Notes under the pieces: generated by a model
Database searches by the model: none
What the model was told of the DNA's origin: nothing
Seen by the model: the letters and a program-made list of their open reading frames with translations, nothing else
Made by a program: the position numbers and the translations under genes
IMG/VR virus record: IMGVR_UViG_3300016665_000824
Span: 64,001-128,000 of that record
Length of the DNA: 64,000 nt
Source: a virus
Strand: one strand, 5' to 3'
Shown: piece after piece, positions 1 through 64,000 of the stretch
How positions within the stretch are numbered: position 1 is the first letter of the stretch
How the letters are laid out: every line of letters begins with the position of its first letter

Positions 1-686
1 TGTTCCCCTTCAAACCAAATCATCGGTTTGATCCTACAAATTTACAGTTTGAAGGATGGTTTACTGGGTGTAATTGGTACGAATTGAGAAAGGGCGAGTA
101 CATCACCGCAGAAGAGGAAGTTCTTGACGGCATTGCCTATCAAGGACAGGAAGTAGCGATCATCACAAAGAATGCTTACGAGGCAGAAGTTTTGAACGCC
201 AAGAATATGATGATTGTTGACGTGGATCTTGAGGGTGATCAGGCGATCGTGCAGAATGCTCAGTTCGCTCTTGACGTACTTCGATCTTTTATTAGCAACA
301 CAAAAAATTGGGATCTAGGCTTTAGGGTTTACAAAACTGCGGCAGGTTTGAGATATATCTGCACGACCCATGAATTTGAAGCGACAGATCCTCTTAGCGA
401 CAAGATTATGCGTAATTTACTCGCTGATGATCGCTACCGAGCTTTGTGTAAATTCCAAGATACCTATCGCGCTCGATTAACTCCAAAACCTTGGCGAGCT
501 TCTGACATTGCGTGGCGTAATCGCGGAGTGTGGGATGTTTCAGGCGAATGGGTGGAATATTTCAGGGTGTGTGACTCGCTTAGCCTCTACGGAAATACTA
601 ATATCCTTCCCCAGTTCGCCAAGGCGATCGAATACCATGATCGAATCACAAATGTCTTTGCCGATCCAAAACTAATCCTCGCGTAG
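1..686 (+). CDS. hypothetical protein, probably 5-prime partial (frame stays open to window start; TTG at 84 is the in-window start)
   Basis: No stop codon in this frame between nt 3 and 84; long ORF; no recognisable motif. Confidence 0.45.
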   Translation, partial: FPFKPNHRFDPTNLQFEGWFTGCNWYELRKGEYITAEEEVLDGIAYQGQEVAIITKNAYEAEVLNAKNMMIVDVDLEGDQAIVQNAQFALDVLRSFISNTKNWDLGFRVYKTAAGLRYICTTHEFEATDPLSDKIMRNLLADDRYRALCKFQDTYRARLTPKPWRASDIAWRNRGVWDVSGEWVEYFRVCDSLSLYGNTNILPQFAKAIEYHDRITNVFADPKLILA

Positions 687-1109
687 ATACTCTTCCAGAA
701 TAATCCCGATCTCTACCTCATCCTCTTTGGATACACCCAAGAACTTACGCACGGGTAAACCCTCTAGTCCTAATTGATGCTTCCGCATATAGTCCACATT
801 AGTACCCACAACCACGCGATCTTTAGTTGCCGCATAGTTAATCGAAGCTCGACCTCGACCTGACGCTTGGAGGATTTTATCGATATACCCCTTAGCCTTC
901 TTTAGTCGCCTTGTATAGGGCGTATTAGCCTTCCAAGGGTTTCCGTCGGGGTCAACCTCTTTCTCGAATCTCTGGTCTGTACTCAATAGAAGTTGCTGTC
1001 CGATCTCATTCATTACTGGAGTGAGGTCGGATGTTTTTTTGATCAACTTTCGGAGTTGCTCTTGGATGGCTTTGTCATTATAAGTGAGCGAGATGATTGG
1101 ATCAGCCAT
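672..1109 (-). CDS. phage virion morphogenesis protein (Mu gpG-like)
   Basis: 145 aa; ILQASGRGRASINY segment typical of Mu G-like family; directly downstream of Mu F-like gene with 8-nt overlap. Confidence 0.5.
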   Translation of the reverse strand: MADPIISLTYNDKAIQEQLRKLIKKTSDLTPVMNEIGQQLLLSTDQRFEKEVDPDGNPWKANTPYTRRLKKAKGYIDKILQASGRGRASINYAATKDRVVVGTNVDYMRKHQLGLEGLPVRKFLGVSKEDEVEIGIILEEYLRED

Positions 1110-1812
1110 TGACTTTCGCCTTGATTTGCTTCTTGACTTGAGTTCTCAGGTCTGGGGATAGTCGCTTCAGTCCCTGATTCAATATTTGCTGAGTTGTCTT
1201 CGCGTCTGTACCGCGACGAAAGTTGACACCCATGATCGTGTCGGGATCTGGTGGGTTTTCCAAGATTTCAATACCATTTCGCTCGCAGTAAGCGCGAGAC
1301 ACAGCGATCGCAGTACACTTGCAATTCCAATCACATGGAAATCCTATTCGCCTCCAGAAAGGAGAGGCTGCGGGAATCCCTTTATTGTGTAAAGCCTTAT
1401 GTGCTGGACGAGGCACTACCGAGTCGCGATGTCTCCATACCCATATATCGAGTTTCGCCATCACTTCAGGACTCCGCATCACCTTCTCCCTACCCTGCCA
1501 ATAAGACTTGTTGATATTCGTATCAAAAATCAACTTAATCTTCTGACCATTCGGCTGATATCCTGCGCGACCGATACGACGGTTAAAGCTACGAGTAAAT
1601 TGCTCGAAGGACGTGCCATCTTCAAGGGCTTTACCGATTAACCACTTAGTTGCTTCAAGTAAATCTGCTCGCATTAATCCAGATACCATAAAAGCGTGGT
1701 CGTGGATACGGGCATCTAAACCTTTGTAGTCGGATATAGGTAGAGCTAACCGATCGCGTAAGGCTGCGATCGCATCAACAGGTTTTAACTTCAAATACTC
1801 AGGGGTTGCCAC
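1102..1812 (-). CDS. phage head morphogenesis protein, Mu F / SPP1 gp7 family
   Basis: 236 aa; C-terminal PCDWNCKC resembles the conserved HPNCRC-type motif of the Mu F family; stop/start overlaps neighbours. Confidence 0.6.
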   Translation of the reverse strand: MATPEYLKLKPVDAIAALRDRLALPISDYKGLDARIHDHAFMVSGLMRADLLEATKWLIGKALEDGTSFEQFTRSFNRRIGRAGYQPNGQKIKLIFDTNINKSYWQGREKVMRSPEVMAKLDIWVWRHRDSVVPRPAHKALHNKGIPAASPFWRRIGFPCDWNCKCTAIAVSRAYCERNGIEILENPPDPDTIMGVNFRRGTDAKTTQQILNQGLKRLSPDLRTQVKKQIKAKVNG

Positions 1813-4394
1813 TAGCTCACCCTCCGAAACTTGTCGCGGGTTTCCCAGTAGGCTGCGAGGTAGACTTCCGATGTGGCGATCGCGTCGTTATTGAGTTGAC
1901 TGTCAATGAAGTCGCGTCCCTCCTTCTGCTTTTTCTGGATTTGCTCTTGTTGATAGGCGATCGCTTTTTGTAGTTTTGAGATCTGCTTCTCAGGGGTTAG
2001 TGTTCCAAATCCAGTTATATCTATCCCCATATTGGTTAGTGCTGTTTGAGATGCAGCTAGCGGCTTCTTCCCTGACTGAATTCGAGCAAGGGTCGCCTCT
2101 AAGGTCTTAGTGGTTGCCTCCATCTTGCTGATGTTGTTTTGAAGCGTTTTCAAGTCTATAGGCGGAGTAGCAGTCTTTGATTCAGTACTTGCAGCAGTAT
2201 CCACTGATTTATTTTTACGCGATCGTTTTTGGGTTGCGGTAGTACTGGTTGCAGTACTTACTGATTTACTGCTAGGCGATCGCGTAGAACTTTTTGAAAG
2301 GGGTGGCGCGGCGGAAGACTTAGCTCCGTAGTTTTCGGGATATCGGGCTTTGTTTTCTTGCACCAGTGATTCGTAGTAATCGGCGAATCCGTCTGCCGCT
2401 TCTTTTGCCTGTTCAAGGGAAAAGAAGCGGGTTTTATCTCTGTTCCTACCGCTAAACATATCGGCTAAATCTTCAGGTTCGTGCTCTTCGGTATAAACCA
2501 TCCACCCATCATCTTCTTTTTGGATGGAAATAAAGAGTGATGCGTCTTTGTCTGAAGCCTTTTTTCTTGCGTTGGAGCTGTATCTGTCAGCAGAGTCTGG
2601 ATCTTTAACCCACTCTCCAGCAATAACCTTGTCCAGCTTTTTATTGTATGTTTCTCGTGCTTTCTGTCTTCTCTCTGCGGCTTTCTGTTTTTTGGCAAAC
2701 TCTGCCAGTGTTTTTTCGGCGCTAGATACTAAACTGTTGGACTGACTTGAAGTCAAGTTGTCGGGTTTGCTGCTAGGCGATCGCTCTTGAGGGGTTTCGG
2801 GTTCTGCTTTAGGTGGTTTCGGAGCAACATACTTTTTACCAATCATCGCCTCATGCAGCAGCATTAATTCCTTGGCTTCAGAAGTATCAACACCTAGTGT
2901 CTCGATATCCCTAGCAATGACGGAGGCAAGCTTAGACTTTTGTTCTGGGGTAGCCTTGTCCGCAAACACCTCCTGATCCGACTGAGGAAACTTCTTGGTG
3001 TTTCTCAGCTCGTAAGCCGCATTTATGTTTGCTATCCCATCAACAGCCTTGGAAATCCTAACAGCTTCTTCCTGTGCTATTTCTTTCTTGCTTTTAGGTT
3101 TGACTGGAACATTCGCCTCCTGAGCGATCGCCGCTACTGGCTGGATAACTTCTTCAGTTTTTGGTTTTACCGCCCTGCTGCGACTCTTCTTAGGCTCGCC
3201 CTCTACGGGGTTTTTGGTTGATCTTTCTGTGTTAGGAGTCTCGTCTACCTGAGTTTTTGGAGGCTTAGCCGCTTTCTCTGTCGATCGAGACTTCGCCCGT
3301 GGGTTCTTGATGTTCTCGGCGATCGCCTCTTGAATCTTGTCTTGATTACGAGTAAACCGCATCTCGCCTACACGAATAACTCCTTTCCCATCCCTAAGAT
3401 CGATAGAGTATTGATTTGCACTCTCGGCAAGAGGAGTTCCTTTTTTCTTGTCAATGGCTCCACGAAACTGGATAGAGTCCTCAAGTCCATGTTCTTTAAG
3501 CTTGTCGTATAGTCGCTGCAAATCGACAGACTGTTTTTCGCGAGCAACCTTGTTTACAATACCGTTTCCTGCGCGAGCCTTTACGTCGTCGATACGGACA
3601 TATCCCTCATCATCAGCTAACTCAAGGTTCTGCTTCTTCCTCTCGATCTCTTCTGGGAGGAGTTGCTTACGTTTCAGTTCCGCAGCTAGAGCTAGTTCAT
3701 ACCCCCTCTTTTGGGCGGGGTAATTAACCGAAACTAGCTCCTTCAGGGCTTGAATCTTGGGTTGCTCAGCTTCGTATGCGGACTGGGCTTCTGGAGTTCT
3801 AACCTCTTGAGTCTTCTGCGGTTTTGTTACAGGAGTAGACTCAACCTGTTCAACTATGGGTTCAACCTCTTTAATATCTGTGTTTGCGGGTGGAGTTGAC
3901 TTGTTTGCGATCGCCGCACCAACACCCAATCCAACAGTCGCAGCCGCACCAACACCTACCGCAACATTTCTTGAAGTATTAGAGGGCGGAAGAGTTGGTC
4001 TCTGCCTAACGGGTTCCTGATAAGGTTCACTAGAACGCCCTGCGTTCACCACTGCGCCAGTCAAGGCTAGTCCGCCAACAGCTAATCCCGCACCGATCGC
4101 CGCTTTACTAAGAAAGCCCATCTCAGATTTTGGTGGTTCCTGCGATCGCGCCAATGCTCGCTCTAATTTTGATGGTGGTAGTACATTTACGCCCTGTCCT
4201 TGTGGAGCTTTCCGATAATAAAAACCACCCCTAACACGTCTATCCTGAACGCAAACATAACCTGCCCGTGGAGCGCAAGCATCGTAGCGCAACTTAACTT
4301 CTAGAGCCGCATCAATATACTCTTGAGGCATTACATCAAGAGTAATTTCGTCTAGATACAGACCAGCAAGGTAGTTCTTATCGAGATCTGGCAT
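1812..4394 (-). CDS. large (860 aa) membrane-anchored, low-complexity/coiled-coil protein of unknown function
   Basis: Two Gly/Ala-rich hydrophobic segments near N-terminus, long Lys/Glu/Ser/Thr-rich region; immediately upstream of Mu F-like gene. Confidence 0.55.
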   Translation of the reverse strand: MPDLDKNYLAGLYLDEITLDVMPQEYIDAALEVKLRYDACAPRAGYVCVQDRRVRGGFYYRKAPQGQGVNVLPPSKLERALARSQEPPKSEMGFLSKAAIGAGLAVGGLALTGAVVNAGRSSEPYQEPVRQRPTLPPSNTSRNVAVGVGAAATVGLGVGAAIANKSTPPANTDIKEVEPIVEQVESTPVTKPQKTQEVRTPEAQSAYEAEQPKIQALKELVSVNYPAQKRGYELALAAELKRKQLLPEEIERKKQNLELADDEGYVRIDDVKARAGNGIVNKVAREKQSVDLQRLYDKLKEHGLEDSIQFRGAIDKKKGTPLAESANQYSIDLRDGKGVIRVGEMRFTRNQDKIQEAIAENIKNPRAKSRSTEKAAKPPKTQVDETPNTERSTKNPVEGEPKKSRSRAVKPKTEEVIQPVAAIAQEANVPVKPKSKKEIAQEEAVRISKAVDGIANINAAYELRNTKKFPQSDQEVFADKATPEQKSKLASVIARDIETLGVDTSEAKELMLLHEAMIGKKYVAPKPPKAEPETPQERSPSSKPDNLTSSQSNSLVSSAEKTLAEFAKKQKAAERRQKARETYNKKLDKVIAGEWVKDPDSADRYSSNARKKASDKDASLFISIQKEDDGWMVYTEEHEPEDLADMFSGRNRDKTRFFSLEQAKEAADGFADYYESLVQENKARYPENYGAKSSAAPPLSKSSTRSPSSKSVSTATSTTATQKRSRKNKSVDTAASTESKTATPPIDLKTLQNNISKMEATTKTLEATLARIQSGKKPLAASQTALTNMGIDITGFGTLTPEKQISKLQKAIAYQQEQIQKKQKEGRDFIDSQLNNDAIATSEVYLAAYWETRDKFRRVS

Positions 4395-4953
4395 AATGTC
4401 TTTTCACTTCTAGATAGGCGGCTTGGTACTCAAGGGGTTTGGTTGAGTCAACTCGTTTAGATTTTGCGAGTGGTTTCTTATAGTTCGGAGCCTTGTCTTG
4501 ACCACCACAAGCGCATTGAGCTTTAGTCAACCCTTTCTTCTTGCAGTCCGAACATCCGCATTTATCGTTCATACCCATAGAATCCACCTTGTATTTATTA
4601 CTGCCGTTAGCAGGAAGGCTCTTTGACCACAAATCTTTCCTTGCCCAATGATTGGGACTAAACACGTCGTTTGCTGTGGACTGCCCTGATTTGTTTTTAA
4701 TCCCCGCCGATCGCGCTAAGTAGCTCTTCTTCGCCTCGGCGCTGTAGTTGTTCTGATATCCAGTTGCGCCATAGTGGACAACCTTGATGCGATCGCCTTT
4801 TTTCACGAGTACAGCCCGTTTCTTGCCTGGTCGCCATGACTTGATGGGTTTGTTAAAAGCGGGAAAGGTATGCCCAGCATAGTTAATACCGCCACCTTCC
4901 TTCTTGAGGCAGCGCTTGCCTGCCGAGATATATCCTTTGCCGCATTGAGCCAT
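4378..4953 (-). CDS. basic Cys-rich hypothetical protein
   Basis: 191 aa ORF, Lys-rich with CGCSDC and CACGG cysteine clusters; 17-nt overlap with downstream gene. Confidence 0.4.
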   Translation of the reverse strand: MAQCGKGYISAGKRCLKKEGGGINYAGHTFPAFNKPIKSWRPGKKRAVLVKKGDRIKVVHYGATGYQNNYSAEAKKSYLARSAGIKNKSGQSTANDVFSPNHWARKDLWSKSLPANGSNKYKVDSMGMNDKCGCSDCKKKGLTKAQCACGGQDKAPNYKKPLAKSKRVDSTKPLEYQAAYLEVKRHYARSR

Positions 4954-5039
4954 GATTTAGATCTGAATACGTTGTCCGATAATAAGCGATCGCCAATTCA
5001 GCTTCATTTAAAATCTCCGAAGGCGCGATCGCTAAGATT

Positions 5040-6593
5040 TTGGCATTTAGTTGTGCGATCGCTATGGCAAAATTTACAACAGGAGATCAGGCTTCAACTG
5101 CTGCTCTGTCGCGAGTTGACACTCTTCTCCAAACTATAAATACCGACGCAGACTATGCGCTTTGGCGGGAATGGATTTATGACAGGGCGATCGCCAAACT
5201 AGCACTAGGCTTAACTGGCGGAGGTGGAAGCTCCACTTCAATTCTTGCGGGTTTCAAGGCGATCGCTAATGGCACTGGCTACAGTATTGGCGATTTGATA
5301 TTTTTGCGGCAAACAGGAACTAACCAAACCGAATATTACAACGGTACTACAGGTTTAGTTATTACACCTGCCCCACCTAGCAGCGATCTTGGCTCTATTA
5401 TCTCTTCTAGTAATGTTGCTGTTACATCACTTCCTCCATTGCCGTCTGGCGCAAATACCATTGGCGCTATATCAAATGCTAGTTTTGGTATTAGTGGTAG
5501 CTTGCCAGCATTTGCTAGCACACCCACAGTAAATATTGGTACTACTGGCGCGATCGCCACTGATAGCACCTTACAGCAAGTAAGGGACGCGATCAAAGCA
5601 CAGATCGATATCGCCTCAACAATTTGGACAGATAACACAGATACTTTTTATGTACGACGAGATCTGGTAAACGAAGGAACGGGAGTAATCACTGTATCTT
5701 TTACTTTGCCAGACGGTACGGCGGCTACACCTAGCGCTGGACTTAGACCTCTAGCAACCGTAGATAAAGATGTTCTTAGTGATTATTACGATGTATTGAT
5801 TGCGGGTACTGGCTATGCGATCGGGGATTTATTAGCAAGGGTTGCGATCATTGATGCAAACGGTGCTTCTCCAACATCAACATTTATCTGGCTGAATTTG
5901 ACGGCAGGGACAATCCTCGGAACAGCACCTAGTTCTGCAAATATTGAAAGAGCGAACGAAACTATCGGTGCTAGGCAAAGCGGTACATGGAATATCACCA
6001 ATATTAGTGGTACGGTATCACTACCTACGGGAGCCAGTACATCGGCTAATCAGGCTACAGCGATCTCAAGCCTTGGCAGCATTGACGGAAAACTCCCTGC
6101 GAGTTTAGGGGTAAAAACTGCTGCTAATTCACTTGCTGTAACGCTTTCAACGGATGGAATCGCGAGTGGAATTGACACAAAAATTGGCGAAGTCCAAACA
6201 ACTCCAACTGCTAATACTGTTTTGGCGAGATTAAAAAATATTGCTGATGCGTTGGTGTTTGGGGCAAAATCACCAGCTAATAGTATTTCAGTTACCCAAG
6301 CTTTCGCCGCAACATCTACCCTAGCGAATGTGGCTAGTAGTGCGACATCAGTTAGCTTGTTAGCTGCCAACAATAACCGCAAAACAGCAATCATTCTAAA
6401 TGATTCGACTTCAGATTTATACGTTACTCTCAACGCAAGCGCCGCCAGTACGACGAATTATTCATTATTTTTAGCCGCTAAAGTTGGTAACACGCCATCA
6501 TTTTTAGCTATAAATGGTGATGATTATTCGGGCGAAATTCGTGGAATTTGGAGTAGTGCTAATGGTTTCGCAAGAATTACGGAGGTCGTGTAA
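5040..6593 (+). CDS. tail fibre-like protein (Ser/Thr/Ala/Gly-rich); ATG at 5064 is an alternative start
   Basis: 517 aa low-complexity S/T/A/G/N-rich composition typical of fibre/receptor-binding proteins; stop overlaps next start (TAATG). Confidence 0.5.
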   Translation: MAFSCAIAMAKFTTGDQASTAALSRVDTLLQTINTDADYALWREWIYDRAIAKLALGLTGGGGSSTSILAGFKAIANGTGYSIGDLIFLRQTGTNQTEYYNGTTGLVITPAPPSSDLGSIISSSNVAVTSLPPLPSGANTIGAISNASFGISGSLPAFASTPTVNIGTTGAIATDSTLQQVRDAIKAQIDIASTIWTDNTDTFYVRRDLVNEGTGVITVSFTLPDGTAATPSAGLRPLATVDKDVLSDYYDVLIAGTGYAIGDLLARVAIIDANGASPTSTFIWLNLTAGTILGTAPSSANIERANETIGARQSGTWNITNISGTVSLPTGASTSANQATAISSLGSIDGKLPASLGVKTAANSLAVTLSTDGIASGIDTKIGEVQTTPTANTVLARLKNIADALVFGAKSPANSISVTQAFAATSTLANVASSATSVSLLAANNNRKTAIILNDSTSDLYVTLNASAASTTNYSLFLAAKVGNTPSFLAINGDDYSGEIRGIWSSANGFARITEVV

Positions 6594-7498
6594 TGATTAT
6601 TGTTAATAATTCCACTAGTGCTGCTGGCATTGGGAAAAACTATTTTAAGAATCCCAATTTTCAAGTAATCCAAGGCACTGCATCAGGGACGCTCGCCAAT
6701 TCCACAGCATTACCCACAGCATCACTAGGATACCTAGGTGAGACTGAATGGGGTATTGCGGCGGCGGGTGGCACTCCTGCTTATGCTTTTAGCTCAGCGA
6801 ATGAATCTGTTACCTTTACGGGTGCAGCATCAACTACCGCTATTTATTTGCTTCAAAGACTTGAAAGCAGAGATATTACTACTCTAGCCAACAAACTGGC
6901 GACAATTACTTTTAGTGCTGAGATATCTAATTCGCTGCTTACTTCGGTAATTTGGGAAGTATTTCGCCCTACTACCACTGCTGACACTCATGGCACAATT
7001 GGCACACCTACGCAGACATTGATTGCTAGTGGAACGTTCACCGTAAACTCAACGCTGACAAAGTATAGCGCCACATTTACCCTTCCTGCATTAGCTGCTA
7101 ATGGACTGGAGGTAAGACTAAGAGTAGGGGCGCAAACTTCTGGAACTTGGGTGGTGTCAAGGTTGCAATTAGAAGAAGGTAGTGTTGCTACTAACTTCAT
7201 TTGTGATGATTATTTGACTGAATTGAATCAATGTCAAAGATACTTTAGAAGATTATCAGATTATCTATATGTTTATTTTGGTACTACTGGTGTATTAAAT
7301 AGTGAACGAATGCATTTAAATATGTTTGGTACTACTAGAATTAGAAATTTAATAGCACAAAATTCAATAGGTGGAACTGGAGTTACTATATCAGCAGGAC
7401 TTAATGAAGATTCAACTAGAGCTAATTATATAAATAATGCTGGAGCTGGTTACTATGGTGGCAATCCATTATATACAGTGTCAGCACACATCCCTTAA
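6593..7498 (+). CDS. tail fibre-like protein
   Basis: 301 aa, S/T/A/G-rich, translationally coupled to upstream fibre-like gene. Confidence 0.45.
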
Positions 7499-7515
7499 AA
7501 ATACAAATAAAAACA

Positions 7516-7896
7516 ATGGAATTTACATATAAACTAATACAAAATCAACCAAACTCCATCATAAGACTTGAAGATGGAGCAATTATCCCAGAAGGGCATA
7601 ATGGTGATTGGCAACTTTACGAGGCATGGTTAGCTGAAGGAAATACGCCTGAAGCCGCTGATGCGCTGCCTATTGTAGTGCGGGAAATCGATGCTCGTAA
7701 ACTGCGATTAGCTTTGCTTCAATTAGGGCATCTATCTACCGTCACTAGCGCTATTTCTAGCCTTGGTGAGGCTGCAATCATTGATTGGGAATATGCCACA
7801 ATCATTCGCGAAGATTACCCTTTGGTACTGGCTTTGGCAAGCAATTTAAATTTGGATATTAAAGCAATATTTGATTTAGCGAATTCATTGGTGTAA
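7516..7896 (+). CDS. hypothetical protein (possible tail-fibre assembly/chaperone by position)
   Basis: 126 aa ORF directly downstream of fibre-like genes; positional inference only. Confidence 0.35.
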
Positions 7897-7898
7897 TT

Positions 7899-8444
7899 GT
7901 GGCAGGAGATCTAATCCCAATCTTAAAGAGCTATTTTGATTTTGCGGTGATCGCGCAAATATCGGACAATAGAGGTACGGTTGGGATACCTTCTCAATCA
8001 AATCCCCCCGACAGCAGCATCAGCCAGATCAGCACTGCTGCTGTCGGTAGTGCTGTCGTTGTTACTGCTCTTTTTAAATTGTTTGAAAAATTTGGAACAA
8101 ATGTAATTGATGGGCAAAAAAGCAGGCTTAGCCTTGATTTAAAGGCTAAAGAGCTAGAGCTAGAATTTGAAAAGGCTGAAAAGTTGGCAGCCAGAAAAGA
8201 GGAAGAGCGCAAAACTGAACTAATCGAACAAATACTGAATAACGCACTGTCACACGTTTACAGCACAGCCAAAGAAAACAAAGAAATTTACCATGAATTG
8301 CTTGAAAAATTCCAAAAAAGTAACGAAATTAACGAGAAAGCTTGGAGCAAAATAGAAGAACAAAGCCAAGAAATCCATTTGTTAAACCAAACTTTAAAAG
8401 ATGTTTTAGCGACGCTAAGTTTGAAAGATCGTCAAAAAACCTAA
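7899..8444 (+). CDS. hypothetical protein with hydrophobic segment and Lys/Glu-rich coiled-coil region
   Basis: 181 aa ORF; start 3 nt after upstream stop. Confidence 0.4.
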   Translation: MAGDLIPILKSYFDFAVIAQISDNRGTVGIPSQSNPPDSSISQISTAAVGSAVVVTALFKLFEKFGTNVIDGQKSRLSLDLKAKELELEFEKAEKLAARKEEERKTELIEQILNNALSHVYSTAKENKEIYHELLEKFQKSNEINEKAWSKIEEQSQEIHLLNQTLKDVLATLSLKDRQKT

Positions 8445-8510
8445 AACAAAAGCCCAACTCAAGCTATGGCAAGAATTGGGCGTAGGTTACGGACAGGGGT
8501 GGCTATGGGG

Positions 8511-8930
8511 TCAGGCCATTCCTACTTGATCTTGACCAGATAACGTAGCGATCGCCAACCACTCCGCTAGTCCATCGGCAAATCCTTTGTCACTGTATTC
8601 GTCAAGGCTGTAGATAGAGTCGATGCGATCACGCACCTCTTCTAGCGTCAAACCTTCTTTTTGCCATTGTTTTAGCTTTCGCCCAATCACTTGATTGAAC
8701 TTCTCGATTTGTGGCGCTAGATTTTCTCTCGCCAACTCAGAAATGCGATCGCGCAAATCATTCTCTTCGATTTCGGAGATCTCATCGTCAAACCGTTGCA
8801 GATATTCGGGATTTTCTTGAGCAATGCGAACGCGGAGTAGCTGTATCGCATCATCGAACAGGATGTCGATTTCGTTAGGTGCGATCGCGTCAGTCCTATA
8901 GCCAAGCTTTTCTAATACTTCGAGTTTCAT
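8511..8930 (-). CDS. hypothetical protein
   Basis: 139 aa ORF, 4-nt overlap with upstream gene. Confidence 0.4.
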   Translation of the reverse strand: MKLEVLEKLGYRTDAIAPNEIDILFDDAIQLLRVRIAQENPEYLQRFDDEISEIEENDLRDRISELARENLAPQIEKFNQVIGRKLKQWQKEGLTLEEVRDRIDSIYSLDEYSDKGFADGLAEWLAIATLSGQDQVGMA

Positions 8931-9337
8931 ACCTCTACCGCCTTAACACCATAATCGAAACTGAGAAGCTTGATCAAAAAGCTTGGCAACTCATCTTCAA
9001 GTCTAGTAAATCCAGTCTCTGACTGCCCTTCAAGATACGTGTAAACGTAGTAGGGAGCTTCTTCTTGGAGTAAGAAATAAAATTGATATCCTTGATGATC
9101 GTAAAAAACAATAGCTTCGTCAGGAAGTTCCTTTAAAAACCCATCCTCTTTGAGCAAAGATTTAAAAGCTGCTTTTACTTCGGAGCAAGAGTGAACAAGC
9201 AGGGCTATCAACTTGTTGTTCTCGCCTAGTAGTAGTTCTGTACTCATAGACTGATGGAGTCGCTCAAACTCTTCGGTAGGAGCGTCGGAAAAATTTATTC
9301 TTAGGAGATCCTGAACCTTATCGAAAACTATATACAT
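8927..9337 (-). CDS. hypothetical protein (start moved to internal ATG at 9337)
   Basis: Track ORF 8927..9442 overlaps upstream gene; internal Met (MYIVFDKV) removes most of the overlap. Confidence 0.4.
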   Translation of the reverse strand: MYIVFDKVQDLLRINFSDAPTEEFERLHQSMSTELLLGENNKLIALLVHSCSEVKAAFKSLLKEDGFLKELPDEAIVFYDHQGYQFYFLLQEEAPYYVYTYLEGQSETGFTRLEDELPSFLIKLLSFDYGVKAVEV

Positions 9338-9552
9338 TTTAATCCTAAATCCTTGGTGGCTTTGATAGCGTCCTTTTCTGAGTCGGCGGCGTACAGGCAA
9401 AACTTGTCGGCGATCGCCTGTACCTTCCATAGCCCTGCCCATCCCTGCTCGATCTCAACTGGTTCCTGTGTATTCACAATGTTGGTGGCACGAATCAAGG
9501 TGTTGCTGAGCAGGTGGGAGTTTTGAATATCTTCGAGTGTTAATTTTGCCAT
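9328..9552 (-). CDS. hypothetical small protein
   Basis: 74 aa; ATG immediately follows the stop of the 551-aa gene (TAAATG on minus strand). Confidence 0.4.
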   Translation of the reverse strand: MAKLTLEDIQNSHLLSNTLIRATNIVNTQEPVEIEQGWAGLWKVQAIADKFCLYAADSEKDAIKATKDLGLKCI

Positions 9553-11208
9553 TTATTTGAGTCGTCCCTCAACCCACATCTTAGCAAAGGGAGAGTCCAA
9601 ATCCTTAAACAACCGAGAAGCAATTTCTACAGCCGAAACGGAATCCTGTTTAACACCTTCTTCGGGAGGTGTATCTGCTTGACCCTGATCTGCACCTTGA
9701 TCGCCAAAGTAGTCGCCACCTTGATCGCCGCCATATCCCTGTAGAGCTGCAAGCTCTTGTTGCTGCTTGGCTAATTCTTCATCCTGCTTCAGTTTTTCCC
9801 ACGCTTCCTTATCGAGAGAGACCTCATAGGAGTACTCTGTTCCACCGTAGAGGCTAGCGCGAACTTCATCCTTAGTAATTGCTCCCGACTGGGTTTGCAG
9901 AGCGATAAGCATATTAGTGTGAGCAGTTTGGTTGGCTACTTCATCTTTGCGACTCTCTACATAGAGGGGTTTAAACTTATAAGACCATCCTTCAGGGATC
10001 TTACCCTTCGTAGGGCCATCTTGAGCGAGCCAAATATACTTGTAAAGCATATCCAACTTGCGGTGGCGATAATTCTGCTCTTGATAGGCAGCAACGGTCT
10101 TTGACCAAACCTGATCTTCGGTTTCTCCAGTACCACCTGCCGCTAACCCTTTTGGTCCACGCCCAAAGATCATTGTGTAAGGAATCCCCACCGCAGCAAC
10201 CAAATCTTCTTGAAAGCTCGCTTTCATGTCGGACAAGCCTTGGTAGTTCCGCACTAGATAAGTAAGGTCATCTTCCGAGTCTACCGACACCGCCCCCAGC
10301 TTCCGCATCTGCATCTTCATGGCGCGAAACTGTTCTGAAAGAATGGTTAAAGCTTTTGGCACTCCATTGGTAGTGGCAGCTCCACCAGCAGCTTTTTCTT
10401 GGGCAAGATTTTGTTTGATCAGGTTTTGCAGGTTCTTCATCTTGTGGAGAAGAATCGTGTGATCTTGAATCATCTCCGCCATTGCGTCGGAGACTTTTGT
10501 GTAGCGAGCAATTTCTTTGAGTGCTGAGACGATTAGCGGATCGCCCCATCCACCCGTCGATCGCAACAATCTTGGAGGTAATCGAGAACCATCAAATCGA
10601 ATAATCCGCGATTTGTGAATTAAGTTGAACGAGGTGTAGTTTGAGCCTAACTTATCTATCTTGGATTTCGATTCTTGGGAGTAAAAGACCTGATAAAAGT
10701 CGGGGTCATCAGAGGGTGCATCAAGGTTTGGGAAATACGGGCGGATATCCTGCGGGTCAAGCTCGTAGATACCCTTGATGGTTTTAATTTTTGCCGTGTT
10801 AACTGGCTCGTTTGGGGGTAGCCCATCATCGATATTGACGAGAATAGCTGCGCCGCCATAAATATTCGCTAGCCAGTCAGCCTTATTAAATTTGTATTTC
10901 GCTTCTATCCTTTCTTCGTACTGTTCAAAGGCTGTGGCAATCTTGCGATCAGTGTCCTTAACTAAGCTAATCTCAGTCCATTTTCTTGTTGCCTCGTCAG
11001 GAAACACCGAGACAATTTTCTTTCCTAGCCAGTCCCTAGATAGTTCTTCGAGGGCTTTGTAGCTTAGTCTGCGCCGATCGCCTGTGCTATTCATCCCCAG
11101 ATCATTCTGAGCGAGCAGGTTGTTGTTGTACTCAGCCTCATAGAGCGCATCGATAATGGCTCCGTCTTGTCTCACATAGACTTCGGGATAATCTGTTTCT
11201 TTGGACAT
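9553..11208 (-). CDS. major virion structural protein (portal or major capsid candidate; not resolvable by eye)
   Basis: 551 aa ORF with Gly/Asp/Gln-rich C-terminal tail; preceded by intrinsic terminator and leader inverted repeat; downstream of a coiled-coil scaffold-like gene. Confidence 0.6.
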   Translation of the reverse strand: MSKETDYPEVYVRQDGAIIDALYEAEYNNNLLAQNDLGMNSTGDRRRLSYKALEELSRDWLGKKIVSVFPDEATRKWTEISLVKDTDRKIATAFEQYEERIEAKYKFNKADWLANIYGGAAILVNIDDGLPPNEPVNTAKIKTIKGIYELDPQDIRPYFPNLDAPSDDPDFYQVFYSQESKSKIDKLGSNYTSFNLIHKSRIIRFDGSRLPPRLLRSTGGWGDPLIVSALKEIARYTKVSDAMAEMIQDHTILLHKMKNLQNLIKQNLAQEKAAGGAATTNGVPKALTILSEQFRAMKMQMRKLGAVSVDSEDDLTYLVRNYQGLSDMKASFQEDLVAAVGIPYTMIFGRGPKGLAAGGTGETEDQVWSKTVAAYQEQNYRHRKLDMLYKYIWLAQDGPTKGKIPEGWSYKFKPLYVESRKDEVANQTAHTNMLIALQTQSGAITKDEVRASLYGGTEYSYEVSLDKEAWEKLKQDEELAKQQQELAALQGYGGDQGGDYFGDQGADQGQADTPPEEGVKQDSVSAVEIASRLFKDLDSPFAKMWVEGRLK

Positions 11209-11257
11209 ATTCAGTGGCGATCGCGTATGTCCATCTGACAGGCGATCGCCACTGAAT
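11209..11257. promoter_or_regulatory. perfect 16-bp inverted repeat (ATTCAGTGGCGATCGC / GCGATCGCCACTGAAT, 17-nt spacer) abutting the start codon of the 551-aa gene
   Basis: Read directly: arms 11209-11224 and 11242-11257; start codon at 11206-11208 on minus strand. Confidence 0.55.
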
Positions 11258-11279
11258 CAGGAGTATTTGCTAAAAAAGC

Positions 11280-11309
11280 AAAACAGGACTGCGTTGGCAA
11301 TCCTGTTTT
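11280..11309 (-). terminator. rho-independent terminator-like hairpin for minus-strand transcripts
   Basis: 9-bp stem AAAACAGGA/TCCTGTTTT with 12-nt loop; on the minus strand followed by GCTTTTTTA. Confidence 0.5.
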
Positions 11310-11310
11310 A

Positions 11311-11328
11311 GGTGATTCAGATCGGAAT
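11311..11328. repeat. 18-mer GGTGATTCAGATCGGAAT (copy 1), abutting stop codon of minus-strand gene 11329..12120
   Basis: Exact copy at 21272-21289; one-mismatch copy at 49106-49123. Confidence 0.6.
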
Positions 11329-12120
11329 CTATTCTGGGATGTCTATATCCCCAAGCGCTCTTATCTTCTCTCTAAACTCTATAAATGTCCTTACCACGCC
11401 TATGTAGTCACTAAATCGAGTCTTAAGCTCAGAGACTTCTTTCTGGCTTAGCTGTAGAGACTCAATATAGTTTTGTTCTCGATCCTTGAGGTTCGCGTTC
11501 TCTTCCTTAAGATCCGCAATCTGTCTGCGTAGATCGGCGATCGCTATTAGGATCTGATCAATCTCCTCCTTTGTTATTGCGCTTGGAGGATCTTCAAACT
11601 CCCCATTCTGTAGGGCGATCGCGCCAATCTTCCGAATAGCTTCGCGGTACTGAAGTCTTTCTTTCTGGAGGTCGTAGGCACTTTTCTCGATCTTTGTATA
11701 CTCTGCGTCAGTCACGTATGGAGGGGACTCCACTTCGACACACAGAAAGTTCGTGCCAATTCTTGCTAATCTATACCCAATCTCGGACTTAGCTCGACGG
11801 ATATGATTTATCTGGGATTCCAGCTTTGTATAGAACTCGTCGGTCTCAACGTCGGACGGAGAAAAACCTTCGTCTAGCAAGAGCCTGCCAAGATAATCAA
11901 TCTTTTTAGCGAATAGCTTCTTGGTTTCTACTGCTCGTTCGTAGTCTTCTAGCTGCTCAACATAGGTCTGTGCAAGCGTCTGAATACTCTCGTACTGCGA
12001 TCGCGGAACGAACCACTTGGAAAGGATGTCGTTAATTAGATTCAAATCAATCCTCCAGCTCATCTGCGTCTGGGGGTGCGGGAGTGCTAACCACAGTAAG
12101 CCAATTAGCTTTTTGCTCAA
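11329..12120 (-). CDS. coiled-coil protein (scaffold-like by composition and position)
   Basis: 263 aa, Glu/Lys/Leu/Gln-rich heptad-like stretches; immediately upstream of the major virion gene. Confidence 0.4.
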   Translation of the reverse strand: MSKKLIGLLWLALPHPQTQMSWRIDLNLINDILSKWFVPRSQYESIQTLAQTYVEQLEDYERAVETKKLFAKKIDYLGRLLLDEGFSPSDVETDEFYTKLESQINHIRRAKSEIGYRLARIGTNFLCVEVESPPYVTDAEYTKIEKSAYDLQKERLQYREAIRKIGAIALQNGEFEDPPSAITKEEIDQILIAIADLRRQIADLKEENANLKDREQNYIESLQLSQKEVSELKTRFSDYIGVVRTFIEFREKIRALGDIDIPE

Positions 12121-12736
12121 CTAAAGCCGCTTGATAGTCCTGCTCCTCAAGAGTGGAGAGATCGGGGCGCAACTCGGCTAGTTTTTCGTCAGGAATGGCA
12201 ATCAATTTTTCGGCAGTTTTGACTGCGGCGATTTCTTCGGGAGTTACTTGCTGCCCAGTGAGATCTTCTAGGGTTGGCGCTTCAGGAGTTTTTTCGCCGA
12301 AGCCTTTTTTCTTGCGAGATTTCTTTTCTGGTTGAGGCTCCTCCACTGCGGCTTCCGTATTTTGAGGTAACACCGCATTGATAAATTCAATCAGTTCAGT
12401 TGCACCCAAACTTGCTGGCAAGGTGGGGATTAGCTTTCTGAGATTATTCTCCAATGCTACGCGGGGATTCTTGGCGGGGTCTGGCTCGATTTCAGGGTCT
12501 AGGTTTAGAGAGAACAAGAAAGCCGAGTCGCGATCGCTAGATTGTGTTTCCACCATTAGATCCTGAAAGGCTTTTACGGGATCTTTGGTTGTTAGCGCCG
12601 ACTCATAGGCTTTGGCGGACGAAATTTTTAAAAGCGACCAAATAATCTTGGTGGCAGGATCGATCGCGGCATCGCCAGAAACGAAGGGGTACTCAACGCC
12701 GCGCACGGTGATAGTGTTACTCAACGAATTCTCCAT
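12047..12736 (-). CDS. acidic hypothetical protein
   Basis: 229 aa ORF, Glu/Asp/Pro-rich C-terminus. Confidence 0.4.
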   Translation of the reverse strand: MENSLSNTITVRGVEYPFVSGDAAIDPATKIIWSLLKISSAKAYESALTTKDPVKAFQDLMVETQSSDRDSAFLFSLNLDPEIEPDPAKNPRVALENNLRKLIPTLPASLGATELIEFINAVLPQNTEAAVEEPQPEKKSRKKKGFGEKTPEAPTLEDLTGQQVTPEEIAAVKTAEKLIAIPDEKLAELRPDLSTLEEQDYQAALVEQKANWLTVVSTPAPPDADELED

Positions 12737-13247
12737 AAATATTTAGGTTTGACTGATATCGAAAAATCACGCCGAAGGGGATATCGACTATCCATGCAGG
12801 TGACTGCTCATACTGCGTCCTTATGGGCTGTCTTGGTACAGGGGTAATATCCCGTCCGTCCCATTCGACTCCTAAGAAGTTTTTGCTGGGGATTTTAAAT
12901 CTGTTGTACTTCGCGATCGCGTGAGAGATGAACGCCAGTTCGACAGGAACTTTTTGTTTGTATTCAGTCTCGTTGGCATATCCTTTGATCGCCAAAACCT
13001 CAATCCTTTGCATTCGATAAGCCCTGTTTGGGCTGTCGGGACGCTCAGAATCTTTGCCGTGGTCGCCAATTGAAGCTATGCCGACGGTCTCGCCTTCGAT
13101 CACGTTGTAGTAATCCCCACTAGTGTCTAAGTGCAGCTCACTGATAATGTGTGCGACAAAGTGATTTATCGACTCGGTTATAAGCCCTTTGTAATAGTCT
13201 TCAAAGTTCATCGTGGCGATCGCAAAATATTGCCTTGATATTACCAC
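12717..13247 (-). CDS. hypothetical protein
   Basis: 176 aa ORF in minus-strand structural block. Confidence 0.4.
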   Translation of the reverse strand: MVISRQYFAIATMNFEDYYKGLITESINHFVAHIISELHLDTSGDYYNVIEGETVGIASIGDHGKDSERPDSPNRAYRMQRIEVLAIKGYANETEYKQKVPVELAFISHAIAKYNRFKIPSKNFLGVEWDGRDITPVPRQPIRTQYEQSPAWIVDIPFGVIFRYQSNLNIYGEFVE

Positions 13248-13373
13248 AGAAATGCGTTATGGTTGTTATGCGATCGCCAAGTCTCAATTGGCAGGAAGAA
13301 TGTCACTGGCGACAAACATAAGGATACGCGGCGAGATACTGGCGATCATCTTAAAAGAAATCGTAAAAACCAC

Positions 13374-13805
13374 ATGAAAGAACTTGAAAACAATAAAGAT
13401 CTTGAATCTTTTCTAAAAGAGCTGCGAGAGCAGGCGGTTGCGGGTGACTTTGGTGTGGATGCTCTGCTTAACGAAGTAAGGAAAGCCGCAAAAAAGTGTG
13501 AAGAATTTAGGAATACAGAGTCTAGTCAGCCCAAGGATATTGAGTTTATTCAAGCTCTAATGCGATTTGCCGCTAACCAGCCCAGTCTTGCATTTCTAAC
13601 CCCTTATTTTGGCAAACAAAAATCAGAAGAAGAAGTTCAGGCTATTTTTAAATCGTTGCTGCTTAGGGAGTTAGGAGAACTCAAACTCTCTGCTAATCAC
13701 CACAAAGCCAGTATTCAGTTCTATCAATATGAACTAAAAAGGAACGAGAGATATCGAGCAGACATAGAAGAAGCGATCTCCAGAAATTATCCAAACCTAA
13801 AATAA
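13374..13805 (+). CDS. hypothetical protein (opposite-strand insert in the structural block)
   Basis: In-frame ATG at 13374 inside track ORF 13263..13805; Lys/Glu-rich. Confidence 0.35.
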   Translation: MKELENNKDLESFLKELREQAVAGDFGVDALLNEVRKAAKKCEEFRNTESSQPKDIEFIQALMRFAANQPSLAFLTPYFGKQKSEEEVQAIFKSLLLRELGELKLSANHHKASIQFYQYELKRNERYRADIEEAISRNYPNLK

Positions 13806-14050
13806 TGAACTTGTATATTTCAATTCTGTCGTACCTATCCCTTGGAGTTGCCTATACTCTTCTGAGGTACAAATACCTTGAAGACAACTGTATTAGGGCT
13901 TTGCGAGACAATTTTTCTTATCTGGATTCACGAACTCAAAATCTTCTGCTAAAACAGGTTCTTTTCTCCGTCGTCTTGACTTATCCTCTGTTTATTCTTG
14001 GAGGCATTTGGGACTGGATATGCGATCGCTTTAATCCGCCCGAAGACTAA
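13805..14050 (+). CDS. small membrane protein (two hydrophobic helices)
   Basis: 81 aa; ILSYLSLGVAYTLL and LTYPLFILGGIW hydrophobic segments; start overlaps upstream stop. Confidence 0.4.
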   Translation: MNLYISILSYLSLGVAYTLLRYKYLEDNCIRALRDNFSYLDSRTQNLLLKQVLFSVVLTYPLFILGGIWDWICDRFNPPED

Positions 14051-14781
14051 AACCCATCGGGGAAACAAACTCCCCGATCGCGCAGAATTCCCGCAATATC
14101 ATCCTTAACCCCTTCCCAGTATTCCCGATCAATCTTGCCGACTGCGACAGTCCGAGAAGTGGTCGGGAATTTTTGATCTTTCTCGGCATCTTTAGGATCT
14201 CGCTGGAGGTTAGCAGCTTCCTCAAGAATATCCATGACCATGCCCATGCCAAAACTCTTAAGCACCGTATCGCCAGAGCCTTTGAAATTTAGATGTACTG
14301 CGGCAATGATGCGAGCGTCCAAATTGCCTGTCGAGAGCGGTGCGGAAGGCTTGTCTTTGGACTGTTTGGGTTGACGACTTTGCTTGGCGGGATAGGTCAA
14401 ACCCATCAACAATTGCAGTTGTGATAGACCAGGCATTTCCTGCTCGTAGCCAACGGGTTTAACTGGCTCGGTACAGAAGAAAAAGTTGTGGCGGGACTTA
14501 GTGGTGAGATTGTCGATATTTAGGAGGCAGTCTGGCTGGGTGCGGCGAAATATCAGCGCGATCGCCTCTAAATGTTTGCGCGATCGATATACCAAGAACT
14601 GATGCACCGTAATTTCATCCTTTAATACTGCGTCGGGCGGATATACTGGTACACCCCTGATGAGTTCGAGCATGTCGTCGATAACAGGGATTAACTCGGA
14701 ACGGGTATGAAAAGATGGTTCGCGAATAAATTCCCACGACTCGTCTTCATAGTTAATTTTCTGAGGATAAATTAAGGGCAC
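14047..14781 (-). CDS. hypothetical protein (structural block)
   Basis: 244 aa ORF. Confidence 0.45.
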   Translation of the reverse strand: MPLIYPQKINYEDESWEFIREPSFHTRSELIPVIDDMLELIRGVPVYPPDAVLKDEITVHQFLVYRSRKHLEAIALIFRRTQPDCLLNIDNLTTKSRHNFFFCTEPVKPVGYEQEMPGLSQLQLLMGLTYPAKQSRQPKQSKDKPSAPLSTGNLDARIIAAVHLNFKGSGDTVLKSFGMGMVMDILEEAANLQRDPKDAEKDQKFPTTSRTVAVGKIDREYWEGVKDDIAGILRDRGVCFPDGF

Positions 14782-15508
14782 TTACGGCTAAATTGTTGTT
14801 ATCGAAAGCTAATCTCAAGGTGATGTTCTGCGCGTCGGCATCAAAAGCCTCAATTACGGGCAAAACATCCTTGATGACAACATGGTACGGCACTTCGCTT
14901 TTTATTGCCACAAGATTTAATTCGATGGGGGGTAAGGGCTGATTAGTGTTAACAACAACATCGTCCACCAAAACAACTGCCATTTGAGAGACGATCCGTT
15001 TGCCATAAAAGCTCCTGTTAACTTGAAAAGTACCATCGGGTGCGATCGCCACATCATTCCCATCGGTGTATTTGTCAGCAATCCGTAACGAAATATTGTC
15101 GCAAAGAACTTTGGGCTGGTCGGTTGTATCGAGCTTATAGTTAGCCGTCAATCGCTGAGTTGGTTCTAGCCTGCCCGTACCATCTTGATTGACGTTGGCT
15201 TGAAACAAGTAGCGTTGGCGGTAGTTTTTGTGGACTTTGTAATCTGAGCCAGAGGCGATCGCCACAATCTCCGCGCTATTAACAGTCTCAAATGACAATG
15301 CGACCACAGGCATTTTTACTGGCGTACTTTCCTGTGATCGCATCTTACCGAAAAACATTTTGTCCGAGCAGGCATCTCGAAAGATCTCCTGCTCGGAGAT
15401 GGCGATCGCGCCCAAGGACGGATACGCCGAAACTACTCGGCTTGGCTCCAATACAAGCCAAGCGCGGTAGAACACCATATCGTCGAGACTAGACTCCACG
15501 GGCAGCAC
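14753..15508 (-). CDS. hypothetical protein (structural block)
   Basis: 251 aa ORF. Confidence 0.45.
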   Translation of the reverse strand: MLPVESSLDDMVFYRAWLVLEPSRVVSAYPSLGAIAISEQEIFRDACSDKMFFGKMRSQESTPVKMPVVALSFETVNSAEIVAIASGSDYKVHKNYRQRYLFQANVNQDGTGRLEPTQRLTANYKLDTTDQPKVLCDNISLRIADKYTDGNDVAIAPDGTFQVNRSFYGKRIVSQMAVVLVDDVVVNTNQPLPPIELNLVAIKSEVPYHVVIKDVLPVIEAFDADAQNITLRLAFDNNNLAVSALNLSSEN

Positions 15509-16202
15509 GTAAAGCCTTGATAGACTTGGCGTGTTTAGCAGGTGCTAGGGTAACAACACCACTAGCACTTGCGGCGGTGGGTTGAGCACCGTCGAAGGAC
15601 TGGAAGTCCACGCTGACTTGGAAGTAAGCATCGGCATCACCAGAAACACCAGCATTGATATTGGTGGTAAAGATCTTGCCGTAGTTGGGTACACCGCTCG
15701 CAGCCGTCGCAACGGTCGTACTGGAAATTGTAAAAGATGTGCCAGTCTCGGTAACAGCGATCGTGTGGGCTTGACCAGGAACTACCGAGGTTACGGTAAT
15801 CGTGTAAGGACTAGCGACAGAAGCGGTGCTGGCGTAGAGATAAGGATTGAGGTTGATTAGAGCCAAGACAATTTCGATTACATCAGCAAGGCTGTCGCCA
15901 GACTGAACCGTGTAAGTCAACTCGCGAGTCTTGGGAGATCCAGAACCGTCGGTTGCCGAGACAATAACAGTGTCGCCTGCGGTAGGAGATGTTGCGGCAA
16001 TAGTAAAGGTGGAAACTTGAGCGATCGCGCTAGGGTTGAAAGATAGGTAGTGGTCAACTGTGTTGCGCTTGTTGGAGCCTACAAAGTTGACACTAGTTTG
16101 AGCGGTCAGAGGCAGTGTTGTAGGGGTCGAAGTGGTCGCGGTTTGACCGTAAGTAATCGAAGATACTGCTTGAGCCGAAGCTTCGGGGCTGTAGGAAGGC
16201 AT
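15489..16202 (-). CDS. Ser/Thr-rich virion structural protein candidate
   Basis: 237 aa, T/S/A/V-rich beta-rich composition. Confidence 0.45.
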   Translation of the reverse strand: MPSYSPEASAQAVSSITYGQTATTSTPTTLPLTAQTSVNFVGSNKRNTVDHYLSFNPSAIAQVSTFTIAATSPTAGDTVIVSATDGSGSPKTRELTYTVQSGDSLADVIEIVLALINLNPYLYASTASVASPYTITVTSVVPGQAHTIAVTETGTSFTISSTTVATAASGVPNYGKIFTTNINAGVSGDADAYFQVSVDFQSFDGAQPTAASASGVVTLAPAKHAKSIKALRAARGV

Positions 16203-16351
16203 TGAAAGTAATCCTCATGAGGGAATCCCCCGATACTTTCAGTTAAATAAGAAGGCTGTTTTTTTTTAGAGGAATTAGCGAATGTTATTCCCTATTTACC
16301 CTCGTTCTTGAGGTAGAATTACTTCAATCGATAACAAGCAGGGGTCTTCAC

Positions 16352-16630
16352 TTGGTGATTACGCAACAACTACGGGGGCTAGAAAGCTTCCTGTCGGAAC
16401 TATGCCCGTCACACGGATCTGGAATTGAATTAACTTCGATAGGCGATCGCGTCGTTAAAATTGCGTGTCAATACGAGGGTCACGCAAGAATTATTAGTGA
16501 TCTGCTAAAGCTGCAAAAAAACATAGCCAAGCTCGAAGGGCTTGGCTATGAAAAAGCAATAATTGTCTTTGCCAGCGCGACAAAGAAAGAAGTTATCTTG
16601 ACCGTAGAGACCTGTGACTATCTTCCCTGA
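16352..16630 (+). CDS. hypothetical protein
   Basis: 92 aa ORF. Confidence 0.3.
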   Translation: MVITQQLRGLESFLSELCPSHGSGIELTSIGDRVVKIACQYEGHARIISDLLKLQKNIAKLEGLGYEKAIIVFASATKKEVILTVETCDYLP

Positions 16631-17471
16631 TTGGCTCAAAGCCTAGTGGCGTTGCTAGCAGCTCCGCCACTGAATAGGGATCTCCATTCTCTTTCTTAAG
16701 GACTTCGAGCTTTGCTAGTTGCTTAACAATGCTCCTGATTTGTCCTAGATAAGAGCTTTCAGAGATTTTGTTTATGATCAGTTCTAGCTCCATCCTCACA
16801 AAGTTTTGTCCATCTTCGTTCATCTGATCGACTAGCGATCGCAGAACCCCGTCTTGAGTTATTCCTCTTAACGTCATTTGCTCTCTAACGTACTTACTCA
16901 GCAAGTCAGAGATGGTTGTCTCGGATTCCATGCGGTTTTCTTTTGTAGGTATTGTCTTCGACTCTATAGCCTCGACCTTCTTCCGCGAGTCGGCGGAAGG
17001 CGCTTTACTGGCAACTATTAGCGGGATCTCCTTCCTTATCCACGCATTTTTGGGTAGTTTGCCATCATCATTCGTGTCTAAATAATCAAAAACGTTGTAA
17101 TCCGAATCCACACTTCCCGTCATACAGAAGAGGAGGAATAATTTAGTCCAAGCTTCGTTCACTTTCGAGTCAGAATATCTTTGTTCTATTTCAAATCCGC
17201 GAGCCATCTCAGTAAGCTCCCCCCGCAGCCTTTCCTGAGCGGAAAATCTGTCCTTAGCTGTCAAGTTTGTGCCGTCTAGTTTGAGCAGATAGATAATAAA
17301 CTGCTGCATGTAATTACCAAACTCCGCTTGGCTCATTACCATTACATCTTTACGATAGCGCGAGAACCATCTTGAAAATGCCTTAGATCGAATTTTTGTT
17401 CTAGGGTCGTCCTTCCCCTTCTTGAGACTGCCTTGCTTTTCTTTGTCTTTCACCATAGTTGCCGAAGGCAT
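16593..17471 (-). CDS. hypothetical protein (ATG at 17471; track start 17495 is TTG)
   Basis: Long ORF; internal ATG 24 nt downstream of track start. Confidence 0.45.
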   Translation of the reverse strand: MPSATMVKDKEKQGSLKKGKDDPRTKIRSKAFSRWFSRYRKDVMVMSQAEFGNYMQQFIIYLLKLDGTNLTAKDRFSAQERLRGELTEMARGFEIEQRYSDSKVNEAWTKLFLLFCMTGSVDSDYNVFDYLDTNDDGKLPKNAWIRKEIPLIVASKAPSADSRKKVEAIESKTIPTKENRMESETTISDLLSKYVREQMTLRGITQDGVLRSLVDQMNEDGQNFVRMELELIINKISESSYLGQIRSIVKQLAKLEVLKKENGDPYSVAELLATPLGFEPIREDSHRSLRSR

Positions 17472-17595
17472 AATTTTCCTCTTGTTTTGCCACAAAATTA
17501 AAACATTTTTACGTTATATATGGTATCCTTATGAGGTGTCCATATATTGGATCAAATCCTAGTATAAGGATACACCAAAAAACGGAAAAACGAGT

Positions 17596-18051
17596 ATGTC
17601 TAACTCTAGTTCTGCCACAAAATTGGCGATCGCAAGATTAAAAGGATCTGACCTGCCTATTTTTGTTCCAGTTTCAGTCTCTGAGAAAGTCGCAACCCTA
17701 GTCAGGGAGTGTATTTTACAGTCCGACAGTTTAAAGATATTAAAAGTTACTACTACAGTTTACAACGAGCTTACTAAGCATTTAAAGCAGTACGAAAAGC
17801 CAAAATATACCATTCCTCAGTATCTTTTGATGCTCCTATATACGGTTTCTACTACTTCAGAATTGATCGAAAAACACAACAAGGGTTTAATTTCAGATGA
17901 CGAGTTTATTAACTGTATCAAAAACAACAAAAACGCAAACGGGACTAAAACCTCCCGCAAAATGGGTCGGAAGAAAGCAAGCGTTGATGCCAGCGATCGC
18001 GCAGTACTTCCCCGCGAGGTTCACAAAAGAACCAGTTCCAAGGTTTCTTGA
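17596..18051 (+). CDS. hypothetical protein (3-prime end overlaps methyltransferase start; true end uncertain)
   Basis: 151 aa ORF. Confidence 0.35.
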   Translation: MSNSSSATKLAIARLKGSDLPIFVPVSVSEKVATLVRECILQSDSLKILKVTTTVYNELTKHLKQYEKPKYTIPQYLLMLLYTVSTTSELIEKHNKGLISDDEFINCIKNNKNANGTKTSRKMGRKKASVDASDRAVLPREVHKRTSSKVS

Positions 18052-18814
18052 TTTCAAAAAGGGTGTCGGCAATTTCCACGACCCTTTCGTTGGTACTGGT
18101 AGTGCATTTTTGTATTTTGCGGATGGATTTCGAGGCGATCGCAAGATTTTTATTAGTGACAGTAATCCTGAACTCATTAATATTTGGCTGTGCATTCAAG
18201 CCGATCCTCTAAGGCTTTTAAGATCCTTGCTTGAATACAAGCGCCCTGTATTTAACAGCGCCGAATCGTACTATCACGAAAGGCAGATCTTCAATCAGCA
18301 GTTTAAAGGTTCTTACGACTACGAGCTAGCAGCAAGAATGATCTACTTAATTCAGGCTGGTTTCAATAGCCTATGGAGGGTTAACAGCGACGGTGAAATG
18401 AACACGCCTTTTGGCTCTCAGAAGCAAATTGCCCTTCTTACCGAGAATGATTTGACCGCGCTTTCGGTTCTCCTTCAAAAAGCGACAATCAAACATCAGC
18501 CTTTTGAAGAGTCGCTAAAAGATGTACAACCCAATGATGTCGTCTATCTCGACCCGCCATACATTGAAGTCAAAAAGAATTCCTTCAATAAATACACCAC
18601 AAAAGGTTTTAGCAGAGAGCAGCAGATACTCCTCCGCCAAGAAGCCGATCGCCTGCACGATCTAGGCGCTTATGTATACGCCAGTAATAGCGATACCCCC
18701 TTGAGTCGCGAAATTTGGTCGGGCTGGAAAATCGCAGAACTGACGAGATCGGGCTGCATGAACTCAGATGCAACCAAGCGTCAACGGGTTGGAGAGTTGT
18801 TATTTTATAAATAA
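17897..18814 (+). CDS. dam: DNA N6-adenine methyltransferase, Dam/D12 class
   Basis: KWVGRK near N-terminus, FVGTGS AdoMet-binding-like motif, DPPY catalytic motif. Confidence 0.7.
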   Translation: MTSLLTVSKTTKTQTGLKPPAKWVGRKQALMPAIAQYFPARFTKEPVPRFLDFKKGVGNFHDPFVGTGSAFLYFADGFRGDRKIFISDSNPELINIWLCIQADPLRLLRSLLEYKRPVFNSAESYYHERQIFNQQFKGSYDYELAARMIYLIQAGFNSLWRVNSDGEMNTPFGSQKQIALLTENDLTALSVLLQKATIKHQPFEESLKDVQPNDVVYLDPPYIEVKKNSFNKYTTKGFSREQQILLRQEADRLHDLGAYVYASNSDTPLSREIWSGWKIAELTRSGCMNSDATKRQRVGELLFYK

Positions 18815-18914
18815 AAAAAGCCAGTCGCGGGACTGGCTACAGGTAAAACAACAAAAGACAACTAAGCGGAAATCAACATATACCGAGCATTTGTGGAGAA
18901 CAGCTCAGGCACTT

Positions 18915-19418
18915 ATGGATATTAGCACAGAATTAAAACAAATCACTGTGAGATCGATGCGAGGAGGCAGCTTTTCGTTCGGTCCTCACGATATTCGAGT
19001 CGATCGCGGGTCGATCTTAGGCAATCCCTACGAGATGGCGAAAGATGAATCCAATCGCGATCGCGTATGCCTTGCCTACAAGCACTGGCTATTTGCAAAT
19101 ATTCGGTACTGGCTGGACATGAAAGAAAAAGGCATTGCAAAGGCTCTCTGGTGGCATATCGATCCAAAGAGCATAGCGATCGCCTCGGATTTAAGAATTG
19201 CTCCGTCGTGGAAGCAGTTCACTGTTGCTCAGGTGGAGAGTGAATTTACTCGCCTCTGCTATGAAGCAACCCAGCACGATATCAACCTCATTTGCTGGTG
19301 CTTTCCAAAAGCTTGCCATGCGGATGTACTGCGAGCAGCCTTGATCTGGTACTACGAGGAGCATTACTTAAAGGAGTGCTCACGGATTGAAACGACTATT
19401 AAAGAATTTTTTAGGTAA
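18915..19418 (+). CDS. DUF4326-like protein
   Basis: GNPY...CWCFPKACHADVL pattern; start placed at internal ATG 18915 to avoid overlap with the methyltransferase. Confidence 0.35.
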   Translation: MDISTELKQITVRSMRGGSFSFGPHDIRVDRGSILGNPYEMAKDESNRDRVCLAYKHWLFANIRYWLDMKEKGIAKALWWHIDPKSIAIASDLRIAPSWKQFTVAQVESEFTRLCYEATQHDINLICWCFPKACHADVLRAALIWYYEEHYLKECSRIETTIKEFFR

Positions 19419-19423
19419 ACACT

Positions 19424-19690
19424 ATGAGAAAACAAGTCCACTATGCCGTTCGCGCCGTTAAAGCCTTGATGGATGGCGATGTTGTAACAATCGATGGGAT
19501 GGATTATATCTATCAAGACGGGCAGATACTGATAAGGGCTACTCGCATTGAAGACGGCGTTGAGTCTGAAGTATGGCTGGGAGGAATGTGCTCCGAAATG
19601 AGTCTCGACTACTTTTTGAATTACTGCGCCAACAAAACTTTTGAAGATCAAGTTCTCGATTTTCCCGTAAAAATTCCATCACGGTACTAA
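19424..19690 (+). CDS. hypothetical protein
   Basis: 88 aa ORF. Confidence 0.4.
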   Translation: MRKQVHYAVRAVKALMDGDVVTIDGMDYIYQDGQILIRATRIEDGVESEVWLGGMCSEMSLDYFLNYCANKTFEDQVLDFPVKIPSRY

Positions 19691-19691
19691 T

Positions 19692-19901
19692 ATGAATACA
19701 CAAATTAAGCTCAGGCATTCCGTTGTTTTACCTACACCCCTAAAAGTTGGCGATCGCGTAGAAATCGCAGGTCCATCTCGCCACGTTGGAATTATTACGG
19801 AGATTAAAGATAGTCCATATTCGGGGCTATCCTACAGCGTCAAGTTTGGCAGCAATATCCGTCTTGACCGTATCGCCCCAGAAGCCTTGACAAAGTTATG
19901 A
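19692..19901 (+). CDS. hypothetical protein
   Basis: 69 aa ORF, 4-nt overlap with next gene. Confidence 0.4.
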   Translation: MNTQIKLRHSVVLPTPLKVGDRVEIAGPSRHVGIITEIKDSPYSGLSYSVKFGSNIRLDRIAPEALTKL

Positions 19902-20230
19902 TTAAGAAGCGTCCAGCGATCGGGCGGCTAGTAAGGTTGCCAAGTAAAATCGTCACTGTTGTGGGGTATAAGGATGGGGTTTTTCTAGTCCGCGTCGGCA
20001 CGGGAAAGACTCAGAAAATCACGGAATCGTTTCTTATGGCGCACGGCGTTCTTGTCGAGAAGGAGTGGCGCGAGGAGAAGAAGTCTGCACCCAAACAGGA
20101 ATACGTGAACCGAGAGTTTAAACGCTTCTTTGAGGAGCGAGCCGAAAGGGACTACCAAGAAAAAGTTCTTAAGGGCTTTAAGATTGAGGATGAAGTTATC
20201 GAAGGATTTGAGGCGATCGCGGAGGAATAA
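19898..20230 (+). CDS. hypothetical protein
   Basis: 110 aa; ends in junction repeat GGCGATCGCGGAGGAATAA. Confidence 0.4.
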   Translation: MIKKRPAIGRLVRLPSKIVTVVGYKDGVFLVRVGTGKTQKITESFLMAHGVLVEKEWREEKKSAPKQEYVNREFKRFFEERAERDYQEKVLKGFKIEDEVIEGFEAIAEE

Positions 20231-20233
20231 ATG
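20212..20233 (+). repeat. gene-junction repeat GGCGATCGCGGAGGAATAA + ATG (copy 1)
   Basis: Identical 19-mer at 20419-20437; degenerate third copy at 20682-20703. Confidence 0.7.
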
Positions 20234-20437
20234 GATATCGAAGAACTTGTTGCCGCAGCATCCGTAAGTCGGCATATATATCTTGAGCGCGTCGGCAAAG
20301 GTAGGCTACCAAAAGGATTTCCCTGTGGTGAGCTAATGTGCGTTAATTCGGACGGCAACCGAACTTATTTATTTGATTCGGCGAAAGTCTTAAAGTGGTG
20401 TCGAAAGCAAAATAATCAGGCGATCGCGGAGGAATAA
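20231..20437 (+). CDS. small DNA-binding protein candidate (excisionase/AlpA-like HTH)
   Basis: 68 aa; overall resemblance to excisionase-type HTH proteins; weak. Confidence 0.3.
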   Translation: MDIEELVAAASVSRHIYLERVGKGRLPKGFPCGELMCVNSDGNRTYLFDSAKVLKWCRKQNNQAIAEE

Positions 20438-20439
20438 TG
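20419..20439 (+). repeat. gene-junction repeat GGCGATCGCGGAGGAATAA + ATG (copy 2)
   Basis: Read directly; combines HIP1, GGAGGA, stop TAA and next ATG. Confidence 0.7.
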
Positions 20440-20703
20440 CGAAAAATAGACAAGGACTACAGTTTTACAGAACGAGAGATTCAGGCGTTAATGTTGATAT
20501 GCACTATTGGACGAGAAGACTGGCTCACTAAAGAGGTGAAGGAGATATTGTCGCAATACATAAGCAGAAAGATGTATCACAGGACTGCTTCTCAAGTCTT
20601 TGCTCACAGAAAAAGAGTTCTGGGTTCTTTCCCTAGCAATGCGGGTAAATACTTACTTGAAAGGCGAACTAGCTTTATTGAGCGATCGCGGAGGAGTGAG
20701 TAA
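20437..20703 (+). CDS. hypothetical protein
   Basis: 88 aa; ATG overlaps upstream stop (TAATG). Confidence 0.4.
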   Translation: MRKIDKDYSFTEREIQALMLICTIGREDWLTKEVKEILSQYISRKMYHRTASQVFAHRKRVLGSFPSNAGKYLLERRTSFIERSRRSE

Positions 20704-20710
20704 AAATATA

Positions 20711-20745
20711 AAAAGACGATCCGACGTGAGATCGGATCGTCTTTT
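20711..20745. terminator. bidirectional intrinsic terminator between convergent genes
   Basis: 14-bp perfect stem AAAAGACGATCCGA/TCGGATCGTCTTTT, 7-nt loop; A-run on one side and T-run on the other. Confidence 0.6.
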
Positions 20746-20874
20746 TATATTTTGGTAGGCTGTGAAACAACTAATACAAAAGGGTTTTAGGGTATTGGAA
20801 GGAATTTTGGTAAGGTGTGAATCTCGCTGCTTTTTAATTACGCGAATACACGTAATTCATATTTACCAATACCT

Positions 20875-22632
20875 CTAGCTAGCGATCGCCATTAATTTAG
20901 TCAACCCAGCCTTCCGCAACATCTCTTGCTGGAGCTTGGTTTGAAAATATGGCTTATCCTCAGCACTTGCTACTCGATACAGTTCCAGCCAGTATTTCTC
21001 CCGCTTCTCGCAGTGTATATGCTGAATCTTGGCGATCGCACGGTCAACCACTGCCTTGACATCGCCAGCGATCGCCTCTTGCATTGCGTAAGGTATGTCC
21101 GAAAAGTCATCGTTCAGGAATTTATCCCACAGCGCACAGTGATCGTCATGGGCAAATTCGATCTCTTGAAGCAGGATATACCCCCGCAAATCGGGATGAT
21201 GGACAAAGGCTTTTAGTATCTGCATTTCGGCTAGTTGCAGAGCAGTATAACTGGGTTTTGCGGCAACCTGTGGTGATTCAGATCGGAATACCGATCGCGC
21301 AAGTCGATGTAAATCCTCCTCAATGCGTACGGCAAGGCGAGCATTTCCCTGAGCTAACTTCTGAGCACACTTATGGGTATAGTGGCTACGTCGGGCATCC
21401 ATCGGCAATGGGGCGAGTATTTGCGCGATCGCTTGATTAGCTCGCTGGAAGTCGGCAGAATTGTTAAGGTCTTTGCCCTTAATCTCAAGGTCAATTAACC
21501 AGTCAAGGTATAGCGGCGCTTCGCGGAGCAGCGATAAGTACGCTTCAGAACCATAAGTGGTTAGGTACTCGTCGGCATCTTTTTTGCCCTCAATGGTTAG
21601 TATCCGTAGATTTACCGTACCATCCAGAACTAGCTCTAGGACTTGACTTACGGCTTTTTTAGTTGCCGTAACACCTGCTTTGTCCGAGTCGAAGTTGCAA
21701 ACTATACGCTTCGACTCAGTATGGCGTAAAACCTGTTTAATTTGAGCGGCGCTAAGCGCTGTGCCCATTGAGCCGACTGCATGGGTAATTCCATTTTGGT
21801 GCAGGGAAATCACGTCGAGGTGTCCTTCGACAATTACCGCCTCGTCGTTCTTGGCGATCGCCTCACAAGCTTTGTCTAGTCCAAACAGTAGTTCACCCTT
21901 TTTGAACAACTCGGTTTCGGGCGAGTTGATATACTTTGCGCCGTCGTCCTCACCGCTTAGCGATCGCGCAGAAAATCCAACCACGCGACCACGGATATCG
22001 GCGATCGGGATAATCAGGCGATCGCGAAATCGGTCATAGTAGCCTTCGTTTTCTTTGCGAGGTATCGCCAACCCCAATTCTTCAAGAGTTTGAACGGGGA
22101 TATTTAACTCGGCAAGGTTACTCCACCCCGCAGGCGCGTAACCGAGCTTGAACTTATTGCAGGTATCTCTGGTGATTTTGCGTTTTTCTAAGTAGGCAAG
22201 GGCTTTGGTGTTGAGCTGTTGCTGGTAGTAACGAGTGACTTTAGCTATTTGATCGAAGAGGTATTCCCTGTGCGATCGCTCCTTAACGATTTGCTCGGCA
22301 TGTTCTGGCTCTTCGGTTCTTACTTCAACCCCGTAACGACCAGCCAAATCTAGTACGGCATCTGGGAACGATTTATGACCAATCTCCATCATAAACTTGA
22401 TCGCACCACCCGACGCACCGCAGTTATGGCAGTAATACATGCCTTTGCTGGGGTCTACCGAGAGGGCGCTGGGATTCGTGCCGTTGTGAAATGGGCAAGC
22501 GCCACGAAATGAGTGACCCGACCGCTTAAGTACGACGTTTTCGCTAACGACATCAACGATGTCGGCTTTGTCGTTTACTGCGGCGATCGTATCAGCATGG
22601 ATTCGGAATGATTTAGGTTTGGCGGATTGCAT
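20875..22632 (-). CDS. DNA primase, DnaG-like (CHC2 zinc finger + Toprim)
   Basis: CPFHNGTNPSALSVDPSKGMYYCHNCGASG zinc-binding motif; Toprim-like EGHLDVISL and NFDSDKAG. Confidence 0.75.
   Translation of the reverse strand: MQSAKPKSFRIHADTIAAVNDKADIVDVVSENVVLKRSGHSFRGACPFHNGTNPSALSVDPSKGMYYCHNCGASGGAIKFMMEIGHKSFPDAVLDLAGRYGVEVRTEEPEHAEQIVKERSHREYLFDQIAKVTRYYQQQLNTKALAYLEKRKITRDTCNKFKLGYAPAGWSNLAELNIPVQTLEELGLAIPRKENEGYYDRFRDRLIIPIADIRGRVVGFSARSLSGEDDGAKYINSPETELFKKGELLFGLDKACEAIAKNDEAVIVEGHLDVISLHQNGITHAVGSMGTALSAAQIKQVLRHTESKRIVCNFDSDKAGVTATKKAVSQVLELVLDGTVNLRILTIEGKKDADEYLTTYGSEAYLSLLREAPLYLDWLIDLEIKGKDLNNSADFQRANQAIAQILAPLPMDARRSHYTHKCAQKLAQGNARLAVRIEEDLHRLARSVFRSESPQVAAKPSYTALQLAEMQILKAFVHHPDLRGYILLQEIEFAHDDHCALWDKFLNDDFSDIPYAMQEAIAGDVKAVVDRAIAKIQHIHCEKREKYWLELYRVASAEDKPYFQTKLQQEMLRKAGLTKLMAIAS
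21272..21289. repeat. 18-mer GGTGATTCAGATCGGAAT (copy 2), inside primase coding sequence
   Basis: Encodes VFRSESP in the primase frame. Confidence 0.6.
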
Positions 22633-22861
22633 CTTGATCTTCCCTATCTACGCGAGCTTCTCCCTCTAAAACTTTTTGCAGGTCTAAAACTCTGAAGCCG
22701 ACTGGGTTGCACTGAGTTAACTTGGCTGCGTCATGGATGGCATGACCATACTCTTCGTAAATCTTTCCCTCTTCTACCCCCGCTTCGGCGCAGGCAGGGC
22801 CAGAATAAGGCTCGGAGGTGTAACGACTCGATTTATTGATGATGTACTTAGGCATATTCAC
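22613..22861 (-). CDS. hypothetical protein
   Basis: 82 aa ORF overlapping primase start by 20 nt. Confidence 0.35.
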   Translation of the reverse strand: MNMPKYIINKSSRYTSEPYSGPACAEAGVEEGKIYEEYGHAIHDAAKLTQCNPVGFRVLDLQKVLEGEARVDREDQDAIRQT

Positions 22862-22896
22862 CTCTTGAGAATCTTTTGTACGATCGCTTGTTGTCG

Positions 22897-23199
22897 TTAA
22901 ACAAATAGGAAGGACTGAACTTCATCAGCCTTGGTTGCGACCAACGGCAAGTGCTGACGCAGTATCTTGTACCCTTGCATCTCCCAAGTCAAAGCAATCC
23001 TCTCCGCTAGCTCTAAAGCGTCATAACAAGGATTTAATCGATGAAAAACACCGCTCAGTAATTCGTACCCACACTCAGGGGGGAGTTGCTCAAGATCTTG
23101 GATTAGCTGAGTAATTTTAGTACTTACCGTGATACCACCTTGATTAACAAAAATAGTCGCGTCAAATGTTTTGCTTAGACCTTTCAAATTGATTGTCAT
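22897..23199 (-). CDS. hypothetical protein (start at internal ATG 23199)
   Basis: Track ORF 22897..23283 overlaps upstream gene; internal Met (MTINLKG) removes the overlap. Confidence 0.35.
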   Translation of the reverse strand: MTINLKGLSKTFDATIFVNQGGITVSTKITQLIQDLEQLPPECGYELLSGVFHRLNPCYDALELAERIALTWEMQGYKILRQHLPLVATKADEVQSFLFV

Positions 23200-23209
23200 T
23201 TTGTTCTTC

Positions 23210-23674
23210 CTATATCTTTTGCGCGATCGCTTGCTTATGGATGCGATCGCTATGTGTTTGCACTGCCGCCAATTCCCGCTCAAGCTGATCGAATGTCACT
23301 CCATCCCTCTTGTCGCCGTCAACCACTGGGGTTAGTACGGGGTTGATAACTGGGGAGTAGACACACCAGCAGATAGCGATCATGTCGAACTCGGAAGACA
23401 ATCCTTCAGCCTTAAAGACCTCTACCGAATCAACAACCCAATCGGACTTACGAGAATGTGTAGTCCCATCGTCACGCTGATGGGACTTGAGAGACTCGGT
23501 TACTGTTACTGGGTGGATAGGTCGATCGCCTTTCTTTGGCACGGGTTTTGATGAGTAGCTAAGAACCGTGTAGAGGATGTCGGTAAATAGATTGCAGTGA
23601 GTTAGCTTGCGATCGCTAGCACCCTCAGTTTGTCCCACTTTTGCCTTATAGATAATATATTTACTCACTGTCAT
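23210..23674 (-). CDS. hypothetical protein
   Basis: 154 aa ORF. Confidence 0.4.
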   Translation of the reverse strand: MTVSKYIIYKAKVGQTEGASDRKLTHCNLFTDILYTVLSYSSKPVPKKGDRPIHPVTVTESLKSHQRDDGTTHSRKSDWVVDSVEVFKAEGLSSEFDMIAICWCVYSPVINPVLTPVVDGDKRDGVTFDQLERELAAVQTHSDRIHKQAIAQKI

Positions 23675-23882
23675 TGTCTCCGTATGTTCTGGGGAATTTT
23701 GCTTCGCCTTTGTAGAAGCAGTTGTGTGTCAGGATTGGATCTCTTGTCAGCTCGTAATGAGAGTAATCCCAATCGTATTTCTTAGCCATTTTTATACATC
23801 TTTCTTCGCTTGACGCGCTGTGAGTTGTATAAAACTCCTGTTCTTCGTCGTCGTCATTCTGTGGCAAAATCTCGTTAGCCAT
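23661..23882 (-). CDS. hypothetical small protein (first gene of minus-strand operon)
   Basis: 73 aa; divergent from the HTH gene at 24028. Confidence 0.35.
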   Translation of the reverse strand: MANEILPQNDDDEEQEFYTTHSASSEERCIKMAKKYDWDYSHYELTRDPILTHNCFYKGEAKFPRTYGDNDSE

Positions 23883-24027
23883 TAGACCTCTCAGATAGGT
23901 TTGTTTGGTTAGAGGTGATTGCTTGTTGAGAGCAGGCGATCGCCTCGATAGAAATATTATTGCAGAAGTATTGCCAAAACGTCAACTATTGTTTTACACT
24001 TAGAGCATATTAATTCGGTGTAGCGAT

Positions 24028-24261
24028 ATGACTAGTTCTACTTTTGTTGTTGAAGTACCTGTAGAGGTCGGAGACCTACCCCAAAAAATATGGGAGGCTC
24101 GGAGACTTTGCCGACGCAATCATGTTGATTTGTGTAGGGATGCTGGCATAACCCGACAATATTGGACACAAATTGAGAAGGGGCAACGCAAATCAATCCC
24201 TTTACACACACTAAGAAAAATAGAAAAAGCTTTAGGCGTTGATTTTGGTATTCAGGCTTAG
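24028..24261 (+). CDS. helix-turn-helix transcriptional regulator (XRE-like)
   Basis: 77 aa; segment DAGITRQYWTQIEKGQR resembles an XRE-type HTH. Confidence 0.45.
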   Translation: MTSSTFVVEVPVEVGDLPQKIWEARRLCRRNHVDLCRDAGITRQYWTQIEKGQRKSIPLHTLRKIEKALGVDFGIQA

Positions 24262-24266
24262 AAATT

Positions 24267-24623
24267 ATGAAAAAGTTAGACCCCGATGAAATTATCAACA
24301 TCAGCTTTGGCTGGTGCTACTTACTTAAAAATGGCGATCGCGTCTGGGAGCAGGACGACGAAGCTATCTGGGCGCATGATGGTGAGGGTGAAATTCGGTG
24401 GGATCGTGTCAAGGATATTGAGGCGATCGCTGCTCAAGACCCCACCGCCAGATACTTGCTAGTTGTAGACGGAGCCATGTATTCGCGAATATACGAGCGC
24501 TTTGCAACTGGCTGGGTGCAGATTAGGCAGATGCTCGGATTTGCGGATGACTACAGCGCTGAGCTTTTTCAAGAAGAGTTGGAGCGGATTGTTCGTGAAA
24601 AGACATTGTGTTTTGTTGAATAG
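24267..24623 (+). CDS. hypothetical protein
   Basis: 118 aa ORF 6 nt after HTH gene. Confidence 0.4.
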   Translation: MKKLDPDEIINISFGWCYLLKNGDRVWEQDDEAIWAHDGEGEIRWDRVKDIEAIAAQDPTARYLLVVDGAMYSRIYERFATGWVQIRQMLGFADDYSAELFQEELERIVREKTLCFVE

Positions 24624-24655
24624 GCTGCGATCGCATAAAAATCGAGGAGAAAACC

Positions 24656-25102
24656 ATGAGTTACGACGGGAACATTTACGAGGATGCTATGGAATCAATT
24701 TCACAGTTATCCTCAACGGAAAATCTTTTGTCTTGGGCTAAGAAACTGCGAGAGGCGGCTGAAGTCGAAACGTATCGCAGTCAGTTTTTGATAAATACAG
24801 CGTGGAATCTTGAGGAGTGCGCGTGGATGCCTGAGCTATTACAGCAGCTTGAGGATATGGGGATCAAAAGAAACACAATGTTTGGCGGCGCTCCGACTGG
24901 GAGGGGGCAGACAGGATACTGGACCCATTTAGCCCCCAAGGACTGCGATTTCGATCCTTGTATCTCACCCGTGTTTGGTAAGACTGAGTATGAGTCACTG
25001 AAAGAGGCGATCGCGCTGGAGGTACAAATCCGAGAGTATATGACTGGTTGGAGCAAAATACCCTTTGCTTGTTCTATACCTGCGGAAGTAGGCGATCGCT
25101 AA
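24656..25102 (+). CDS. hypothetical protein
   Basis: 148 aa ORF. Confidence 0.4.
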   Translation: MSYDGNIYEDAMESISQLSSTENLLSWAKKLREAAEVETYRSQFLINTAWNLEECAWMPELLQQLEDMGIKRNTMFGGAPTGRGQTGYWTHLAPKDCDFDPCISPVFGKTEYESLKEAIALEVQIREYMTGWSKIPFACSIPAEVGDR

Positions 25103-25466
25103 TTTTTAATCCGCAACGTAATTTTGTTGTGCTATTGTTGTAATCACCAAAGAAGCAAATGAGAGACCCACCTGCTAAAAATAAGCAAAAAATAAAAGAG
25201 CCAACCGCCAAGTCGCTCTTTCATTCTTTGAAAATGATTGTTTGTTTCACTTCAGTTTCGGTTGTTCCTTCCACCTCGTCGTTTACACGCCTTGGCTGTT
25301 TGTGTTCAACACGACACTAATTTCCTGAATACTCTAACACATGGCGATCGCTTTGTGAAGGGGAATTTACGGAATTGGTGAAAAAACTGGAAGACAAGTG
25401 GTTTCTTGGGAATCTCAAGAACGCTTTGGTTGTTTTTTACACTTTAGTTTCGTAGGAAATTTAGTT

Positions 25467-25997
25467 ATGCTCTCAAGCGAAGAATACATACGCGACAGAC
25501 AAGACTTCGGTTGCTGGGAAGCCCGTATATTTTACTCCCCAGAATTAGATGCCGTTGTTGCGGCAGGTTTTATGGATGGGTTGATCTTCAACAAGGAAGA
25601 ACTCTTCCAGCTAGGCTCATTACTCCTTGATGCCTCAATTAACGTTTCGGGTAAAGACATCTGCCACCTCAATAATCGGACATCGGCGAGAGGTCGTTCT
25701 GACAAGGATTTTTGGCTACAGCGCAAGAATAGATCTGGACTCGTGTATCTAATCAAGGCGATCGGGACTAACTACTACAAAATTGGTAGAACAAAAGATA
25801 TTGAGACTAGATTAGAGACCCTGCAAAAGTCATCTCCATTCGACCTCTCGCTGATTCTTGCCATAGAAACATCAGACTCTTTGGCTCTAGAGAGGTACTT
25901 CCACGATAAGTACAATGATTGTCGAGTTAGGGGTGAGTGGTTTGAGCTAGATGAGTATGCGATCGCTGAATTTATGAGCTACGAGGAGGTCGCGTGA
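25467..25997 (+). CDS. GIY-YIG / T5orf172-like nuclease domain protein
   Basis: GLVYLI...YYKIGRTKDIETRLETL pattern; start placed at internal ATG 25467. Confidence 0.45.
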   Translation: MLSSEEYIRDRQDFGCWEARIFYSPELDAVVAAGFMDGLIFNKEELFQLGSLLLDASINVSGKDICHLNNRTSARGRSDKDFWLQRKNRSGLVYLIKAIGTNYYKIGRTKDIETRLETLQKSSPFDLSLILAIETSDSLALERYFHDKYNDCRVRGEWFELDEYAIAEFMSYEEVA

Positions 25998-27220
25998 TGA
26001 AAGGATACGAACAGACCTGCCCCAAAGTCGAAGCGATCGGGCAAATCAACTTTCACGGCGACGGTGTTTTTACGCCAAACAACTGGTATCACAACATCTG
26101 TCACAAGAACGGTAAACCCTATCTCGAAGCAATAATTCTTCTTGCGGATATTGTTTCTTGGTATTTGCCCATCTACGAAAGAGATGAAGTCACTGGCAAG
26201 ACGATTGGGGTCAGGAAAAAATTCAAGGCAGACAAACTCCAGCGAAACTACGACTCTTTTGCGGACCATTATGGCATGACCAAAGATCAAGCTAGAAATG
26301 CTCTGAAACACCTAGAAAGAGACGGACTCATAGACCTAGAGCTAAGAACAGTCGAAACTTCAGTACAAAAGCTTGGAAATGTTTTGTTTATCGGTGTTTA
26401 CCCAGAAAAAATCAAGGATTACACTTTCACCCTCTCGCCAAAAGAACAGACCCCTGTGCTCACAGAAACCGATAGGGGTATCGACAGAAAAGCAGAGGGG
26501 TCTGCACAGAAACAGACAGCACTCCCCACAGAAGCCCAGACAAATACAGATCAATCTACAGATCTTTCTACTGATCAATCTACTAAAAATATAAGAGCGG
26601 ATGAATTTTTTGCGATCGCTCCTTCGTCGCAAATCCAAGAAAATTCTTTTCCCGCACAAACAGAAAATCCGAGAATTGAAGAAACCCCAACACCCCCTAC
26701 CCCCTCTTCCCCTTCCGCGCCCGAAAATATCGGCAAGGCGATCGCGCCCTCGGTAGCCACCTCAAAACAGGCAGAAGCGTATATGCAGTTTGAGCAGCGC
26801 TTTAGCCAACCAAAACCTCAAAACCGCCACGTACCCAAACTGCTTGTGGAGGCTGGCTATGCAGAATGGCACAACGGCAAACACCCGAACGACTGGCGCA
26901 AATCCTTGATAGATGTTTGCATCCAAAGGAAGAAAAAGCGTGGCGATGAAGCGACTGTAGGTGCAGCCACCGACTTTATTTTTAACGTAATGAAAGACTG
27001 TATTTCCCTCGGATTCTGGGGTAAGTTCCAAGAGCTTGTTGATCAAGCCCTAAAGCTCGAAGCCGTCGAAGCGATCGCCGCACAACAAAAACAAATTGAA
27101 GATCAGCGATTCGAGCAACAGCCAGTTGAATCTAACGCCCCCACAATGACTCTTGAACTTCGCAAGCAATATGCTGCCGAATTGAGACGTAAAGCCAACA
27201 ACATGAGACTAATTGCTTAA
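25994..27220 (+). CDS. hypothetical protein translationally coupled to DnaB (replication initiator / helicase loader is a positional guess)
   Basis: 408 aa; strong GAGGAGG upstream; 8-nt overlap with dnaB-like gene; low-complexity linker in the middle. Confidence 0.35.
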   Translation: MMKGYEQTCPKVEAIGQINFHGDGVFTPNNWYHNICHKNGKPYLEAIILLADIVSWYLPIYERDEVTGKTIGVRKKFKADKLQRNYDSFADHYGMTKDQARNALKHLERDGLIDLELRTVETSVQKLGNVLFIGVYPEKIKDYTFTLSPKEQTPVLTETDRGIDRKAEGSAQKQTALPTEAQTNTDQSTDLSTDQSTKNIRADEFFAIAPSSQIQENSFPAQTENPRIEETPTPPTPSSPSAPENIGKAIAPSVATSKQAEAYMQFEQRFSQPKPQNRHVPKLLVEAGYAEWHNGKHPNDWRKSLIDVCIQRKKKRGDEATVGAATDFIFNVMKDCISLGFWGKFQELVDQALKLEAVEAIAAQQKQIEDQRFEQQPVESNAPTMTLELRKQYAAELRRKANNMRLIA

Positions 27221-28952
27221 AACTATGAAAGACCCACAACAGATCCAAAGACTCAACGCTCAGATCGAACCTAGCAACGTTGAAGCCGAACAAACGATCA
27301 TTGCGGGGGTTTTTGAAGGTGGAAGCCTTCTTAGCCTAGTCGCCGACGCAATCACACCTGAGATGTTTTTTTCGAGCCTTCTAGGGGCATTTTTTAGGGC
27401 ATCGTTGTTTTTGAGAAATAGCGATCGCGACATAAACACCCTAACCTTAGCCGCCGCGCTACAGGAGATGGGTTTTAAAGACTTTTACGGCTTTGACAGT
27501 ATCTCGGCGCTAGTCCACAACACCTATGCCGACATTATGGGCAGCACGTATATTCAAAGTCCAGCCCACTACGAATCTGCCGCCGCCCTAATCCGTGAAG
27601 CCTCCGTAAGGCGAGACCTGATTAAAGCTGGCAGAGCAGCGATCGCCGCAGCCTACGATCAAGAAATATCTGTGCTTGATGCCTGTACTAAAGCTCAAGA
27701 TTTGATTGGGGATGCTATGACATCATCTCAGGTTCGTAGTACCGTGTTTGAGGTTGGTACAACCTACACAAACATGTGTGCGGAACTTCTCGATCCTCAA
27801 ATTGGAGAGTTCAATCCCGTAATCCCCAGTGGTTATGCGGCGTGGGATGAAATGCTTGAAGGTGGTTTTCGGGGTGCTGAACTCGCGGTTATTGGTGGAG
27901 ACTCGGCGATCGGTAAGTCGATGCTCTTGTTTGGTGCGGCATGGAATATGGCGAAATTCCTTTCGGATCAAGGTAGGGTGGGTTATATCGGCTCGATGGA
28001 AATGTCCACTCGTAGCGTTGTGCATCGCTGGATTGCTTCCGAAGCGCAAGTGGCTTTATCTCGGATGCGTCGCCGAGAATTAAGCGAAGCCGATTGCGAA
28101 AGGATTATGAAGGCATCTAGCGCTGGCGAAATGTTGAATAACCTTGTAATTGACGAGGACAACAAGGCTACTATCCCCCAAATGCTTAACCGAGCCAAAG
28201 AATTTGCACGTAAACATGCTAGAAAATATGGCGGTAGCGGCGAGCTTGGCTTTATGGTTATCGACAACATCAAGATCGCCGAAAAAGGTGGTGACGATTT
28301 CAACTTGGTTAACCGATACCTCAAAGATCTCAAGGGGATTGCAAAGGATTACAACATCCCGATAATCTCTTTGTCTCAGCTAACTAGAGAATCCCTGTTA
28401 AAAAGTTCTGACAAACGCCCTACTGTTGAGGGGTTGTATGGCGGCAAAGCGATTGAAGAAAATGCTGACGACATTTTTGGCTTGTATCGAGGTGTTAAGT
28501 ACGACGATTTCTCTATCCCCACAAACCGAGCTGAGATTATTCGTCTGAAAGGTCGAAACTCAGACCAGTCAAAGGAAAATAGAACGATTTTGCTTGGCTT
28601 CAATGGCGCTCTTTCTACTTTTTACGACCTTGGCGAACCAAAACTAGCCCAAAAATCGGAGCAAAAACAAGCGATCGCCACACCAGTCACCGAAGACATT
28701 AACTACTTCGGCGATCTCGAAGATGGATGTCAAGTTGTTCTGGATATTTCCTACTCAACACCTGAAGAAAAATCGGAGATCAGCGATCGTATCAACGCAA
28801 AGCAGCTACCAAAGCCCAATGAAGTCTGTGGAGTAACCCGCCTAAGCGTTTGCGAAACTCCTGAAGTAGGTAAATTTGGGGTTGCCCACCTAATACTGCC
28901 CGACAACTCCGAAATGAAGGTTGCAGTAGACGAATTGCGCCGAGTCAGTTAG
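27213..28952 (+). CDS. dnaB: replicative DNA helicase, DnaB-like
   Basis: Walker A IGGDSAIGKS, Walker B-like FMVIDNIK, RecA-type core with N-terminal helical domain; C-terminal extension. Confidence 0.65.
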   Translation: MLKTMKDPQQIQRLNAQIEPSNVEAEQTIIAGVFEGGSLLSLVADAITPEMFFSSLLGAFFRASLFLRNSDRDINTLTLAAALQEMGFKDFYGFDSISALVHNTYADIMGSTYIQSPAHYESAAALIREASVRRDLIKAGRAAIAAAYDQEISVLDACTKAQDLIGDAMTSSQVRSTVFEVGTTYTNMCAELLDPQIGEFNPVIPSGYAAWDEMLEGGFRGAELAVIGGDSAIGKSMLLFGAAWNMAKFLSDQGRVGYIGSMEMSTRSVVHRWIASEAQVALSRMRRRELSEADCERIMKASSAGEMLNNLVIDEDNKATIPQMLNRAKEFARKHARKYGGSGELGFMVIDNIKIAEKGGDDFNLVNRYLKDLKGIAKDYNIPIISLSQLTRESLLKSSDKRPTVEGLYGGKAIEENADDIFGLYRGVKYDDFSIPTNRAEIIRLKGRNSDQSKENRTILLGFNGALSTFYDLGEPKLAQKSEQKQAIATPVTEDINYFGDLEDGCQVVLDISYSTPEEKSEISDRINAKQLPKPNEVCGVTRLSVCETPEVGKFGVAHLILPDNSEMKVAVDELRRVS

Positions 28953-28977
28953 TAAAAAGCCCACGAGACCCATTCTT

Positions 28978-29559
28978 GTGGGCAAAAACACACAAAATTA
29001 CAACAAAACTATGCAAGAAGAAATCTCACAACAGGAAATCGCTGCGATCGCAGCCGCAAAACTGAAAAGAATGCAGCGATCGCAACAACAAGAGCCGATA
29101 ACGAAGGTCGAGCCAAAAACTCCAAGTCCCGCACCAGCAAAACAGTCAAAATCAGCAACAAACAGCTACTGGAACAAACCTCAAAGCAGCATCGACATCG
29201 TGAAAAACCCCAAGCACGTTGCCGATATTTACACCATGACCCCGTGGATACCCCAGCCACAGGTAGATGATATCTGCGCGATCGCCGAAAGACCCTACGG
29301 CGACTGGATAGACCTCGAAGCGCAGCATATCGAAGGCAAGTGGGATAGGCAAAGATTCATTGAGTCAGCCTATAACTGGCCTTTCCGCGCCAAGATGCGA
29401 TGTGTTGAAATTTCTGAGGACGGACTGATGGCAACAGTATCCGTCTCAGGAGTCCGCAAACGATTACCACTAGTGTGTTTATGGGAGATGAATGAAATAG
29501 TTGACACTATGACTAATAGTGAGTATGATGAATCTTGGTTTCAGGTAAGACAATTATGA
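28978..29559 (+). CDS. hypothetical protein
   Basis: 193 aa ORF; 3-prime end lies in a duplicated junction segment. Confidence 0.4.
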   Translation: MGKNTQNYNKTMQEEISQQEIAAIAAAKLKRMQRSQQQEPITKVEPKTPSPAPAKQSKSATNSYWNKPQSSIDIVKNPKHVADIYTMTPWIPQPQVDDICAIAERPYGDWIDLEAQHIEGKWDRQRFIESAYNWPFRAKMRCVEISEDGLMATVSVSGVRKRLPLVCLWEMNEIVDTMTNSEYDESWFQVRQL

Positions 29560-29560
29560 C
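29501..29560 (+). repeat. ~60-bp junction segment, copy A
   Basis: About 80 percent identical to 29958-30016 by eye; both end in ...TTTCAGGTAA(G/A)ACAAT(T)ATGAC. Confidence 0.6.
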
Positions 29561-29870
29561 AAAGACTTTAATCTGTAGAGAGATTAAGTGCCTGTATTTC
29601 GACGTTTCAGACCCAATGAGTTCTGGTTGTAAATTCTACGAAAGCGCTCGTCAATGTCACCTACTGTCTGGGATGCTTTCTACTGAAAAGACAGCACTGG
29701 CGACTGACTACGAAATAATTGCTGAAGATTTGTATACGGCTGAAGACCTGATCAGGGTTGAAAACGATTTTTACATTAAATGTTCTGAAAAGTATTTACG
29801 CGATTGTGAGCTTCAGGGGCTTACACCTGAACCCGTAAGAGAAAATGTTCGAGCATGGTTTCGTAGATGA
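29556..29870 (+). CDS. Cys-containing hypothetical protein (ATG at 29556; track start 29535 is TTG)
   Basis: ATG overlaps upstream stop; flanked by two copies of a ~60-bp junction segment. Confidence 0.4.
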   Translation: MTKTLICREIKCLYFDVSDPMSSGCKFYESARQCHLLSGMLSTEKTALATDYEIIAEDLYTAEDLIRVENDFYIKCSEKYLRDCELQGLTPEPVRENVRAWFRR

Positions 29871-29957
29871 CTCCAGCAACTAAAGCAAGATTCACAAATA
29901 GGCGATCGCCTTCTCTGCCTCGTTTTTTAACATTTTGTGGCAGTTAAAAGAAAATGT

Positions 29958-30016
29958 TTGACAGTATGCCTAGTAGTGTGTATGATGGTATTTAGTTTCA
30001 GGTAAAACAATATGAC
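29958..30016 (+). repeat. ~60-bp junction segment, copy B (upstream region of gene 30012)
   Basis: See copy A. Confidence 0.6.
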
Positions 30017-30530
30017 GAATAGCTTGGCTGTGACCTACCAATCGCTCCCACAGAAAGAACAGCTTGAGATACTAGCAGGAGTATCACACCTTATGATAAA
30101 GGTAATGGCAGGTAAAATCCCAACAACAGAAGAGATGGACTTGGCTTCAAAAGCCCAGACCCATCCAAGCCTATTTTTAAAATGCTTCTCTGCCGAACTT
30201 ATGGGAGAGGAGTGGAGACCAAAGCTATTGCCTCAAGGCGGAGAAGGGTATATTATTCGCTGGAAATCCGATGAATACGAAGAGGTAGAGACCGACTCCT
30301 ATCCCTTTAAAAAGAGGGTTTACAAAGAAGAGGGCAATGGACTTGAAATCCAAAGCTACGAGCAGGCGATCGCCAATTGTGAATTTCTAAATAAGCAATA
30401 CCCAGAGAGGACTTACTGGCACTTCTGGGTAAACCAAGACATCCTCAACAACGCAGAAAGCGAGGGTCTTCAACTCATAGACACTGTTGCTCAGCATCTC
30501 TTTGAGGCTCTATCACAGGCTCATGGTTAG
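30012..30530 (+). CDS. hypothetical protein
   Basis: 172 aa ORF. Confidence 0.45.
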   Translation: MTNSLAVTYQSLPQKEQLEILAGVSHLMIKVMAGKIPTTEEMDLASKAQTHPSLFLKCFSAELMGEEWRPKLLPQGGEGYIIRWKSDEYEEVETDSYPFKKRVYKEEGNGLEIQSYEQAIANCEFLNKQYPERTYWHFWVNQDILNNAESEGLQLIDTVAQHLFEALSQAHG

Positions 30531-30533
30531 TTT

Positions 30534-30824
30534 ATGACCCCAGAAACTAGAGCGCGATTCAAAGAATGGGCGATCGCCTACTGGAAGAAAAATCCAAAGT
30601 TACTGAAGCCACCCGATGACTTTCTCACGCAAGGACAGCAGTTGGCGATCGCTATCTACCATGCCATTCCCGCCGATGGGAAGTTTATTAAAGCTGATGC
30701 GATCGCTACTAAGCTCAAACGCAAAACCAGACAAATAGAAGAGATTCTGGGGCTAATCAAAGAGCCGTGGCATCTCAAGTCAAGTAAAAACAACAAGGAA
30801 GGAGGATATACGAGAAATGAGTGA
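30534..30824 (+). CDS. hypothetical protein
   Basis: 96 aa ORF. Confidence 0.4.
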   Translation: MTPETRARFKEWAIAYWKKNPKLLKPPDDFLTQGQQLAIAIYHAIPADGKFIKADAIATKLKRKTRQIEEILGLIKEPWHLKSSKNNKEGGYTRNE

Positions 30825-31089
30825 CACAGTTGGTTTGATTTTTGGTAAGGAAGATAGCAGGACAGAGCAGGAAATCTCTGAGCTTGCGGAGGTCGTAAAA
30901 GCGGCTGGAATTAAGAGAAACCCTGCCATGTTTGCAAGATTTATTTACACACTCGACAAGACAAAAACCTGTCACCCGTCGATTGACCGTGAAGCCTTTC
31001 TGCTAACACTTCAAGAAGTATGGGAAGAGAAGGGACTCCAAGGACTTTCTCTCGCTGAAGAAATATATCAAAGAGGTTTTACAAGATGA
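30817..31089 (+). CDS. hypothetical protein
   Basis: 90 aa ORF, overlapping starts/stops. Confidence 0.4.
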   Translation: MSDTVGLIFGKEDSRTEQEISELAEVVKAAGIKRNPAMFARFIYTLDKTKTCHPSIDREAFLLTLQEVWEEKGLQGLSLAEEIYQRGFTR

Positions 31090-31823
31090 TTGAAAGGCAA
31101 GTTAAACTGCTGGTTCTAGACAAAGACGGTACACTCGTTCGCCCCAAATCTGGCAATACCTTCGTCCAGCACCCCGAAGATCAGGAGCTAATCGAAGGAG
31201 TGGCTGAAGCTATTCAGAGGTATGTTGCTGATGGATGGCAGTTGGCGATCGCGTCAAATCAGGGTGGATGCGAAGTGCGATGGTGTCACCCCGCCGAATT
31301 ACCTGTAGGTAGTTACTGCAATGTAGATAACATTGCCATCAAGGTTGAATACCTTCAAGACACTGGTGAGTTTATACTCGTAAATGGGCATCACCCACTA
31401 CCAAAAACTAGGTTTGCGAAGTTCCAATACAAGACTCTCGGCATAGCGATCGCAGAGATGCAGTATGCGATGAAGCTGATCGGCATTCAGTATCATGGTC
31501 TATTCTGTCCAGACATGCAAGGGAATGAATGCTACATGACTTCGGACTTTGCTGCTCCGCCATTACACAAGGTTGATAGATACAAACACTTAATAGGCTC
31601 GTTCCGTAAGCCCAGTGGTGGAATGTTGCTAGCATTAAAGCAGCACTTTGAAACACATCTTGATGATGTTGATCGGCTGCTCATGATCGGCGATCGTCCC
31701 GAAGATTTGGGATCGGCTCAAGCCGCAGGATTCGATTTTGTGTGGGCAGAAGACTGGCGAAATAACGAACTAGACAAAGTTCTGCCCTACAGGAGCGAAG
31801 AATGGATCGCTCTGAACTCCTAA
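31086..31823 (+). CDS. HAD-superfamily phosphatase
   Basis: N-terminal VLDKDGTL (DxDGT motif I) and C-terminal MIGDRPEDLGSAQAAG (motif IV-like). Confidence 0.5.
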   Translation: MIERQVKLLVLDKDGTLVRPKSGNTFVQHPEDQELIEGVAEAIQRYVADGWQLAIASNQGGCEVRWCHPAELPVGSYCNVDNIAIKVEYLQDTGEFILVNGHHPLPKTRFAKFQYKTLGIAIAEMQYAMKLIGIQYHGLFCPDMQGNECYMTSDFAAPPLHKVDRYKHLIGSFRKPSGGMLLALKQHFETHLDDVDRLLMIGDRPEDLGSAQAAGFDFVWAEDWRNNELDKVLPYRSEEWIALNS

Positions 31824-32101
31824 CTCGCATCCAAGTCCAGCGAATGTGGCTAGAGGACATCCGTGGCAAGTCTCTAGCTCCTCAGTTGGAGATTTGGAAG
31901 AACAAATACCTTGCCGCAAATAATCTCACGCATCTGGATGCTCAGGGGCTGGAGCAACTGCTTAAGGCTCTTGAGTCTATGACTAAGGCTACGGTGAGTA
32001 ACGCCGAGGAATTGGATAGTCAGATGCGCGAGAGGATTAAGAGTGGCGACTACTCGATTCGATTTGTTGAAAAGATTGTTGAAGATGATGAATATTTTTA
32101 G
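31802..32101 (+). CDS. hypothetical protein
   Basis: 99 aa; 3-prime end encoded by junction repeat R1. Confidence 0.4.
   Translation: MDRSELLTRIQVQRMWLEDIRGKSLAPQLEIWKNKYLAANNLTHLDAQGLEQLLKALESMTKATVSNAEELDSQMRERIKSGDYSIRFVEKIVEDDEYF
32074..32100 (+). repeat. junction repeat R1 (GATTGTTGAAGATGATGAATATTTTTA), copy a
   Basis: Identical 27-mer at 32619-32645; both followed by a purine-rich RBS-like GGAGG/AGAGG. Confidence 0.75.
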
Positions 32102-32120
32102 GAGGAGGTAAACCCCAACC

Positions 32121-32336
32121 ATGCGAAACGCCTACTTAACACTTTTTGTGATCAACACCCGTTCAGGACTCGCAGTTAATTATTCAATCAATACCGCAGC
32201 CGACCAGAAGGAGGCTAGAGCCGATGCTCTACTACTCATCGATGAGAGATATCGAGGTCAAAATATTCAGGTTCTAGAAACATCTATTATTCCAAACGAA
32301 GTTATCGATCAGGTTTATGAGTCTCGACACGAGTAA
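32121..32336 (+). CDS. hypothetical small protein
   Basis: 71 aa; GGAGGAGG RBS upstream. Confidence 0.4.
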   Translation: MRNAYLTLFVINTRSGLAVNYSINTAADQKEARADALLLIDERYRGQNIQVLETSIIPNEVIDQVYESRHE

Positions 32337-32340
32337 ACTC

Positions 32341-32384
32341 GATCGCCACTTTTTCAGATCTGAATTACCACAAAAGCACAATGA
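32341..32384 (+). repeat. junction repeat R2 (...AGATCTGAATTACCACAAAAGCACAATGA), copy a
   Basis: 29-bp identical core at 32356-32384 and 33097-33125, flanked by near-identical GATCGNCNCTTTTT. Confidence 0.75.
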
Positions 32385-32614
32385 TTTTAGAGGCCTATTA
32401 TGAAACGTGGGTATCTCGCCCCATTCAAAAGAGAGCTAAAGGTCGAGCCACCTATAGTAAGCCGCAGTGGGAGCATACCTCAGACACAGAAGAAGAGGCG
32501 ATCGCTCACAACAAGATGCTTTCGGCTTACTACCCCGACTGGAAGATTGAAATCAGGGCTGTCGAACAAAAACGAGAATACTGGGATGTCAAGACTGCGG
32601 CAGTTCGAGATTAA
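32381..32614 (+). CDS. hypothetical small protein
   Basis: 77 aa; ATG supplied by junction repeat R2; alternative frame 32400..32627 also open. Confidence 0.35.
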   Translation: MILEAYYETWVSRPIQKRAKGRATYSKPQWEHTSDTEEEAIAHNKMLSAYYPDWKIEIRAVEQKREYWDVKTAAVRD

Positions 32615-32618
32615 AGAA

Positions 32619-32645
32619 GATTGTTGAAGATGATGAATATTTTTA
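32619..32645 (+). repeat. junction repeat R1, copy b
   Basis: See copy a. Confidence 0.75.
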
Positions 32646-32655
32646 AGAGGTTAAT

Positions 32656-33147
32656 ATGGCAAGTGTCAAGCATTATTTAAGTTGCCCAGCTAAGCCCTAC
32701 GAAGAAGGGATACCCTTATACTCCGATCGCCTGAGAGAATGGTTTCACGATATCGGTGATGTCTGGGAATACTACGAAGATCAGATCGGAGAAGATGAGG
32801 ATATTGATCTTGAATGGGCGGAAGCCAAGCAATCGCCTCAAGGTATTTGTGAAATGGCTCGTCTTTTCTTAGGTAGACCAGTTTATTTGCCGTGGGCTGA
32901 GATTCCTGAATTTGATCTACCTGATGGTGTTGACGATATCTCGGAAATACTGCCGCCAAGCCACGAGATCAACATAAAACTTGCCGAGTTAAACAAGCTT
33001 ATCGAAGAAACAAAGCTGGTTGTTTGCTACGAGGAGTCTAGCTACCGCCCAGATCCAGAAACCTTGGACTTTAAGTGCGCGATCGTCGCTTTTTTTAGAT
33101 CTGAATTACCACAAAAGCACAATGAAAGCTCGACAGTTCGAGATTAA
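32656..33147 (+). CDS. hypothetical acidic protein
   Basis: 163 aa; C-terminal codons lie in second copy of repeat R2. Confidence 0.4.
   Translation: MASVKHYLSCPAKPYEEGIPLYSDRLREWFHDIGDVWEYYEDQIGEDEDIDLEWAEAKQSPQGICEMARLFLGRPVYLPWAEIPEFDLPDGVDDISEILPPSHEINIKLAELNKLIEETKLVVCYEESSYRPDPETLDFKCAIVAFFRSELPQKHNESSTVRD
33081..33125 (+). repeat. junction repeat R2, copy b
   Basis: See copy a; supplies C-terminal codons of gene 32656..33147 and the ATG of gene 33122..33376. Confidence 0.75.
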
Positions 33148-33376
33148 ATTTAGAAACCATCCAGAGTGCGATCGCCTAGTCGAAGCCACCAGTCATGCCA
33201 AAGCCAAGATGAAGCTCGCCTACGAGTTGGTTGAGGCGGGAGTATTTAATACTTTTGGAGAGGCTTTACTGGCGATCGCCACCTGCCGAGTCTTACAGCC
33301 AATGAAGCGAGGGAAACCCGAAGGGTGGTATCGGGTGAACCCTAAACGAAAAACAACAAGGAACAAAAAGCAGTGA
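33122..33376 (+). CDS. hypothetical small basic protein
   Basis: Internal ATG at 33122 (supplied by R2 copy) inside track ORF 33020..33376. Confidence 0.35.
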   Translation: MKARQFEIKFRNHPECDRLVEATSHAKAKMKLAYELVEAGVFNTFGEALLAIATCRVLQPMKRGKPEGWYRVNPKRKTTRNKKQ

Positions 33377-33939
33377 TTGACAAAACAAGATTAGAAATAG
33401 CGAACAAGGTCTTAGCAGTACTCAGTGAGTCTTATCGTAAGACTGAGTTTGTAGTTAGCGATCGCAACCGACTTTACCTGAACTGGTTCGATTATTACGG
33501 CAAGGCATATAGTCGTCCTTGGGCAACAAGATGTGGCTCGGCGTATCCAAGCTGGAGCGACAAACTGTCTTGCGGCGGCACGATGATGACGGCGATCGCG
33601 CAGTTGGCTTTATGGGTTCGCGGATTGCCTTGCTACCCCATTCAGACTTGGGAGTATTGGTGCGGAGAGACGGTTGGAATGAGAGGTGGGGAGAAAATTC
33701 TTCCACTCTTAAGGGACAGTGGCTGTTATCCCGATGGACTTAGTTGTGCTTTTTGTGGGGCTAGGGATGTCGAGAGGGATTGGTATTGGTTCTCGCCTCA
33801 CCCTAAGCACTCTGGGTTTGGATGCCAGCGCCCAGAATGCCAGCCAATTATAGATCTTAGGAATAGTTTGGACGTAAAACAACAAAATCGCGTCAAAAGA
33901 ATTTTATCCTCGCAACGTATCCCTGCTTCCGTAAAATAG
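33373..33939 (+). CDS. Cys/Trp-rich hypothetical protein (possible metal-binding)
   Basis: 188 aa with 12 Cys and many Trp/Tyr. Confidence 0.4.
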   Translation: MIDKTRLEIANKVLAVLSESYRKTEFVVSDRNRLYLNWFDYYGKAYSRPWATRCGSAYPSWSDKLSCGGTMMTAIAQLALWVRGLPCYPIQTWEYWCGETVGMRGGEKILPLLRDSGCYPDGLSCAFCGARDVERDWYWFSPHPKHSGFGCQRPECQPIIDLRNSLDVKQQNRVKRILSSQRIPASVK

Positions 33940-34086
33940 TTTGATCGGTAACGTAAATTTGTGGCAATATTAACAGAAGCGTTTCAAGAACAATGAACAA
34001 ACTAATTGCCTATCTGGTAAACAAAATCGAATCTGCTTACCACACTGCAAGATTCCTGCTATCTATACTTAAATTGGAGTTTCCCC

Positions 34087-34401
34087 ATGCTAGACCCCAT
34101 AGAGCTACAGGTCAGTATTTTCGAGATGGAGTTCACGCAGGCGATCGCGCACCAATCCCTCCCAGAAGCAAGAAAGGCAGTAGCCGATTATTTGCAGCTA
34201 CTGGAGCACAAGAAGGACTCGACAATCAGGCTGAGACCCCAAGTGACATCCTTGGTTTCTGGGCTGGAGACCCTCTCGATAGATTTACTAATTCAATCAA
34301 CCGAAAGTCGGGAGGAACTCAAGGCGATCGCGGTAAGGATTTGCAGGATGTTGCTGAAACTAAACACGCTGCTCAAGGAAGCGGTGAGCGGGATCTGCTA
34401 A
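34087..34401 (+). CDS. hypothetical protein
   Basis: 104 aa ORF with protein-like composition; overlapping track ORF 33993..34631 looks out-of-frame in its middle. Confidence 0.3.
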   Translation: MLDPIELQVSIFEMEFTQAIAHQSLPEARKAVADYLQLLEHKKDSTIRLRPQVTSLVSGLETLSIDLLIQSTESREELKAIAVRICRMLLKLNTLLKEAVSGIC

Positions 34402-34627
34402 CCCAGCAGGACATTATCCTAGACAAGATGCGTCGGAAGCAATCGGAATTTGAAGACTACTACGTTTTTAGCACTCACGACATAGTGACCCTATGTGAGG
34501 ACAGTCATCTGGACTGGGACTTGGCTTTTGACCAGCTAATAGCTTTAAACAAGAGGAATCTAGTTGCTATAAATCCGACATATTGCGATCGCACAGGCAA
34601 ATTTATCGGATTGTTGTGGGGTTTAAA

Positions 34628-35572
34628 ATGAGTAAAACCGTAGCCACGATGTATTCTGGCTTTGGCGGAGTTGATCAGGGTTTCGTTTTGGCAGGGTATA
34701 CGCCAGTCTTTGCGATCGATAACAATCCTGATGCAGTAGCGGTTTATATCGAGAATTTTGGCAACCACTGTCTAGAGAAGGACGTTTGTGAGTTTGATTA
34801 TTCAAGAGTTAAAGCAGATCACCTCCATGCTTCTCCAAGCTGCAAAGAGTTTAGTAGCGCCAATCACCGTAGTAGCGAAACCGATCTCGATATTCGATGC
34901 GCCCAAGCTACGGTTAAGGCGATCGCACAGATAAACCCTCAAACATTTTCCCTCGAAAATGTAAAGCAGTACGCTAAGTCTAAGTCTTTTGATTTGATTA
35001 GGCGATCGCTACGAGAAATGGGCTACGCCTGCAACGTAACCGTAGTCAACGCGAAGGATTTCGGTGTATCCCAATCACGAGAAAGGCTAATTCTTCGAGC
35101 ATGGGTTAAATCCCGCAAACGCCCTAGACCTTTGGCGTTGTACAAACAGTGTTTAACAATGGGGTGGCATGACGCGATCGCCGATTTAATCCCCACTCTC
35201 AAACCACAACCATTGAATAATTGGCAGCTAGCCTCTCTTGAGGAGCAGGGTATAGACCCCACCAACCTAACTGCACTGGTTAGCAAAGATGGGTCTCGCA
35301 AGAAAAAAGGCTTTAAAAATACTTTTGCCTTGGTAATCCCCTCGTCCAAGCCTTGCCCAACCCTCAAGGCAATGGGGCATAATCAGCACTGTCAGCAGTA
35401 TTCGATTGTGGTTAACGGTGTTGGTTATCGGATTTCTACCGAGGCGATCGCGAGACTAATGAGCTTTCCCGACTCATTCAAATTCTCAGGAGTGAATTAT
35501 AAAGACTGTATGGGTTTAGGTAATGCAGTACCGCCATTATTGGTAAGAGCGATCGCGGAAAGTTTTGCTTAA
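34628..35572 (+). CDS. DNA (cytosine-5)-methyltransferase
   Basis: Motif I-like MYSGFGG, catalytic PSCKEFSSAN (Pro-Cys), ENV motif; start at internal ATG 34628. Confidence 0.65.
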   Translation: MSKTVATMYSGFGGVDQGFVLAGYTPVFAIDNNPDAVAVYIENFGNHCLEKDVCEFDYSRVKADHLHASPSCKEFSSANHRSSETDLDIRCAQATVKAIAQINPQTFSLENVKQYAKSKSFDLIRRSLREMGYACNVTVVNAKDFGVSQSRERLILRAWVKSRKRPRPLALYKQCLTMGWHDAIADLIPTLKPQPLNNWQLASLEEQGIDPTNLTALVSKDGSRKKKGFKNTFALVIPSSKPCPTLKAMGHNQHCQQYSIVVNGVGYRISTEAIARLMSFPDSFKFSGVNYKDCMGLGNAVPPLLVRAIAESFA

Positions 35573-35605
35573 AAATCCATAAAACTACCACAAAATCGAG
35601 TTATC

Positions 35606-35875
35606 ATGAAGGAATCTGATTTAGACAATGCGATCACGCAGGCAGAACAGTTTTTAATTCTCGCAAAAGAGCTAAAAGCTGGCTTTCAAGCTCAGAAGAA
35701 GGTGATCGCCGAGGCAGAAGCCGAGGTGATTCGCGAAAATCTATCTGAGACATACGCGGAAAATAAAATCTTTTTCGCCCGTTACAACAACAAGATGGAG
35801 GGAACGAGACTAATGGGTGCAGTAAAGCATTCCTGTGTTACCCTCTCCCTCTTTTTAGCAAAGCTGAGGAAATAA
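35606..35875 (+). CDS. hypothetical protein
   Basis: 89 aa ORF. Confidence 0.4.
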   Translation: MKESDLDNAITQAEQFLILAKELKAGFQAQKKVIAEAEAEVIRENLSETYAENKIFFARYNNKMEGTRLMGAVKHSCVTLSLFLAKLRK

Positions 35876-36117
35876 TGACCCAGTATATACAGACCGAATT
35901 CTGCCTTGATTTAAGGCAAGGTGATACCGAATCACTGCCTACATGGATGAAAAGCGTAGGCGATCGCCCACCGATTCTCCCTTTAAAACCACTCTCAATT
36001 CAATTGCCACTATTCGATACAACACCCTATGCCTCAACCCAAGCTCCTGCTAAAACCAAAACCGCCAGAGGCGATCGCTATAAGCAAGTTGCTATTTCGA
36101 CCCCGCAACACCTCTAG
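35875..36117 (+). CDS. hypothetical protein
   Basis: 80 aa ORF. Confidence 0.3.
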   Translation: MTQYIQTEFCLDLRQGDTESLPTWMKSVGDRPPILPLKPLSIQLPLFDTTPYASTQAPAKTKTARGDRYKQVAISTPQHL

Positions 36118-36475
36118 CCCCAACCAGTCCCGCAGATTGATGTCTGATGGTCTGGTTGCTCACTATCCCGTACACGCCGAAGCAAGCTTGGTAATTACTG
36201 AATATACCTCCGAGATACTTCAGGAGCACCAGTCTTGCTTGGGTAAGGGTATTGATCACTTCGCGATCGCTATCTACTGGGGTAACAAAATCCGTATTGA
36301 GGCTAAACCCCTTGAGTGATTGCGCTGGCTACAGGATTCTAATTGGCGTACTGCTTTTTGGAAAGAGTTAGGCGATCGGGCGGAGAGCTATAACCCCACC
36401 ACCCATCTCAATATCGGGTACATCTCTGGAGATGGGTTGGGATGCACAAAATTACAGGCGATTTTGGAGGTGTGA

Positions 36476-36982
36476 TTGATACTTGTAGACAGGCAAATAA
36501 GAAGGTTGTGCGAACAAGGAATGGTAACACCTTTCGACCCATCCCTTCTCAACTCTCACTCTATCGATGTCCGAATAGGCGATCGCGCCAAGATTGAAGA
36601 CGGAGAAGATCTTAAGGATATTCACTTGGATTGGTACGACAAGGAGAACCCCTACAAGGTTAGACCCAACCAGTTCTTCCTATCCTGTACCCTAGAACTT
36701 GTTGACATCCCCCCTAATATCGCGGCAGAGTTTCGACTCAAATCTACCAGAGCGAGAGAAGGTTGGGTTCATGCTCTGGCGGTATGGATAGATGGTGGGT
36801 TTAACGGCTCTATTACTCTTGAGTTGGGCAATGCTCGTCAACACAAAAGCCTACCCATATACACGGGTATGAAAATTGGTCAGTTGATATTTCACGAAAC
36901 TGAGACCCCTGACGTTAGCTACGCAGAAGTCGGGAGGTATAACGGCTATACCACGGTGCAGGAGGCTAAGCCAGATGCCTAG
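36476..36982 (+). CDS. dcd: dCTP deaminase (dUTPase-fold)
   Basis: N-terminal ILVDRQIRRL...SIDVRIGD resembles Dcd N-terminus; GGAGG 5 nt upstream of TTG start. Confidence 0.6.
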   Translation: MILVDRQIRRLCEQGMVTPFDPSLLNSHSIDVRIGDRAKIEDGEDLKDIHLDWYDKENPYKVRPNQFFLSCTLELVDIPPNIAAEFRLKSTRAREGWVHALAVWIDGGFNGSITLELGNARQHKSLPIYTGMKIGQLIFHETETPDVSYAEVGRYNGYTTVQEAKPDA

Positions 36983-37367
36983 ACGTAAAAACTACTCTGT
37001 TCCAGAACCACCACCGATCGCAACCGATGAACCCGCAATCATCGACCTAGCAATCGAGGATATTGAAACCTATGGTGGTGAATTTAAGATACTTATTCCC
37101 CACCTGCGCGATCGCCTAGCTATGGGCATAGCTAAACATGGTACTCCCCTCCAGAAATCCAACGGGCGAAACCATAGGGTCGATGGATTTCAAGAGCTTG
37201 AAGACTTTATTGCTTACATGAAGCAAGGTCTTGAGCGAGGGGATGAGGAGATGAGGTGGTTTTATTATCAAGGGCTTATCCTTGCCACCGATTTCGCCAA
37301 GCTCCTAGAGGGCAAGCAATTTAACTACAACGTCAAGAAGAAAACCGTACTAAGACCAAACGAATAG
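36975..37367 (+). CDS. hypothetical protein
   Basis: 130 aa ORF, 8-nt overlap with dcd. Confidence 0.4.
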   Translation: MPRRKNYSVPEPPPIATDEPAIIDLAIEDIETYGGEFKILIPHLRDRLAMGIAKHGTPLQKSNGRNHRVDGFQELEDFIAYMKQGLERGDEEMRWFYYQGLILATDFAKLLEGKQFNYNVKKKTVLRPNE

Positions 37368-37373
37368 GAGCCA

Positions 37374-37706
37374 GTGATGACCACAAAGAAGACAATCCCG
37401 CAAGAGCCAAAGATTGATTTTGCCTTAATTGCAGAGGCGATCGCCTTTAAAACCCACGATGCTATACGAAGCGCCTTGAGATCTACCGATTCTCTATATG
37501 TGGAGAAGGCTTCCGAGGTAGCGATCGGGGACTTGGTGGCAAATATTTCCGATCTAACCGTGGGTGCTAGCTGTCTAGATAGCGTCGGCACGGTACTGGA
37601 GATTCGGGATGGCGAAATCGAAGTTCGCCGCATAGATGGAGTTACTTGGTGTGTGCTCCCTGCGATCGGTACTTATGTTGCGGCAAAAGGGGTTAGTAAT
37701 GGTTGA
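37374..37706 (+). CDS. hypothetical protein
   Basis: 110 aa ORF. Confidence 0.4.
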   Translation: MMTTKKTIPQEPKIDFALIAEAIAFKTHDAIRSALRSTDSLYVEKASEVAIGDLVANISDLTVGASCLDSVGTVLEIRDGEIEVRRIDGVTWCVLPAIGTYVAAKGVSNG

Positions 37707-37911
37707 TTTTTTTGGCGTAGCGATCGGTAAATACTATCGCAATATTAAAACTGGAGACATATACCAAGTAGTTCTTCTTTCATTTTCATCTGAGTTGGGT
37801 ACGGAACTTCTAGTTAGCTATAAGAAACAAGGAGACGCGCTTCCTTGGACTCGTCCCTTAGCTCTTTTTATTATTAAATTTGAGGAGGTCGGAAGTAATG
37901 TTCCAGCCTAA
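37699..37911 (+). CDS. hypothetical small protein (start at internal ATG 37699)
   Basis: ATG overlaps upstream stop. Confidence 0.3.
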   Translation: MVDFFGVAIGKYYRNIKTGDIYQVVLLSFSSELGTELLVSYKKQGDALPWTRPLALFIIKFEEVGSNVPA

Positions 37912-38752
37912 AGTAACGATTATTGCCGACAGCGTAAATCCGTGGGGGACGAGGCTGACCTCCTTTGCTCTTACCTATCCACGGTTTATACATGCAGAAA
38001 TGTTGCGGCACAGAGTCTTTTCTCGCTGTGTATCAAGTTCACGGGCTATTCCGATCGCCAAGATGATCAAAGCTGTCGAAGAAGCCGATCTGTATCCAGT
38101 CTTTTGGGGTGCAGCGCAAAAAGGCATGGCGGCTGACCACGAAATTAAAGAGGAAGATAAATGGTACGCGATCGCTATATGGGACGAACACAGAAAAGCG
38201 ACCATAGAAGCGGTCAAAAAGCTCTCCGACTTGGAACTGCACAAGCAAATTCCGAATAGACTGCTAGAACCATTTGCGCCAGTAACCGAACTGGTCACGG
38301 CAACTGAATATCAAAATTTCTTTGAGCTGCGAGATCACCCTGCGGCTCAGCCAGAAATTCAGGCGATCGCCAAGCTAATGCGTAAAGCATATACGGAAGG
38401 CAAACCCAAAGAGTGCGAGCTAGGTCAATGGCACATCCCGTTCATAGACCCAGAGAAAGACAAGGATTTAGATCCTGAAATTGTACTTAAGGTTGCGGTC
38501 GGTCGGTGCGCCAGAGTGAGCTATCTAACTCATGACGGCATTCGAGATCCACAGGAGGATGTCAGATTGTGCGATCGCCTATGGAATAGCAAGCCAAAGC
38601 ACCTGTCTCCGTTTGAACACGTAGCAAGGGTCGCTCCTTGGAAAACCAAGAACGATAACTTTGATGAATGGGCTAGCCTACGCCATGAGCTAAAGGTTGG
38701 CGCATTAATTTATGAGAATGGAAAAATCAAGGAGGGTCGTCGTGCTAAATAA
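37880..38752 (+). CDS. thyX: flavin-dependent thymidylate synthase ThyX
   Basis: ThyX signature RHRxxxxxxxSxR present as EMLRHRVFSRCVSSSRAIP. Confidence 0.75.
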   Translation: MRRSEVMFQPKVTIIADSVNPWGTRLTSFALTYPRFIHAEMLRHRVFSRCVSSSRAIPIAKMIKAVEEADLYPVFWGAAQKGMAADHEIKEEDKWYAIAIWDEHRKATIEAVKKLSDLELHKQIPNRLLEPFAPVTELVTATEYQNFFELRDHPAAQPEIQAIAKLMRKAYTEGKPKECELGQWHIPFIDPEKDKDLDPEIVLKVAVGRCARVSYLTHDGIRDPQEDVRLCDRLWNSKPKHLSPFEHVARVAPWKTKNDNFDEWASLRHELKVGALIYENGKIKEGRRAK

Positions 38753-39191
38753 CGAACAGATTGAAGCGATCGCCGAATCTCTTTATTGTAAAACCAGTGA
38801 CGGTTTTTGGGAAGACTCACCTCCCGAAAAGAAACAATCAGTCAAGGAGGGAATAGCTTTTATCGCAAACAGAGCGATCGCTATCCAATCAGAGCAAGAC
38901 CGCCGCAGCTTCATCGCCGTCGGGAAGTATATCGGCGTTACATTCACCTCTGAGACCGACGTGGTTTCCGCAGTCTACGACAAGCTCGACGAAATCATGA
39001 CGGTGTTTAGAGAGCATAGTCAAGAGATTGCGATCGCGCAGCAAATTAAAACCTTGAACAATCTACTGGAGAAATATGTCAAGCAACAGGAAGCCTCGCC
39101 TATTTGTACAGGGGCAGTGGGTGAAGAAACGGGAAGATCCTTTTGTGCTGGAGAAGAGTGCGTCGGAGGCTCTGAGGATTCAAACCTCTAG
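38712..39191 (+). CDS. hypothetical protein (boundaries uncertain; overlaps thyX end and next ORF)
   Basis: 159 aa ORF. Confidence 0.35.
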   Translation: MRMEKSRRVVVLNNEQIEAIAESLYCKTSDGFWEDSPPEKKQSVKEGIAFIANRAIAIQSEQDRRSFIAVGKYIGVTFTSETDVVSAVYDKLDEIMTVFREHSQEIAIAQQIKTLNNLLEKYVKQQEASPICTGAVGEETGRSFCAGEECVGGSEDSNL

Positions 39192-39373
39192 GAGAGGTGA
39201 ATCCAACTACGGCGTTGTTATTTCGTCAACAGAAAACAACAAAATTAACACAAAACTACGGATTTTATTTTACCCTCAAGGTAAGATAGAGGAGGTTGCA
39301 AAGAGTCGGCTAGACTTTGCGATCGCCCCTACTGATATCAATAGCGCTAGCCATAAATTTTTGGATACTTACA

Positions 39374-39811
39374 ATGAACGAATTAGAACTGCTTAACCAA
39401 AAGGTCGCAGAAAAAGCTGGCTGGATTGACATTCACGAATGGAGTCCTAACCCTAAATACCCGCGTCCGCGAAAATCTTACAAAGGAACAAACCCTGCCC
39501 ATCCTGAACTAGGGGCTTTTATCCCAAACTATGTCGAGGACTTGACCGCGATCGCAAAGGTATTCACCTCCCTAGGTATTGAATGGACTCTCTCCAGCAT
39601 TGGACACGCAAACACCGTAGACCCAGAAGAGATAATAACTTCTGGACTGTGTGACAGTCCCGCGATCGCACTTTGCCAACTCCTAATAAACATTGATCCC
39701 GAACCGATAAAACCCAAAGTCGAATGCGAAAAGTGTAAGACTGCTCCTAGAGACTTTCAGGCAGAAGCAGCGAAAAACAATTCTGGAGTTATCGAGGTGA
39801 GTTTTGGATGA
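39374..39811 (+). CDS. hypothetical protein (start at internal ATG 39374)
   Basis: Track ORF 39317..39811; internal Met MNELELL. Confidence 0.4.
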   Translation: MNELELLNQKVAEKAGWIDIHEWSPNPKYPRPRKSYKGTNPAHPELGAFIPNYVEDLTAIAKVFTSLGIEWTLSSIGHANTVDPEEIITSGLCDSPAIALCQLLINIDPEPIKPKVECEKCKTAPRDFQAEAAKNNSGVIEVSFG

Positions 39812-40065
39812 TGACTGTCGAGTATTCCATGCCCTGTCCACATTGCGGCGAACCTGCAACCCATAAGATTGGATTCACAAAGAAGACTGGTTATCGAAGA
39901 TTCAGGTGTCCTACATGTGGCAAAAACTTTAGTAACTCTCCCCATCCCAAGGGTAGCCGCCCTCACGGAGAGGAGCCTAAGCCTAAGTCTGTAATTGCAA
40001 TGCGATCGCGTCAAAAGAAAAAACAAGAAGCTCTGCTCGCAAAAGAAAATCATGAAATTAGCTAG
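39808..40065 (+). CDS. zinc-ribbon protein
   Basis: CPHCG...CPTCG pair of CxxC motifs; basic C-terminus. Confidence 0.45.
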   Translation: MMTVEYSMPCPHCGEPATHKIGFTKKTGYRRFRCPTCGKNFSNSPHPKGSRPHGEEPKPKSVIAMRSRQKKKQEALLAKENHEIS

Positions 40066-40339
40066 ACTACAAAAAATATTCGAGGAATTACAGACGGCTC
40101 AAAAGGAGGAGTGCGGGTTTGGGGATACCACTCCTTACTCACTCCTGATTGAGCGGATGCTTCAAGACGAAGATTCTGATTTCTGCCTAATGATTGTCGA
40201 GAGAGCGATCAACATCGGAAGAAAGAAAGAAGGGATCTTTGATCGCCAAAACCCTGAACCTGTTGTGCCAGTGATTGCTCCTGTTAAGAGAGGGCGGAAG
40301 CCCAAGGCTCAAGCAATATATGGAGCGACGGATGGCTAA
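40052..40339 (+). CDS. hypothetical protein (start at internal ATG 40052)
   Basis: Overlaps upstream stop by 14 nt. Confidence 0.35.
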   Translation: MKLARLQKIFEELQTAQKEECGFGDTTPYSLLIERMLQDEDSDFCLMIVERAINIGRKKEGIFDRQNPEPVVPVIAPVKRGRKPKAQAIYGATDG

Positions 40340-40799
40340 GCGATCGCAACCTCAACCACTTCTATCCGACGAAGAATTAAGGGACTATGCGATCGCCAAG
40401 TATATCGGGAACTTGCTTAAAGCGGAGAACGAGTCAATTGTTTTTCGCTTGCAAGGCTCGGTAGTACCCAAAGCACGACCAAGAGTGACTAAAACTGGTC
40501 AGGCATATATACCCCCGAACTATCGAGCATGGAAAGAAGAGGCGATCGCGTGTTTGAGAGGGATTAAGTTTCTCTACCCGCAGCACACTTTCCCGCTCGA
40601 ACAAGCTAACGCCATGTTCACCCTTGACGGCAAGCATAGCCGAGGCAGTGACGGAGACAATATTTCTGGGGCATTAAATGATGCTCTAGTACAGGCAGGG
40701 ATAATGAAGGAAGACAATCTACTCCATATTCCTGAGCAGGCGGTTATTTTGAATTATGACAAGACGCGATCGCCATCCACATTAATTGTTTTGTACTAG
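40332..40799 (+). CDS. rusA: Holliday-junction resolvase RusA-like
   Basis: VVPKARPRVTKTGQAYIPPNYRAWKEEA matches RusA core; start at internal ATG 40332. Confidence 0.6.
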   Translation: MAKRSQPQPLLSDEELRDYAIAKYIGNLLKAENESIVFRLQGSVVPKARPRVTKTGQAYIPPNYRAWKEEAIACLRGIKFLYPQHTFPLEQANAMFTLDGKHSRGSDGDNISGALNDALVQAGIMKEDNLLHIPEQAVILNYDKTRSPSTLIVLY

Positions 40800-40803
40800 A
40801 ACT

Positions 40804-41160
40804 ATGTCTATAAAAGTAAAAATCCTCCCAAAAGATGTTCTATGGCCACCCGAATTAGAGGGCTATGGTTTTGATGTTACTTCTGCCGACGTAGGTATCT
40901 GTGGAAAGAATGCCTATTGCCGTCTTCGGCGCTCTAAAATGAAGGCTGTTGAAGCGCTGTTTAGGGCGATCAAAGGCCAACAGAATTGTTCCGCGATATC
41001 AAGCGTGAATTTTGGCAGCTACTTTAGCGCTTCCTATAACGCGGACGGATCTATAACCTCAAGACCAAGAACAATGATGATCGATGGTGAGGAATACCTT
41101 GAATCATACATAGAAATCAATTACAGCTATCCGATCGCGATCATTGATCCCGTCGATTAA
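40804..41160 (+). CDS. hypothetical protein
   Basis: ATG at 40804 inside track ORF 40786..41160. Confidence 0.4.
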   Translation: MSIKVKILPKDVLWPPELEGYGFDVTSADVGICGKNAYCRLRRSKMKAVEALFRAIKGQQNCSAISSVNFGSYFSASYNADGSITSRPRTMMIDGEEYLESYIEINYSYPIAIIDPVD

Positions 41161-41240
41161 CTGACGTATATTTGTGGTAGTATTATTTTATTAGGCGATC
41201 GCCACAAGAATCGCATTAAACTTTTATCAGGTGAATAAAT

Positions 41241-41597
41241 ATGAGTTATCCCCAAGACAGGGAGACTGCTAATGACTATCAAGAGTATGTCGTGAAGTAT
41301 TCTAAGGGTTATGCTATCTATGGAACCGCAAATGCGTTGCCAGTCTATTCGCTCGGACTTGCTGGAGAAACTGGAGAAGTCTCAGAACTGTTGAAGCGGC
41401 ATTTTAGAGGTGACGATGTTAGCCCTGAAGCCTTTAAGGAAAAACTAACGCTCGAACTGGGTGATGTAATTGCCTATGCAGCGCTAATTGCCCATTCTTT
41501 TGATATCCGCTTGGATGACGTGCTTCAGGCTAATCTGCACAAGGCGGCTAAACGAAACGCCGCAAATACTCAACTAGGATCGGGAAGCGATCGCTAA
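41241..41597 (+). CDS. mazG: MazG-like nucleoside triphosphate pyrophosphohydrolase
   Basis: GLAGETGEVSELLKRHFRGDD and LELGDVIAYAALIA resemble the MazG EExxE/D motifs. Confidence 0.55.
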   Translation: MSYPQDRETANDYQEYVVKYSKGYAIYGTANALPVYSLGLAGETGEVSELLKRHFRGDDVSPEAFKEKLTLELGDVIAYAALIAHSFDIRLDDVLQANLHKAAKRNAANTQLGSGSDR

Positions 41598-41599
41598 CT

Positions 41600-41953
41600 A
41601 TGGCTACACAACTAGTCCACTATGAATATCTCTGTCACGGTAAGGCGTGGAAGATGCTCGCAGTAATTGGTGAACAGTTACTAAGCTACGATCAGCTATC
41701 AAGAAAGTACTTGGAGTTTGAGGGCGATTTCACTGGCGTTGTTACTACACCTGAAAAATGGGATATAGACACAACCTTGGAGGAGTTCACAAGGGCTGGA
41801 GCTATTTGTCAACGAAACACATTACTTGGAGTCAAATATTCACTCCCTCCTGAAGTCCTCGCCCTGAGCACTGACCCTCATTCTTACGAAGCTTGGGCGA
41901 CCGTATTTAGCCGAGCCTCCTTTGACGACTGGAAGACGTTACCCAAAAACTAA
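41600..41953 (+). CDS. hypothetical protein
   Basis: 117 aa ORF. Confidence 0.4.
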   Translation: MATQLVHYEYLCHGKAWKMLAVIGEQLLSYDQLSRKYLEFEGDFTGVVTTPEKWDIDTTLEEFTRAGAICQRNTLLGVKYSLPPEVLALSTDPHSYEAWATVFSRASFDDWKTLPKN

Positions 41954-41959
41954 CTAACT

Positions 41960-42415
41960 ATGAACAAACTTATATTGTCGCCCCTGACGCTGTTGGAGGG
42001 GAGAGCATCTAACACTAAAGACTCTACCCGATTTGATGGCGTGGGGTCATTCCATGAAGCCTATGGCGATCGCGCAGTTCGCCAGATTCACATCCTTGCA
42101 TTTGGCAAGACGGCTGAGCGATTGAAGGATATCGTGATCGGTAGCAAGCTGGAAACCTCTGGTGAATACCGTAGCGAGACAAGAGATCTTGGTAATGGCA
42201 GAAAAGAATATCTGAATATATTCTTGATCAACAAAATCACTAGGGTTGGCAAACCATCTGAGGTTAGCGAAGCCATTGAAGTCGAACAAGAGGCGATCGC
42301 GCCAGTAGTTGAGGCTAAGAAAGTGGCGCAGAAGACAAAGGTTGCTCCTGTTTATACACCACCCGCAGTAACAGACAGTACTGCCGACATAGATCTAGGG
42401 GACATCCCCTTTTAA
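41960..42415 (+). CDS. hypothetical protein
   Basis: 151 aa ORF immediately upstream of ssb. Confidence 0.4.
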   Translation: MNKLILSPLTLLEGRASNTKDSTRFDGVGSFHEAYGDRAVRQIHILAFGKTAERLKDIVIGSKLETSGEYRSETRDLGNGRKEYLNIFLINKITRVGKPSEVSEAIEVEQEAIAPVVEAKKVAQKTKVAPVYTPPAVTDSTADIDLGDIPF

Positions 42416-42429
42416 TTCAGGAGAATATA

Positions 42430-42792
42430 ATGATAAACGAAGCTATTTTTGTTGGCAGAGTAGGCAGAAATCCCGATATCAAATATTTTGAATCGGGCAA
42501 GTGTAACGCGACGTTATCGATCGCTGTTAATCGTAAAGGCAAAGACCTCCCTCCCGACTGGGTGAACCTTGTTGCATGGGAGAAGACCGCCGAAGTCTTT
42601 GCTCAGTACGTTCGTAAGGGCGACCTTATCGAGGTTGAAGCTAATCTAAAATTTGAGACATGGGAAGATCGCCAGACAGGGGAGCCTAGATCTAAAGCCG
42701 TGTTCCAAGTCGAGAGGTTAGGCTTGCTAGGTAAATCAAGAGGCAGTAGCCAGAATGATGCCGACTACGGAGACTATGACGACGACTTCTAG
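42430..42792 (+). CDS. ssb: single-stranded DNA-binding protein
   Basis: OB-fold-like N-terminus (FVGRVGRNPDIKYFESGK), acidic C-terminal tail ending DYDDDF. Confidence 0.7.
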   Translation: MINEAIFVGRVGRNPDIKYFESGKCNATLSIAVNRKGKDLPPDWVNLVAWEKTAEVFAQYVRKGDLIEVEANLKFETWEDRQTGEPRSKAVFQVERLGLLGKSRGSSQNDADYGDYDDDF

Positions 42793-42944
42793 TCCATGCG
42801 ATCGCTGCCGACACAACAGCGATCGCTACTGCAAGATTCTTGATGTGGCGATCGCTGAATATCCTCCCTGCCAGTATTGGTATCACAAAGCCCCTCATAG
42901 CAGGGGTATAGAATTACAACTAACAACAATTGAGGAGTTAATTA

Positions 42945-43256
42945 ATGCACACAAAGCTAAAGCTCTCGCATGATGAGATGGTGGTATTGGCGGCGATCGC
43001 TGATCAGGAATTAATGTTCTCCGAAATAAAAGAAGAAATAGGCGAATCCTGTCAAGAGGTCTTTGGTGGCAGCAACCTAAATGGGATGGTTCTTCTTCAG
43101 GGATTGATTGACAAGGGACATGTACTAAGAACATCTCCATTCAGATCGTCTCTCTTCCGTCCCTACCCACACTATTACTATAAGATCGCACCAGAAACCC
43201 TCTCGCTAAACCATCCGCCATATTCTTATGAAAGCTGGAGAAACTTAAGTGAGTAA
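42945..43256 (+). CDS. hypothetical protein
   Basis: 103 aa ORF. Confidence 0.35.
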   Translation: MHTKLKLSHDEMVVLAAIADQELMFSEIKEEIGESCQEVFGGSNLNGMVLLQGLIDKGHVLRTSPFRSSLFRPYPHYYYKIAPETLSLNHPPYSYESWRNLSE

Positions 43257-43479
43257 AAAGTCTGTCTACTGGCTAGATGAAGAATACTATCTTTATGAAC
43301 TGGAGGAGTGTGACTCTGACGAATATTTCGCCACTCTAGAAATAGACGAAGACTTTCTTCAAAAGTATCGTGACATCAAAAAGGAGTGTCTTGAGATGCA
43401 AAACCAAATTTCAAGAATGATCTGCAAGCAACATCCGCAGGAATGCCCTATCGTGAATTACAAGCCCGAAGATGAATAA
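43249..43479 (+). CDS. hypothetical small acidic protein
   Basis: 76 aa ORF, overlaps neighbours. Confidence 0.35.
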   Translation: MSKKSVYWLDEEYYLYELEECDSDEYFATLEIDEDFLQKYRDIKKECLEMQNQISRMICKQHPQECPIVNYKPEDE

Positions 43480-44668
43480 AATTATTTGGAAAGGCGATCG
43501 CTTTGAATGCAGTAGCCCCGAACTAGAAGGCGCAAAATGGCAAGTCCTAGCTTCTAACCATTTAAAGCTAAGGGATTTCATGGTTTGCTACGATTTGCGT
43601 CTCGACGAGTTTATATGCCACGCTGATCGCAGTATCACAATTCTTAAACTCAAGGAGGATCTGTCTTTTGCGGAGTTTCCGATCGCCGATGAAGGCGCAG
43701 GTTTTAATATTTGCTTTCACTTGGGAGCTTATGCGATCGCGTCAATGAATCTCGGTCAAAAGCTTGAGATCTGCGCGTACTCATTTAAGCCCTTACTGCA
43801 TCCAGTACTGTTTCAAGGTTTGGGTAAATGGTTTCGCGATCGCAGATCTTCTACTATTGATAGGAAATGTCCTTATTTTAGTGGCAGTTACGAGCTTAAG
43901 TGCGCGGTCAATCCTTCGTTGCCTTGTAATGAATGTGCCGAGGCTTCTGCAAGCTTCAGAGAGAATCTATTCGTATGGACTGCCGCCGATTTAGGCGATC
44001 GCATCCCTAGTGGCTTTGATTGGTTTAAAGCCATTGAGGATACCGTTAATCAAGGTCGAGGTTTCGACGAGATGAGACAAGCTTTTTGGGCAGCACAAGA
44101 ATCAATGCGATCGCAGATGGTAGAGATTCCTCGTATGGTCATAGGCGTAGATGAGGGTTCTGGGCAGGATACTACTGCGATCGCAATGGGACTCACTACT
44201 GAAGATGGAACTATTCTTACTGACGGTCTTGAGATCCGAGCAAATATTTCCGAGGCTGAGGCAAAAATAGAGGTAGCGATTACCAAACTTCAAGTCGCGG
44301 CTCATAAACTTCTCGATCAAAGATTGTTGGATGTATGTCAGCACGGACTAAGCGATCACATTACACCTCTACCGCCCAGACTTGAGGAGGAACGTCAACG
44401 GTATACGGAGGAGAGGAAACGGGCGAGGATCTGGTCTCACTTTGAAGGAGTAGTGGTATATCCTCAGCCCCACAGAATGCCAACGCCTCAAGAACTTTAT
44501 GGCTTGTCAACGAATACCGAGGAAGACCTCTCTAGTCGGCTAGGACTATCCCCAGAAGAGATGGCGGAGCATAAGGCTAACGGGACATTGTTTGCTGAAT
44601 TGCATAGGCGATGGCTACTAAAAAGAAACAATAGGCTTGATATTCACGATGAAAATATTCAAGGATAA
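43472..44668 (+). CDS. hypothetical protein (398 aa)
   Basis: Long ORF, Cys-rich N-terminal half; no recognisable motif. Confidence 0.5.
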   Translation: MNKIIWKGDRFECSSPELEGAKWQVLASNHLKLRDFMVCYDLRLDEFICHADRSITILKLKEDLSFAEFPIADEGAGFNICFHLGAYAIASMNLGQKLEICAYSFKPLLHPVLFQGLGKWFRDRRSSTIDRKCPYFSGSYELKCAVNPSLPCNECAEASASFRENLFVWTAADLGDRIPSGFDWFKAIEDTVNQGRGFDEMRQAFWAAQESMRSQMVEIPRMVIGVDEGSGQDTTAIAMGLTTEDGTILTDGLEIRANISEAEAKIEVAITKLQVAAHKLLDQRLLDVCQHGLSDHITPLPPRLEEERQRYTEERKRARIWSHFEGVVVYPQPHRMPTPQELYGLSTNTEEDLSSRLGLSPEEMAEHKANGTLFAELHRRWLLKRNNRLDIHDENIQG

Positions 44669-44797
44669 AGAAACCTTTGGTGAACCTACGTGGATTTGTT
44701 TCCACGACTGTTACATGTACACAGATGCGACATTCTGGGGCTTGATCGCTCAGATGCTGCGTGAGTGGAATGACGGCAAAAATCTTATAGGGTAGAT

Positions 44798-45160
44798 ATG
44801 GGTACTTGGACTGCATTTGTATTTAACGCGGTAATCAAAGATGATTCTGCCGCTAGTAGTTGGTTCTTGATTGAGCTTGATAATAAATTAGAGCAATTTC
44901 GCGATCGCCGAAGCTGTTACTTTCCTGCGGTAAAGCATTACGCCGTATTTAAGCAAGAGCCTACCGAGTGCTACGAAGTTGAGAATACTGTGTCGATTTG
45001 CTGTTCGACTAAAAACTATCACAACAAAATTGAAGGCTTCTTGGATTGGATTAATCCCCATCTTGCGGAATGGCAAAAGCCGACTCAGTGTCTTGGCTAT
45101 AAGCAGGTTATGGAGAACGAAAATCCGCCAGAGTTTATTTTTCGGAGGGTCTATGACTAG
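44798..45160 (+). CDS. hypothetical protein
   Basis: 120 aa ORF. Confidence 0.4.
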   Translation: MGTWTAFVFNAVIKDDSAASSWFLIELDNKLEQFRDRRSCYFPAVKHYAVFKQEPTECYEVENTVSICCSTKNYHNKIEGFLDWINPHLAEWQKPTQCLGYKQVMENENPPEFIFRRVYD

Positions 45161-45386
45161 AGAAGATGCTGAAGAATGCTTAGCTAAAAATCTAAAGGTT
45201 GTAACGCGCTATGGGCTAGGCGAAATTATTTCGATCGCCAAGAAAAGCGACCCAGTACAATGGGCAGAGATAAAACAACTTGACCGCGATCGCCAGTTTG
45301 AAGTACCCAGATGTCTATACCTATCGAGCATCAGCAGATATACTGCTGTTTTGGTTGAGCAAAGTGAAGTAGAAAGTATTTTTTAA
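45153..45386 (+). CDS. hypothetical small protein (start at ATG 45153 after GGAGGG)
   Basis: Internal ATG of track ORF 44979..45386 with RBS. Confidence 0.35.
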   Translation: MTREDAEECLAKNLKVVTRYGLGEIISIAKKSDPVQWAEIKQLDRDRQFEVPRCLYLSSISRYTAVLVEQSEVESIF

Positions 45387-47011
45387 TATCCCGATCGCCA
45401 CACGATATCCATCAGAGTTTCCCTACCAGCGAAAGCAATAACACAAGCGTCACTACAATTAGGCGATCGCCCCAATCTACGAATAGTTTTAGAAGCCTTA
45501 TCCTCAATGCGTAACTTCGCGTTGGGGGTTTCTTCGTAGTAGACGTTACTAAAGTCCGTCATCAGATATTCTTCCTCCTCTAGTGGTGCGATCGCCGATA
45601 TATCGTCATTGCCATCGGCAGCAGCAAAGAATTCACGCAGTTTCCAATACCATTGAGCCTTCCAGTTCATATATAGCTGATCGAAGTCTTGGTTGGCATC
45701 TTCTTCTACCGCATCACCAAAGTTAGCTGCCCATACTTGCGCTCCCCATCCGCGATCGAGCAAGTAAGCTAATGTACCCGAACCAACACCCGTGGCATCT
45801 ATACCCACTTTACAGTTAGGATAGACGCGCAGATATTCTTCCTCAATGATTTGGGCAATACGAATAACGTCTTTGCGATCGCCTACACAGGGGATAACCC
45901 TCGCGATCTTAAGCACATTACCTTGAAACCCACAAATAGCATGGTCATCACTCATGGAGCCGACATCTACACCAAAACTCCAAGGTGTATTGACATTGAT
46001 AATTGTTTCCCACAGATCGGGATTGAGATCGTATCTTGCCCGTGCCGCAACAAAGTAGCTCTTGGGAAGTATAGACGCGCCACCCGATTCCGAGAACAAG
46101 CCCTCAATACGAGTCAGCCAGAAAGGTGAGTTTTCACCCTTCTTGATACGCATCCTTTCAATCCATGCGATCGAGATAGCACCCTTGATTACATCTCTGG
46201 GTAAGTCAGCATCCCATTCGGATTGAGGTTTGATTGGCTCGTCGCGAGAGTTGGGGTCATTAGGCGATCGCTTAATCTTTGCCTCGACCTCTGGTTTAAG
46301 TCGGTGCATCCCATCAAGATGCAGGTCGTAAGCCCATTCAACATTTGGGTGCTGCCATGCACTGCATCTGATATGGCTGAGGTTGCAAGCAGTATAGAAA
46401 GGGGAGTCACATCTGGTTGGGTTGCCAATACGAAGAATCTTATTTTGTTCCCCTGTAAGACAGCTTTCTAGGGAGGTATCTACGGCAGGACTGATACCAC
46501 AGGCTTCATCTTCAATAATAAGCATTCGTTCTGAGTGGATACCCTGCGCTGCCGAATCATTATGGTCACTACTGGAAAAGCCGTATGCCTCAACCCCTTC
46601 TTCGAGGAATACCCGCAGCTCATTTCTCTTGCCGCCGAGCTTCTTCTTGTGTTTGTCGTATAGACGACGGACAACGCCCCAAAGCAACTTAGTAACCTGT
46701 CGGTGAGTTGGTGCGGTAGAGATAACAAGCGATCGCACAGCAAATACCGCCCAGAGGACTAACCACCCACTCAAGTATGTCTTGCCTAAACCGTGGCAGG
46801 CGGCAACATTGGTAACACGCTTGTTCTTGACCGATTCAAGAATGGTGATCTGTTGTCCCGTGATAACAATATCGGGTTCAAGGTATCGAATAAATCCTTC
46901 GGGGTCGTCGGCAAATCGGGTTAAGTCTTCACCGATCGCCACATCCCCCTCATTACCTGATACCAGCTTAATCTGCGTATTACAGCTCGTCTTCAGTCTC
47001 GCAAAGCCCAC
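45383..47011 (-). CDS. terL: terminase large subunit
   Basis: Walker A-like ACHGLGKT, Walker B-like LIIEDEA; 542 aa. Confidence 0.75.
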   Translation of the reverse strand: MGFARLKTSCNTQIKLVSGNEGDVAIGEDLTRFADDPEGFIRYLEPDIVITGQQITILESVKNKRVTNVAACHGLGKTYLSGWLVLWAVFAVRSLVISTAPTHRQVTKLLWGVVRRLYDKHKKKLGGKRNELRVFLEEGVEAYGFSSSDHNDSAAQGIHSERMLIIEDEACGISPAVDTSLESCLTGEQNKILRIGNPTRCDSPFYTACNLSHIRCSAWQHPNVEWAYDLHLDGMHRLKPEVEAKIKRSPNDPNSRDEPIKPQSEWDADLPRDVIKGAISIAWIERMRIKKGENSPFWLTRIEGLFSESGGASILPKSYFVAARARYDLNPDLWETIINVNTPWSFGVDVGSMSDDHAICGFQGNVLKIARVIPCVGDRKDVIRIAQIIEEEYLRVYPNCKVGIDATGVGSGTLAYLLDRGWGAQVWAANFGDAVEEDANQDFDQLYMNWKAQWYWKLREFFAAADGNDDISAIAPLEEEEYLMTDFSNVYYEETPNAKLRIEDKASKTIRRLGRSPNCSDACVIAFAGRETLMDIVWRSGY

Positions 47012-47567
47012 CGCTTAGTACCTCCCTGATAGTTGTTTGCGCTTGATCGGCGATCGCCATAATCGTCTCGGCTTTGGACTGCGGTAGTATTCCCTCGTTA
47101 GCCATTTGCGTCGCTAGTACATCGATTGTTGTCCGAGGTATCGCTGGCATAATCATCTCGATAATCTTGGGAGGGCAGCGCAGGATAACCTCGTTAGTAG
47201 TCTCTACCTCGTCAATGCAATCTAAGACTAATTCATCGGGCTTTTTCTTGTTTGGGACATACCGAGTCCTTTTAGTTCGAGAGGTGGTAGTCCTTGGAGA
47301 CTTGTGGCAGGTTAAATAGTCTTCTACGCAAGCCTTAGCTAAGTTAATAAAGTAATCGGGCTGCGATCGCCTGTAGGCTAGTAGCGCGTCGTCAATTTCT
47401 TCGCTCAGAGTTGGACACTCCTGTCTCAATCTGAGATACGTGTCTTTCGATAGAATACGAGGATCGTTTTTATAAATGGATTCGACCTCACCAGTTATCC
47501 TGATGCGGTCTTTTATCTCCTTTATTAATGCGGGAGTTACCTGCTTGATTACGCCTTTCTTAGCCAT
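46980..47567 (-). CDS. terminase small subunit candidate (positional)
   Basis: 195 aa immediately upstream of and overlapping terL. Confidence 0.3.
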   Translation of the reverse strand: MAKKGVIKQVTPALIKEIKDRIRITGEVESIYKNDPRILSKDTYLRLRQECPTLSEEIDDALLAYRRSQPDYFINLAKACVEDYLTCHKSPRTTTSRTKRTRYVPNKKKPDELVLDCIDEVETTNEVILRCPPKIIEMIMPAIPRTTIDVLATQMANEGILPQSKAETIMAIADQAQTTIREVLSGGLCETEDEL

Positions 47568-47598
47568 TCATCGACGAAAGCATGTCCTAACGCAGATT

Positions 47599-47847
47599 CT
47601 AGCCGATTTTGTGGTAATAGCGATCGCATTCTGCTAATTCTGACTCAATATACTTAAGATCGGACTCAAGATGAGGGGACAGAGGATTTAGATGGGCGTA
47701 TCTCATCTCGGCGGAATATCTTCTATAGAGGATCTTAAGCTCTTCCTTTGTTGGCTCAGGTAGCGATCGCCTAGCTCTGTCCTTGATCATTACATCGGAA
47801 TACTGTTCAAAAGCCAATTTATTCATTACTGATTCTGCTGATCGCAT
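47599..47847 (-). CDS. hypothetical protein
   Basis: 82 aa ORF. Confidence 0.35.
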   Translation of the reverse strand: MRSAESVMNKLAFEQYSDVMIKDRARRSLPEPTKEELKILYRRYSAEMRYAHLNPLSPHLESDLKYIESELAECDRYYHKIG

Positions 47848-48125
47848 AACACCACATTGTCAAAAGAAAATGGGACTAACTCCCCGTTGTCGAAGCGAAT
47901 CCACACCCTCTCACAAGCGATCGCCACTGTCTCTACGGTTGCCTCAAGCCCATACTTGCCATTGCCAGGGTATAGGCATACTACGCGATCGCCTTCTTCG
48001 GGAGTATATCTTCCGAGGCGTTTTAGAACTGTCTTTAGCTTGTGTATCATATTTTGCTTATTACTAACGGCAAGCCTGTTAGGAGATCGCATATTAACGA
48101 CAAACTTCAAGCTATAGACTTTCAA
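47826..48125 (-). CDS. hypothetical protein
   Basis: 99 aa ORF. Confidence 0.35.
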   Translation of the reverse strand: MKVYSLKFVVNMRSPNRLAVSNKQNMIHKLKTVLKRLGRYTPEEGDRVVCLYPGNGKYGLEATVETVAIACERVWIRFDNGELVPFSFDNVVLCDQQNQ

Positions 48126-48465
48126 AAGTTACAGCTTGATTAGCAAACATCCTGATCTGCTGAATCAACATCATTTTGTTTTCAGGGTTCGATTCTGCTT
48201 TGAGTTGATCATGCAGATTTAAAATCCACTCAGTAACCTTGACTGTGGATTCTTTTGCGGGGCTATCAAACAACCCTATGATTTGTGCGATCGCCTCCTT
48301 AGAGATTTCGTCCCACCCCATAGAGTCAATACTGCTAGCCAAAACAAAACTCAGCCTATTAACCGCTTCGTGTTTAGCTTTTCTATCCTCGGTTGTGGGC
48401 GGATGATATTTAAACCAATCACTCAACGGGATACCTAGATATAGTGCTTCCATAATTCTCCTCAA
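48112..48465 (-). CDS. hypothetical protein (first gene of terminase operon)
   Basis: 117 aa ORF. Confidence 0.4.
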   Translation of the reverse strand: MRRIMEALYLGIPLSDWFKYHPPTTEDRKAKHEAVNRLSFVLASSIDSMGWDEISKEAIAQIIGLFDSPAKESTVKVTEWILNLHDQLKAESNPENKMMLIQQIRMFANQAVTFESL

Positions 48466-48485
48466 ATGCTTTATAAAGGTAGGTT

Positions 48486-48580
48486 AAAACCCATCAGTTA
48501 AACCTTCAAGCACTGCCTTCAACAATATACGCGGCGCGTGTATCTCTGGCTTAGCTCTATTGATTTAACTGATGGGTTTT
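48486..48580. promoter_or_regulatory. perfect 17-bp inverted repeat (AAAACCCATCAGTTAAA / TTTAACTGATGGGTTTT) with 61-nt spacer
   Basis: Read directly: arms 48486-48502 and 48564-48580, inside a 657-bp ORF-free region upstream of the terminase operon. Confidence 0.5.
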
Positions 48581-49105
48581 GCAGAGAGTGGATTTTGCCT
48601 TTTTAGGAGCGCCAAGTAATTAGTTTTGGAAGAACAATTACTAACAAACTTTTATGCGATCGCACAACATGGCTTTTTCCTGATTCCTACATAGGCTTTT
48701 ACCCTGTAATGCCATGAATTTATAGGTTCAGCGATCGCATGGTAGACAGATTACTCTGTCCGCACTTTCTCTGGACAAGAAAGTAGTGGGATAATCAACC
48801 GCCAGCACCATATCTGGCATTCGTCACCACGAGGGCTTAAGGTGTGTGTTGCCACAGTTGATTGTTTGCTAGCGTACTGGAAAGGCGATCACTATTGCCT
48901 CATGACCACCTAAAACTCGCTCATATATTAAGGTTAGGCTTCGAGCAAGGCTTAATCTCAGGTCTAGCACCCCCTGTTCGACACCTTACTGCCGCAGGGA
49001 CGGTGCGATCGCCTACCAACTAGGGAAATTTATTCAATAACCACACGGAGAGACCCCGACGTTCATTGATAGTGCGATCGCAACATAATTCTAACACAGT
49101 CTTGT

Positions 49106-49123
49106 GGTGGTTCAGATCGGAAT
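49106..49123. repeat. 18-mer GGTGGTTCAGATCGGAAT (copy 3), overlapping stop codon of minus-strand gene 49123..49605
   Basis: One mismatch relative to copies 1 and 2. Confidence 0.55.
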
Positions 49124-49605
49124 TAGTTGGCTGCTCGACCACCACATCTAGTACCATCTGCGGCAGTCTGCCATGAGTATTGACAGTTTCCAGAGTATCC
49201 AGAAGTGTTTGAGGGTGGATTGTCTAGCAAATAAACAGGCTTTTGCTGACAAGTTAAAGAAGCACTATCAAAGGTTGAATCCGTCGGGCAGGGGGCAGTA
49301 CAAAGAGTCCCATCCCCACGTCTGTCGATAGTTCCTTTTGGGCAAGCACTACCAACCAGAAACCCTTGACTTGGAGAAGTTTTTTGTGATGAGGTTGGGA
49401 TGCTTCTTGATTCGCTAGTCGTATTGATAGAAGTCCCATTGTTGCCCGTACATAGATGGTCCAGATTTACCAGAACCCCTCGGCTGTTGACCATATAACA
49501 CAAGGGCAAGTTGCTGGGTAGCCCCTCAAAAGGATCTTTAGCGATCGCTAGTTGAGGCAAGGCAAAAATAGTAACAAGAGACAACAAGACACCGATCTTT
49601 TTCAA
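49123..49605 (-). CDS. secreted Cys-rich protein
   Basis: N-terminal signal-peptide-like MKKIGVLLSLVTIFALPQLAIA; 10 Cys in the mature part. Confidence 0.5.
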   Translation of the reverse strand: MKKIGVLLSLVTIFALPQLAIAKDPFEGLPSNLPLCYMVNSRGVLVNLDHLCTGNNGTSINTTSESRSIPTSSQKTSPSQGFLVGSACPKGTIDRRGDGTLCTAPCPTDSTFDSASLTCQQKPVYLLDNPPSNTSGYSGNCQYSWQTAADGTRCGGRAAN

Positions 49606-49671
49606 GATTTCTTCCTCTTTTTAGAATATATAAATGATTATTTCACTAAAGCCCGATCATTGGGTAGGCAT

Positions 49672-50331
49672 CTAGCCTCCGTAATAGTCAGCACATAAAT
49701 ACTCAAGCGATCGCCCTATTTTAACCGAGTAATTCTCACCCTCGATACTAGCTTCCTGCATCACCTTTTCTAAAGCCGCTCTCACGATCTCCACAGCGTC
49801 CGTAGGAACACTAAAGATCATTCGAGTGAATTCATCACTGGCTTCGGGAGGAGCTTTCTCCTTGGCGGCTTCGAGCATCTTGGCGAGACTTTCCTTTGTG
49901 TGAGGTGTGGGGAGATAAGCGCGATCGCCTAATTTCTTTTCAACCCTTTTGAGGGAAACACTTAGCTTAACTGGATCTTCTTCGCCGTGAGCCTTGGATG
50001 CGGAGGTGTATAACTCGTATTCTTCATCCTGTAAGCCCGTAATGACATTGCAATAGTAGTATTCCAGCCCCTCTAAGTATCTATGTTCGCCATTTACAAT
50101 CTCGTACTCACCCTCAATATGCGGATGGGGGCGAACAACAAGCGGCTCAATTTGGGTAAACATCTTTAAGCTCTCCCCCAAAGCCTTTTGGTGGTGAGGC
50201 TGCAAAACGTTTGAGTTCCAAGAGTTCGGATGTATCTTTGAGGTCTCAATCTTTACATTCCACTCTTTCTGGATTCGTTGCGCGATCGGTAGCGAATAAT
50301 CAATCTTCTTCGTCATCTTCATCCTCTTCAA
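49672..50331 (-). CDS. ParB-like nuclease domain protein
   Basis: EIVNGEHRY resembles the ParB N-terminal GxxR-type motif; weak. Confidence 0.35.
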   Translation of the reverse strand: MKRMKMTKKIDYSLPIAQRIQKEWNVKIETSKIHPNSWNSNVLQPHHQKALGESLKMFTQIEPLVVRPHPHIEGEYEIVNGEHRYLEGLEYYYCNVITGLQDEEYELYTSASKAHGEEDPVKLSVSLKRVEKKLGDRAYLPTPHTKESLAKMLEAAKEKAPPEASDEFTRMIFSVPTDAVEIVRAALEKVMQEASIEGENYSVKIGRSLEYLCADYYGG

Positions 50332-51481
50332 ATTTCTTGGGCATAATTACCGATGTCAGGAATGATTCCTGCTCTACTCCGTCGCAAGGGCTAACCATTA
50401 CTAGCGGTCGAGTTCCCTCGTATACCTCCAGCTTAATGTGTTTTGATTTTGTGGTATCCAAAATATGCTGCAAGTATTTTATGTTGAACCGAGCAGCAAA
50501 TCCTGACACGCCAACATCGCATGGCAGTGATTCTTCCACCCTGCCAACACCCGCAACTTCAGCAACAAGTATCAACTCATCACCCTTGATAGTGATGTCA
50601 ACCAAGTAGCTAGTAATCTCACCCTCACACAACGAAGCAACGGTCTTCAAGCTGGTAATCAGCTCTTTGCGATCGCACTTTACCGACCCAGACATCTCTT
50701 TGAGCCGTACGTTAACGAGACTCGATCGTACTGGTGGAAATGGTTGAGCAATTAGTGGTGAGATGATGGTTAGCGCGTGGCTATAAAACCAAATATGGTT
50801 ACTGGCTAAACGCACTTCAGTCTCTGCTTGGGTGATGTGCAGAACCTCTTTGAGCGATCGCGCAGGTATTGTCGCATTAATCAGCTTTTCACTCAATTCG
50901 GGGTGGACAAATCTGATACAAGATCCTCGACAGCCATCGGTTGCTGTGAAGGATAGGAATCTCGTCGGGTCATCTTCACCATCAATGATTTCGTCGTACT
51001 CCGCTAGGTTCACACCCGTAAGTGCAGGCTTAGTTTCGTCGTTAGATACGAGCTTTAAGGTAGCCACAATGCCGTCCCGCAGTATATCTGTGGCGATCGC
51101 AAAGGTGTCAGCATCAGTAATCTTGGGGGTGCTTGGGTATGAGTCGGCGCTGATAGTTGGTAGTGAGATTTTACTCTTACCACACTTAATAGTGGCAATA
51201 CCTTCGGATACCTTGATTAAAACCTCTTCACCGTTGAGGGACTTTACCGCGTCGGAGAATCGCTTGGCATTGAGCGCGATCGCGCCCTCTTCTTTGATAC
51301 TATCGGAATCCTCTCTGCGGATTAGCCAAAGCTTTAGGTCGGTAGCTGTGATGGTGAAGAGATCGTTCTTCGCTTCGAGTCGAAAGTTTGTTAAGATTTC
51401 CTGCGGTGGAGACTTAGAAACAGCTTCCTTTACTGCGTCCACCATCGATTTCAACGTTTTGAGAGGGAGTGTTAGTTGCAT
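50300..51481 (-). CDS. dnaN: DNA polymerase III beta subunit-like sliding clamp
   Basis: Matches to DnaN pattern: LFTITATDL, FTATDGCRG, FNIKYLQHILD, MPKKF near C-terminus; acidic tail. Confidence 0.55.
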   Translation of the reverse strand: MQLTLPLKTLKSMVDAVKEAVSKSPPQEILTNFRLEAKNDLFTITATDLKLWLIRREDSDSIKEEGAIALNAKRFSDAVKSLNGEEVLIKVSEGIATIKCGKSKISLPTISADSYPSTPKITDADTFAIATDILRDGIVATLKLVSNDETKPALTGVNLAEYDEIIDGEDDPTRFLSFTATDGCRGSCIRFVHPELSEKLINATIPARSLKEVLHITQAETEVRLASNHIWFYSHALTIISPLIAQPFPPVRSSLVNVRLKEMSGSVKCDRKELITSLKTVASLCEGEITSYLVDITIKGDELILVAEVAGVGRVEESLPCDVGVSGFAARFNIKYLQHILDTTKSKHIKLEVYEGTRPLVMVSPCDGVEQESFLTSVIMPKKFEEDEDDEED

Positions 51482-51506
51482 TTAGTATTATTACCACAAG
51501 ATTGCG

Positions 51507-51740
51507 TTACAAAAAGTTATCAATAACATTCTTCGCTCTGGCGATCGCCGCTCCAGAAGTTGTTTCTCCGCAGTCATGGGTATTGTCGCTGAGAACCCCC
51601 TTAAAGGCGCGATCACATACAAACCAGAAGTAGTGCGGAGGGTATTGAGGTGAAGCCTGCTCCGTAATAACAATGCCTTTCTTTTTGTATTTTTCGACGG
51701 CAACAACGTGGACGGATTTAAACAGGTCTGGCGGTTTCAT
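51507..51740 (-). CDS. hypothetical small protein
   Basis: 77 aa ORF. Confidence 0.3.
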   Translation of the reverse strand: MKPPDLFKSVHVVAVEKYKKKGIVITEQASPQYPPHYFWFVCDRAFKGVLSDNTHDCGETTSGAAIARAKNVIDNFL

Positions 51741-51775
51741 TTTCTGCTCCTAAACTCTTTGGATGATTGTTATCG

Positions 51776-52279
51776 CTATTCAAAAACCGAGTGGCAAACG
51801 AGACATACATAAGCAGCGATCGCGTAGACATACTTATACTCCGATGGGAGGAATGTCGGTTGCAATAGGGCATATCCAAAGACTCCTGTGAAAACAAAGG
51901 CGATCGCTGCCACCATCTTTTTACCGATCAGTTTTGCCCATAGGTTGGCAAGACCTAAAACCAGCAACCAGAAAAGTAGTGACGGACGGAGCAACAGCCA
52001 GTTAACGAAGAATCTAACCGCATGGATGTCATGCCTGCGATGGAATAATCTAGAAACAGGGTGGACTATGCCGTGGTGAACGAAGTTACTTAAGGGTATG
52101 CAGTCTCGAAGTAGTAACTCGCGAGAAAGATTAGCGTAGGTCATGTGATGGGTCTGATTAGATTTTAGGAACGGGAATACAGCACACCTGTCGAACATAA
52201 TGCTACGAAATTTTCGAGACTTCTGCTGCCAATCTTTTGAATGAATGTAGGCTTGATAATCTACTCTTACTTTTGTCAT
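51776..52279 (-). CDS. integral membrane protein
   Basis: 167 aa with several hydrophobic segments (LLLRPSLLFWLLVLGLANLWA, AIAFVFTGVFGYALL). Confidence 0.45.
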   Translation of the reverse strand: MTKVRVDYQAYIHSKDWQQKSRKFRSIMFDRCAVFPFLKSNQTHHMTYANLSRELLLRDCIPLSNFVHHGIVHPVSRLFHRRHDIHAVRFFVNWLLLRPSLLFWLLVLGLANLWAKLIGKKMVAAIAFVFTGVFGYALLQPTFLPSEYKYVYAIAAYVCLVCHSVFE

Positions 52280-53424
52280 TGTTTTTTGAATCTCTTATAA
52301 ACAGTTTCTGTATACTCAGCAATACTGGGGTAGGAGTTTCCACCATAGGTTTGGGGACGAGTGTTGTTAAATAGAGCTGGATCTCCCGAATACCAAATCG
52401 AAGCAGCCTTCCGAATTTGTTCTTCTTCGGATTTCGATGTTGGGGCGACCTGTTTTAGAGCTTCCTCTAACTTGCAGTCAATGATCTTGACCTGCTTAGT
52501 CTTGTCTTTAAGGAATTCCTGTTCGGTTAATGGAGAGCCGAGGCATTGAGTACTCCACGACTTGATGTTTTCAGGCATTATCTGCCCATAACCCAATGCG
52601 CCGCTATCTGCATTGATAGCTTTATGGTCGTGGTTTGATTCTTGACCAGCGATCGCATTACGAAGTCTCTCAACGACAGGTTTGGCTGGAGCCTTGGTCG
52701 GCTCTGTCCCCTGCAATAACCACGAGACAATACCTCTTGGAGGATTAATCAACTCGCCCTTGAACTTAACTCCGACGTGCAGGTGTGGACCGCTAGATGC
52801 TCCCGAATTTCCAGATTTGGCAATCATCGATCCGACGGGATGCCTACCTGAATAGCACTCGTTTAAGTGGAATAACTGGATTTCATATTCGGGTAGCAGA
52901 GGGCTGGTTACATAAGCTGCCACCCCTTCTGGCGGATTGAATGGGCTGAACGGGCAGGCAACATCTACAAAACCGTCATGAAATGCACTTTTAGAGCCTA
53001 ATTTCCCGATCGCGTAAACAGGAGTTCCAACTGGAGTTGCGATGTCAACGCCTTTGTGGTCTTCGCTACATGATGGGCATGGTTTTTCTCTCTTACCAAA
53101 GCCAGAAGTGACTTCATAGCCAAGTATTTTGTCCCCAACTTTAAGTGGCTCGTTAAAGTCCTCATCGGGCTTGAAGTTAACTTCAAGAGATGTCTTTGCG
53201 ACTGTTGGTAGTCCCAGAAACCTGTAAGCCCACTTAACCGAATCGTTTGCTGGCTTGTAGAGGATCGCGATCGCAATTAACGCGATCGCGAATAATTTAC
53301 CGTTTCTCCAGCGAGTCTCCTTTGCTTCGAGCTTCTCGTGGTAAACGATCTGAAACTCTTTGCTGGTTTCCTCCAGTTTCGGTTTTGGTGGTAGAAGGGG
53401 TCTCTTCTGGTGGCTTAAAACCAT
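52276..53424 (-). CDS. bifunctional peptidoglycan hydrolase: M23 peptidase + lytic transglycosylase-like domain, membrane anchored
   Basis: M23 motifs HKGVD and HLHVG; later QESNHD...GALGYGQIMPEN resembles SLT-type motif; N-terminal hydrophobic anchor. Confidence 0.6.
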   Translation of the reverse strand: MVLSHQKRPLLPPKPKLEETSKEFQIVYHEKLEAKETRWRNGKLFAIALIAIAILYKPANDSVKWAYRFLGLPTVAKTSLEVNFKPDEDFNEPLKVGDKILGYEVTSGFGKREKPCPSCSEDHKGVDIATPVGTPVYAIGKLGSKSAFHDGFVDVACPFSPFNPPEGVAAYVTSPLLPEYEIQLFHLNECYSGRHPVGSMIAKSGNSGASSGPHLHVGVKFKGELINPPRGIVSWLLQGTEPTKAPAKPVVERLRNAIAGQESNHDHKAINADSGALGYGQIMPENIKSWSTQCLGSPLTEQEFLKDKTKQVKIIDCKLEEALKQVAPTSKSEEEQIRKAASIWYSGDPALFNNTRPQTYGGNSYPSIAEYTETVYKRFKKQ

Positions 53425-53788
53425 ATCTAATAGGCTCGTCTAGACCTTGATCGAGTTGCACGTAAAGTTGTTTGGTTGAGTTGGTAAGGAATTTAAGATA
53501 AGTAACCGATCCTTTCTTGCCTTCACAAAAATAGTTGGGGAATTCTTTGAGAACCTGTCTTGTTGTTTTACCTTCAAGCTTGAGGGCTTGACTCATTGGT
53601 ACAGGTATTGTCTGAGATGAAGTGGTAAGGCAATCTTCGGTGTTGCCATCGAGTACTTTTGCTAGCTGTGTCTCCGCGATCGGGCGGAGATCTACGAAGG
53701 CGAGATAGCCTTCTTCTGGAAGATTTAAAGAAATAGCGATAAGCGCACCTAGCAGCAATGCGTTTATCGCTATGTCACGTTTTTTCAT
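53297..53788 (-). CDS. membrane-anchored hypothetical protein (start at internal ATG 53788)
   Basis: MKKRDIAINALLLGALIAISL signal-anchor-like N-terminus. Confidence 0.4.
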   Translation of the reverse strand: MKKRDIAINALLLGALIAISLNLPEEGYLAFVDLRPIAETQLAKVLDGNTEDCLTTSSQTIPVPMSQALKLEGKTTRQVLKEFPNYFCEGKKGSVTYLKFLTNSTKQLYVQLDQGLDEPIRYGFKPPEETPSTTKTETGGNQQRVSDRLPREARSKGDSLEKR

Positions 53789-53792
53789 TGGT

Positions 53793-54311
53793 TTAGCGAC
53801 GCTCAGCCCTTGCTTGACGAGGAGAAAATGCCACATCGTCATTTTTTTTAGTGTTCTCGGCAACGATGTCGTTAACCTTTTTTTCTGCGATCACACCAGT
53901 AAACTCTTTAACCGCAGAAACTCCGTTAAAAGCCCATGCGTTAGGCATTCCACCAGCTTCCGAGGTAGTGAGATAACGAGGCGTGGGATTGAAAAAACTA
54001 AGAAGAGCCATAATGCCCATAGGAATAACCACGATCGCTGTGCATCCGTATAGAAGCGCCCATCGTTTGTTGCTCAAAACAGAGTCTATAAATGCTCTAG
54101 CGGAAACGATGATTGCCTGATGCTGATCTTTGTCGATCAAGTAAACTCTTTTACCTGATTCAAGTCCATCAACAAGACCATCACCGTTGATATCGCCACT
54201 AAAAGCCGTCTTACCTGCTTTCCCGTAAACAACAATATCGCATTCTGCTCGTTTCATTGTCATTGGTTTTCCTCCTCCACCGCCCTGTGGCGGCATATTT
54301 CCTGCGTTCAT
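53793..54311 (-). CDS. membrane protein
   Basis: 172 aa; Gly-rich N-terminus, hydrophobic segment LLYGCTAIVVIPMGIMALLSF. Confidence 0.4.
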   Translation of the reverse strand: MNAGNMPPQGGGGGKPMTMKRAECDIVVYGKAGKTAFSGDINGDGLVDGLESGKRVYLIDKDQHQAIIVSARAFIDSVLSNKRWALLYGCTAIVVIPMGIMALLSFFNPTPRYLTTSEAGGMPNAWAFNGVSAVKEFTGVIAEKKVNDIVAENTKKNDDVAFSPRQARAERR

Positions 54312-54314
54312 GTT

Positions 54315-55658
54315 TTAAGCCGTTCTTGGAAACAGCACTAGGTTGTCTTTACCGATCGCGAGGATTCTATCAAGAGCTTCCTCCACCGATTCTTCAGTGA
54401 CTTCCGACTTCTCGGAATCAAACCTGAAGCCGTCCAGATGCTTGAGATCTGGCATTAATGCAATCTTGGGTATACCCATTGTGGTTAGCAATACTGGGCG
54501 ATCGCCTTGCTTCTTAGCCATTGCGATCGCATCTCCAAGCATCCCCGCAAGAGATAATCTTTGCTGCTTATTAGGGAATAGTTTTGCATCGGCAAGAGCT
54601 GCTTCAATGGGCCTATAGCCAACATCATTCTTTTCACCCATGCGACCTAGCGCAAGAACTGAGAAGCAGCCTCGCACTGGGTCGCTGAAGCCAATTTGAG
54701 TACAAAGGTGAGTTTGCGCGACAAGAATAAGGCGAACACACATCTCTCTTCCCATAGCAACTATCTGATTGAGCATTCCAAAAAATTCTGCCTCTCTTTT
54801 TGAGGAAGCAATCATGTCTTGTAGTACCCACCACTCGTCAAGGATTAGATATTGAGGGGCAAAGACTGGGCGCTTCCCGCCTTCTCGTAATATCTTTTGT
54901 ACTGCGCGAATCCTATTCTTCATGATCTTAAAGGCGCGGCTAATCTGCTCGGAAGCAGCATCAAGCTGCTCGTCTTGCGTGTCTTGATCTAAGTAGGTGA
55001 CGATGCCATCTTCGCTTTGAAGCCCTAGCCAGTCCGTTGTCTTTGGATCGACAATACCGAATTTAGAAGCGGGGTTGATCTTCTTTATTCGCTGGATAAG
55101 CGCCTTTAGCAAGGTAGACTTACCCGCGCCAGACTTGGTGGCAATCAGTACATGAAGATCTGTGTGAGCCACCTCGCCGATAATATCTCCAGTAAACACT
55201 CCTTTCGAGTACTCGGTAACAGCTATAGGCTCTTCGTCCGTATAAGGCTCGTCATCAAACTGAGGAGGTCTAACTGCTGCTACTGGTTGAGGGCGAGGCG
55301 CGGATGTGCGCTGAACATTGGTATTGCGAATAATTACTGGGGCAGCAACTTGCTGTTGAGCGTGAGGCAGAGCTACTGGAGTCTCCTCGCCTTTGGGTTG
55401 TTCATCTTCAAGGTTGCTTGCCAAGCCGACACCTGACGCGATCGCCATGCCAAGAAAAGCCAAAGTAGCAATAGGATTATTGTAGGAACTGGGCTGAAGT
55501 ACAGCCTGTTGCCCATGATCGTTAACACTTGAGTCTACCCTCCTGTATTCGTCTGCGGACTTAAATAGGACATCTCTCGGTAATACCGACCATCCAGCAG
55601 CTCCTAGCCATGCTGCACAGCTAATGCCTAATAGTAGGTTTACTGTTGACTTCTTCAT
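54315..55658 (-). CDS. FtsK/SpoIIIE-like membrane-anchored P-loop ATPase
   Basis: Walker A IATKSGAGKST, Walker B YLILDEW; N-terminal hydrophobic segment and Pro/Gln-rich linker. Confidence 0.5.
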   Translation of the reverse strand: MKKSTVNLLLGISCAAWLGAAGWSVLPRDVLFKSADEYRRVDSSVNDHGQQAVLQPSSYNNPIATLAFLGMAIASGVGLASNLEDEQPKGEETPVALPHAQQQVAAPVIIRNTNVQRTSAPRPQPVAAVRPPQFDDEPYTDEEPIAVTEYSKGVFTGDIIGEVAHTDLHVLIATKSGAGKSTLLKALIQRIKKINPASKFGIVDPKTTDWLGLQSEDGIVTYLDQDTQDEQLDAASEQISRAFKIMKNRIRAVQKILREGGKRPVFAPQYLILDEWWVLQDMIASSKREAEFFGMLNQIVAMGREMCVRLILVAQTHLCTQIGFSDPVRGCFSVLALGRMGEKNDVGYRPIEAALADAKLFPNKQQRLSLAGMLGDAIAMAKKQGDRPVLLTTMGIPKIALMPDLKHLDGFRFDSEKSEVTEESVEEALDRILAIGKDNLVLFPRTA

Positions 55659-56389
55659 AGCTTCTTGTTCAGTTTTCCAGCTTGGGCATTGGGGCTGGAC
55701 TCGATTAGGTCTAGCCTTATTCTTTGAAGCTCGTCAAGATTGCTTCTTACTACTTCTGGAGCGGTTTCAACCAGTTCAACTCTTCCCTCGCGAGCCGCCT
55801 CAATAGCTAAAAGATTTGCGTTTGCGAGAATCATCTCCTTGGCATCTCTAGCGCGAGAAGCAGCTTGCTGGCGAGCTAGCCAAGCGTCTCGTTTTCTGTT
55901 TAGATCGCAGTCAATCCCTTTCTCGGATCGAAGGCAGTCTTTATCGTTTTTATCCTTGACCGCTTTGTTTGCGGCTTGGAGATAATCATTCGCTAGAATT
56001 TTTATTGCAGCGTCCGTGTCTTTGTCTAAGGCTGCTTTAGCACCAGCTTTCGCCTCGCTAAAACTAATCTTTTTGCCTTCTAAAGATTTTTGGAGCAACT
56101 CCTCGGATCTTTGGTCAAAGGATTTAGGAACGAAAGGATCTATTCTTTCTGCGGGTTTGGGTTGGCTGTTGACCACTGCCGCGATCGCAATAACAGTAGA
56201 GACAACGCCTAGCCCGATATATATTAAGTTTTTTGGAGTAGCCCAAGCGAGGTTCGACTGAGCGGGTGCTGTAGCTGCGGGTGTCGTGGGAGCAAGTCGG
56301 CTGGGCTGTCTTTCTGTGATTCGAGGGGTAGCGATTGGAGTATCCGCTACTTCCTCAAACTCATCTTGCATTGCGGCAGTGTCAAGCAT
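55655..56389 (-). CDS. membrane protein with coiled-coil region
   Basis: 244 aa; hydrophobic segment LIYIGLGVVSTVIAIAAVV then Ala/Lys/Asp-rich helical region. Confidence 0.4.
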   Translation of the reverse strand: MLDTAAMQDEFEEVADTPIATPRITERQPSRLAPTTPAATAPAQSNLAWATPKNLIYIGLGVVSTVIAIAAVVNSQPKPAERIDPFVPKSFDQRSEELLQKSLEGKKISFSEAKAGAKAALDKDTDAAIKILANDYLQAANKAVKDKNDKDCLRSEKGIDCDLNRKRDAWLARQQAASRARDAKEMILANANLLAIEAAREGRVELVETAPEVVRSNLDELQRIRLDLIESSPNAQAGKLNKKL

Positions 56390-56391
56390 AT

Positions 56392-56754
56392 CTACCTCCC
56401 CGCCGAAGGAAGAAATTGACTGATTGGGCGGTTCGTAGGAAGAAAAGGATTGTCTTCCGAGTTGTTCACGCCAGTAAAAAAATCACCGAGAACTTCTCCG
56501 CTATAGGCGATCGCGTCAGGGAGTTTTTGAATTACGTTGAGCGCAATCTGTTCTCCAACCGCAAAGGCGATCGTTCCTGCGATTTCATTGCCGACTTGAG
56601 TTCCGACTGTGCCAACCTGAGTGCGAACCTGCATTTGTACCTGTTCTGGGGTTAGAAGGGCGGACTGGGGAGCAGTAGCCCTAACATCTTCTACAGGAGT
56701 TACATCTAGCAAGGCTTGCTCTTCTTCGGTTAAATGAGCGTTATCTTTGGACAT
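56392..56754 (-). CDS. hypothetical protein
   Basis: 120 aa ORF. Confidence 0.35.
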   Translation of the reverse strand: MSKDNAHLTEEEQALLDVTPVEDVRATAPQSALLTPEQVQMQVRTQVGTVGTQVGNEIAGTIAFAVGEQIALNVIQKLPDAIAYSGEVLGDFFTGVNNSEDNPFLPTNRPISQFLPSAGR

Positions 56755-57016
56755 CTTCGTATGTACTCTCTAAAAAATCTGAACATTTTTGGTAATTAGA
56801 CAGGGCAGCTTTTTTTGTAAAACCTCTTGCTTTGAGGCTGGTCTCTTTTCCGATTGCGGCTATCTGTCTTGCAGTTTTAAGACCGCAAGGAGATTTGATT
56901 CTTACTCCTCTCTTCTTTAAAAGGCGGTATCCCCAATCCTTAAAAGTCCCAAAAGGTATGCCAATCTGCTCTGCCCACTCGTGAAGGTGGCGTTCTACTT
57001 GGCTTGTTTGCGTCAT
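56741..57016 (-). CDS. hypothetical protein
   Basis: 91 aa ORF. Confidence 0.35.
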   Translation of the reverse strand: MTQTSQVERHLHEWAEQIGIPFGTFKDWGYRLLKKRGVRIKSPCGLKTARQIAAIGKETSLKARGFTKKAALSNYQKCSDFLESTYEDVQR

Positions 57017-57204
57017 AGGTCTTCAAAGTTTTCTGGAACAAGGTCGAACGAATCAAAGTTTGCGAGCTGAGATTCTACCTGTTCTAGTTCCAAGCTAAGA
57101 TTCTGGGCATCTTCTCCTTGACTCTGTAACTCAGAGATAGACCTCTTAAGTTGATACTTTCTATTAAATAATGATCTAATCAACTCGTCTTGGGCGTTTT
57201 GCAT
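57013..57204 (-). CDS. hypothetical small coiled-coil protein
   Basis: 63 aa ORF, first gene of minus-strand operon. Confidence 0.3.
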   Translation of the reverse strand: MQNAQDELIRSLFNRKYQLKRSISELQSQGEDAQNLSLELEQVESQLANFDSFDLVPENFEDL

Positions 57205-57384
57205 AAGCTTTATGGATAAATATTCGTCTGATTAGACTGTCCGATCACCTGTCCAATGGACATCTGATTAGACTGTCCGATCAGAATAAAATTAGTGTAC
57301 TTAAGTTATTCGCACTTGTCAACAAAATAGTAGAAACTCGTTTTGAATGCGCTAATATTGGGCAATTCAACCTATTAAGACCTT

Positions 57385-57648
57385 ATGAGCGTCACTCAGA
57401 CTGCGCGTTTCCCCGATGATTTACATGCTGCATTGAAAGAACACTGCGATCGCACAGGAAATAGCGCCAACGCAGAAATAATCCTCGCAGTGCGAAAACA
57501 TCTGGGTATGCCAACAGTCGAAGATCGTCTCGATAGTCTTGAAGAGGGATTGAGAAAATGTATTGATAGGTTGAATAGGCTAGAGGCTAGCGCGATCGCC
57601 ACTCAGCAATCTTCCGACACCGATATTCGGTCCAGTGCGGATGATTAG
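57385..57648 (+). CDS. ribbon-helix-helix (CopG/Arc-like) DNA-binding protein
   Basis: N-terminal RFPDDLHAALKEHCDRTG...AEIILAVRKHLG pattern typical of RHH proteins. Confidence 0.4.
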   Translation: MSVTQTARFPDDLHAALKEHCDRTGNSANAEIILAVRKHLGMPTVEDRLDSLEEGLRKCIDRLNRLEASAIATQQSSDTDIRSSADD

Positions 57649-57934
57649 TCGGCGTGTACCAATTTTCATATTTGTAAGTACCCTTTGACCTGTTGCAAGG
57701 CGTACAAGCTGGTACGGTATTTGCAAAGTCGTCGCTACCCGAATCATGGCGCGGAATGATATGGTCTAGTCCGTTTGCCTCGTTACCGCAGTAGGCACAT
57801 TTATAGTCAAACTCTTGGAACGTATAATCTCTAATCTTTTGCAAAACATCTTTTTTCCTAATGCAGTCAGATAGGGATATATAGAGCATATTCAATACCC
57901 ATGTTTTGACAATGCTGCCACAAAATTGAAACAA
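57587..57934 (-). CDS. HNH endonuclease
   Basis: CAYCG...DHIIP...N...CTPCNRSKG HNH motif. Confidence 0.65.
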   Translation of the reverse strand: MFQFCGSIVKTWVLNMLYISLSDCIRKKDVLQKIRDYTFQEFDYKCAYCGNEANGLDHIIPRHDSGSDDFANTVPACTPCNRSKGTYKYENWYTPTNHPHWTEYRCRKIAEWRSR

Positions 57935-58005
57935 GTGCGGCGATCGCTACAGATTTGGCGAACCAAATATCGCTATACTGACACAAGAAGATTTTTAAAA
58001 ACTAA

Positions 58006-58212
58006 ATGCTTAAGTACAAACAAGCTGAAGTGGCGATCGCTCCCAACGGTTCGTGCGAAATTCTTTGGGGAAATAACCACCCCACAATGGCTGGAATGAA
58101 GCAAGATGTACATCTGCCTGAAGAGATCAAGGGCCACCTTGTTGCAGTAAATCAGTACGTCAGTCAGTACATTGATATCGTGACGGAGCCAGCAGATGTC
58201 TTGGACTTATAG
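58006..58212 (+). CDS. hypothetical small protein
   Basis: 68 aa ORF. Confidence 0.3.
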   Translation: MLKYKQAEVAIAPNGSCEILWGNNHPTMAGMKQDVHLPEEIKGHLVAVNQYVSQYIDIVTEPADVLDL

Positions 58213-58441
58213 AGTCTGCCGTGATTTTGAACCTAATGGGGAAGAGTTCCTCAGTATTCGCGAATGCTGGGTTAGAGAGGGCGCTTCCCCTCCCTATAAA
58301 GACGAGGACTATACTTCTTGGTCTGCCGAGCCTATTTCTGTGGTCGGAGATAATCTTGAAGAGCTGGCATGGAAGCTAGAGAAGATGGCGATCGCTCTGA
58401 AGAAAAACATTCTTGATATACCACGCGATCGCCCTGAGTAA
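58196..58441 (+). CDS. hypothetical small protein
   Basis: 81 aa ORF. Confidence 0.3.
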   Translation: MSWTYRVCRDFEPNGEEFLSIRECWVREGASPPYKDEDYTSWSAEPISVVGDNLEELAWKLEKMAIALKKNILDIPRDRPE

Positions 58442-58545
58442 ATGCACAAGAAATCCCGAAATCGTGTGCATGTTTATTCAATATACACAAGCAACCCGCC
58501 AAGCCTCTCTACGATGCTGAAACTGGCGGGTTGCTTGTGTTGTGA

Positions 58546-58929
58546 TTATACCTGAGTGGCGAAGTATTTAGAGGCGATCGCGATAAGCCTTAATTGTTCG
58601 CTGGGATAAATCCCTGAAGGTCCAACTGCCTCATATAGTCTCTTTAGCACCTCAGCTTTGCCGTACTCGGAAATCAGTAAAGCCCATCCAAGTACATGTA
58701 GCTGGAACAAAAGCTCTTTCTGGAGCCGTTCCTTATGAGCTGTACTCTTACCCTTAAACGTCGGATGTCGAACCTCTCGTACTCGCAGCTTGTTTTTCGG
58801 GAAGGAAATGTAGAGACTTGAGGTTAGGTATTCATCTATCAGAACGAGAAGTTCTTGGCGATCTTTTTGTAAGAGTTCTGCTTGCATAGACATACTCAAA
58901 AACCTTTGTATTTCTGCCAAGAAGTCCAA
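58546..58929 (-). CDS. hypothetical protein (last gene of 8-gene operon)
   Basis: 127 aa ORF. Confidence 0.4.
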   Translation of the reverse strand: MDFLAEIQRFLSMSMQAELLQKDRQELLVLIDEYLTSSLYISFPKNKLRVREVRHPTFKGKSTAHKERLQKELLFQLHVLGWALLISEYGKAEVLKRLYEAVGPSGIYPSEQLRLIAIASKYFATQV

Positions 58930-59486
58930 AGGTTTTTTACTTCAATACCCTTTTTCTTGGCATATTTCACACAGTTAGCCGTACCACCTCTCGACCCGTC
59001 CCATAGTGCGAGCATTCTGTTAGCCCGATCGCACATCCACTCATTCCTAATCTGCATCGCCGCAGCCGAGTATGGCACATCAGGGCAATGCACGGCGATC
59101 GCCTTGTCGCAGATATACTGCCATTGGTCTTGCTGCGACTGACTCCACTTAAATGAGTGGTTTAAGCAAGGTACTGCGGCGACGAGAGGTATTTCTAATT
59201 CGATCGCTGCTAATGCGATCGCGGTGTCCCATCCCAAAGCCATGCCAGAAATAACAATTACAGGTCTTTCTTGCATCAAGGCATTCTTAGCAAGGGTAGT
59301 AAGTCTGGGCAGGGTTAAGGATTCGTATTGACTCCACGTACTTTGCAGCTTCTGGGGGCGATGTCCTGTGCCAGCAACGACTAATTGCCCGTCGGTAAGA
59401 TCGAGTTTAATGTCGGAGGAGTCTGATTCGCTACCTATAGGAATATTAACTTGGAGCCAGTGATCGGTGATTGATATTGTTTTCAT
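58896..59486 (-). CDS. SLOG-fold protein, DUF1273/YpsA-like
   Basis: VVAGTGHRPQKL near N-terminus resembles the YpsA ITGYKP motif; Rossmann-like alternation. Confidence 0.4.
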   Translation of the reverse strand: MKTISITDHWLQVNIPIGSESDSSDIKLDLTDGQLVVAGTGHRPQKLQSTWSQYESLTLPRLTTLAKNALMQERPVIVISGMALGWDTAIALAAIELEIPLVAAVPCLNHSFKWSQSQQDQWQYICDKAIAVHCPDVPYSAAAMQIRNEWMCDRANRMLALWDGSRGGTANCVKYAKKKGIEVKNLWTSWQKYKGF

Positions 59487-59761
59487 TCTAAAATCCCTGC
59501 GCTTACTAGGTCTGGTTTTAGATCTCTGACGGCTTCGCTCATGGTTTTTACGATTTTATTTCGTTTCACCAAGAGGGATCTAATCTCGCCTGCTTTGGTT
59601 GTTGAGTCGTATAGAGCGAACCTCCCCCCTTGCAAGAGTTCGTCAGCGATCGCTTCAAATTCTGCGGACAAAACCCTGAAGTCCTCAGCTAAAAGCTTTG
59701 CCTCGGCAACAGCTTCTAGAAACTCGTCAAGTCTCTCAAGCCTCCAGTCTTTTTGTGTCAT
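59483..59761 (-). CDS. hypothetical protein
   Basis: 92 aa ORF, 4-nt overlaps both sides. Confidence 0.4.
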   Translation of the reverse strand: MTQKDWRLERLDEFLEAVAEAKLLAEDFRVLSAEFEAIADELLQGGRFALYDSTTKAGEIRSLLVKRNKIVKTMSEAVRDLKPDLVSAGILE

Positions 59762-60132
59762 TGCTTCTTAAAACCTTCAAAAGGGATATAAGGCTCTTGC
59801 TCCATCCACTGCTTAAGGCGATCGCGGGCAAAAGCTTCTCGATATTGCGGTGGAACAAGACTAACTTCCTGTGCTGCTGCTTCGTACTTGTCTAACTCGG
59901 CGATCGCATCATCAGCCGACATTCTCCCAAACAGTACTTCCTGATTAAGTAACGCATACTGAAGTTCGTACATTAATTCAGGATCTGTGGGCGTATATTC
60001 GGGAACAAGCTTGGACAGGTCTTCAATCGCACTGCACCAGTGTTGGTCGCTGGAGCAAGGTGCATCATCGGCTTTGACTCGTGACCATAACAAGTTGACA
60101 AGGATTAATTCGAGTTGTTTAGGATCTGCCAT
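59758..60132 (-). CDS. hypothetical protein
   Basis: 124 aa ORF. Confidence 0.4.
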   Translation of the reverse strand: MADPKQLELILVNLLWSRVKADDAPCSSDQHWCSAIEDLSKLVPEYTPTDPELMYELQYALLNQEVLFGRMSADDAIAELDKYEAAAQEVSLVPPQYREAFARDRLKQWMEQEPYIPFEGFKKQ

Positions 60133-60598
60133 GTGGGTAATACGAAAAACTATTGGGGAATATAGAACCTATTAGCAAGGAAATACCTGTATCGACGTAG
60201 TTGCAAATAGCAAATACTTCTTTCTTATTTAGGTCTAAGAATGGCAAGTCTTCCTTGAGAAACGCCTCAATACGCTTGGTAAAGATTACGCAGTTATCGG
60301 GGCAAAAACGCTCAATATTGCCTGCGTCTACTGCTATATATCTTTTATGGTCGGCAAAGAAGAAGCTTTGGGCGTTATAAGCGCTACCAAAGTCAATAAC
60401 CGTCCAGTGCGTCGGGATTATCTTGGATAAGTAGTAGTAAGTATCGACAAACCCAAGAAAGCTTGGTTCGATATCGACGTATTCTTGGTTGAACACGCGA
60501 TCGCCCTGCTCTTTAGGCAGCAAAGCCAACAGTTTGGCATTGATCGATTCAGCTTCTTGCCAGCGAAGGGCATTGTCATTAGGTATTATCATCGTCAT
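60119..60598 (-). CDS. hypothetical protein (start at internal ATG 60598)
   Basis: VIDFGSAYN segment is loosely Rossmann-like; not assignable. Confidence 0.35.
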   Translation of the reverse strand: MTMIIPNDNALRWQEAESINAKLLALLPKEQGDRVFNQEYVDIEPSFLGFVDTYYYLSKIIPTHWTVIDFGSAYNAQSFFFADHKRYIAVDAGNIERFCPDNCVIFTKRIEAFLKEDLPFLDLNKKEVFAICNYVDTGISLLIGSIFPNSFSYYPHGRS

Positions 60599-60818
60599 AC
60601 TCCTCACGATCGCGTGCTTCTTGTTCTTGGTAGCCACCAAAAGTCAGCAACATCCCACGGATTACGGACAGATTAACTTCATTGGATGAATACTTTTTAG
60701 TCGGGAGGGATTCTTCTAAGTGATCAAGGGTGTCCCGAACCCTGTAAATTAGCCGCAGCCACTCAGGAATTTCTAGAATTATTGCTGACGCGATCGCGTA
60801 AAGGACTATTAGGTTCAT
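60579..60818 (-). CDS. hypothetical small protein
   Basis: 79 aa; start directly follows upstream stop. Confidence 0.3.
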   Translation of the reverse strand: MNLIVLYAIASAIILEIPEWLRLIYRVRDTLDHLEESLPTKKYSSNEVNLSVIRGMLLTFGGYQEQEARDREEYDDDNT

Positions 60819-61238
60819 TTACAGAAGCTCCTTAGAGAAGAAAGTTGTTTCTTTAGCCACGTCGATATCGACAGGATGAAGACCAACCGCCAACGACTCT
60901 AAAGCCTCACTCGCGTTACTAGGATCTACTACCCACGTTTTTGCGTCAACTTCGGGCACTTGAGACCAGTATCTTTGCAACCACTTTAACCAGCCGTTGC
61001 GAGAAAACGGTTTAGGCGGATCGATTGCCGCCAATTTTTCAACAGCTTCTTTTACAAGGATCGCATCCTCTTCTAGGCTTGCTGAGTCAATCCAGAAACC
61101 GCATTTTTTGCAGTAAACAATATAGTTGCCACTGCGCTTTGAGATCTGAATCCCCAAAGAAATGGTCTTGCGAGCAAATCCTTGACTAACTTTTCCGTAG
61201 TTAGGATCGATCGCTTTCCGTCTTTTAGCTTCACCCAT
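60819..61238 (-). CDS. hypothetical protein with CxxC pair
   Basis: 139 aa; YCKKCGF motif. Confidence 0.4.
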   Translation of the reverse strand: MGEAKRRKAIDPNYGKVSQGFARKTISLGIQISKRSGNYIVYCKKCGFWIDSASLEEDAILVKEAVEKLAAIDPPKPFSRNGWLKWLQRYWSQVPEVDAKTWVVDPSNASEALESLAVGLHPVDIDVAKETTFFSKELL

Positions 61239-61488
61239 TAAATTTCTCCCTTGATGTTAATTCGTATAGTCCCATCTCTTCAGTTATCCTAACCAACTCA
61301 CTCAAAGCGTCCATCCTCGCAACCTTCTCCTTGGCTCGCTCAACTTCTTCAAGCATTTCACCATAGGCGAATGGTTCGTATTGCTCAATCGCCTTTGCGA
61401 GGCGATCGCGATCTAATTCATCCAAGGCAGACTTAAATTTGAGATAGGCGATCGCCTCGTTTAGATTGCTTGGTAGTTGGGTTCTCAT
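61231..61488 (-). CDS. hypothetical small helical protein (first gene of operon)
   Basis: 85 aa ORF. Confidence 0.4.
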   Translation of the reverse strand: MRTQLPSNLNEAIAYLKFKSALDELDRDRLAKAIEQYEPFAYGEMLEEVERAKEKVARMDALSELVRITEEMGLYELTSREKFNG

Positions 61489-61591
61489 TGCGATACCACT
61501 TATTTATTATTAAAAAATACATAGAAGAAATGCGGCAATTCATATTAAATGAATTACGCTCAACTCCTGAAAAGTGCAAGATATTTCGTAG

Positions 61592-62683
61592 TTAATTATG
61601 TGTTAAGGGGGTTATCTTGGAGGTTTTAGCACCCTCCTCAGAAAGCCTTGCTAGGTAAGCAGACACCCGCCGTCGCAAACTTTTTTTCGACAGTAAATCA
61701 TACTCTTTTTCAAAGATACAGCAAAGTGATTTGTAAAACAAGTTTTTATACTTGAAATAATGAGTATTCACCCTTTCTGCATCAGCAAAATGTCGAGACA
61801 GATAATAGGAATAGTTTACTTCCGCATTGGAGTCTGTTTGACAAATATGTACTCGTCTCAATCTACTGAGAGACCTGCGATCGCGTACTTCTTCGTCAAT
61901 GGCTCGAATCGCATCAAGGATCTCAAGGTCATCGCTAAATGGTTCGGCGGCTTGATGGATCTCTTTTAAGTAGGAGTCCCATCGCCGAGTTAGCGATCGC
62001 TCCTTGAGATGATTTGATATGGTTCGAGCTGTGACTCCCAATGACTTAGCTATTTCTAGCTGAGAAGCGCCATAAGGTACGAAGTTCTCGTTAGTATAAA
62101 TCCTGTCCTTAGATACTGCCTCAACACCCTCAATCCCCATAGAACATAATTCAGAGGCTTGGAGTTTTAGCAAGTCCTTTGCAGGTACTAACCTGAGTTT
62201 TTTCTTTACTTTGCGCTGCTTGTTTTTTTCTTTTTCTGCCAGTCCAGCAGCAAATTTAGAACGAGCTTGTTTTGCAAGTAATTCGGCGCGAGTACAGTGA
62301 TACTTAACTTGAGTGATCTGAATCGGACTTAGTTCGACTATCGACCCAAGTTTGGCAACATCATGTTGTTTGCAGACCTTGCCAATACTTGTGTATCGCA
62401 CCCATGCTCGACCTTCTGGTAGCCACCGATAATCGATAAGCAATCCAGCTTTGTGAGACTCCCTAATCCATTTTTTGAGTGTGTCGGGTTTTACGCCGCA
62501 ATCACTCGCCAAATGACTGATATTGAATTTAACCCAGCCTTTCCCGCGATCGCTTCTAGATGAAAACTGATCTAGCCCACGCACGACATGCCAAATATTT
62601 ACTGCGCCGATCGCATGATTTTTGATCACGGCGTAGAGAATATTTGTGTAAGTTGTGGCAATTATGGGGTAATATAGTTTCAT
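61592..62683 (-). CDS. HTH domain protein (sigma-70 region-4-like / putative regulator)
   Basis: LEIAKSLGVTARTISNHLK helix-turn-helix; 363 aa. Confidence 0.45.
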   Translation of the reverse strand: MKLYYPIIATTYTNILYAVIKNHAIGAVNIWHVVRGLDQFSSRSDRGKGWVKFNISHLASDCGVKPDTLKKWIRESHKAGLLIDYRWLPEGRAWVRYTSIGKVCKQHDVAKLGSIVELSPIQITQVKYHCTRAELLAKQARSKFAAGLAEKEKNKQRKVKKKLRLVPAKDLLKLQASELCSMGIEGVEAVSKDRIYTNENFVPYGASQLEIAKSLGVTARTISNHLKERSLTRRWDSYLKEIHQAAEPFSDDLEILDAIRAIDEEVRDRRSLSRLRRVHICQTDSNAEVNYSYYLSRHFADAERVNTHYFKYKNLFYKSLCCIFEKEYDLLSKKSLRRRVSAYLARLSEEGAKTSKITPLTHN

Positions 62684-62822
62684 CTGAGCGCTACTATCGC
62701 TTGGGTCTGCATCTCATCAGGTTGATTAAGGAATTGAGCCTCCTTAGCCAACTGGCAGTAAAAACAATATAACACAAAACCCCCGCAAACAACTTATTCT
62801 TGTGGGGGTTTTGTTGTAAAAT

Positions 62823-63533
62823 ATGTTTATGCGATCGCGTATCTCACTACCGATCGCTGACCATCCAACCATACTGGACAGTAAAAATATTATGTCATAC
62901 ATAGACAGCCTGAAAGTAACTGCGAAGAAACATGCAATAATACAGGATATTATTTCTAGGTGCTGGAATTACTGTGTTCAACCACCCAAGAGACTCAATT
63001 CTGAGATACTTAACCATCCTGACATCATCAGCCTTATTGACCATAGCTGGGATAGCAGTATTGTTGGGCTAAACGAGTACCAAAAGCTTGTATTTTCCCT
63101 TGTCAGTGAAGGGGTAAGCGTTAGAAGCGAGTACCCTCTTTGTTTTCACGACATCTTTGTTAGGTTTCTATCGGAGATGTGCCCACTAAGCCAAAGGATT
63201 TCGATAGAGGAGAACTCTATCGACGAGATACACTTAAAATTTCCAGCCAAAAGAGGGATTTATTTTTGCTTGCGTACGGTTATTGGCTTTCGCCTTGACG
63301 GTTTTAAAAACGAAGTTTGGTATGTCGGGAAGTCGGGAAATTTTAGAGAGAGGTGGAAAAGTCACCACAAGTTTGAGGCTTTAAAGGCTATCAAGAACGT
63401 TGCAGTGTGTTGGCTGCCCCTCGAAGATTACTCTGATGAGCAGCTAAGCTACGCAGAAGAAGTATATATTTACATGCTTCAACCCGTATTTAATGGCACT
63501 TCCAAGCCTGAAAGGTGTCTAGTGGTTAACTAA
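62823..63533 (+). CDS. GIY-YIG nuclease domain protein
   Basis: C-terminal RGIYFC...VWYVGKSGNFRERWKSH...E pattern. Confidence 0.4.
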   Translation: MFMRSRISLPIADHPTILDSKNIMSYIDSLKVTAKKHAIIQDIISRCWNYCVQPPKRLNSEILNHPDIISLIDHSWDSSIVGLNEYQKLVFSLVSEGVSVRSEYPLCFHDIFVRFLSEMCPLSQRISIEENSIDEIHLKFPAKRGIYFCLRTVIGFRLDGFKNEVWYVGKSGNFRERWKSHHKFEALKAIKNVAVCWLPLEDYSDEQLSYAEEVYIYMLQPVFNGTSKPERCLVVN

Positions 63534-63548
63534 CAAACAGTCTAATAG

Positions 63549-63590
63549 CCAGACAAAAAAAGATCCGAAACTGGATCTTTTTTTGTCTGG
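63549..63590. terminator. bidirectional intrinsic terminator
   Basis: 18-bp perfect stem CCAGACAAAAAAAGATCC/GGATCTTTTTTTGTCTGG with 6-nt loop between convergent genes. Confidence 0.6.
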
Positions 63591-63638
63591 CTTGGTTTTC
63601 AACAAAAAAGCACCCCGCCTAAACGAGATGCTTTTCAC

Positions 63639-63908
63639 TTACCTTGGCAGATCCCTCACGATCGCCCTAACAATCCCCTCGAACTCTCGTTCTATAAGCA
63701 TGAAAGACTCCTGCCTCGACTCCGCTCGCCTAGCCATAACGGCATCAAATATCTCCGCGTCGCGTTGCTTCAATACTAATGCTGGCTCAGTATTCGGCGA
63801 GAAGCCCCTAACGTAATACGGGAAATAATCAACCCTCCAGTACCGCACTAAGCCATCGTCGGGATTGAGGAAATCTACAGGCGCGATCACCGTGTAAATA
63901 AAGTCCAA
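63639..63908 (-). CDS. hypothetical protein
   Basis: 89 aa ORF. Confidence 0.3.
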   Translation of the reverse strand: MDFIYTVIAPVDFLNPDDGLVRYWRVDYFPYYVRGFSPNTEPALVLKQRDAEIFDAVMARRAESRQESFMLIEREFEGIVRAIVRDLPR

Positions 63909-64000
63909 ATTAATCCCGTCTAGCTCGACCTCCTCCTCGCATTGAGGGCAGATCCATCCCCGTTGAATGGTTGCATTGTCAGGTATTGAGGTGACTGGGG

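Follow-up and report, generated by a model that had tools for sequence, protein, structure and literature searches.

What does a short sequence do that recurs three times in one piece of viral DNA, twice flush with the stop codon of a gene? In the window analysed here, a stretch of 64,000 nucleotides (positions 64,001 to 128,000 of the IMG/VR record IMGVR_UViG_3300016665_000824), the 18-mer GGTGATTCAGATCGGAAT occurs exactly at 11311-11328 and 21272-21289 and with one mismatch (A to G) at 49106-49123; a search of the window bore out these positions and the mismatch count, both of which had been put forward from the letters alone. The recurrence had also been held to be unlikely by chance, and this is upheld: when up to three mismatches are allowed, the window holds 4 matches against 0.08 expected by chance, and 0 of 100 shuffles reached 4. 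The three copies (c1 to c3) all lie on the minus strand, as do the genes there, and the transcribed-strand form of the 18-mer is ATTCCGATCTGAATCACC(ACA); c2 and c3 match further, over 21 nt, as TGTGGTG[A/G]TTCAGATCGGAAT (family D19). The placement of the first and third copies at stop codons is correct as well, since TAG (11329-11331), which ends the minus-strand gene 11329..12120, directly abuts c1, and TAA (49123-49125), which ends the minus-strand gene 49123..49605, has one base in common with c3. The second copy is, as proposed, read in frame as VFRSESP (residues 447-453) within a primase: gene 20875..22632 encodes DnaG, with PDB matches over residues 19-426 (E = 4.5e-53), and because these matches stop at residue 426, c2 is placed in the linker between the catalytic core and the C-terminal domain. 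The 18-mer is the best-conserved form of a short palindromic gene-border element found in one group of cyanobacterial viruses from fresh water, all of them uncultured.

The window belongs to a 134,398-nt ENA contig (ERZ27292652:k141_20893) and is HIP1-rich (185 occurrences of GCGATCGC), with 45.6% G+C. It encodes structural functions (portal, large terminase, minor head and neck proteins) and replication functions (DnaB, a replication initiator, a sliding clamp and SSB), together with thymidylate synthase, dCTP deaminase, two DNA methyltransferases and HNH endonucleases; the contig flanks add a major capsid gene, a Rha-type regulator, a ParA-like ATPase with its RHH partner and a second ParB_N-like protein. 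Deposited phage genomes contain nothing near-identical to the 9.5-13.5 kb region and nothing that meaningfully matches the c1 module, and the nearest portal relatives (S-CBS4 and CL131) are only 30% identical; a metagenome scan with the portal alignment gave one extra locus only. The phages are not T4-like. The relatives used for comparison are IMG/VR and metagenome contigs (L001-L011, L032/33/101 and L045/67/75/82). These freshwater cyanophages are known from metagenomes only, and to our knowledge the regulation of gene expression in freshwater siphovirus-like cyanophages is essentially uncharted.

A pattern search combined with a position weight matrix (built from 15 distinct copies, with the maximum over 20 shuffles as background) adds three window members to c1-c3, at 32352(+), 33093(+) and 4955(-) (Table 1). 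The six members score 28.8-36.1 bits; the next best sequence reaches 16.9 and the shuffle maximum 16.7. None of the three added members figured in the earlier description of the 18-mer. Two of them, the Y elements c4 and c5, share the general form T(T/C)AGATCTGAATTACCACAAAAGCACA-ATG, and the upstream ORF 32656..33147 reads through c5. The family numbers 6 copies in the window and 8 in 83 kb of the same 134-kb contig, and it occupies 10 non-orthologous loci across related HIP1-rich cyanophage contigs. All ten are co-oriented with the flanking genes and transcription (two-sided p = 0.002), and 4 of the 6 window copies are fully non-coding, compared with 9.9% non-coding sequence in the window (p = 0.0012). 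By context, one locus heads an operon, five sit 1-27 nt before start codons (14-27 nt for c4, c5, c7 and c8), two precede intrinsic terminators and two are intragenic. The element is real, conserved and lineage-specific. A weight-matrix scan of the window found no reverse-oriented copy above background, and an antisense partner or trans-acting RNA is accordingly rejected. Also set aside was ATTCTGATCGGAC, which follows a consensus promoter at 57.3 kb; it is motif-like but unconserved in L008, and so is not counted as a family member.

Table 1. Copies of the border element and features discussed with them; positions are those of the window.
Feature	Position	Strand	Sequence and context
c1	11311..11328	-	ATTCCGATCTGAATCACC; palindrome 11315-11328; flush with TAG; portal ATG (11208) 106 nt downstream
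c2	21272..21289	-	exact 18-mer in DnaG primase gene 20875..22632
c3	49106..49123	-	ATTCCGATCTGAACCACC; one-base overlap with TAA of gene 49123..49605
c4 (Y element)	32352..32380	+	TTTCAGATCTGAATTACCACAAAAGCACA; ends at ATG of orphan gene 32381..32614
c5 (Y element)	33093..33121	+	TTTTAGATCTGAATTACCACAAAAGCACA; ends at ATG of gene 33122..33376
c6	4955..4968	-	ATTCAGATCTAAAT; 1 nt (C) before ATG (4953) of minor-head-protein gene 4378..4953
c7	same contig, outside window		exact 18-mer in CTAATTCCGATCTGAATCACCAC; 14 nt before ATG of 657-aa ParB_N-like protein
c8	related contig		27 nt before a tail-cluster gene
c9	relative L067		after last gene of tail operon, convergent genes facing
c10	same contig, outside window		CTAATTCCGATCTGAA-CACAAACAA; N-terminal tail region of RHH gene
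Intrinsic-terminator-like hairpin and T-run	11269..11310	-	directly after c1; 14-pair stem, CTTTTTTAGC tail
Second hairpin, 16-bp stem	11209..11257	-	abuts portal start codon; c1 context, outside the repeat family
Extended -10-like box TGTGTTAGAAT	49088..49098	-	7 nt after c3; kept in L007-L009; consensus match only
ParB/KorB/Noc-like candidate binder, 219 aa	49672..50331	-	ParB_N by Pfam and PHROG; one gene upstream of c3

A repeat of this kind could have a trivial origin, as a remnant of Illumina adapters (AGATCGGAA / TTCCGATCT), a product of chimeric assembly joins or a HIP1-like host repeat. The 9-mer AGATCGGAA is indeed the start of an Illumina adapter, literature matches to the sequence are to sequencing primers only, and several copies coincide with homology breakpoints. 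However, the window contains no adapter k-mer of 11 nt or more and lacks AGATCGGAAG, the variant copies TTCAGATCTGAA, TTCGGATCGGAA and TTCTGATCTGAA are not adapter-like, orthologous copies are present in independent assemblies from different samples, and the primase copy is in frame; with the 9-mer alone in common, adapter carry-over and chimeric assembly are both rejected. A common host repeat had been named in the original prediction as the finding that would speak against it, and it did not materialise: across 185,579 species genomes (bacteria and archaea, one each), the sequence turned up 18 times, always as a single copy in an unrelated genome and never in a cyanobacterium, where by a rough estimate ~35 matches would arise by chance, so that a HIP1-like repeat is rejected as well, the singletons being at chance level only. 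We consider an artefact or a chance origin extremely improbable.

At the core of the element stands an interrupted palindrome of 14 bp, ATTCnGATCnGAAT, that is, ATTC-n-GATC-n-GAAT; the whole element measures ~27 nt, the palindrome being followed by a one-sided, less conserved A/C-rich tail (YACC-ACAA). Five orthologous pairs were compared, each setting the window lineage against the remotest available relative: of 50 comparisons at the ten TTC/GATC/GAA positions, one showed a change, compared with 5 of 10 at the two n positions (Fisher p = 2.6e-4). Between the window and L007, the n positions of c3 changed from C to G and from T to G with the half-sites kept, the site reading GTTCGGATCGGAATC throughout L007-L009; at c7 they changed from C to A and from T to G between relatives, again with the half-sites kept. 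The c6 orthologues read ATTCAGATCTGAAT (L003, L004, L011) and ATTCCGATCTGAAT (L005), and the c5 orthologue, a copy at 5710 of L010 (TTCAGATCCGAATTAACACAAAATCACC-ATG), stands before a homologue with 52% identity. The n-n combinations observed (C/T, A/T, A/G, G/G, A/C and T/T) show no covariation as in an RNA stem, and a possible RNA self-hairpin of the motif has only 4 pairs; since the n positions are unpaired and the hairpin so short, the symmetry points to double-stranded DNA read by a dimer. We interpret this position-specific constraint as the probable signature of a site bound by a dimeric DNA-binding protein, for which the genome offers a candidate.

The flush stop codons follow from the element rather than from its surroundings. 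The copies c3, c7 and c10 all read CTAATTCC, and the CTA that they share on the upstream side makes a TAA that runs into the motif; at c1 the triplet is TAG. The TAA of c10 is not in the reading frame and ends no gene. The shared CTAATTCC and this non-terminating TAA together indicate that the flush stop is built into the element and is not a property of the neighbouring genes. One and the same TAG at c1 closes three different upstream sequences, the stop at c3 closes two unrelated genes, and the element holds a TGA in a second frame. The two intragenic copies, c2 and c10, fall in probable linker or tail regions and are read in different frames, as VFRSESP and NSDLN respectively; the constraint therefore lies on the nucleotides and not on the peptide, and, most copies being non-coding, a peptide-level explanation (FRSESP) is rejected. 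In the primase gene, c2 is found at the 3' border of a stretch of synonymously conserved codons: where the window and the L005 lineage encode the same residue, the codon is identical in 14 of 15 cases, compared with 50.6% gene-wide, and the codon conservation collapses just after c2. Judged from reading frames and codons, selection on c2 and c10 probably acts at the nucleotide level.

The gene-end placements had been taken to suggest a 3'-end, termination-associated or recombination site. An association with gene ends does hold, but not as a general rule, as c4, c5, c6, c7 and c8 precede start codons. The termination-associated part likewise stands for two loci: strong intrinsic-terminator hairpins begin 3-5 nt after c1 and c9 (5 nt at c1), and these two share one layout at different places, namely stop, motif, A-rich spacer, hairpin and T-run. 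It does not extend to the others, as c2 and c4-c8 have no downstream hairpin with a T-run and c3 has none that is convincing, a weak, unconserved 5-bp candidate lying ~50 nt on. The c1 leader (141 nt) folds at -58 kcal/mol (z = -8.5), and both c1-side hairpins show compensatory stem changes in L005; c1 itself is kept in L002-L006, L005 included, and in L011, with the sequence upstream of the TAG differing in three lineages. Because c9 closes a tail operon and faces convergent genes, it cannot be a 5' element, and because c6 sits in a divergent intergenic region without an upstream co-oriented gene, it cannot be a 3' element.

Promoter-like sequences accompany some of the copies, in a geometry that resembles that of operators. 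At c6, a conserved -10-like box lies 10 nt upstream (TATTAT, or TACTAT in L005; a consensus match only), and c7, also with a conserved box, has the same geometry, with TAAAAT-N10-ATTC in L101 (-10-like, again by consensus match). At c3, which heads a ~650-nt ORF-free stretch followed by a unit that ends in the large terminase gene (45383..47011), the order is reversed: the extended -10-like box comes 7 nt downstream of the copy and, if functional, would put the palindrome centre near -36. No sigma-70-like promoter is found at c1 (searched over 10900-11600), and sigma-70-like boxes are absent at c1, c2 and c9. With -10-like boxes only near c3, c6 and c7 and no consistent -35/-10 geometry, a sigma-70 promoter at every copy is rejected.

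These placements also bear on the alternative that the element works at the RNA level in cis, with AUUCCGAUCUGAAUCACC(ACAA) recognised in the mRNA, where it would either be cut by an endoribonuclease to separate cistrons or act on translation of the following gene as an operator or enhancer. Such a role would suit the sense orientation of 10/10 loci, the five copies at 1-27 nt before start codons and the one-sided A/C-rich tail, which resembles an unstructured leader; c1 and c9 stand directly ahead of 3' hairpins, so that a cut there would strip a protective structure, and c2 could be a shut-off cleavage site in the primase mRNA. However, recognition of single-stranded RNA would not explain why the half-sites are conserved symmetrically while the n positions vary freely; the self-hairpin has only 4 bp, and the n-n pairs do not covary. 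Moreover, c3 and c9 have no nearby downstream ORF, and for the genes that the motif precedes, the lack of a Shine-Dalgarno sequence does not reach significance (p = 0.19), since such a sequence is present at just 30% of all genes; the idea of a Shine-Dalgarno replacement falls with it. Searches of the copies against Rfam and for tRNAs returned no known RNA family and no tRNA. We regard recognition in the mRNA as an unlikely basis for the family.

Recombination, the third role suggested, finds support in several copies that lie at homology breakpoints, but it does not unify the family. The homology of all relatives stops exactly at 11331, beside c1, where three different upstream sequences follow; in L007-L009, an unrelated 216-aa gene replaces the gene upstream of c3; and in L005, a ~3-kb insertion starts 16-30 nt from c6. 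At 32-33 kb, L010 has the gene order C-X-[orphan]-Y-F and the window the order C-Y(c4)-[orphan]-X-[orphan]-Y(c5)-F; c4 is thus extra relative to L010, and two inserted orphan genes that L010 lacks are bordered by it. Over 33 nt, c4 and c5 do not differ, and a second repeat, X, alternates with the Y copies. The element might accordingly be a recombination linker or mobile boundary cassette like the PeSLs of T4, maintained and spread chiefly through homologous exchange, insertion and deletion of adjacent genes by way of its near-identical border copies, any regulatory activity (stop codon, terminator, leader) being generic, and the recurrence of one module at c1 and c9, as well as within-genome identity that reaches unconstrained positions, would fit this. 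What it leaves unexplained is the conservation of TTC/GATC/GAA over the n positions between lineages. In the comparison with relatives, no breakpoint is seen at c7 or c2, and the left junction of the c3 gene swap falls at the stop codon of the ParB-like gene, where there is no motif, so that a two-sided cassette at c3 is rejected; with c7 flanked by homologous sequence on both sides between relatives, recombination is not the unifying property. Furthermore, in mosaic phage genomes one would expect breakpoints to fall at gene ends in any case, and no site-specific recombinase is found among the ~110 ORFs scanned. A linker function by itself is therefore, in our assessment, an improbable account, and would make the element an ordinary feature of mosaic phage genomes; recombination is treated here as a real consequence and not as the reason why the palindrome is conserved.

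In T4-type phages, a PeSL (promoter-early stem-loop) is a small mobile cassette, a conserved intergenic stem-loop terminator with a sigma-70 early promoter, flanking orphan genes at indel or replacement junctions (PMC2839356, PMC4122927). Our element is like them in its junctions between relatives at c4/c5, c1 and c3, though not at c7 and c2, and unlike them in having a hairpin at 2/10 loci only, no promoter detected at c1 and a core palindrome unrelated to promoter elements. Copies within the genome are identical at unconstrained positions too (c1, c2 and c7 over 18 nt; c4 and c5 over 33 nt), an identity that fits recent copying as well as selection.

If the palindrome is read by a dimer, the genome may encode the reader. 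Among the ~110 ORFs, neither Pfam nor PHROGs detected a CI/XRE-type repressor, a sigma factor, an RNA polymerase or an integrase; a two-HTH protein is encoded at 61592..62683. The 219-aa ParB_N protein encoded near c3 has 979 relatives in a profile search (E <= 0.001), and its AF2 model reaches a pLDDT of 91.8 with a 57-sequence alignment compared with 52 with a 10-sequence alignment. Foldseek aligns this model over ~210 columns to the ParB-parS complex 6t1f, the KorB-KorA-DNA complex 8qa9 and Noc (7nfu/7ol9), at probability 1.0 with TM-scores of 0.35-0.46 and a large rmsd; this is consistent with a fold match that would span the N-terminal and DNA-binding domains in a different relative orientation, and the C-terminal dimerisation domain appears to be missing. 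ParB-family proteins read palindromes of such size. KorB of RK2 has scattered palindromic OB operators and exerts promoter repression at a distance (PMC11790492). With both properties in mind, the 219-aa protein is a reasonable candidate binder and nothing beyond that; it is the leading candidate. Counting against it are the modest TM-scores and the large rmsd. Another ParB_N-like gene, coding for 657 aa, begins 14 nt downstream of c7.

The same genes raise the alternative of a pure partition or DNA-organisation site, that is, parS-like loading of the phage ParB-like protein(s) for phage-plasmid segregation or compaction, with no role in expression. A 14-bp palindrome in the style of ParB and Noc sites, on a replicon that encodes a ParB/KorB/Noc-like fold, would be in keeping with this, and so would the three copies within one gene of ParB-like or ParA/RHH genes: c3 one gene from the ParB-like gene, c7 before the ParB_N-like gene, and c10 in the ParA/RHH operon. 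In the phage-plasmid N15, the centromere sites lie dispersed over the genome and affect the expression of phage genes. They are four separate inverted repeats (IR1-4) bound by the ParB-family protein SopB (PMC7205306), and our contig is like N15 in its few separate palindromes and partition-type genes, but partition would leave the orientation and the boundary bias unexplained, neither being expected for parS. The ParA of this genome is, moreover, paired with the RHH protein, and a 97-nt tandem repeat unrelated to the motif lies upstream of their operon, so the motif is rejected as the centromere of that system. The association with par genes is also weak (3/8 copies compared with ~0.9 expected, a rough estimate); the other 5/8 lie elsewhere. 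We judge a partition site of this sort to be very unlikely.

The reading that we favour, tentatively, is that of an operator-type protein-binding palindrome carried in a small boundary module, which would act on transcription at gene ends and where late gene blocks are entered, with a secondary use as a substrate of recombination. What it starts from is observed: the family itself, the palindromic constraint on particular positions, the siting at gene borders, the shared orientation and the persistence in relatives; from there, we infer the binding of a protein, the identity of the binder and the effect on transcription. We envision that a dimeric DNA-binding protein docks on the ATTCnGATCnGAAT palindrome where genes meet. 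At c3, c6 and c7, it would repress at or just downstream of promoters; inside transcription units, it would act as a roadblock or termination helper, before the terminators at c1 and c9 and within genes at c2 and c10. The main target would be late-gene expression, because three window copies front the terminase unit, the portal gene and the minor-head-protein gene. Being near-identical, the copies could also double as substrates of homologous recombination and thereby shuffle neighbouring genes.

Several observations sit uneasily with this operator reading. A palindrome alone leaves the co-orientation of the 10 loci unaccounted for, and this strict orientation is the main unexplained fact; either the tail is functional or the whole module is copied in a gene-oriented context. 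Also, c10, inside the RHH gene of a partition operon, is an unexpected target for a silencing site, and no classical repressor, sigma factor or integrase was detected among the ~110 ORFs scanned. A more specific version, which we think distinctly unlikely, is that in this cyanophage of at least 134 kb, possibly a phage-plasmid, a ParB/KorB-type CTPase clamp or another dimeric silencer loads at the ATTCnGATCnGAAT sites at gene borders and silences packaging and head genes as well as read-through. If true, it would amount to a global silencing network of the stoperator or KorB type, one not yet described in cyanophages, with sites that in addition drive the shuffling of genes. Most likely, the motif is a moderately interesting regulatory element and not a new kind of biology. 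It nonetheless stands where the terminase, portal and head-gene blocks are entered, and a concrete protein can be named as its candidate binder, which gives a testable handle on temporal or lysogenic control in this group; it would also be a second, independent example of regulatory boundary cassettes that double as recombination points for the shuffling of orphan genes.

Among known systems, the operator/stoperator system of cluster A mycobacteriophages comes nearest in function and the ParB/KorB/Noc sites come nearest in structure; the motif belongs to neither. The stoperators of the cluster A phage L5 are dispersed at promoters and in short intergenic spaces and oriented with transcription; they are asymmetric 13-mers, present at more than 20 per genome and bound by a monomeric repressor of two domains, an HTH and a stoperator domain (PMC9283540). 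Our motif is like them in being a boundary motif dispersed at promoters and gene ends with 10/10 loci co-oriented, and unlike them in its palindromic core, in its far fewer copies (6 in 64 kb, 8 in 83 kb) and in an unrelated host and phage lineage; because stoperators are asymmetric and monomer-bound, the motif is not a stoperator. A homologue of the L5 gp71-type immunity repressor was not detected by Pfam or PHROGs in the ~110 ORFs scanned.

With the ParB parS, KorB OB and Noc NBS sites, which are palindromes of ~13-16 bp at promoter, distal and intragenic positions, the motif has in common that it is a scattered 14-bp palindrome, and the replicon likewise encodes a ParB_N protein, the model of which aligns with ParB, KorB and Noc. 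In sequence, it is unrelated to the OB operator TTTAGCGGCTAAA and presumably also to parS and the Noc NBS. We know of no gene co-orientation and no placement flush with stop codons for parS, OB or NBS sites. A further parallel is found in cluster K mycobacteriophages, whose SAS and ESAS are short conserved motifs just upstream of starts, with the SAS including the ribosome-binding site. Our motif resembles the SAS in standing ahead of some starts and differs in that it includes no Shine-Dalgarno sequence and also occurs away from starts, at c1, c2, c3 and c9.

In L146, the right-hand flank of the 134,398-nt contig, the genes for a ParA-like ATPase (210 aa) and an 83-aa RHH protein are translationally coupled, and the 1.26-kb gene-free region upstream of the two genes carries a 97-nt tandem repeat in ~2.5 copies. 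Together, the genes and their upstream repeat constitute a type Ib-style partition cassette; its presence on the contig points to a possible phage-plasmid nature of the 134-kb element. L145, the left-hand flank, carries the gene for a 657-aa protein; the 3' end of this gene is window 84..686 (+). This is the second ParB_N-like gene of the genome: the N-terminal region weakly resembles ParB/Spo0J (PDB 1vz0, E = 0.002), the orthologue in the related cyanophage contig L101 matches phrog_3264, and an exact copy of the 18-mer precedes the gene.

The Y elements, the motif-bearing repeats found directly before start codons, alternate around orphan genes with another boundary repeat, the X element. 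The first copy of X forms the 3' end of gene 31802..32101, the second is non-coding, and the related contig L010 has copies at 5207 and ~5476. Repeats also occur within genes. Two unrelated genes, 12047..12736 and the methyltransferase gene 34583..35572, contain the 20-mer in sense orientation, where it encodes SRKKKGF each time, and a third copy of 16 nt (2555-2570, -) is read in a different frame in gene 1812..4394.

Near 57.3 kb, a consensus sigma-70-type promoter (TTGACA-N17-TACACT) is separated from the downstream gene by two exact tandem 21-mers, TGATCGGACAGTCTAATCAGA, 36 nt apart. The related contig L008 keeps the promoter and has three other tandem units, CAACGGACATC, in place of these repeats, a replacement that looks like operator divergence among relatives, comparable with immunity specificities.

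The intergenic abiF RNA match directly follows the plus-strand small genes 58006..58441 and precedes the end of gene 58546..58929 on the minus strand; the inverted 16-mer ACACAAGCAACCCGCC, with arms at 58485/58525, forms the stem of the RNA. The primase gene and plus-strand genes converge on the 22-nt inverted repeat, which probably acts as a terminator in both directions. The arms of the 19-nt inverted pair are 33 kb apart and bear no relation to the abundant interspersed repeat HIP1.

Both arms of the hairpin at the portal gene show compensatory changes in the related contig L005, and the hairpin may control portal translation. Within the ORF-free stretch, partially conserved in L007-L009 (84-86%), the 17-nt sequence AAAACCCATCAGTTAAA occurs as an inverted repeat at 48486/48565. 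The stretch could serve as a packaging site or an origin, or correspond to a non-coding RNA.

Coordinates of the repeats, RNA and regulatory features and partition-type genes
Feature	Position	Strand	Sequence or context
X element	32072-32100; 32617-32645	+	AAGATTGTTGAAGATGATGAATATTTTTA, then Shine-Dalgarno sequence
ParA-like ATPase + RHH protein cassette	L146 13046-13922; 14693-14952		beyond right window end
657-aa ParB_N-like protein gene	L145 12324-14297	-	beyond left window end
Exact 20-mer	12300-12319; 35294-35313	-; +	TCTCGCAAGAAAAAAGGCTT
Promoter-plus-repeat region	57205-57395	-	upstream of gene 57013..57204
Rfam abiF RNA motif match (RF03085)	58495-58531	+	46.9 bits vs gathering score 37
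Perfect 22-nt inverted repeat	20703-20753		AAAATATAAAAAGACGATCCGA / TCGGATCGTCTTTTTATATTTT
Exact 19-nt inverted pair	23388-23406; 56445-56463		AACTCGGAAGACAATCCTT
16-bp-stem hairpin	11209-11257	-	ATTCAGTGGCGATCGC / GCGATCGCCACTGAAT; adjoins portal start codon
ORF-free stretch, ~650 nt	48466-49105	-	between 18-mer copy 3 and genes leading to terminase

What the first reader, a model, noticed from the sequence alone, without database searches (positions are those of the whole stretch)
13263..14050. Opposite-strand two-gene insert inside the virion block
Two plus-strand genes (a Lys/Glu-rich protein and an 81-aa two-helix membrane protein) interrupt an otherwise minus-strand morphogenesis block, with a hairpin (about 14056-14078) after them. 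Moron-like inserts encoding small membrane proteins often mediate superinfection exclusion or abortive infection.
Basis: inference. Interest (0 to 1): 0.4.

Follow-up and report, generated by a model that had tools for sequence, protein, structure and literature searches.

The report
Swappable accessory-gene slot in cyanophage virion genes
Two small genes of unknown function sit backwards, under their own promoter, at a spot in a cyanobacterial virus's particle-building genes where closely related viruses carry quite different genes; this is the familiar pattern of fast-changing "extra" phage genes, not a new kind of system.

Summary
ORF A (13374-13805, 143 aa, all-helical, charged) and ORF B (13805-14050, 81 aa, two hydrophobic helices) lie on the + strand between minus-strand genes of a portal-containing virion module of an uncultured cyanophage distantly related to CL131 and PaV-LD.

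- **Variable slot.** In relatives whose flanking genes are 87-97% identical, the same slot always holds opposite-strand cargo, but the cargo differs. I found five clearly distinct cargo sets, and two short partial contigs suggest more.
- **Promoter.** A sigma-70-like promoter (TTGATA-17 nt-TATGGT) is shared by all of them.
- **Leader.** An ~80-nt structured leader with four covarying base pairs is shared by lineages with unrelated cargo.
- **Gene status.** ORF A belongs to a small unannotated family with no sequence or fold match. ORF B is real: a diverged A-B pair exists in another contig.
- **Hairpin.** The 14056-14078 hairpin lies inside the convergent gene. Its U-tail is on the minus strand, and it is not conserved.

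"Moron-like insert" is supported. A superinfection-exclusion or abortive-infection role for the membrane protein is plausible but untested. Novelty: a new member of a known kind, namely an accessory region or moron. The structured leader is the most interesting by-product.

The parts
13235..13263 (+). Sigma-70-like promoter of the cassette: -35 TTGATA (13235-13240), 17-nt spacer, -10 TATGGT (13258-13263).
   Evidence: Found by the consensus scan. The hexamers and the 17-nt spacer length are conserved while the spacer sequence varies, in the window, L002, L005, L025, L026, L004, L022 and L028. Promoter activity itself is inferred.
13270..13349 (+). Structured 5' leader (type 1). P1 pairs 13270-13279 with 13340-13349 and is built on a HIP1 copy (13270-13277) and a degenerate HIP1 copy (13342-13349). 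P2 pairs 13281-13285 with 13333-13337. P3 pairs 13300-13303 with 13316-13319. The loops AAUUGGCAGGAAGAA and UAAGGAUACGCGGCG are nearly invariant (one L002 and one L005 difference in the first).
   Evidence: Shared by the window, L002, L005, L025, L026 and L028 although the downstream ORFs differ. 99% of cells pair, against 24-47% in slid controls, and 4 pairs change on both sides. RNAalifold predicts the same helices on its own. No Rfam match up to E = 10. The covariance model finds it only at this slot. Only about 4 independent lineages are available.
13374..13805 (+). ORF A, 143 aa. Soluble, highly charged, all-alpha, with a C-terminal helix of about 54 residues. Founding member of a small unannotated family with the motif P.DIE.IQAL..FAANQP.L.FL.PYF ... 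YEL.RN.
   Evidence: Coding score is the best of six frames. There are 7 representatives at 33-50% identity among 1.84 billion proteins (alignment). AlphaFold2 on a 10-sequence alignment gives pLDDT 86.9. No hit in Pfam, PHROGs, PADLOC, PDB sequences, or Foldseek against PDB and BFVD.
13805..14050 (+). ORF B, 81 aa, a predicted two-helix membrane hairpin (about residues 2-20 and 47-69). The connecting loop is net positive and the C-terminal tail is acidic. Its start overlaps ORF A's stop (TAATG), and its stop overlaps the stop of the convergent 244-aa gene (CTAA).
   Evidence: ORF and translation; hydropathy and coding score. The only full-length database copy is the source contig itself. A partial homologue follows an ORF A homologue in L028. 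Topology is inferred from the positive-inside rule.
14056..14078 (-). Hairpin with a 9-bp stem inside the last codons of the 244-aa gene. On the minus strand it is followed by GGGUUUUAG. It is terminator-like for the 237-251-244 transcript, not for the cassette.
   Evidence: One search lists it as a minus-strand terminator-like site, and the + strand has no T-run. One search gives -25.9 kcal/mol for the 70-nt minus-strand stretch containing it, with weaker or different structures in L004, L005, L022 and L025.
14047..14781 (-). Right flank: conserved 244-aa gene (phrog_23655; homologue of CL131 ORF007 and PaV-LD ORF054L), convergent with the cassette.
   Evidence: It is 87-97% identical in relatives.
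12717..13211 (-). Left flank: 164-aa gene (starts MNFEDYYK), divergent from the cassette. Its start codon lies 24 nt from the cassette's -35 box.
   Evidence: It is only 66-73% identical in relatives, and its first 10 residues are unique to the window lineage, so the mosaic boundary reaches into it.

Best explanation
**What it is.** The region is an independently transcribed accessory-gene cassette, in the sense of a moron or accessory region. It occupies a recombination-prone slot between two conserved operons of the virion module of an uncultured cyanophage.

**How it is built (shown).**
- A host-type sigma-70-like promoter fires away from the 164-aa-to-portal operon and towards the 237-251-244 operon.
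- The transcript begins with a HIP1-closed structured leader. It then encodes ORF A, a cytoplasmic helical protein, and ORF B, an inner-membrane hairpin coupled to A by the TAATG overlap.
- The slot is modular. All relatives share the promoter, the leader comes in two forms, and the coding cargo is exchanged between otherwise near-identical phages.

**What follows from that (inferred).**
- The products are not virion parts. They act on the host or on competing phages.
- My most likely specific mechanism, at about 30%: B inserts in the cytoplasmic membrane and, together with A, blocks entry or development of a superinfecting phage, or otherwise alters the envelope.
- The nearest alternative, at about 25%: A is a fast-evolving inhibitor of a host defence or host process, and B is one of several interchangeable partners.
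- The cassette has no terminator of its own and ends stop-to-stop against a convergent gene. Its expression and that of the late operon probably interfere with each other.
For: **Phage context.**
- Portal PF06381 at 9553-11208.
- The 237-aa flank is homologous to CL131 ORF011 (35% identity, E 3e-13), which is a virion protein by mass spectrometry (PMC6293099 Table S5).
- 185 HIP1 copies against about 1 expected by chance.

**Variable slot.** Cargo at this junction, by lineage:
- Window and L002: A plus B.
- L028: A homologue plus B homologue.
- L022, L023, L024: A homologue plus a 71-aa soluble protein.
- L025: two tandem A paralogues.
- L003, L004, L008, L009, L010: DUF7873 plus a 79-aa zinc-ribbon-like ORF.
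- L005: a 95-aa protein.

**Flanks and breakpoints.**
- Flank identity is 87-97% for the 244-aa gene and 80-96% for the portal. ORF A homologues are 40-45% identical or absent.
- Homology with the L004 type breaks at 13282 and resumes at 14043. With L005 it breaks at 13379 and the aligned block resumes at about 14098.

**Other support.**
- Promoter conserved with a fixed spacer length.
- Leader structure supported by covariation.
- Lower GC content than the backbone.
- Between the window and its 98.6%-identical relative L002, ORF A has 6 nonsynonymous and 2 synonymous differences. The flanks have 2 and 6.
- The A-B pairing recurs in L028.
- In CL131 an opposite-strand pair (ORF008, ORF009) at the neighbouring junction is absent from the virion proteome.
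Against: - No functional homology of any kind for A or B, so the mechanism is inference from context only.
- No empty slot was found in any relative. This is cassette replacement, not a demonstrated insertion.
- No + strand terminator, unlike classical morons.
- No integrase was found among the window proteins I searched against Pfam. This covered only part of the window, and the rest of the 134-kb source contig was not examined. CL131 is reported as virulent. Prophage-style expression is therefore unsupported.
- B occurs in only two lineages, whereas A occurs with several other partners and in other contexts (L029, L030). B may be incidental to A's function.
- The nonsynonymous/synonymous contrast rests on 8 and 8 substitutions and is not statistically significant.
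Confidence: 0.65

Rival explanations
1. **Anti-defence or host-takeover gene set.** ORF A is the effector, a fast-evolving cytoplasmic inhibitor of a host immunity or housekeeping protein made early from the host-type promoter. The downstream small gene (B, the 71-aa protein, or a second A copy) is an interchangeable helper.
For: - A is the recurrent occupant of the slot and is highly diverged, at 29-50% identity, between conserved flanks.
- Tandem A paralogues occur in L025.
- A also occurs with other partners in L029 and L030.
- There is an excess of charge-changing replacements against L002.
- The model is small and helical and matches no known fold. From my own knowledge, that is common among known anti-defence proteins.
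Against: - No match to any known anti-defence family.
- No host or defence system is known for this uncultured phage.
- The A-B gene overlap and the recurrence of the pair in L028 suggest that B matters in this lineage.
Confidence: 0.25
2. **Toxin-antitoxin or abortive-infection pair.** B is a small membrane-depolarising toxin and A is its cytoplasmic antidote, together excluding competitors by killing doubly infected cells.
For: - It is a two-gene operon with overlapping stop and start codons.
- B is a small hydrophobic hairpin.
- The upstream partner is soluble, which fits the usual antitoxin-then-toxin order (my own knowledge).
Against: - No PADLOC hit.
- A occurs without B in at least three other arrangements, which an antitoxin dedicated to B would not.
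- No DNA-binding domain was detected in A.
Confidence: 0.1
3. **Lysis-timing module.** B is a class II-like holin or antiholin and A is its regulator.
For: B is 81 aa with two transmembrane helices and a charged C-terminus, which resembles the general holin layout (my own knowledge).
Against: - Near-identical phages replace the cassette with unrelated soluble proteins, which is unlikely for an essential lysis gene.
- No endolysin is adjacent. The only wall-hydrolase-like protein I found (M23/SLT) is at 52276-53424.
- No PHROG holin match.
Confidence: 0.07
4. **Virion assembly accessory.** The pair is a chaperone, scaffold helper or decoration protein belonging to the structural module.
For: It lies between virion-module genes. 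A has a long helix like many scaffolding or chaperone proteins.
Against: - It is on the opposite strand, with its own host-type promoter and a lower GC content.
- It is replaced by unrelated genes in phages whose structural genes are 87-97% identical.
- The comparable CL131 pair is not in virions.
Confidence: 0.05

Closest known systems
Morons of lambdoid phages, e.g. the HK97 gene 15 moron in the tail operon (PMC3594210, read)
   Same: - Extra genes embedded in a virion-gene block.
- Own promoter.
- GC content different from the neighbours.
- A small inner-membrane protein as a product. HK97 gp15 blocks DNA entry of superinfecting phages.
   Different: - No terminator of its own, and it ends stop-to-stop against a convergent gene.
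- No relative with an empty site was found: cargo is replaced, not added.
- There is no evidence that this phage is temperate.
- B shows no similarity to gp15/YebO (no Pfam hit).
- A conserved structured leader precedes the cargo.
Phage hotspots or accessory regions: variable genes between conserved genes of related phages, e.g. the P2/P4 hotspots of antiviral systems (PMC9122126) and the accessory-gene concept of bioRxiv 10.1101/2023.04.06.535777 (titles and abstracts seen)
   Same: - Conserved flanks with unrelated cargo at one junction across relatives.
- Cargo is small, fast-evolving and unannotated.
   Different: - The cargo here matches no known defence or anti-defence family.
- The phage is a large cyanophage, probably virulent.
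- The promoter and leader form a fixed expression platform shared across different cargo.
Anti-CRISPR loci of Mu-like Pseudomonas phages
   Same: A slot within head-morphogenesis genes that holds variable small genes, driven by a dedicated conserved promoter, with one recurrent family next to variable partners.
   Different: - The cassette here is on the opposite strand.
- The recurrent protein (A) has no detectable helix-turn-helix domain.
- No acr or aca homology was tested positive.
CL131 ORF008-ORF009 pair (MG209611)
   Same: An opposite-strand two-gene unit with a predicted sigma-70 promoter inside the homologous ORF011-ORF010-ORF007 module. It was not found in the virion proteome.
   Different: - It sits one junction over, between the ORF010 and ORF007 homologues.
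- Its proteins are unrelated: one is annotated as a transcriptional regulator similar to a WYL-domain protein, and the other has a very weak HepT-like hit (E 0.055).

Membership tests
Moron (definition in PMC3594210) | Extra DNA between genes that are adjacent in related phages | tested here: inconclusive
   Every close relative has some cargo in the slot, and no empty site was found. In PaV-LD the 244-aa homologue is followed by the terminase gene, which is a different neighbourhood.
Moron (definition in PMC3594210) | [quoted passage not shown] | tested here: met
   A is 39.6% GC and B is 40.7%, against 45.6% for the window and 47.5-47.8% for the adjacent 1-kb bins.
Moron (definition in PMC3594210) | Own promoter | tested here: met
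   TTGATA-17 nt-TATGGT at 13235-13263. The hexamers and spacer length are conserved in 8 loci while the spacer sequence varies. This is an in-silico result only.
Moron (definition in PMC3594210) | Own terminator | tested here: not met
   There is no + strand terminator-like site after B. The hairpin's T-run is on the minus strand, and the stop codons of B and the 244-aa gene overlap.
Moron (definition in PMC3594210) | Expression from a repressed prophage | not testable with these tools
   No integrase was found among the window proteins I scanned. CL131, a distant relative, is reported as virulent.
Phage accessory region or hotspot | Conserved flanking genes with different gene content at one junction among related genomes | tested here: met
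   Five clearly distinct cargo sets lie between flanks that are 87-97% (244-aa gene) and 66-73% (164-aa gene) identical. Breakpoints are mapped at 13282 or 13379 on the left and at about 14043 on the right.
Known anti-phage defence systems (PADLOC-DB 2.0) | Profile match of a component protein | tested here: not met
   No hit at E <= 0.1 for A, B, or the alternative cargo proteins.
Holins (PHROGs and Pfam families) | Profile match, adjacency to an endolysin, and conservation among relatives | tested here: not met
   No PHROG or Pfam hit. Neither neighbour is a lysin. Relatives replace the cassette with other genes.
HK97 gp15 / YebO-like superinfection-exclusion proteins | Sequence similarity to the YebO/gp15 family | tested here: not met
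   B has no Pfam or PHROG match. The only homologues among 5.8 billion proteins are the source contig's own copy and the L028 fragment.
Rfam cis-regulatory RNAs (for the leader) | Covariance-model match | tested here: not met
   No match up to E = 10 over 13200-14150 on either strand.

The most novel reading that the evidence does not exclude
The ~80-nt leader (13270-13349) may be an undescribed cis-acting regulatory RNA. It would bind a protein or a small ligand and serve as a fixed expression platform for interchangeable accessory genes in this cyanophage lineage.

- Its loop sequences are nearly invariant.
- Its stems covary and tolerate G-U pairs that are valid only on the + strand.
- It is retained upstream of at least three unrelated cargo sets.

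HIP1 palindromes close the structure and lie next to the exchange points. They could also supply the short homologies used to swap cargo.
Probability: 0.3. Interest if true: 0.6.

Novelty: new member of a known kind. Interest (0 to 1): 0.38.

Why it matters
**A starting point for experiments.** Freshwater cyanophages of filamentous, bloom-forming cyanobacteria are poorly known, and most of their genes have no assigned function. This slot marks where such phages keep their fastest-changing genes, which are probably the ones that interact with the host. It also supplies a short list of candidates:
- the ORF A family
- the ORF B membrane hairpin
- the DUF7873 protein
- several small proteins

These could be tested for exclusion or anti-defence activity.

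**A possible regulatory design.** One conserved promoter and structured leader serves unrelated cargo. If the leader proves regulatory, it would be a new phage RNA element.

**What is not new.** A variable accessory cassette inside structural genes is a well-established pattern in phage genomes.

Tried and rejected
**Searches that found nothing for A or B.**
- Pfam, PHROGs and PADLOC on A and B, and on every A-family member.
- PDB sequence-profile search with the A family; best E 0.28.
- Foldseek of a confident A model (pLDDT 86.9) against PDB and BFVD; no match at E <= 0.001. An earlier single-sequence model was too poor to use (pLDDT 56).

**Searches for relatives.**
- Megablast of 9000-17500 against GenBank phages: no match.
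- The search for related loci with the window's 176-aa ORF version of the left flank: nothing, because that gene is too diverged. An alignment-based repeat recovered only the same three IMG/VR contigs.
- Two exact-pattern scans of IMG/VR for the leader found only the L005 contig.
- The genome-contig scan returned only PaV-LD-like loci in misbinned MAGs, so there is no evidence of a prophage copy.

**Readings I rejected.**
- The 180-aa TTG-initiated version of ORF A. Its first 37 codons are the shared promoter and leader.
- A conserved upstream peptide in the leader. The window's 25-codon uORF (ATG 13300 to TGA 13377) has no start codon in L025 or L005.
- The leader as a repeated element. It is single-copy in the window.
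- The hairpin as the cassette's terminator.
- tRNA genes in the slot of L004-type relatives. ARAGORN finds none, and Rfam gives only sub-threshold tRNA-like fragments.
- The CL131 toxin-antitoxin pair as a parallel. It is ORF066/067, elsewhere in that genome.

Full report
**Source and setting**

The window is part of a 134,398-bp metagenome contig (ENA ERZ27292652, k141_20893).
- It carries 185 copies of the cyanobacterial HIP1 palindrome GCGATCGC, where about 1 is expected by chance.
- It encodes a Phage_portal_3 portal at 9553-11208 on the minus strand.
- It also encodes DnaB, DnaG, a beta clamp, ThyX and DNA methylases.
- Its portal is only about 28-31% identical to those of the cyanophages S-CBS4, vB_AphaS-CL131 and PaV-LD. 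Megablast finds no close GenBank phage.

I conclude that it is an uncultured large cyanophage.

**The local gene order**

The genes run on the minus strand in this order: 237 aa, 251 aa, 244 aa, then the + strand pair, then 164 aa, 225 aa, a 238-aa coiled-coil protein, and the portal.
- The first three are homologues of CL131 ORF011, ORF010 and ORF007, and of PaV-LD ORF056L, 055L and 054L.
- CL131 ORF011 and its portal were found in virions by mass spectrometry. ORF007 to ORF010 were not (PMC6293099 Table S5).

"Virion block" is therefore a fair description, though not every flank gene is a proven structural gene.

**Checking the observation**

Both + strand ORFs exist, and the public gene calls agree on 143 aa and 81 aa.

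*ORF A.* It most likely starts at ATG 13374, not at TTG 13263.
- Position 13263 is the last base of the promoter's -10 hexamer.
- The stretch 13283-13373 is shared at the DNA level with relatives whose downstream ORFs are unrelated.
- ORF A has 23 K+R and 24 D+E in 143 residues, and a clear coding signal.

*ORF B.* It starts at the TAATG overlap with ORF A's stop.
- It has two hydrophobic segments, about residues 2-20 and 47-69, a net-positive loop and an acidic tail.
- Its codon score is weak but still the best of six frames.
- A diverged copy of its N-terminus (54% identity over 26 residues, E 3e-9) follows a 50%-identical ORF A homologue on contig L028. I accept it as a gene on that basis.

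*The hairpin.* The hairpin at 14056-14078 is real, with a 9-bp stem.
- It lies within the last codons of the convergent 244-aa gene.
- Its T-run is on the minus strand, and there is none on the + strand.
- Relatives have weaker or different structures at that position.
- If it terminates anything, it terminates the 237-251-244 transcript.
- The stop codons of B and of the 244-aa gene overlap (CTAA). The same stop-to-stop arrangement occurs with the unrelated cargo of L004 and L005.

**Comparison with relatives**

I used the 244-aa flank and the ORF A family as probes. This recovered about 15 contigs from the same phage lineage.

| Lineage | Cargo in the slot (always opposite-strand) |
|---|---|
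| Window, L002 | A + B (L002 ends 29 nt into B) |
| L028 | A homologue (50% identity) + B homologue (contig ends 28 codons into B) |
| L022, L023, L024 | A homologue (40% identity) + 71-aa soluble protein |
| L025 | Two tandem A paralogues |
| L003, L004, L008, L009, L010 | 243-aa DUF7873 protein (PF25283, E 1.8e-83), about 370 nt of non-coding DNA, and a 79-aa zinc-ribbon-like ORF |
| L005 | One 95-aa acidic protein |

L026 carries the first L025-type A gene, but the contig ends there.

Identity to the window across these genomes:

| Gene | Identity to the window |
|---|---|
| 244-aa gene | 87-97% |
| Portal | 80-96% |
| 164-aa gene | 66-73%; its first 10 residues are unique to the window lineage |
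| ORF A homologues | 40-45%, or absent |

The blastn breakpoints are:
- Homology with the L004 type ends at 13282 and resumes at 14043.
- Homology with L005 ends at 13379, just past A's start codon. The aligned block resumes at about 14098.

This is cassette exchange at a fixed junction. I found no relative with an empty slot.

**The expression platform**

All lineages share a promoter-like site: TTGATA, exactly 17 nt of variable sequence, then TAT(G/T/A)(G/T)T. Downstream, two alternative leaders occur, and neither is tied to a particular cargo.

*Type 2 leader (L004 type, L022 type).* This is a simple HIP1-closed hairpin: GCGATCGCCTAG, a 14-nt loop, then CTAGGCGATCG.

*Type 1 leader (window, L002, L005, L025, L026, L028).* This is an ~80-nt element.
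- The outer helices P1 and P2 and the inner helix P3 pair in 99% of alignment cells, against 24-47% in slid controls.
- Four pairs change on both sides. In P3 the types are AU/UA/CG, GC/AU and UA/CG. In P2 they are UA/CG.
- RNAalifold predicts the same helices independently.
- Several one-sided changes create G-U pairs. These would be A-C mismatches on the other strand, which points to the + strand RNA as the functional form (my inference).
- The loops AAUUGGCAGGAAGAA and UAAGGAUACGCGGCG are nearly invariant.

*Other tests on the leader.*
- No Rfam family matches.
- A covariance model finds the element only at this slot.

*Caveats.*
- Only about four independent lineages are available.
- P1 is partly trivial, because HIP1 is a palindrome and any two copies can pair.
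- The single-sequence fold is not exceptional (z = -1.09).
- The window's small uORF in the leader is not conserved.

**The proteins**

ORF A has seven representatives at 33-50% identity among 1.84 billion proteins. Their shared motif is P.DIE.IQAL..FAANQP.L.FL.PYF ... YEL.RN.
- AlphaFold2 on the 10-sequence alignment gives a confident all-alpha model (pLDDT 86.9) that ends in a helix of about 54 residues.
- Foldseek against PDB and BFVD, a PDB sequence-profile search, Pfam, PHROGs and PADLOC all return nothing significant.
- Family members also occur outside this slot. In L029 one follows a J-domain-like protein and faces a tape-measure-like gene. In L030 one has a different promoter and a different partner.
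- Against the 98.6%-identical L002, A has 6 nonsynonymous and 2 synonymous differences, four of them charge-changing. The two flank genes together have 2 and 6. This is suggestive only.

**Interpretation**

*Shown.* This is an opposite-strand cassette with lower GC content, driven by a host-type promoter, in a slot whose cargo is exchanged among near-identical phages.

*Inferred.*
- The products are accessory and not part of the virion.
- They are made independently of the late operons.
- They act on the host or on rival phages.

For this particular cargo, my leading mechanism is a membrane-level block to superinfection or an envelope change by B together with A (about 30%). The nearest alternative is an anti-defence or host-takeover role for A (about 25%). 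A toxin-antitoxin, holin or assembly role is less likely, mainly for two reasons:
- A occurs without B in several arrangements.
- Phages with near-identical structural genes do without the whole cassette.

**Comparison with known systems**

The cassette meets the moron criteria of different GC content and its own promoter. It fails the criterion of its own terminator. The "extra DNA" criterion is inconclusive, and prophage expression cannot be tested (definition from PMC3594210). It fits the broader, well-known class of phage accessory regions or hotspots (PMC9122126; bioRxiv 10.1101/2023.04.06.535777).

It is therefore a new member of a known kind, built from unannotated protein families. The shared structured leader is its one unusual feature.

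Noticed in passing
window 13270-13349 (+): A structured ~80-nt leader with nearly invariant loops and four covarying base pairs. Lineages with unrelated downstream genes share it. It matches no Rfam family. A second, simpler HIP1-closed hairpin leader replaces it in other relatives (L004:9030-9070, L022:4928-4968).
   Followed up: yes
window 1102-1812, 4378-4953, 9553-11208 (all minus strand): Three separate ORFs match successive parts of phrog_220, 'minor head protein and DNA pilot'. The portal matches profile positions 52-501, the 191-aa ORF positions 512-631, and the 236-aa ORF positions 896-1116. In CL131 the ORF annotated 'putative portal protein' is a single 1393-aa protein (ORF012); I did not scan it against phrog_220. 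If it is the fused form, the protein is split here, with other genes between the pieces.
   Followed up: partly
window 5040-8444 (+): A second opposite-strand block interrupts the minus-strand virion region between the portal and the other pilot-protein pieces. It has four genes (509, 301, 126 and 181 aa), and the 301-aa protein has a tail-fibre-like PHROG hit. GC content falls to 38.5% at 7001-8000.
   Followed up: no
window 8931-9337 (minus-strand 136-aa gene): This gene has no counterpart in the L004/L009 lineage. The blastn blocks on either side abut in those loci. It is a same-strand presence/absence difference just downstream of the portal gene.
   Followed up: no
L004:7897-8263 (also in L003, L008, L009, L010): The DUF7873-type cargo is followed by about 370 nt of non-coding DNA with tRNA-like T-arm sequences. 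ARAGORN finds no tRNA. Rfam gives only sub-threshold matches: YrlA (Y RNA-like) at 25.7 bits against a threshold of 69, and a fragment matching the tmRNA 3' end.
   Followed up: partly
L006 (CL131) 5921-6678: CL131 has its own opposite-strand two-gene unit, ORF008 and ORF009, inside the homologous module but one junction over, between ORF010 and ORF007. The published tables predict a sigma-70 promoter upstream of ORF008. Opposite-strand pairs therefore recur in this module across the wider lineage.
   Followed up: partly
window 11329-12120 (minus strand) compared with L004:10278-11156 and L022:3101-3709: The coiled-coil gene between the 225-aa gene and the portal is highly mosaic. It is 87% identical to L004 over the first 207 residues, after which L004 has a different, longer C-terminus with repeated LSQKEVQRLEGE units. 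It is only 32% identical to L022.
   Followed up: no
whole window: The HIP1 palindrome GCGATCGC occurs 185 times in 64 kb, about one per 346 nt, against about 1 expected by chance. Copies lie at or next to the module boundaries of the slot (13216, 13270 and 14022, plus a degenerate copy at 13342). This raises the untested idea that they supply the short homologies used for cargo exchange.
   Followed up: partly
L029:28-450 and 470-901: An ORF A family member (P0005) lies directly after a J-domain-like protein (motif HHPDTGGD) and faces a tape-measure-like gene. This phage context is unrelated, so the A family is not confined to this slot.
   Followed up: no

Follow-up and report, generated by a model that had tools for sequence, protein, structure and literature searches.

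Genomic context of the window

The window, by which we mean the whole 64,000-nt stretch analysed here, encodes structural and packaging proteins (terminase large subunit, portal, Mu-F-like and capsid) together with replication and other DNA functions (DnaB, primase, beta clamp, thymidylate synthase and DNA methylases), and a ParA and ribbon-helix-helix (RHH) gene pair lies immediately to its right. It corresponds to the reverse strand of positions 56779-120778 in a 134,398-bp ENA metagenome contig (ERZ27292652:k141_20893). We examined 82 kb in total, comprising the window, an 8.2-kb left flank and a 9.5-kb right flank, and number all positions by window coordinates unless stated otherwise. Gene positions are the calls supplied with the contig, and motif copies were mapped onto these calls. 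Comparisons were made with only two to four related lineages, which included a 43-kb relative (M3; IMG/VR 3300031951_000374). L033 denotes a sequence covering window coordinates 52823-73533.

The HIP1 palindrome (GCGATCGC) is present at 185 copies per 64 kb, or approximately one per 350 bp, which is more than 20-fold above expectation and is a bias common to the phage and its cyanobacterial host. Assemblies of Nostoc, Desmonostoc and further cyanobacteria contain relatives of the terminase large subunit (TerL), which identifies the host as a cyanobacterium, probably filamentous. There is no close isolated phage: a megablast search of 20 kb against GenBank phages returned zero matches, and the best TerL from an isolated phage was less than 30% identical. 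The source is an uncultured phage of HIP1-rich cyanobacteria, maybe a phage-plasmid of filamentous cyanobacteria. A phage-plasmid lifestyle is possible because no integrase was seen across the 82 kb examined, and the parA/RHH pair is the sole feature from which a lysogenic plasmid might be supposed. No tRNAs were found.

A repeated word belongs to a 15-bp asymmetric motif

The first-pass annotation of the window had drawn attention to a short word recurring more often than expected by chance. This recurrence is real, as exact CCACAAAAT has 7 copies versus 0.75 expected and none of 100 dinucleotide shuffles reached 7, while CCACAAAA has 12 copies versus 2.7 expected and no shuffle reached 12. 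The copies originally listed exist, with positions that were 1-2 nt off, and a coding copy at 50446-50454(-) had been missed. The count of CCACAAAAT alone is not unique because 16 other 9-mers also reach at least 7 copies when HIP1 is masked. What distinguishes the word is its placement. The CCACAAA family and GTAAAACAA are the top non-HIP1 intergenic 7- to 9-mers. Among the 12 copies of CCACAAAA, five are intergenic according to the gene calls (17490, 29933, 32368, 35588 and 57918), two fall at gene 3' ends, within the last codons and shortly ahead of the following start codon (33109 and 47607), and five are intragenic (15226, 17615, 18597, 33751 and 50446). A full-text literature search for the k-mers returned primers and unrelated matches only.

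CCACAAAAT forms the 3' two-thirds of a longer motif, AATAYTRCCACAAAA, which spans 15 bp and is self-contained and asymmetric. The consensus can be written AATAYTRCCACAAA(A/T), and perfect copies of the form AATA(C/T)TGCCACAAAA occur in M3 and in the flanks beyond the window. Across 20 aligned sites, the R position carried 0.4 bits of information and each of the other positions 0.8-2.0 bits, with 0.5 bits or less directly outside the 15-mer on both sides. We call the motif self-contained and asymmetric because its information is confined to these 15 positions and only AATATT within the consensus forms a dyad. The AATAYT half is as well conserved as the CCACAAAA half. The 9-mer is too short to be the true unit: the best sites in the window are 33957(-), 35581(+), 41170(-) and 57911(+), and two of these four, 33957 and 41170, were not in the earlier list because both carry CCACAAAT. 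Table 1 collects the individual sites and the other elements described below.

Table 1. Motif copies and other sequence elements, in window coordinates, with their counterparts in related lineages.
Position (strand)	Sequence or element	Score (bits)	Setting	In relatives
13237..13251 (+)	GATATTACCACAGAA	18.2	divergent intergenic region 13212-13373	L005 ortholog degraded to GATATTACCATGAAA
17483..17497 (+)	TGTTTTGCCACAAAA, weak	9.6	anchor of the first-pass annotation, with 9-mer at 17490-17498; overlaps -35-like TTGCCA, 17 nt ahead of TACGTT	L005 (77% aa relative): TTGCCATAAAAG, TTGCCA and TACGTT kept, 9-mer lost; 17490 9-mer reads CCATAAAAG
17608..17622 (+)	coding copy		Ala-Thr-Lys-Leu codons of gene 17596-18051	L005: GCCACAAGGCTA (Ala-Thr-Arg-Leu), DNA word not retained
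29933..29947 (-)	TTAACTGCCACAAAA, moderate	13.7	reverse orientation; 17 nt upstream of the -35 of strong sigma-70-like promoter 29958-29986 (TTGACA-17-TATGAT)	no ortholog in M3
32361..32375 (+)	TGAATTACCACAAAA, weak	11.9	35-nt repeat D1a (32350-32384), 5 nt before ATG 32381
33102..33116 (+)	duplicate of 32361 copy		repeat D1b (33091-33125), 5 nt before ATG 33122	M3: CCGCAAAA, within 93% identical DNA
33957..33971 (-)	AATATTGCCACAAAT, strong	21.6	53-nt gap before gene 33993, antisense to flanking genes	14/15 positions kept in M3
35581..35595 (+)	AAAACTACCACAAAA, strong	21.2	33-nt gap before gene 35606	15/15 kept in M3; DNA similarity starts only 23 nt upstream
39241..39255 (+)	AAAATTAACACAAAA	17.6	within called 83-aa gene	identical in M3, L008, L009, L011
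41170..41184 (-)	AATACTACCACAAAT, strong	21.8	80-nt gap before MazG-like gene 41241, antisense	ATACTACCACAAA, an island of 13 nt unchanged across four lineages, of which one has 50% TerL identity
47607..47621 (-)	GCTATTACCACAAAA	18.3	last codons of gene 47599-47826, 39 nt before terS-like gene 46980-47567	within 38-nt block kept in four lineages; sole change falls in core (CCACGAAA, M3)
50446..50454 (-)	exact 9-mer without 15-mer context		inside DNA polymerase III beta (sliding clamp) gene	M3: CCACAAACT
51487..51501 (+)	ATTATTACCACAAGA	17.5	25-nt gap before beta-clamp gene start (51481), antisense	L237: AATACTGCCACAAAT at the equivalent place
57911..57925 (+)	AATGCTGCCACAAAA, strong	20.6	80 nt upstream of gene 58006	CTGCCACAAAA invariant in three lineages; both immediate flanks variable
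17490-17498 (+), 17615-17623 (+), 29932-29940 (-), 35588-35596 (+), 47606-47614 (-), 50446-50454 (-), 57918-57926 (+)	exact CCACAAAAT
32368, 33109, 15226 (-), 18597, 33751 (-)	additional CCACAAAA
13252, 17509, 33949, 41162, 47588, 51502	yTrCGTyA (e.g. TTACGTTA)		directly or about 12 nt after the CCACAAA core	L237: forms palindrome TACGTTATAACGTA
18842, 30001, 19726 (-), 23990 (-), 53566 (-)	AGGTAAAACAA		30001 copy after strong promoter 29958-29986, before ATG 30012
11316 (-), 21277 (-), 49111 (-)	ATTCCGATCTGAAyCACC		two copies directly past stop codons, one then followed by a terminator-like hairpin
17520-17575	inverted repeat GGTATCCTTAT...ATAAGGATACC		between putative promoter and gene 17596	retained by L005, where a C-to-T change would leave a G-U pair intact
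32350, 33091	direct repeat D1 (35 nt)		around small genes, 32072-33148
32072, 32617	direct repeat D2 (34 nt)		around small genes, 32072-33148	M3 lacks exactly 32106-32616
32598, 33131	direct repeat D3 (18 nt)		around small genes, 32072-33148
47560-47630 (-)	38-nt block GCGATCGCTATTACCACAAAATCGGCTAGAATCTGCGT		upstream of terS-like gene	all but one base shared by four lineages, of which one has 50% TerL identity; upstream gene varies by lineage
57017-57384	TCTGATTAGACTGTCCGATCA, directly repeated twice		368-nt divergent intergenic region, adjoining weak RHH-like 87-aa gene (57385-57648)
58495-58531 (+)	abiF RNA (RF03085)	46.9	gap between converging genes

Matches to AATAYTRCCACAAAA with at most 3 mismatches numbered 34 in the window versus 6.5 expected, and 19 in L033 versus 2.4 expected. 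To guard against circularity, a position weight matrix (PWM) was trained on ten in-window sites alone and applied with a cut-off of at least 14 bits. It recovered 5 sites in the 9.5-kb right flank (0.09 expected), 2 in the 8.2-kb left flank (0.05 expected), and 12 in the 43 kb of M3 (0.37 expected), against a background of 0.073 sites per 10 kb in 1.24 Mb of unrelated DNA. Strong sites (≥ 17 bits) numbered 16 in the 82 kb and 8 in M3.

Several known elements were compared with the motif and rejected. It is not a HIP1 derivative, as it remained enriched with HIP1 masked and HIP1 adjoins only a few sites. Relative to the DnaA box (TTWTNCACA), ATTGCCACA and ACTGCCACA carry 2-3 mismatches that include the conserved T at position 4. 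The SigJ 'J-box' was likewise rejected from sequence.

Besides the known relative, the exact 15-mer had single chance matches only among the IMG/VR matches listed, and contigs of filamentous cyanobacteria (among them Tolypothrix and Brasilonema) that encode ParA relatives lacked the motif. On these two grounds, we consider the motif to be lineage-specific. Searches for further relatives with a methylase and a 172-aa protein found none, a 189-aa protein was found in JGI metagenomes in the M3 lineage only, and an 89-aa protein had just two homologue clusters.

Sites are concentrated between genes and point in both directions

Non-coding sequence makes up 13% of the total, yet it holds 19 of the 30 matches scoring at least 13 bits (p = 2e-10) and 14 of the 19 matches having at most 2 mismatches. 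Relative to the downstream gene, 12 intergenic sites were sense and 7 antisense (p = 0.36), and the split was roughly even within strictly unidirectional gene blocks. No ORFs lie downstream of the antisense copies. Distances from site to start codon ranged from 1 to 565 nt.

Sites also occur in pairs and clusters. A perfect inverted pair at 71428/71459 flanks TATAAT and lies 16 nt before a start codon, and M3 has an inverted pair of its own (M3 positions 41890/41918) with a -10-like hexamer between its members, at a spacing of 28 nt rather than 31 nt. Right of the window, four sites (64680-64734) are packed into the 84 bp separating two divergent start codons (64653-64736), two facing left and two facing right, with the inner two overlapping on one AATACT. 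Further sites adjoin parA and lie upstream of a pRha-family gene.

These arrangements bear on the lead offered by the first-pass annotation, namely that several copies occupy the position of a ribosome-binding site and might constitute a non-Shine-Dalgarno initiation element, or some other RNA signal in the 5' leader. Counting from the end of the 9-mer, the described position holds for 32368 and 33109 (5 nt before ATG) and for 35588 (9 nt). It does not hold for 47606, 57918 and 17490, which end 23, 79 and 97 nt before their starts, or for 29932, which is reversed. Together with 64720, 66749 and 71459 outside the window, the three well-placed copies lie 2-16 nt before starts without a clear Shine-Dalgarno (SD) sequence, and in this they are like known SD and non-SD translation enhancers. 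Starts of this kind are common: a core SD was present in only 61 of 132 genes, versus a background rate of 11%, and absent from 71 (54%). With about half of the phage genes lacking a core SD, its absence downstream of the motif is nothing unusual.

An RNA signal would need to be on the sense strand at a short, fixed distance, but 7 of the 19 intergenic sites are antisense and their distances are widely spread. Unlike translation enhancers, the motif is strand-independent, is also found in long non-coding regions distant from any start, and has a 5' half that is unrelated to ribosome binding and nevertheless as conserved as the 3' half. Moreover, two of the copies at this position (32361 and 33102, within the region termed R2) are weak and represent one 35-nt duplication, and the core of one is mutated in a close relative. 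We therefore give an RNA-level role a very low probability. The presence of both orientations, the inverted pairs, and the divergent four-site cluster favor an operator acting at the DNA level over any RNA-level or strictly directional signal. The motif is a regulatory element of DNA and not a translation element.

A promoter lacking a -35 element is the main rival

The same evidence can be turned toward a different DNA-level explanation, in which the 15-mer is a lineage-specific promoter without a -35, AATAYT acting as the -10 and CCACAAAA as the discriminator and start region. Host RNA polymerase would recognize it along with a phage or host factor, producing mRNAs with short leaders or nearly none. 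We regard this as the main rival, and a serious one, because AATAYT resembles a -10 and sense copies end 2-22 nt before SD-less starts (64720, 66749, 32361, 35581, 71459 and 72524). An ATG comes 2 nt past the 64720 site and 4-5 nt past the 66749 and 32361 sites. AATAYT retains the key A2 and T6 of TATAAT, conservation over lineages with 50% TerL identity is what would be expected of a polymerase-level signal, and at 41170 the whole stretch between the site and the gene start is conserved, with similarity lost on the far side of the site.

Other observations count against a promoter. Co-orientation fails for about a third of sites, with 7 of 19 facing away from the downstream gene and the near-even split persisting in unidirectional blocks. 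Antisense copies have no ORF to transcribe, and at inverted pairs transcription would run into the preceding gene from its 3' end. The fifth position of AATAYT, an A in TATAAT, is C in half of the sites, and the 82 kb examined showed neither a sigma factor gene nor an RNA polymerase gene. A fixed -35 was rejected, since a match to at least 4/6 positions of TTGACA at 16-18 nt upstream of AATAYT was found at 1 of 20 sites versus a background of 12%, leaving the motif with neither the -35 nor the co-orientation of a sigma-70 promoter. Overlap with predicted sigma-70-like promoters was inconsistent and limited to some sites.

Phage-specific promoters consisting only of a -10 do exist, the T4 late promoter (TATAAATA) being an example. 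The motif is like them in being a short, AT-rich, self-contained element without a -35 that stands before many genes. It is unlike them in that theirs are strictly co-oriented with genes, and in that a cognate sigma or co-activator gene was not found here. On balance, we consider a promoter of this type rather unlikely. A complete version, wherein cyanobacterial RNA polymerase and a phage factor generate near-leaderless mRNAs and the antisense copies drive regulatory antisense RNAs, appears more doubtful still. If true, it would amount to a phage-specific transcription code common to a family of Nostocales phage-plasmids.

Strong sites are conserved beyond their flanks

Eight strong sites were 95% identical to M3 (114/120 positions), in comparison to 81% (509/627) for the 40-nt flanks of the same eight sites (Fisher p = 8e-5). 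The motif is unchanged among lineages with TerL only 50-69% identical. Not every copy shares in this conservation. The coding copy at 17608 is probably a chance match, the one at 50446 is a chance coding copy, and the conservation of 39241 is uninformative because that copy is coding. Overall, the copies at 17490, 17615 and 50446 and both copies in R2 are probably not functional sites.

These data also allow us to weigh the possibility that the motif is a chance or compositional excess of an A-rich word without function. This explanation draws on the 16 equally frequent non-HIP1 9-mers, the five of 12 CCACAAAA copies that are coding (both of those checked, 17615 and 50446, were lost in relatives), and the two copies stemming from a single duplication. 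It is opposed by the 30- to 50-fold enrichment out of sample, the intergenic concentration, the greater conservation of sites than flanks, and the existence of perfect 15-mers as inverted pairs in two lineages. Chance is contradicted for the 15-mer, for which we assign it a negligible probability, and holds for individual weak copies.

Similarity to relatives begins or ends at or beside the sites at 35581, 41170 and 47607, which raises the question of whether the motif is merely a module-junction sequence kept by cassette-shuffling recombination, with no regulatory role. In agreement with such an origin, the R2 copies are situated in the boundary repeats D1, D2 and D3, and M3 is missing one D2-to-D2 unit of 545 bp, which looks like a cassette gained or lost via recombination at boundary repeats. 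However, junctions have no need for one genome-wide 15-bp consensus, inverted pairs or divergent four-site clusters. Conserved regulatory sites can be expected to recombine as a side effect of their function, and the junction location may accordingly be a consequence rather than an alternative. We think a pure junction role improbable and read the mosaic location of sites as a consequence of conserved intergenic sequence, not as their function.

Other elements near the motif

A second element, yTrCGTyA, accompanies the CCACAAA core at six sites (Table 1), and 5 of its 6 intergenic occurrences in the 82 kb adjoin the motif. Another top intergenic word, AGGTAAAACAA, may be a leader or ribosome-binding element at 30001, where its position suggests that the gene starts at 30012 rather than at the called 30093. 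A sequence related to the thrice-repeated ATTCCGATCTGAAyCACC, GATCTGAATTACC, lies inside repeat D1. The inverted repeat GGTATCCTTAT...ATAAGGATACC could serve as an operator or form a hairpin in the leader, and the TCTGATTAGACTGTCCGATCA repeats may be a separate operator. The conserved block GCGATCGCTATTACCACAAAATCGGCTAGAATCTGCGT may control the late operon or be related to packaging.

An Rfam search returned only the abiF RNA, above its gathering threshold of 37 and not at the motif. Four motif-like sites lie in 1,263 bp of non-coding sequence that adjoins the ParA/RHH pair right of the window (L033 13046-13922 = window 65868-66744), and this region may contain the centromere or origin of the putative phage-plasmid.

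Comparison with dispersed phage operators

Bacteriophage P1 has 22 dispersed, asymmetric C1 operators of 17 bp (PMC8546580). The motif described here is similarly asymmetric, comparable in length at 15 bp, and spread over a large phage genome, and it is found with a ParA/RHH partition module, as would be expected of a plasmid prophage. Some P1 operators form overlapping inverted pairs and many overlap promoter hexamers. The overlapping pairs resemble those at 71428/71459 and 64691/64700. Unlike in P1, the sequence here is not similar to ATTGCTCTAATAAATTT, a C1 homologue was not found, and the operator role is putative.

The repressor of L5-type phages has more than 20 asymmetric 13-bp sites, each bound by a monomer via two DNA-binding domains, and L5 stoperators have one orientation relative to transcription, with inversion abolishing function (PMC9283540). 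As with the sites of L5/Cluster A gp71, many short asymmetric copies are distributed genome-wide in promoters and short intergenic gaps, and a monomer with two binding domains offers a plausible way to read the bipartite AATAYT plus CCACAAAA. Like both of these systems, the motif consists of many copies of one non-palindromic consensus within the 13-17-bp range. It departs from stoperators in its mixed 12:7 orientation, and from Cluster A, where sites vary together with repressor specificity, in showing no change between lineages that share 50% TerL identity.

Proposed function

Our preferred interpretation, to which we assign an even chance, is that a lineage-specific protein encoded by the phage, which binds DNA in a sequence-specific manner, uses the motif as its operator. 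The first-pass annotation had also suggested a regulator-binding site, and this suggestion fared better than its translational one, as it fits an intergenic, orientation-independent, conserved 15-bp element arranged singly, in pairs and in clusters. Under the proposed mechanism, a phage-encoded protein would bind the 15-bp sites in intergenic and promoter regions. Each site embeds a -10-like hexamer, AATAYT, and the bound protein could compete with or reposition RNA polymerase in either site orientation because this hexamer lies within the site. We infer the binding, its effect on transcription, and the identity of the binder from sequence.

Candidate binders are encoded beside the site cluster just right of the window, in the region 63639-66119. 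They are the RHH protein, an 83-aa zinc-ribbon ORF, and two proteins of 54 and 189 aa. Searches of Pfam, PHROGs and PDB gave no convincing DNA-binding family or PDB match for the candidate small proteins, and the same searches were uninformative for genes downstream of sites. The sole clear double-HTH protein in the window (363 aa; 61592-62683) was rejected as the common binder since it is missing from M3, which bears the motif. Among lineages whose TerL is 50-69% identical, immunity repressors and their operators would usually have diverged further. Given the invariance of the motif across such lineages, a conserved activator or a polymerase/sigma determinant fits at least as well as a repressor.

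As a class, the motif is ordinary: it is a phage cis-regulatory element, and it entails no new mechanism and no new mode of translation start. Its value is as a testable handle on gene regulation in uncultured phages, maybe phage-plasmids, of filamentous cyanobacteria, comprising a defined 15-bp site with about 16 strong copies in 82 kb, a few candidate binders and, just right of the window, a region that may act as a switch. If the sites are indeed dispersed asymmetric operators, genome-wide repression in the style of P1 and L5 would extend to cyanophages, and the regulator and its operator would provide a portable pair for cyanobacterial genetics.
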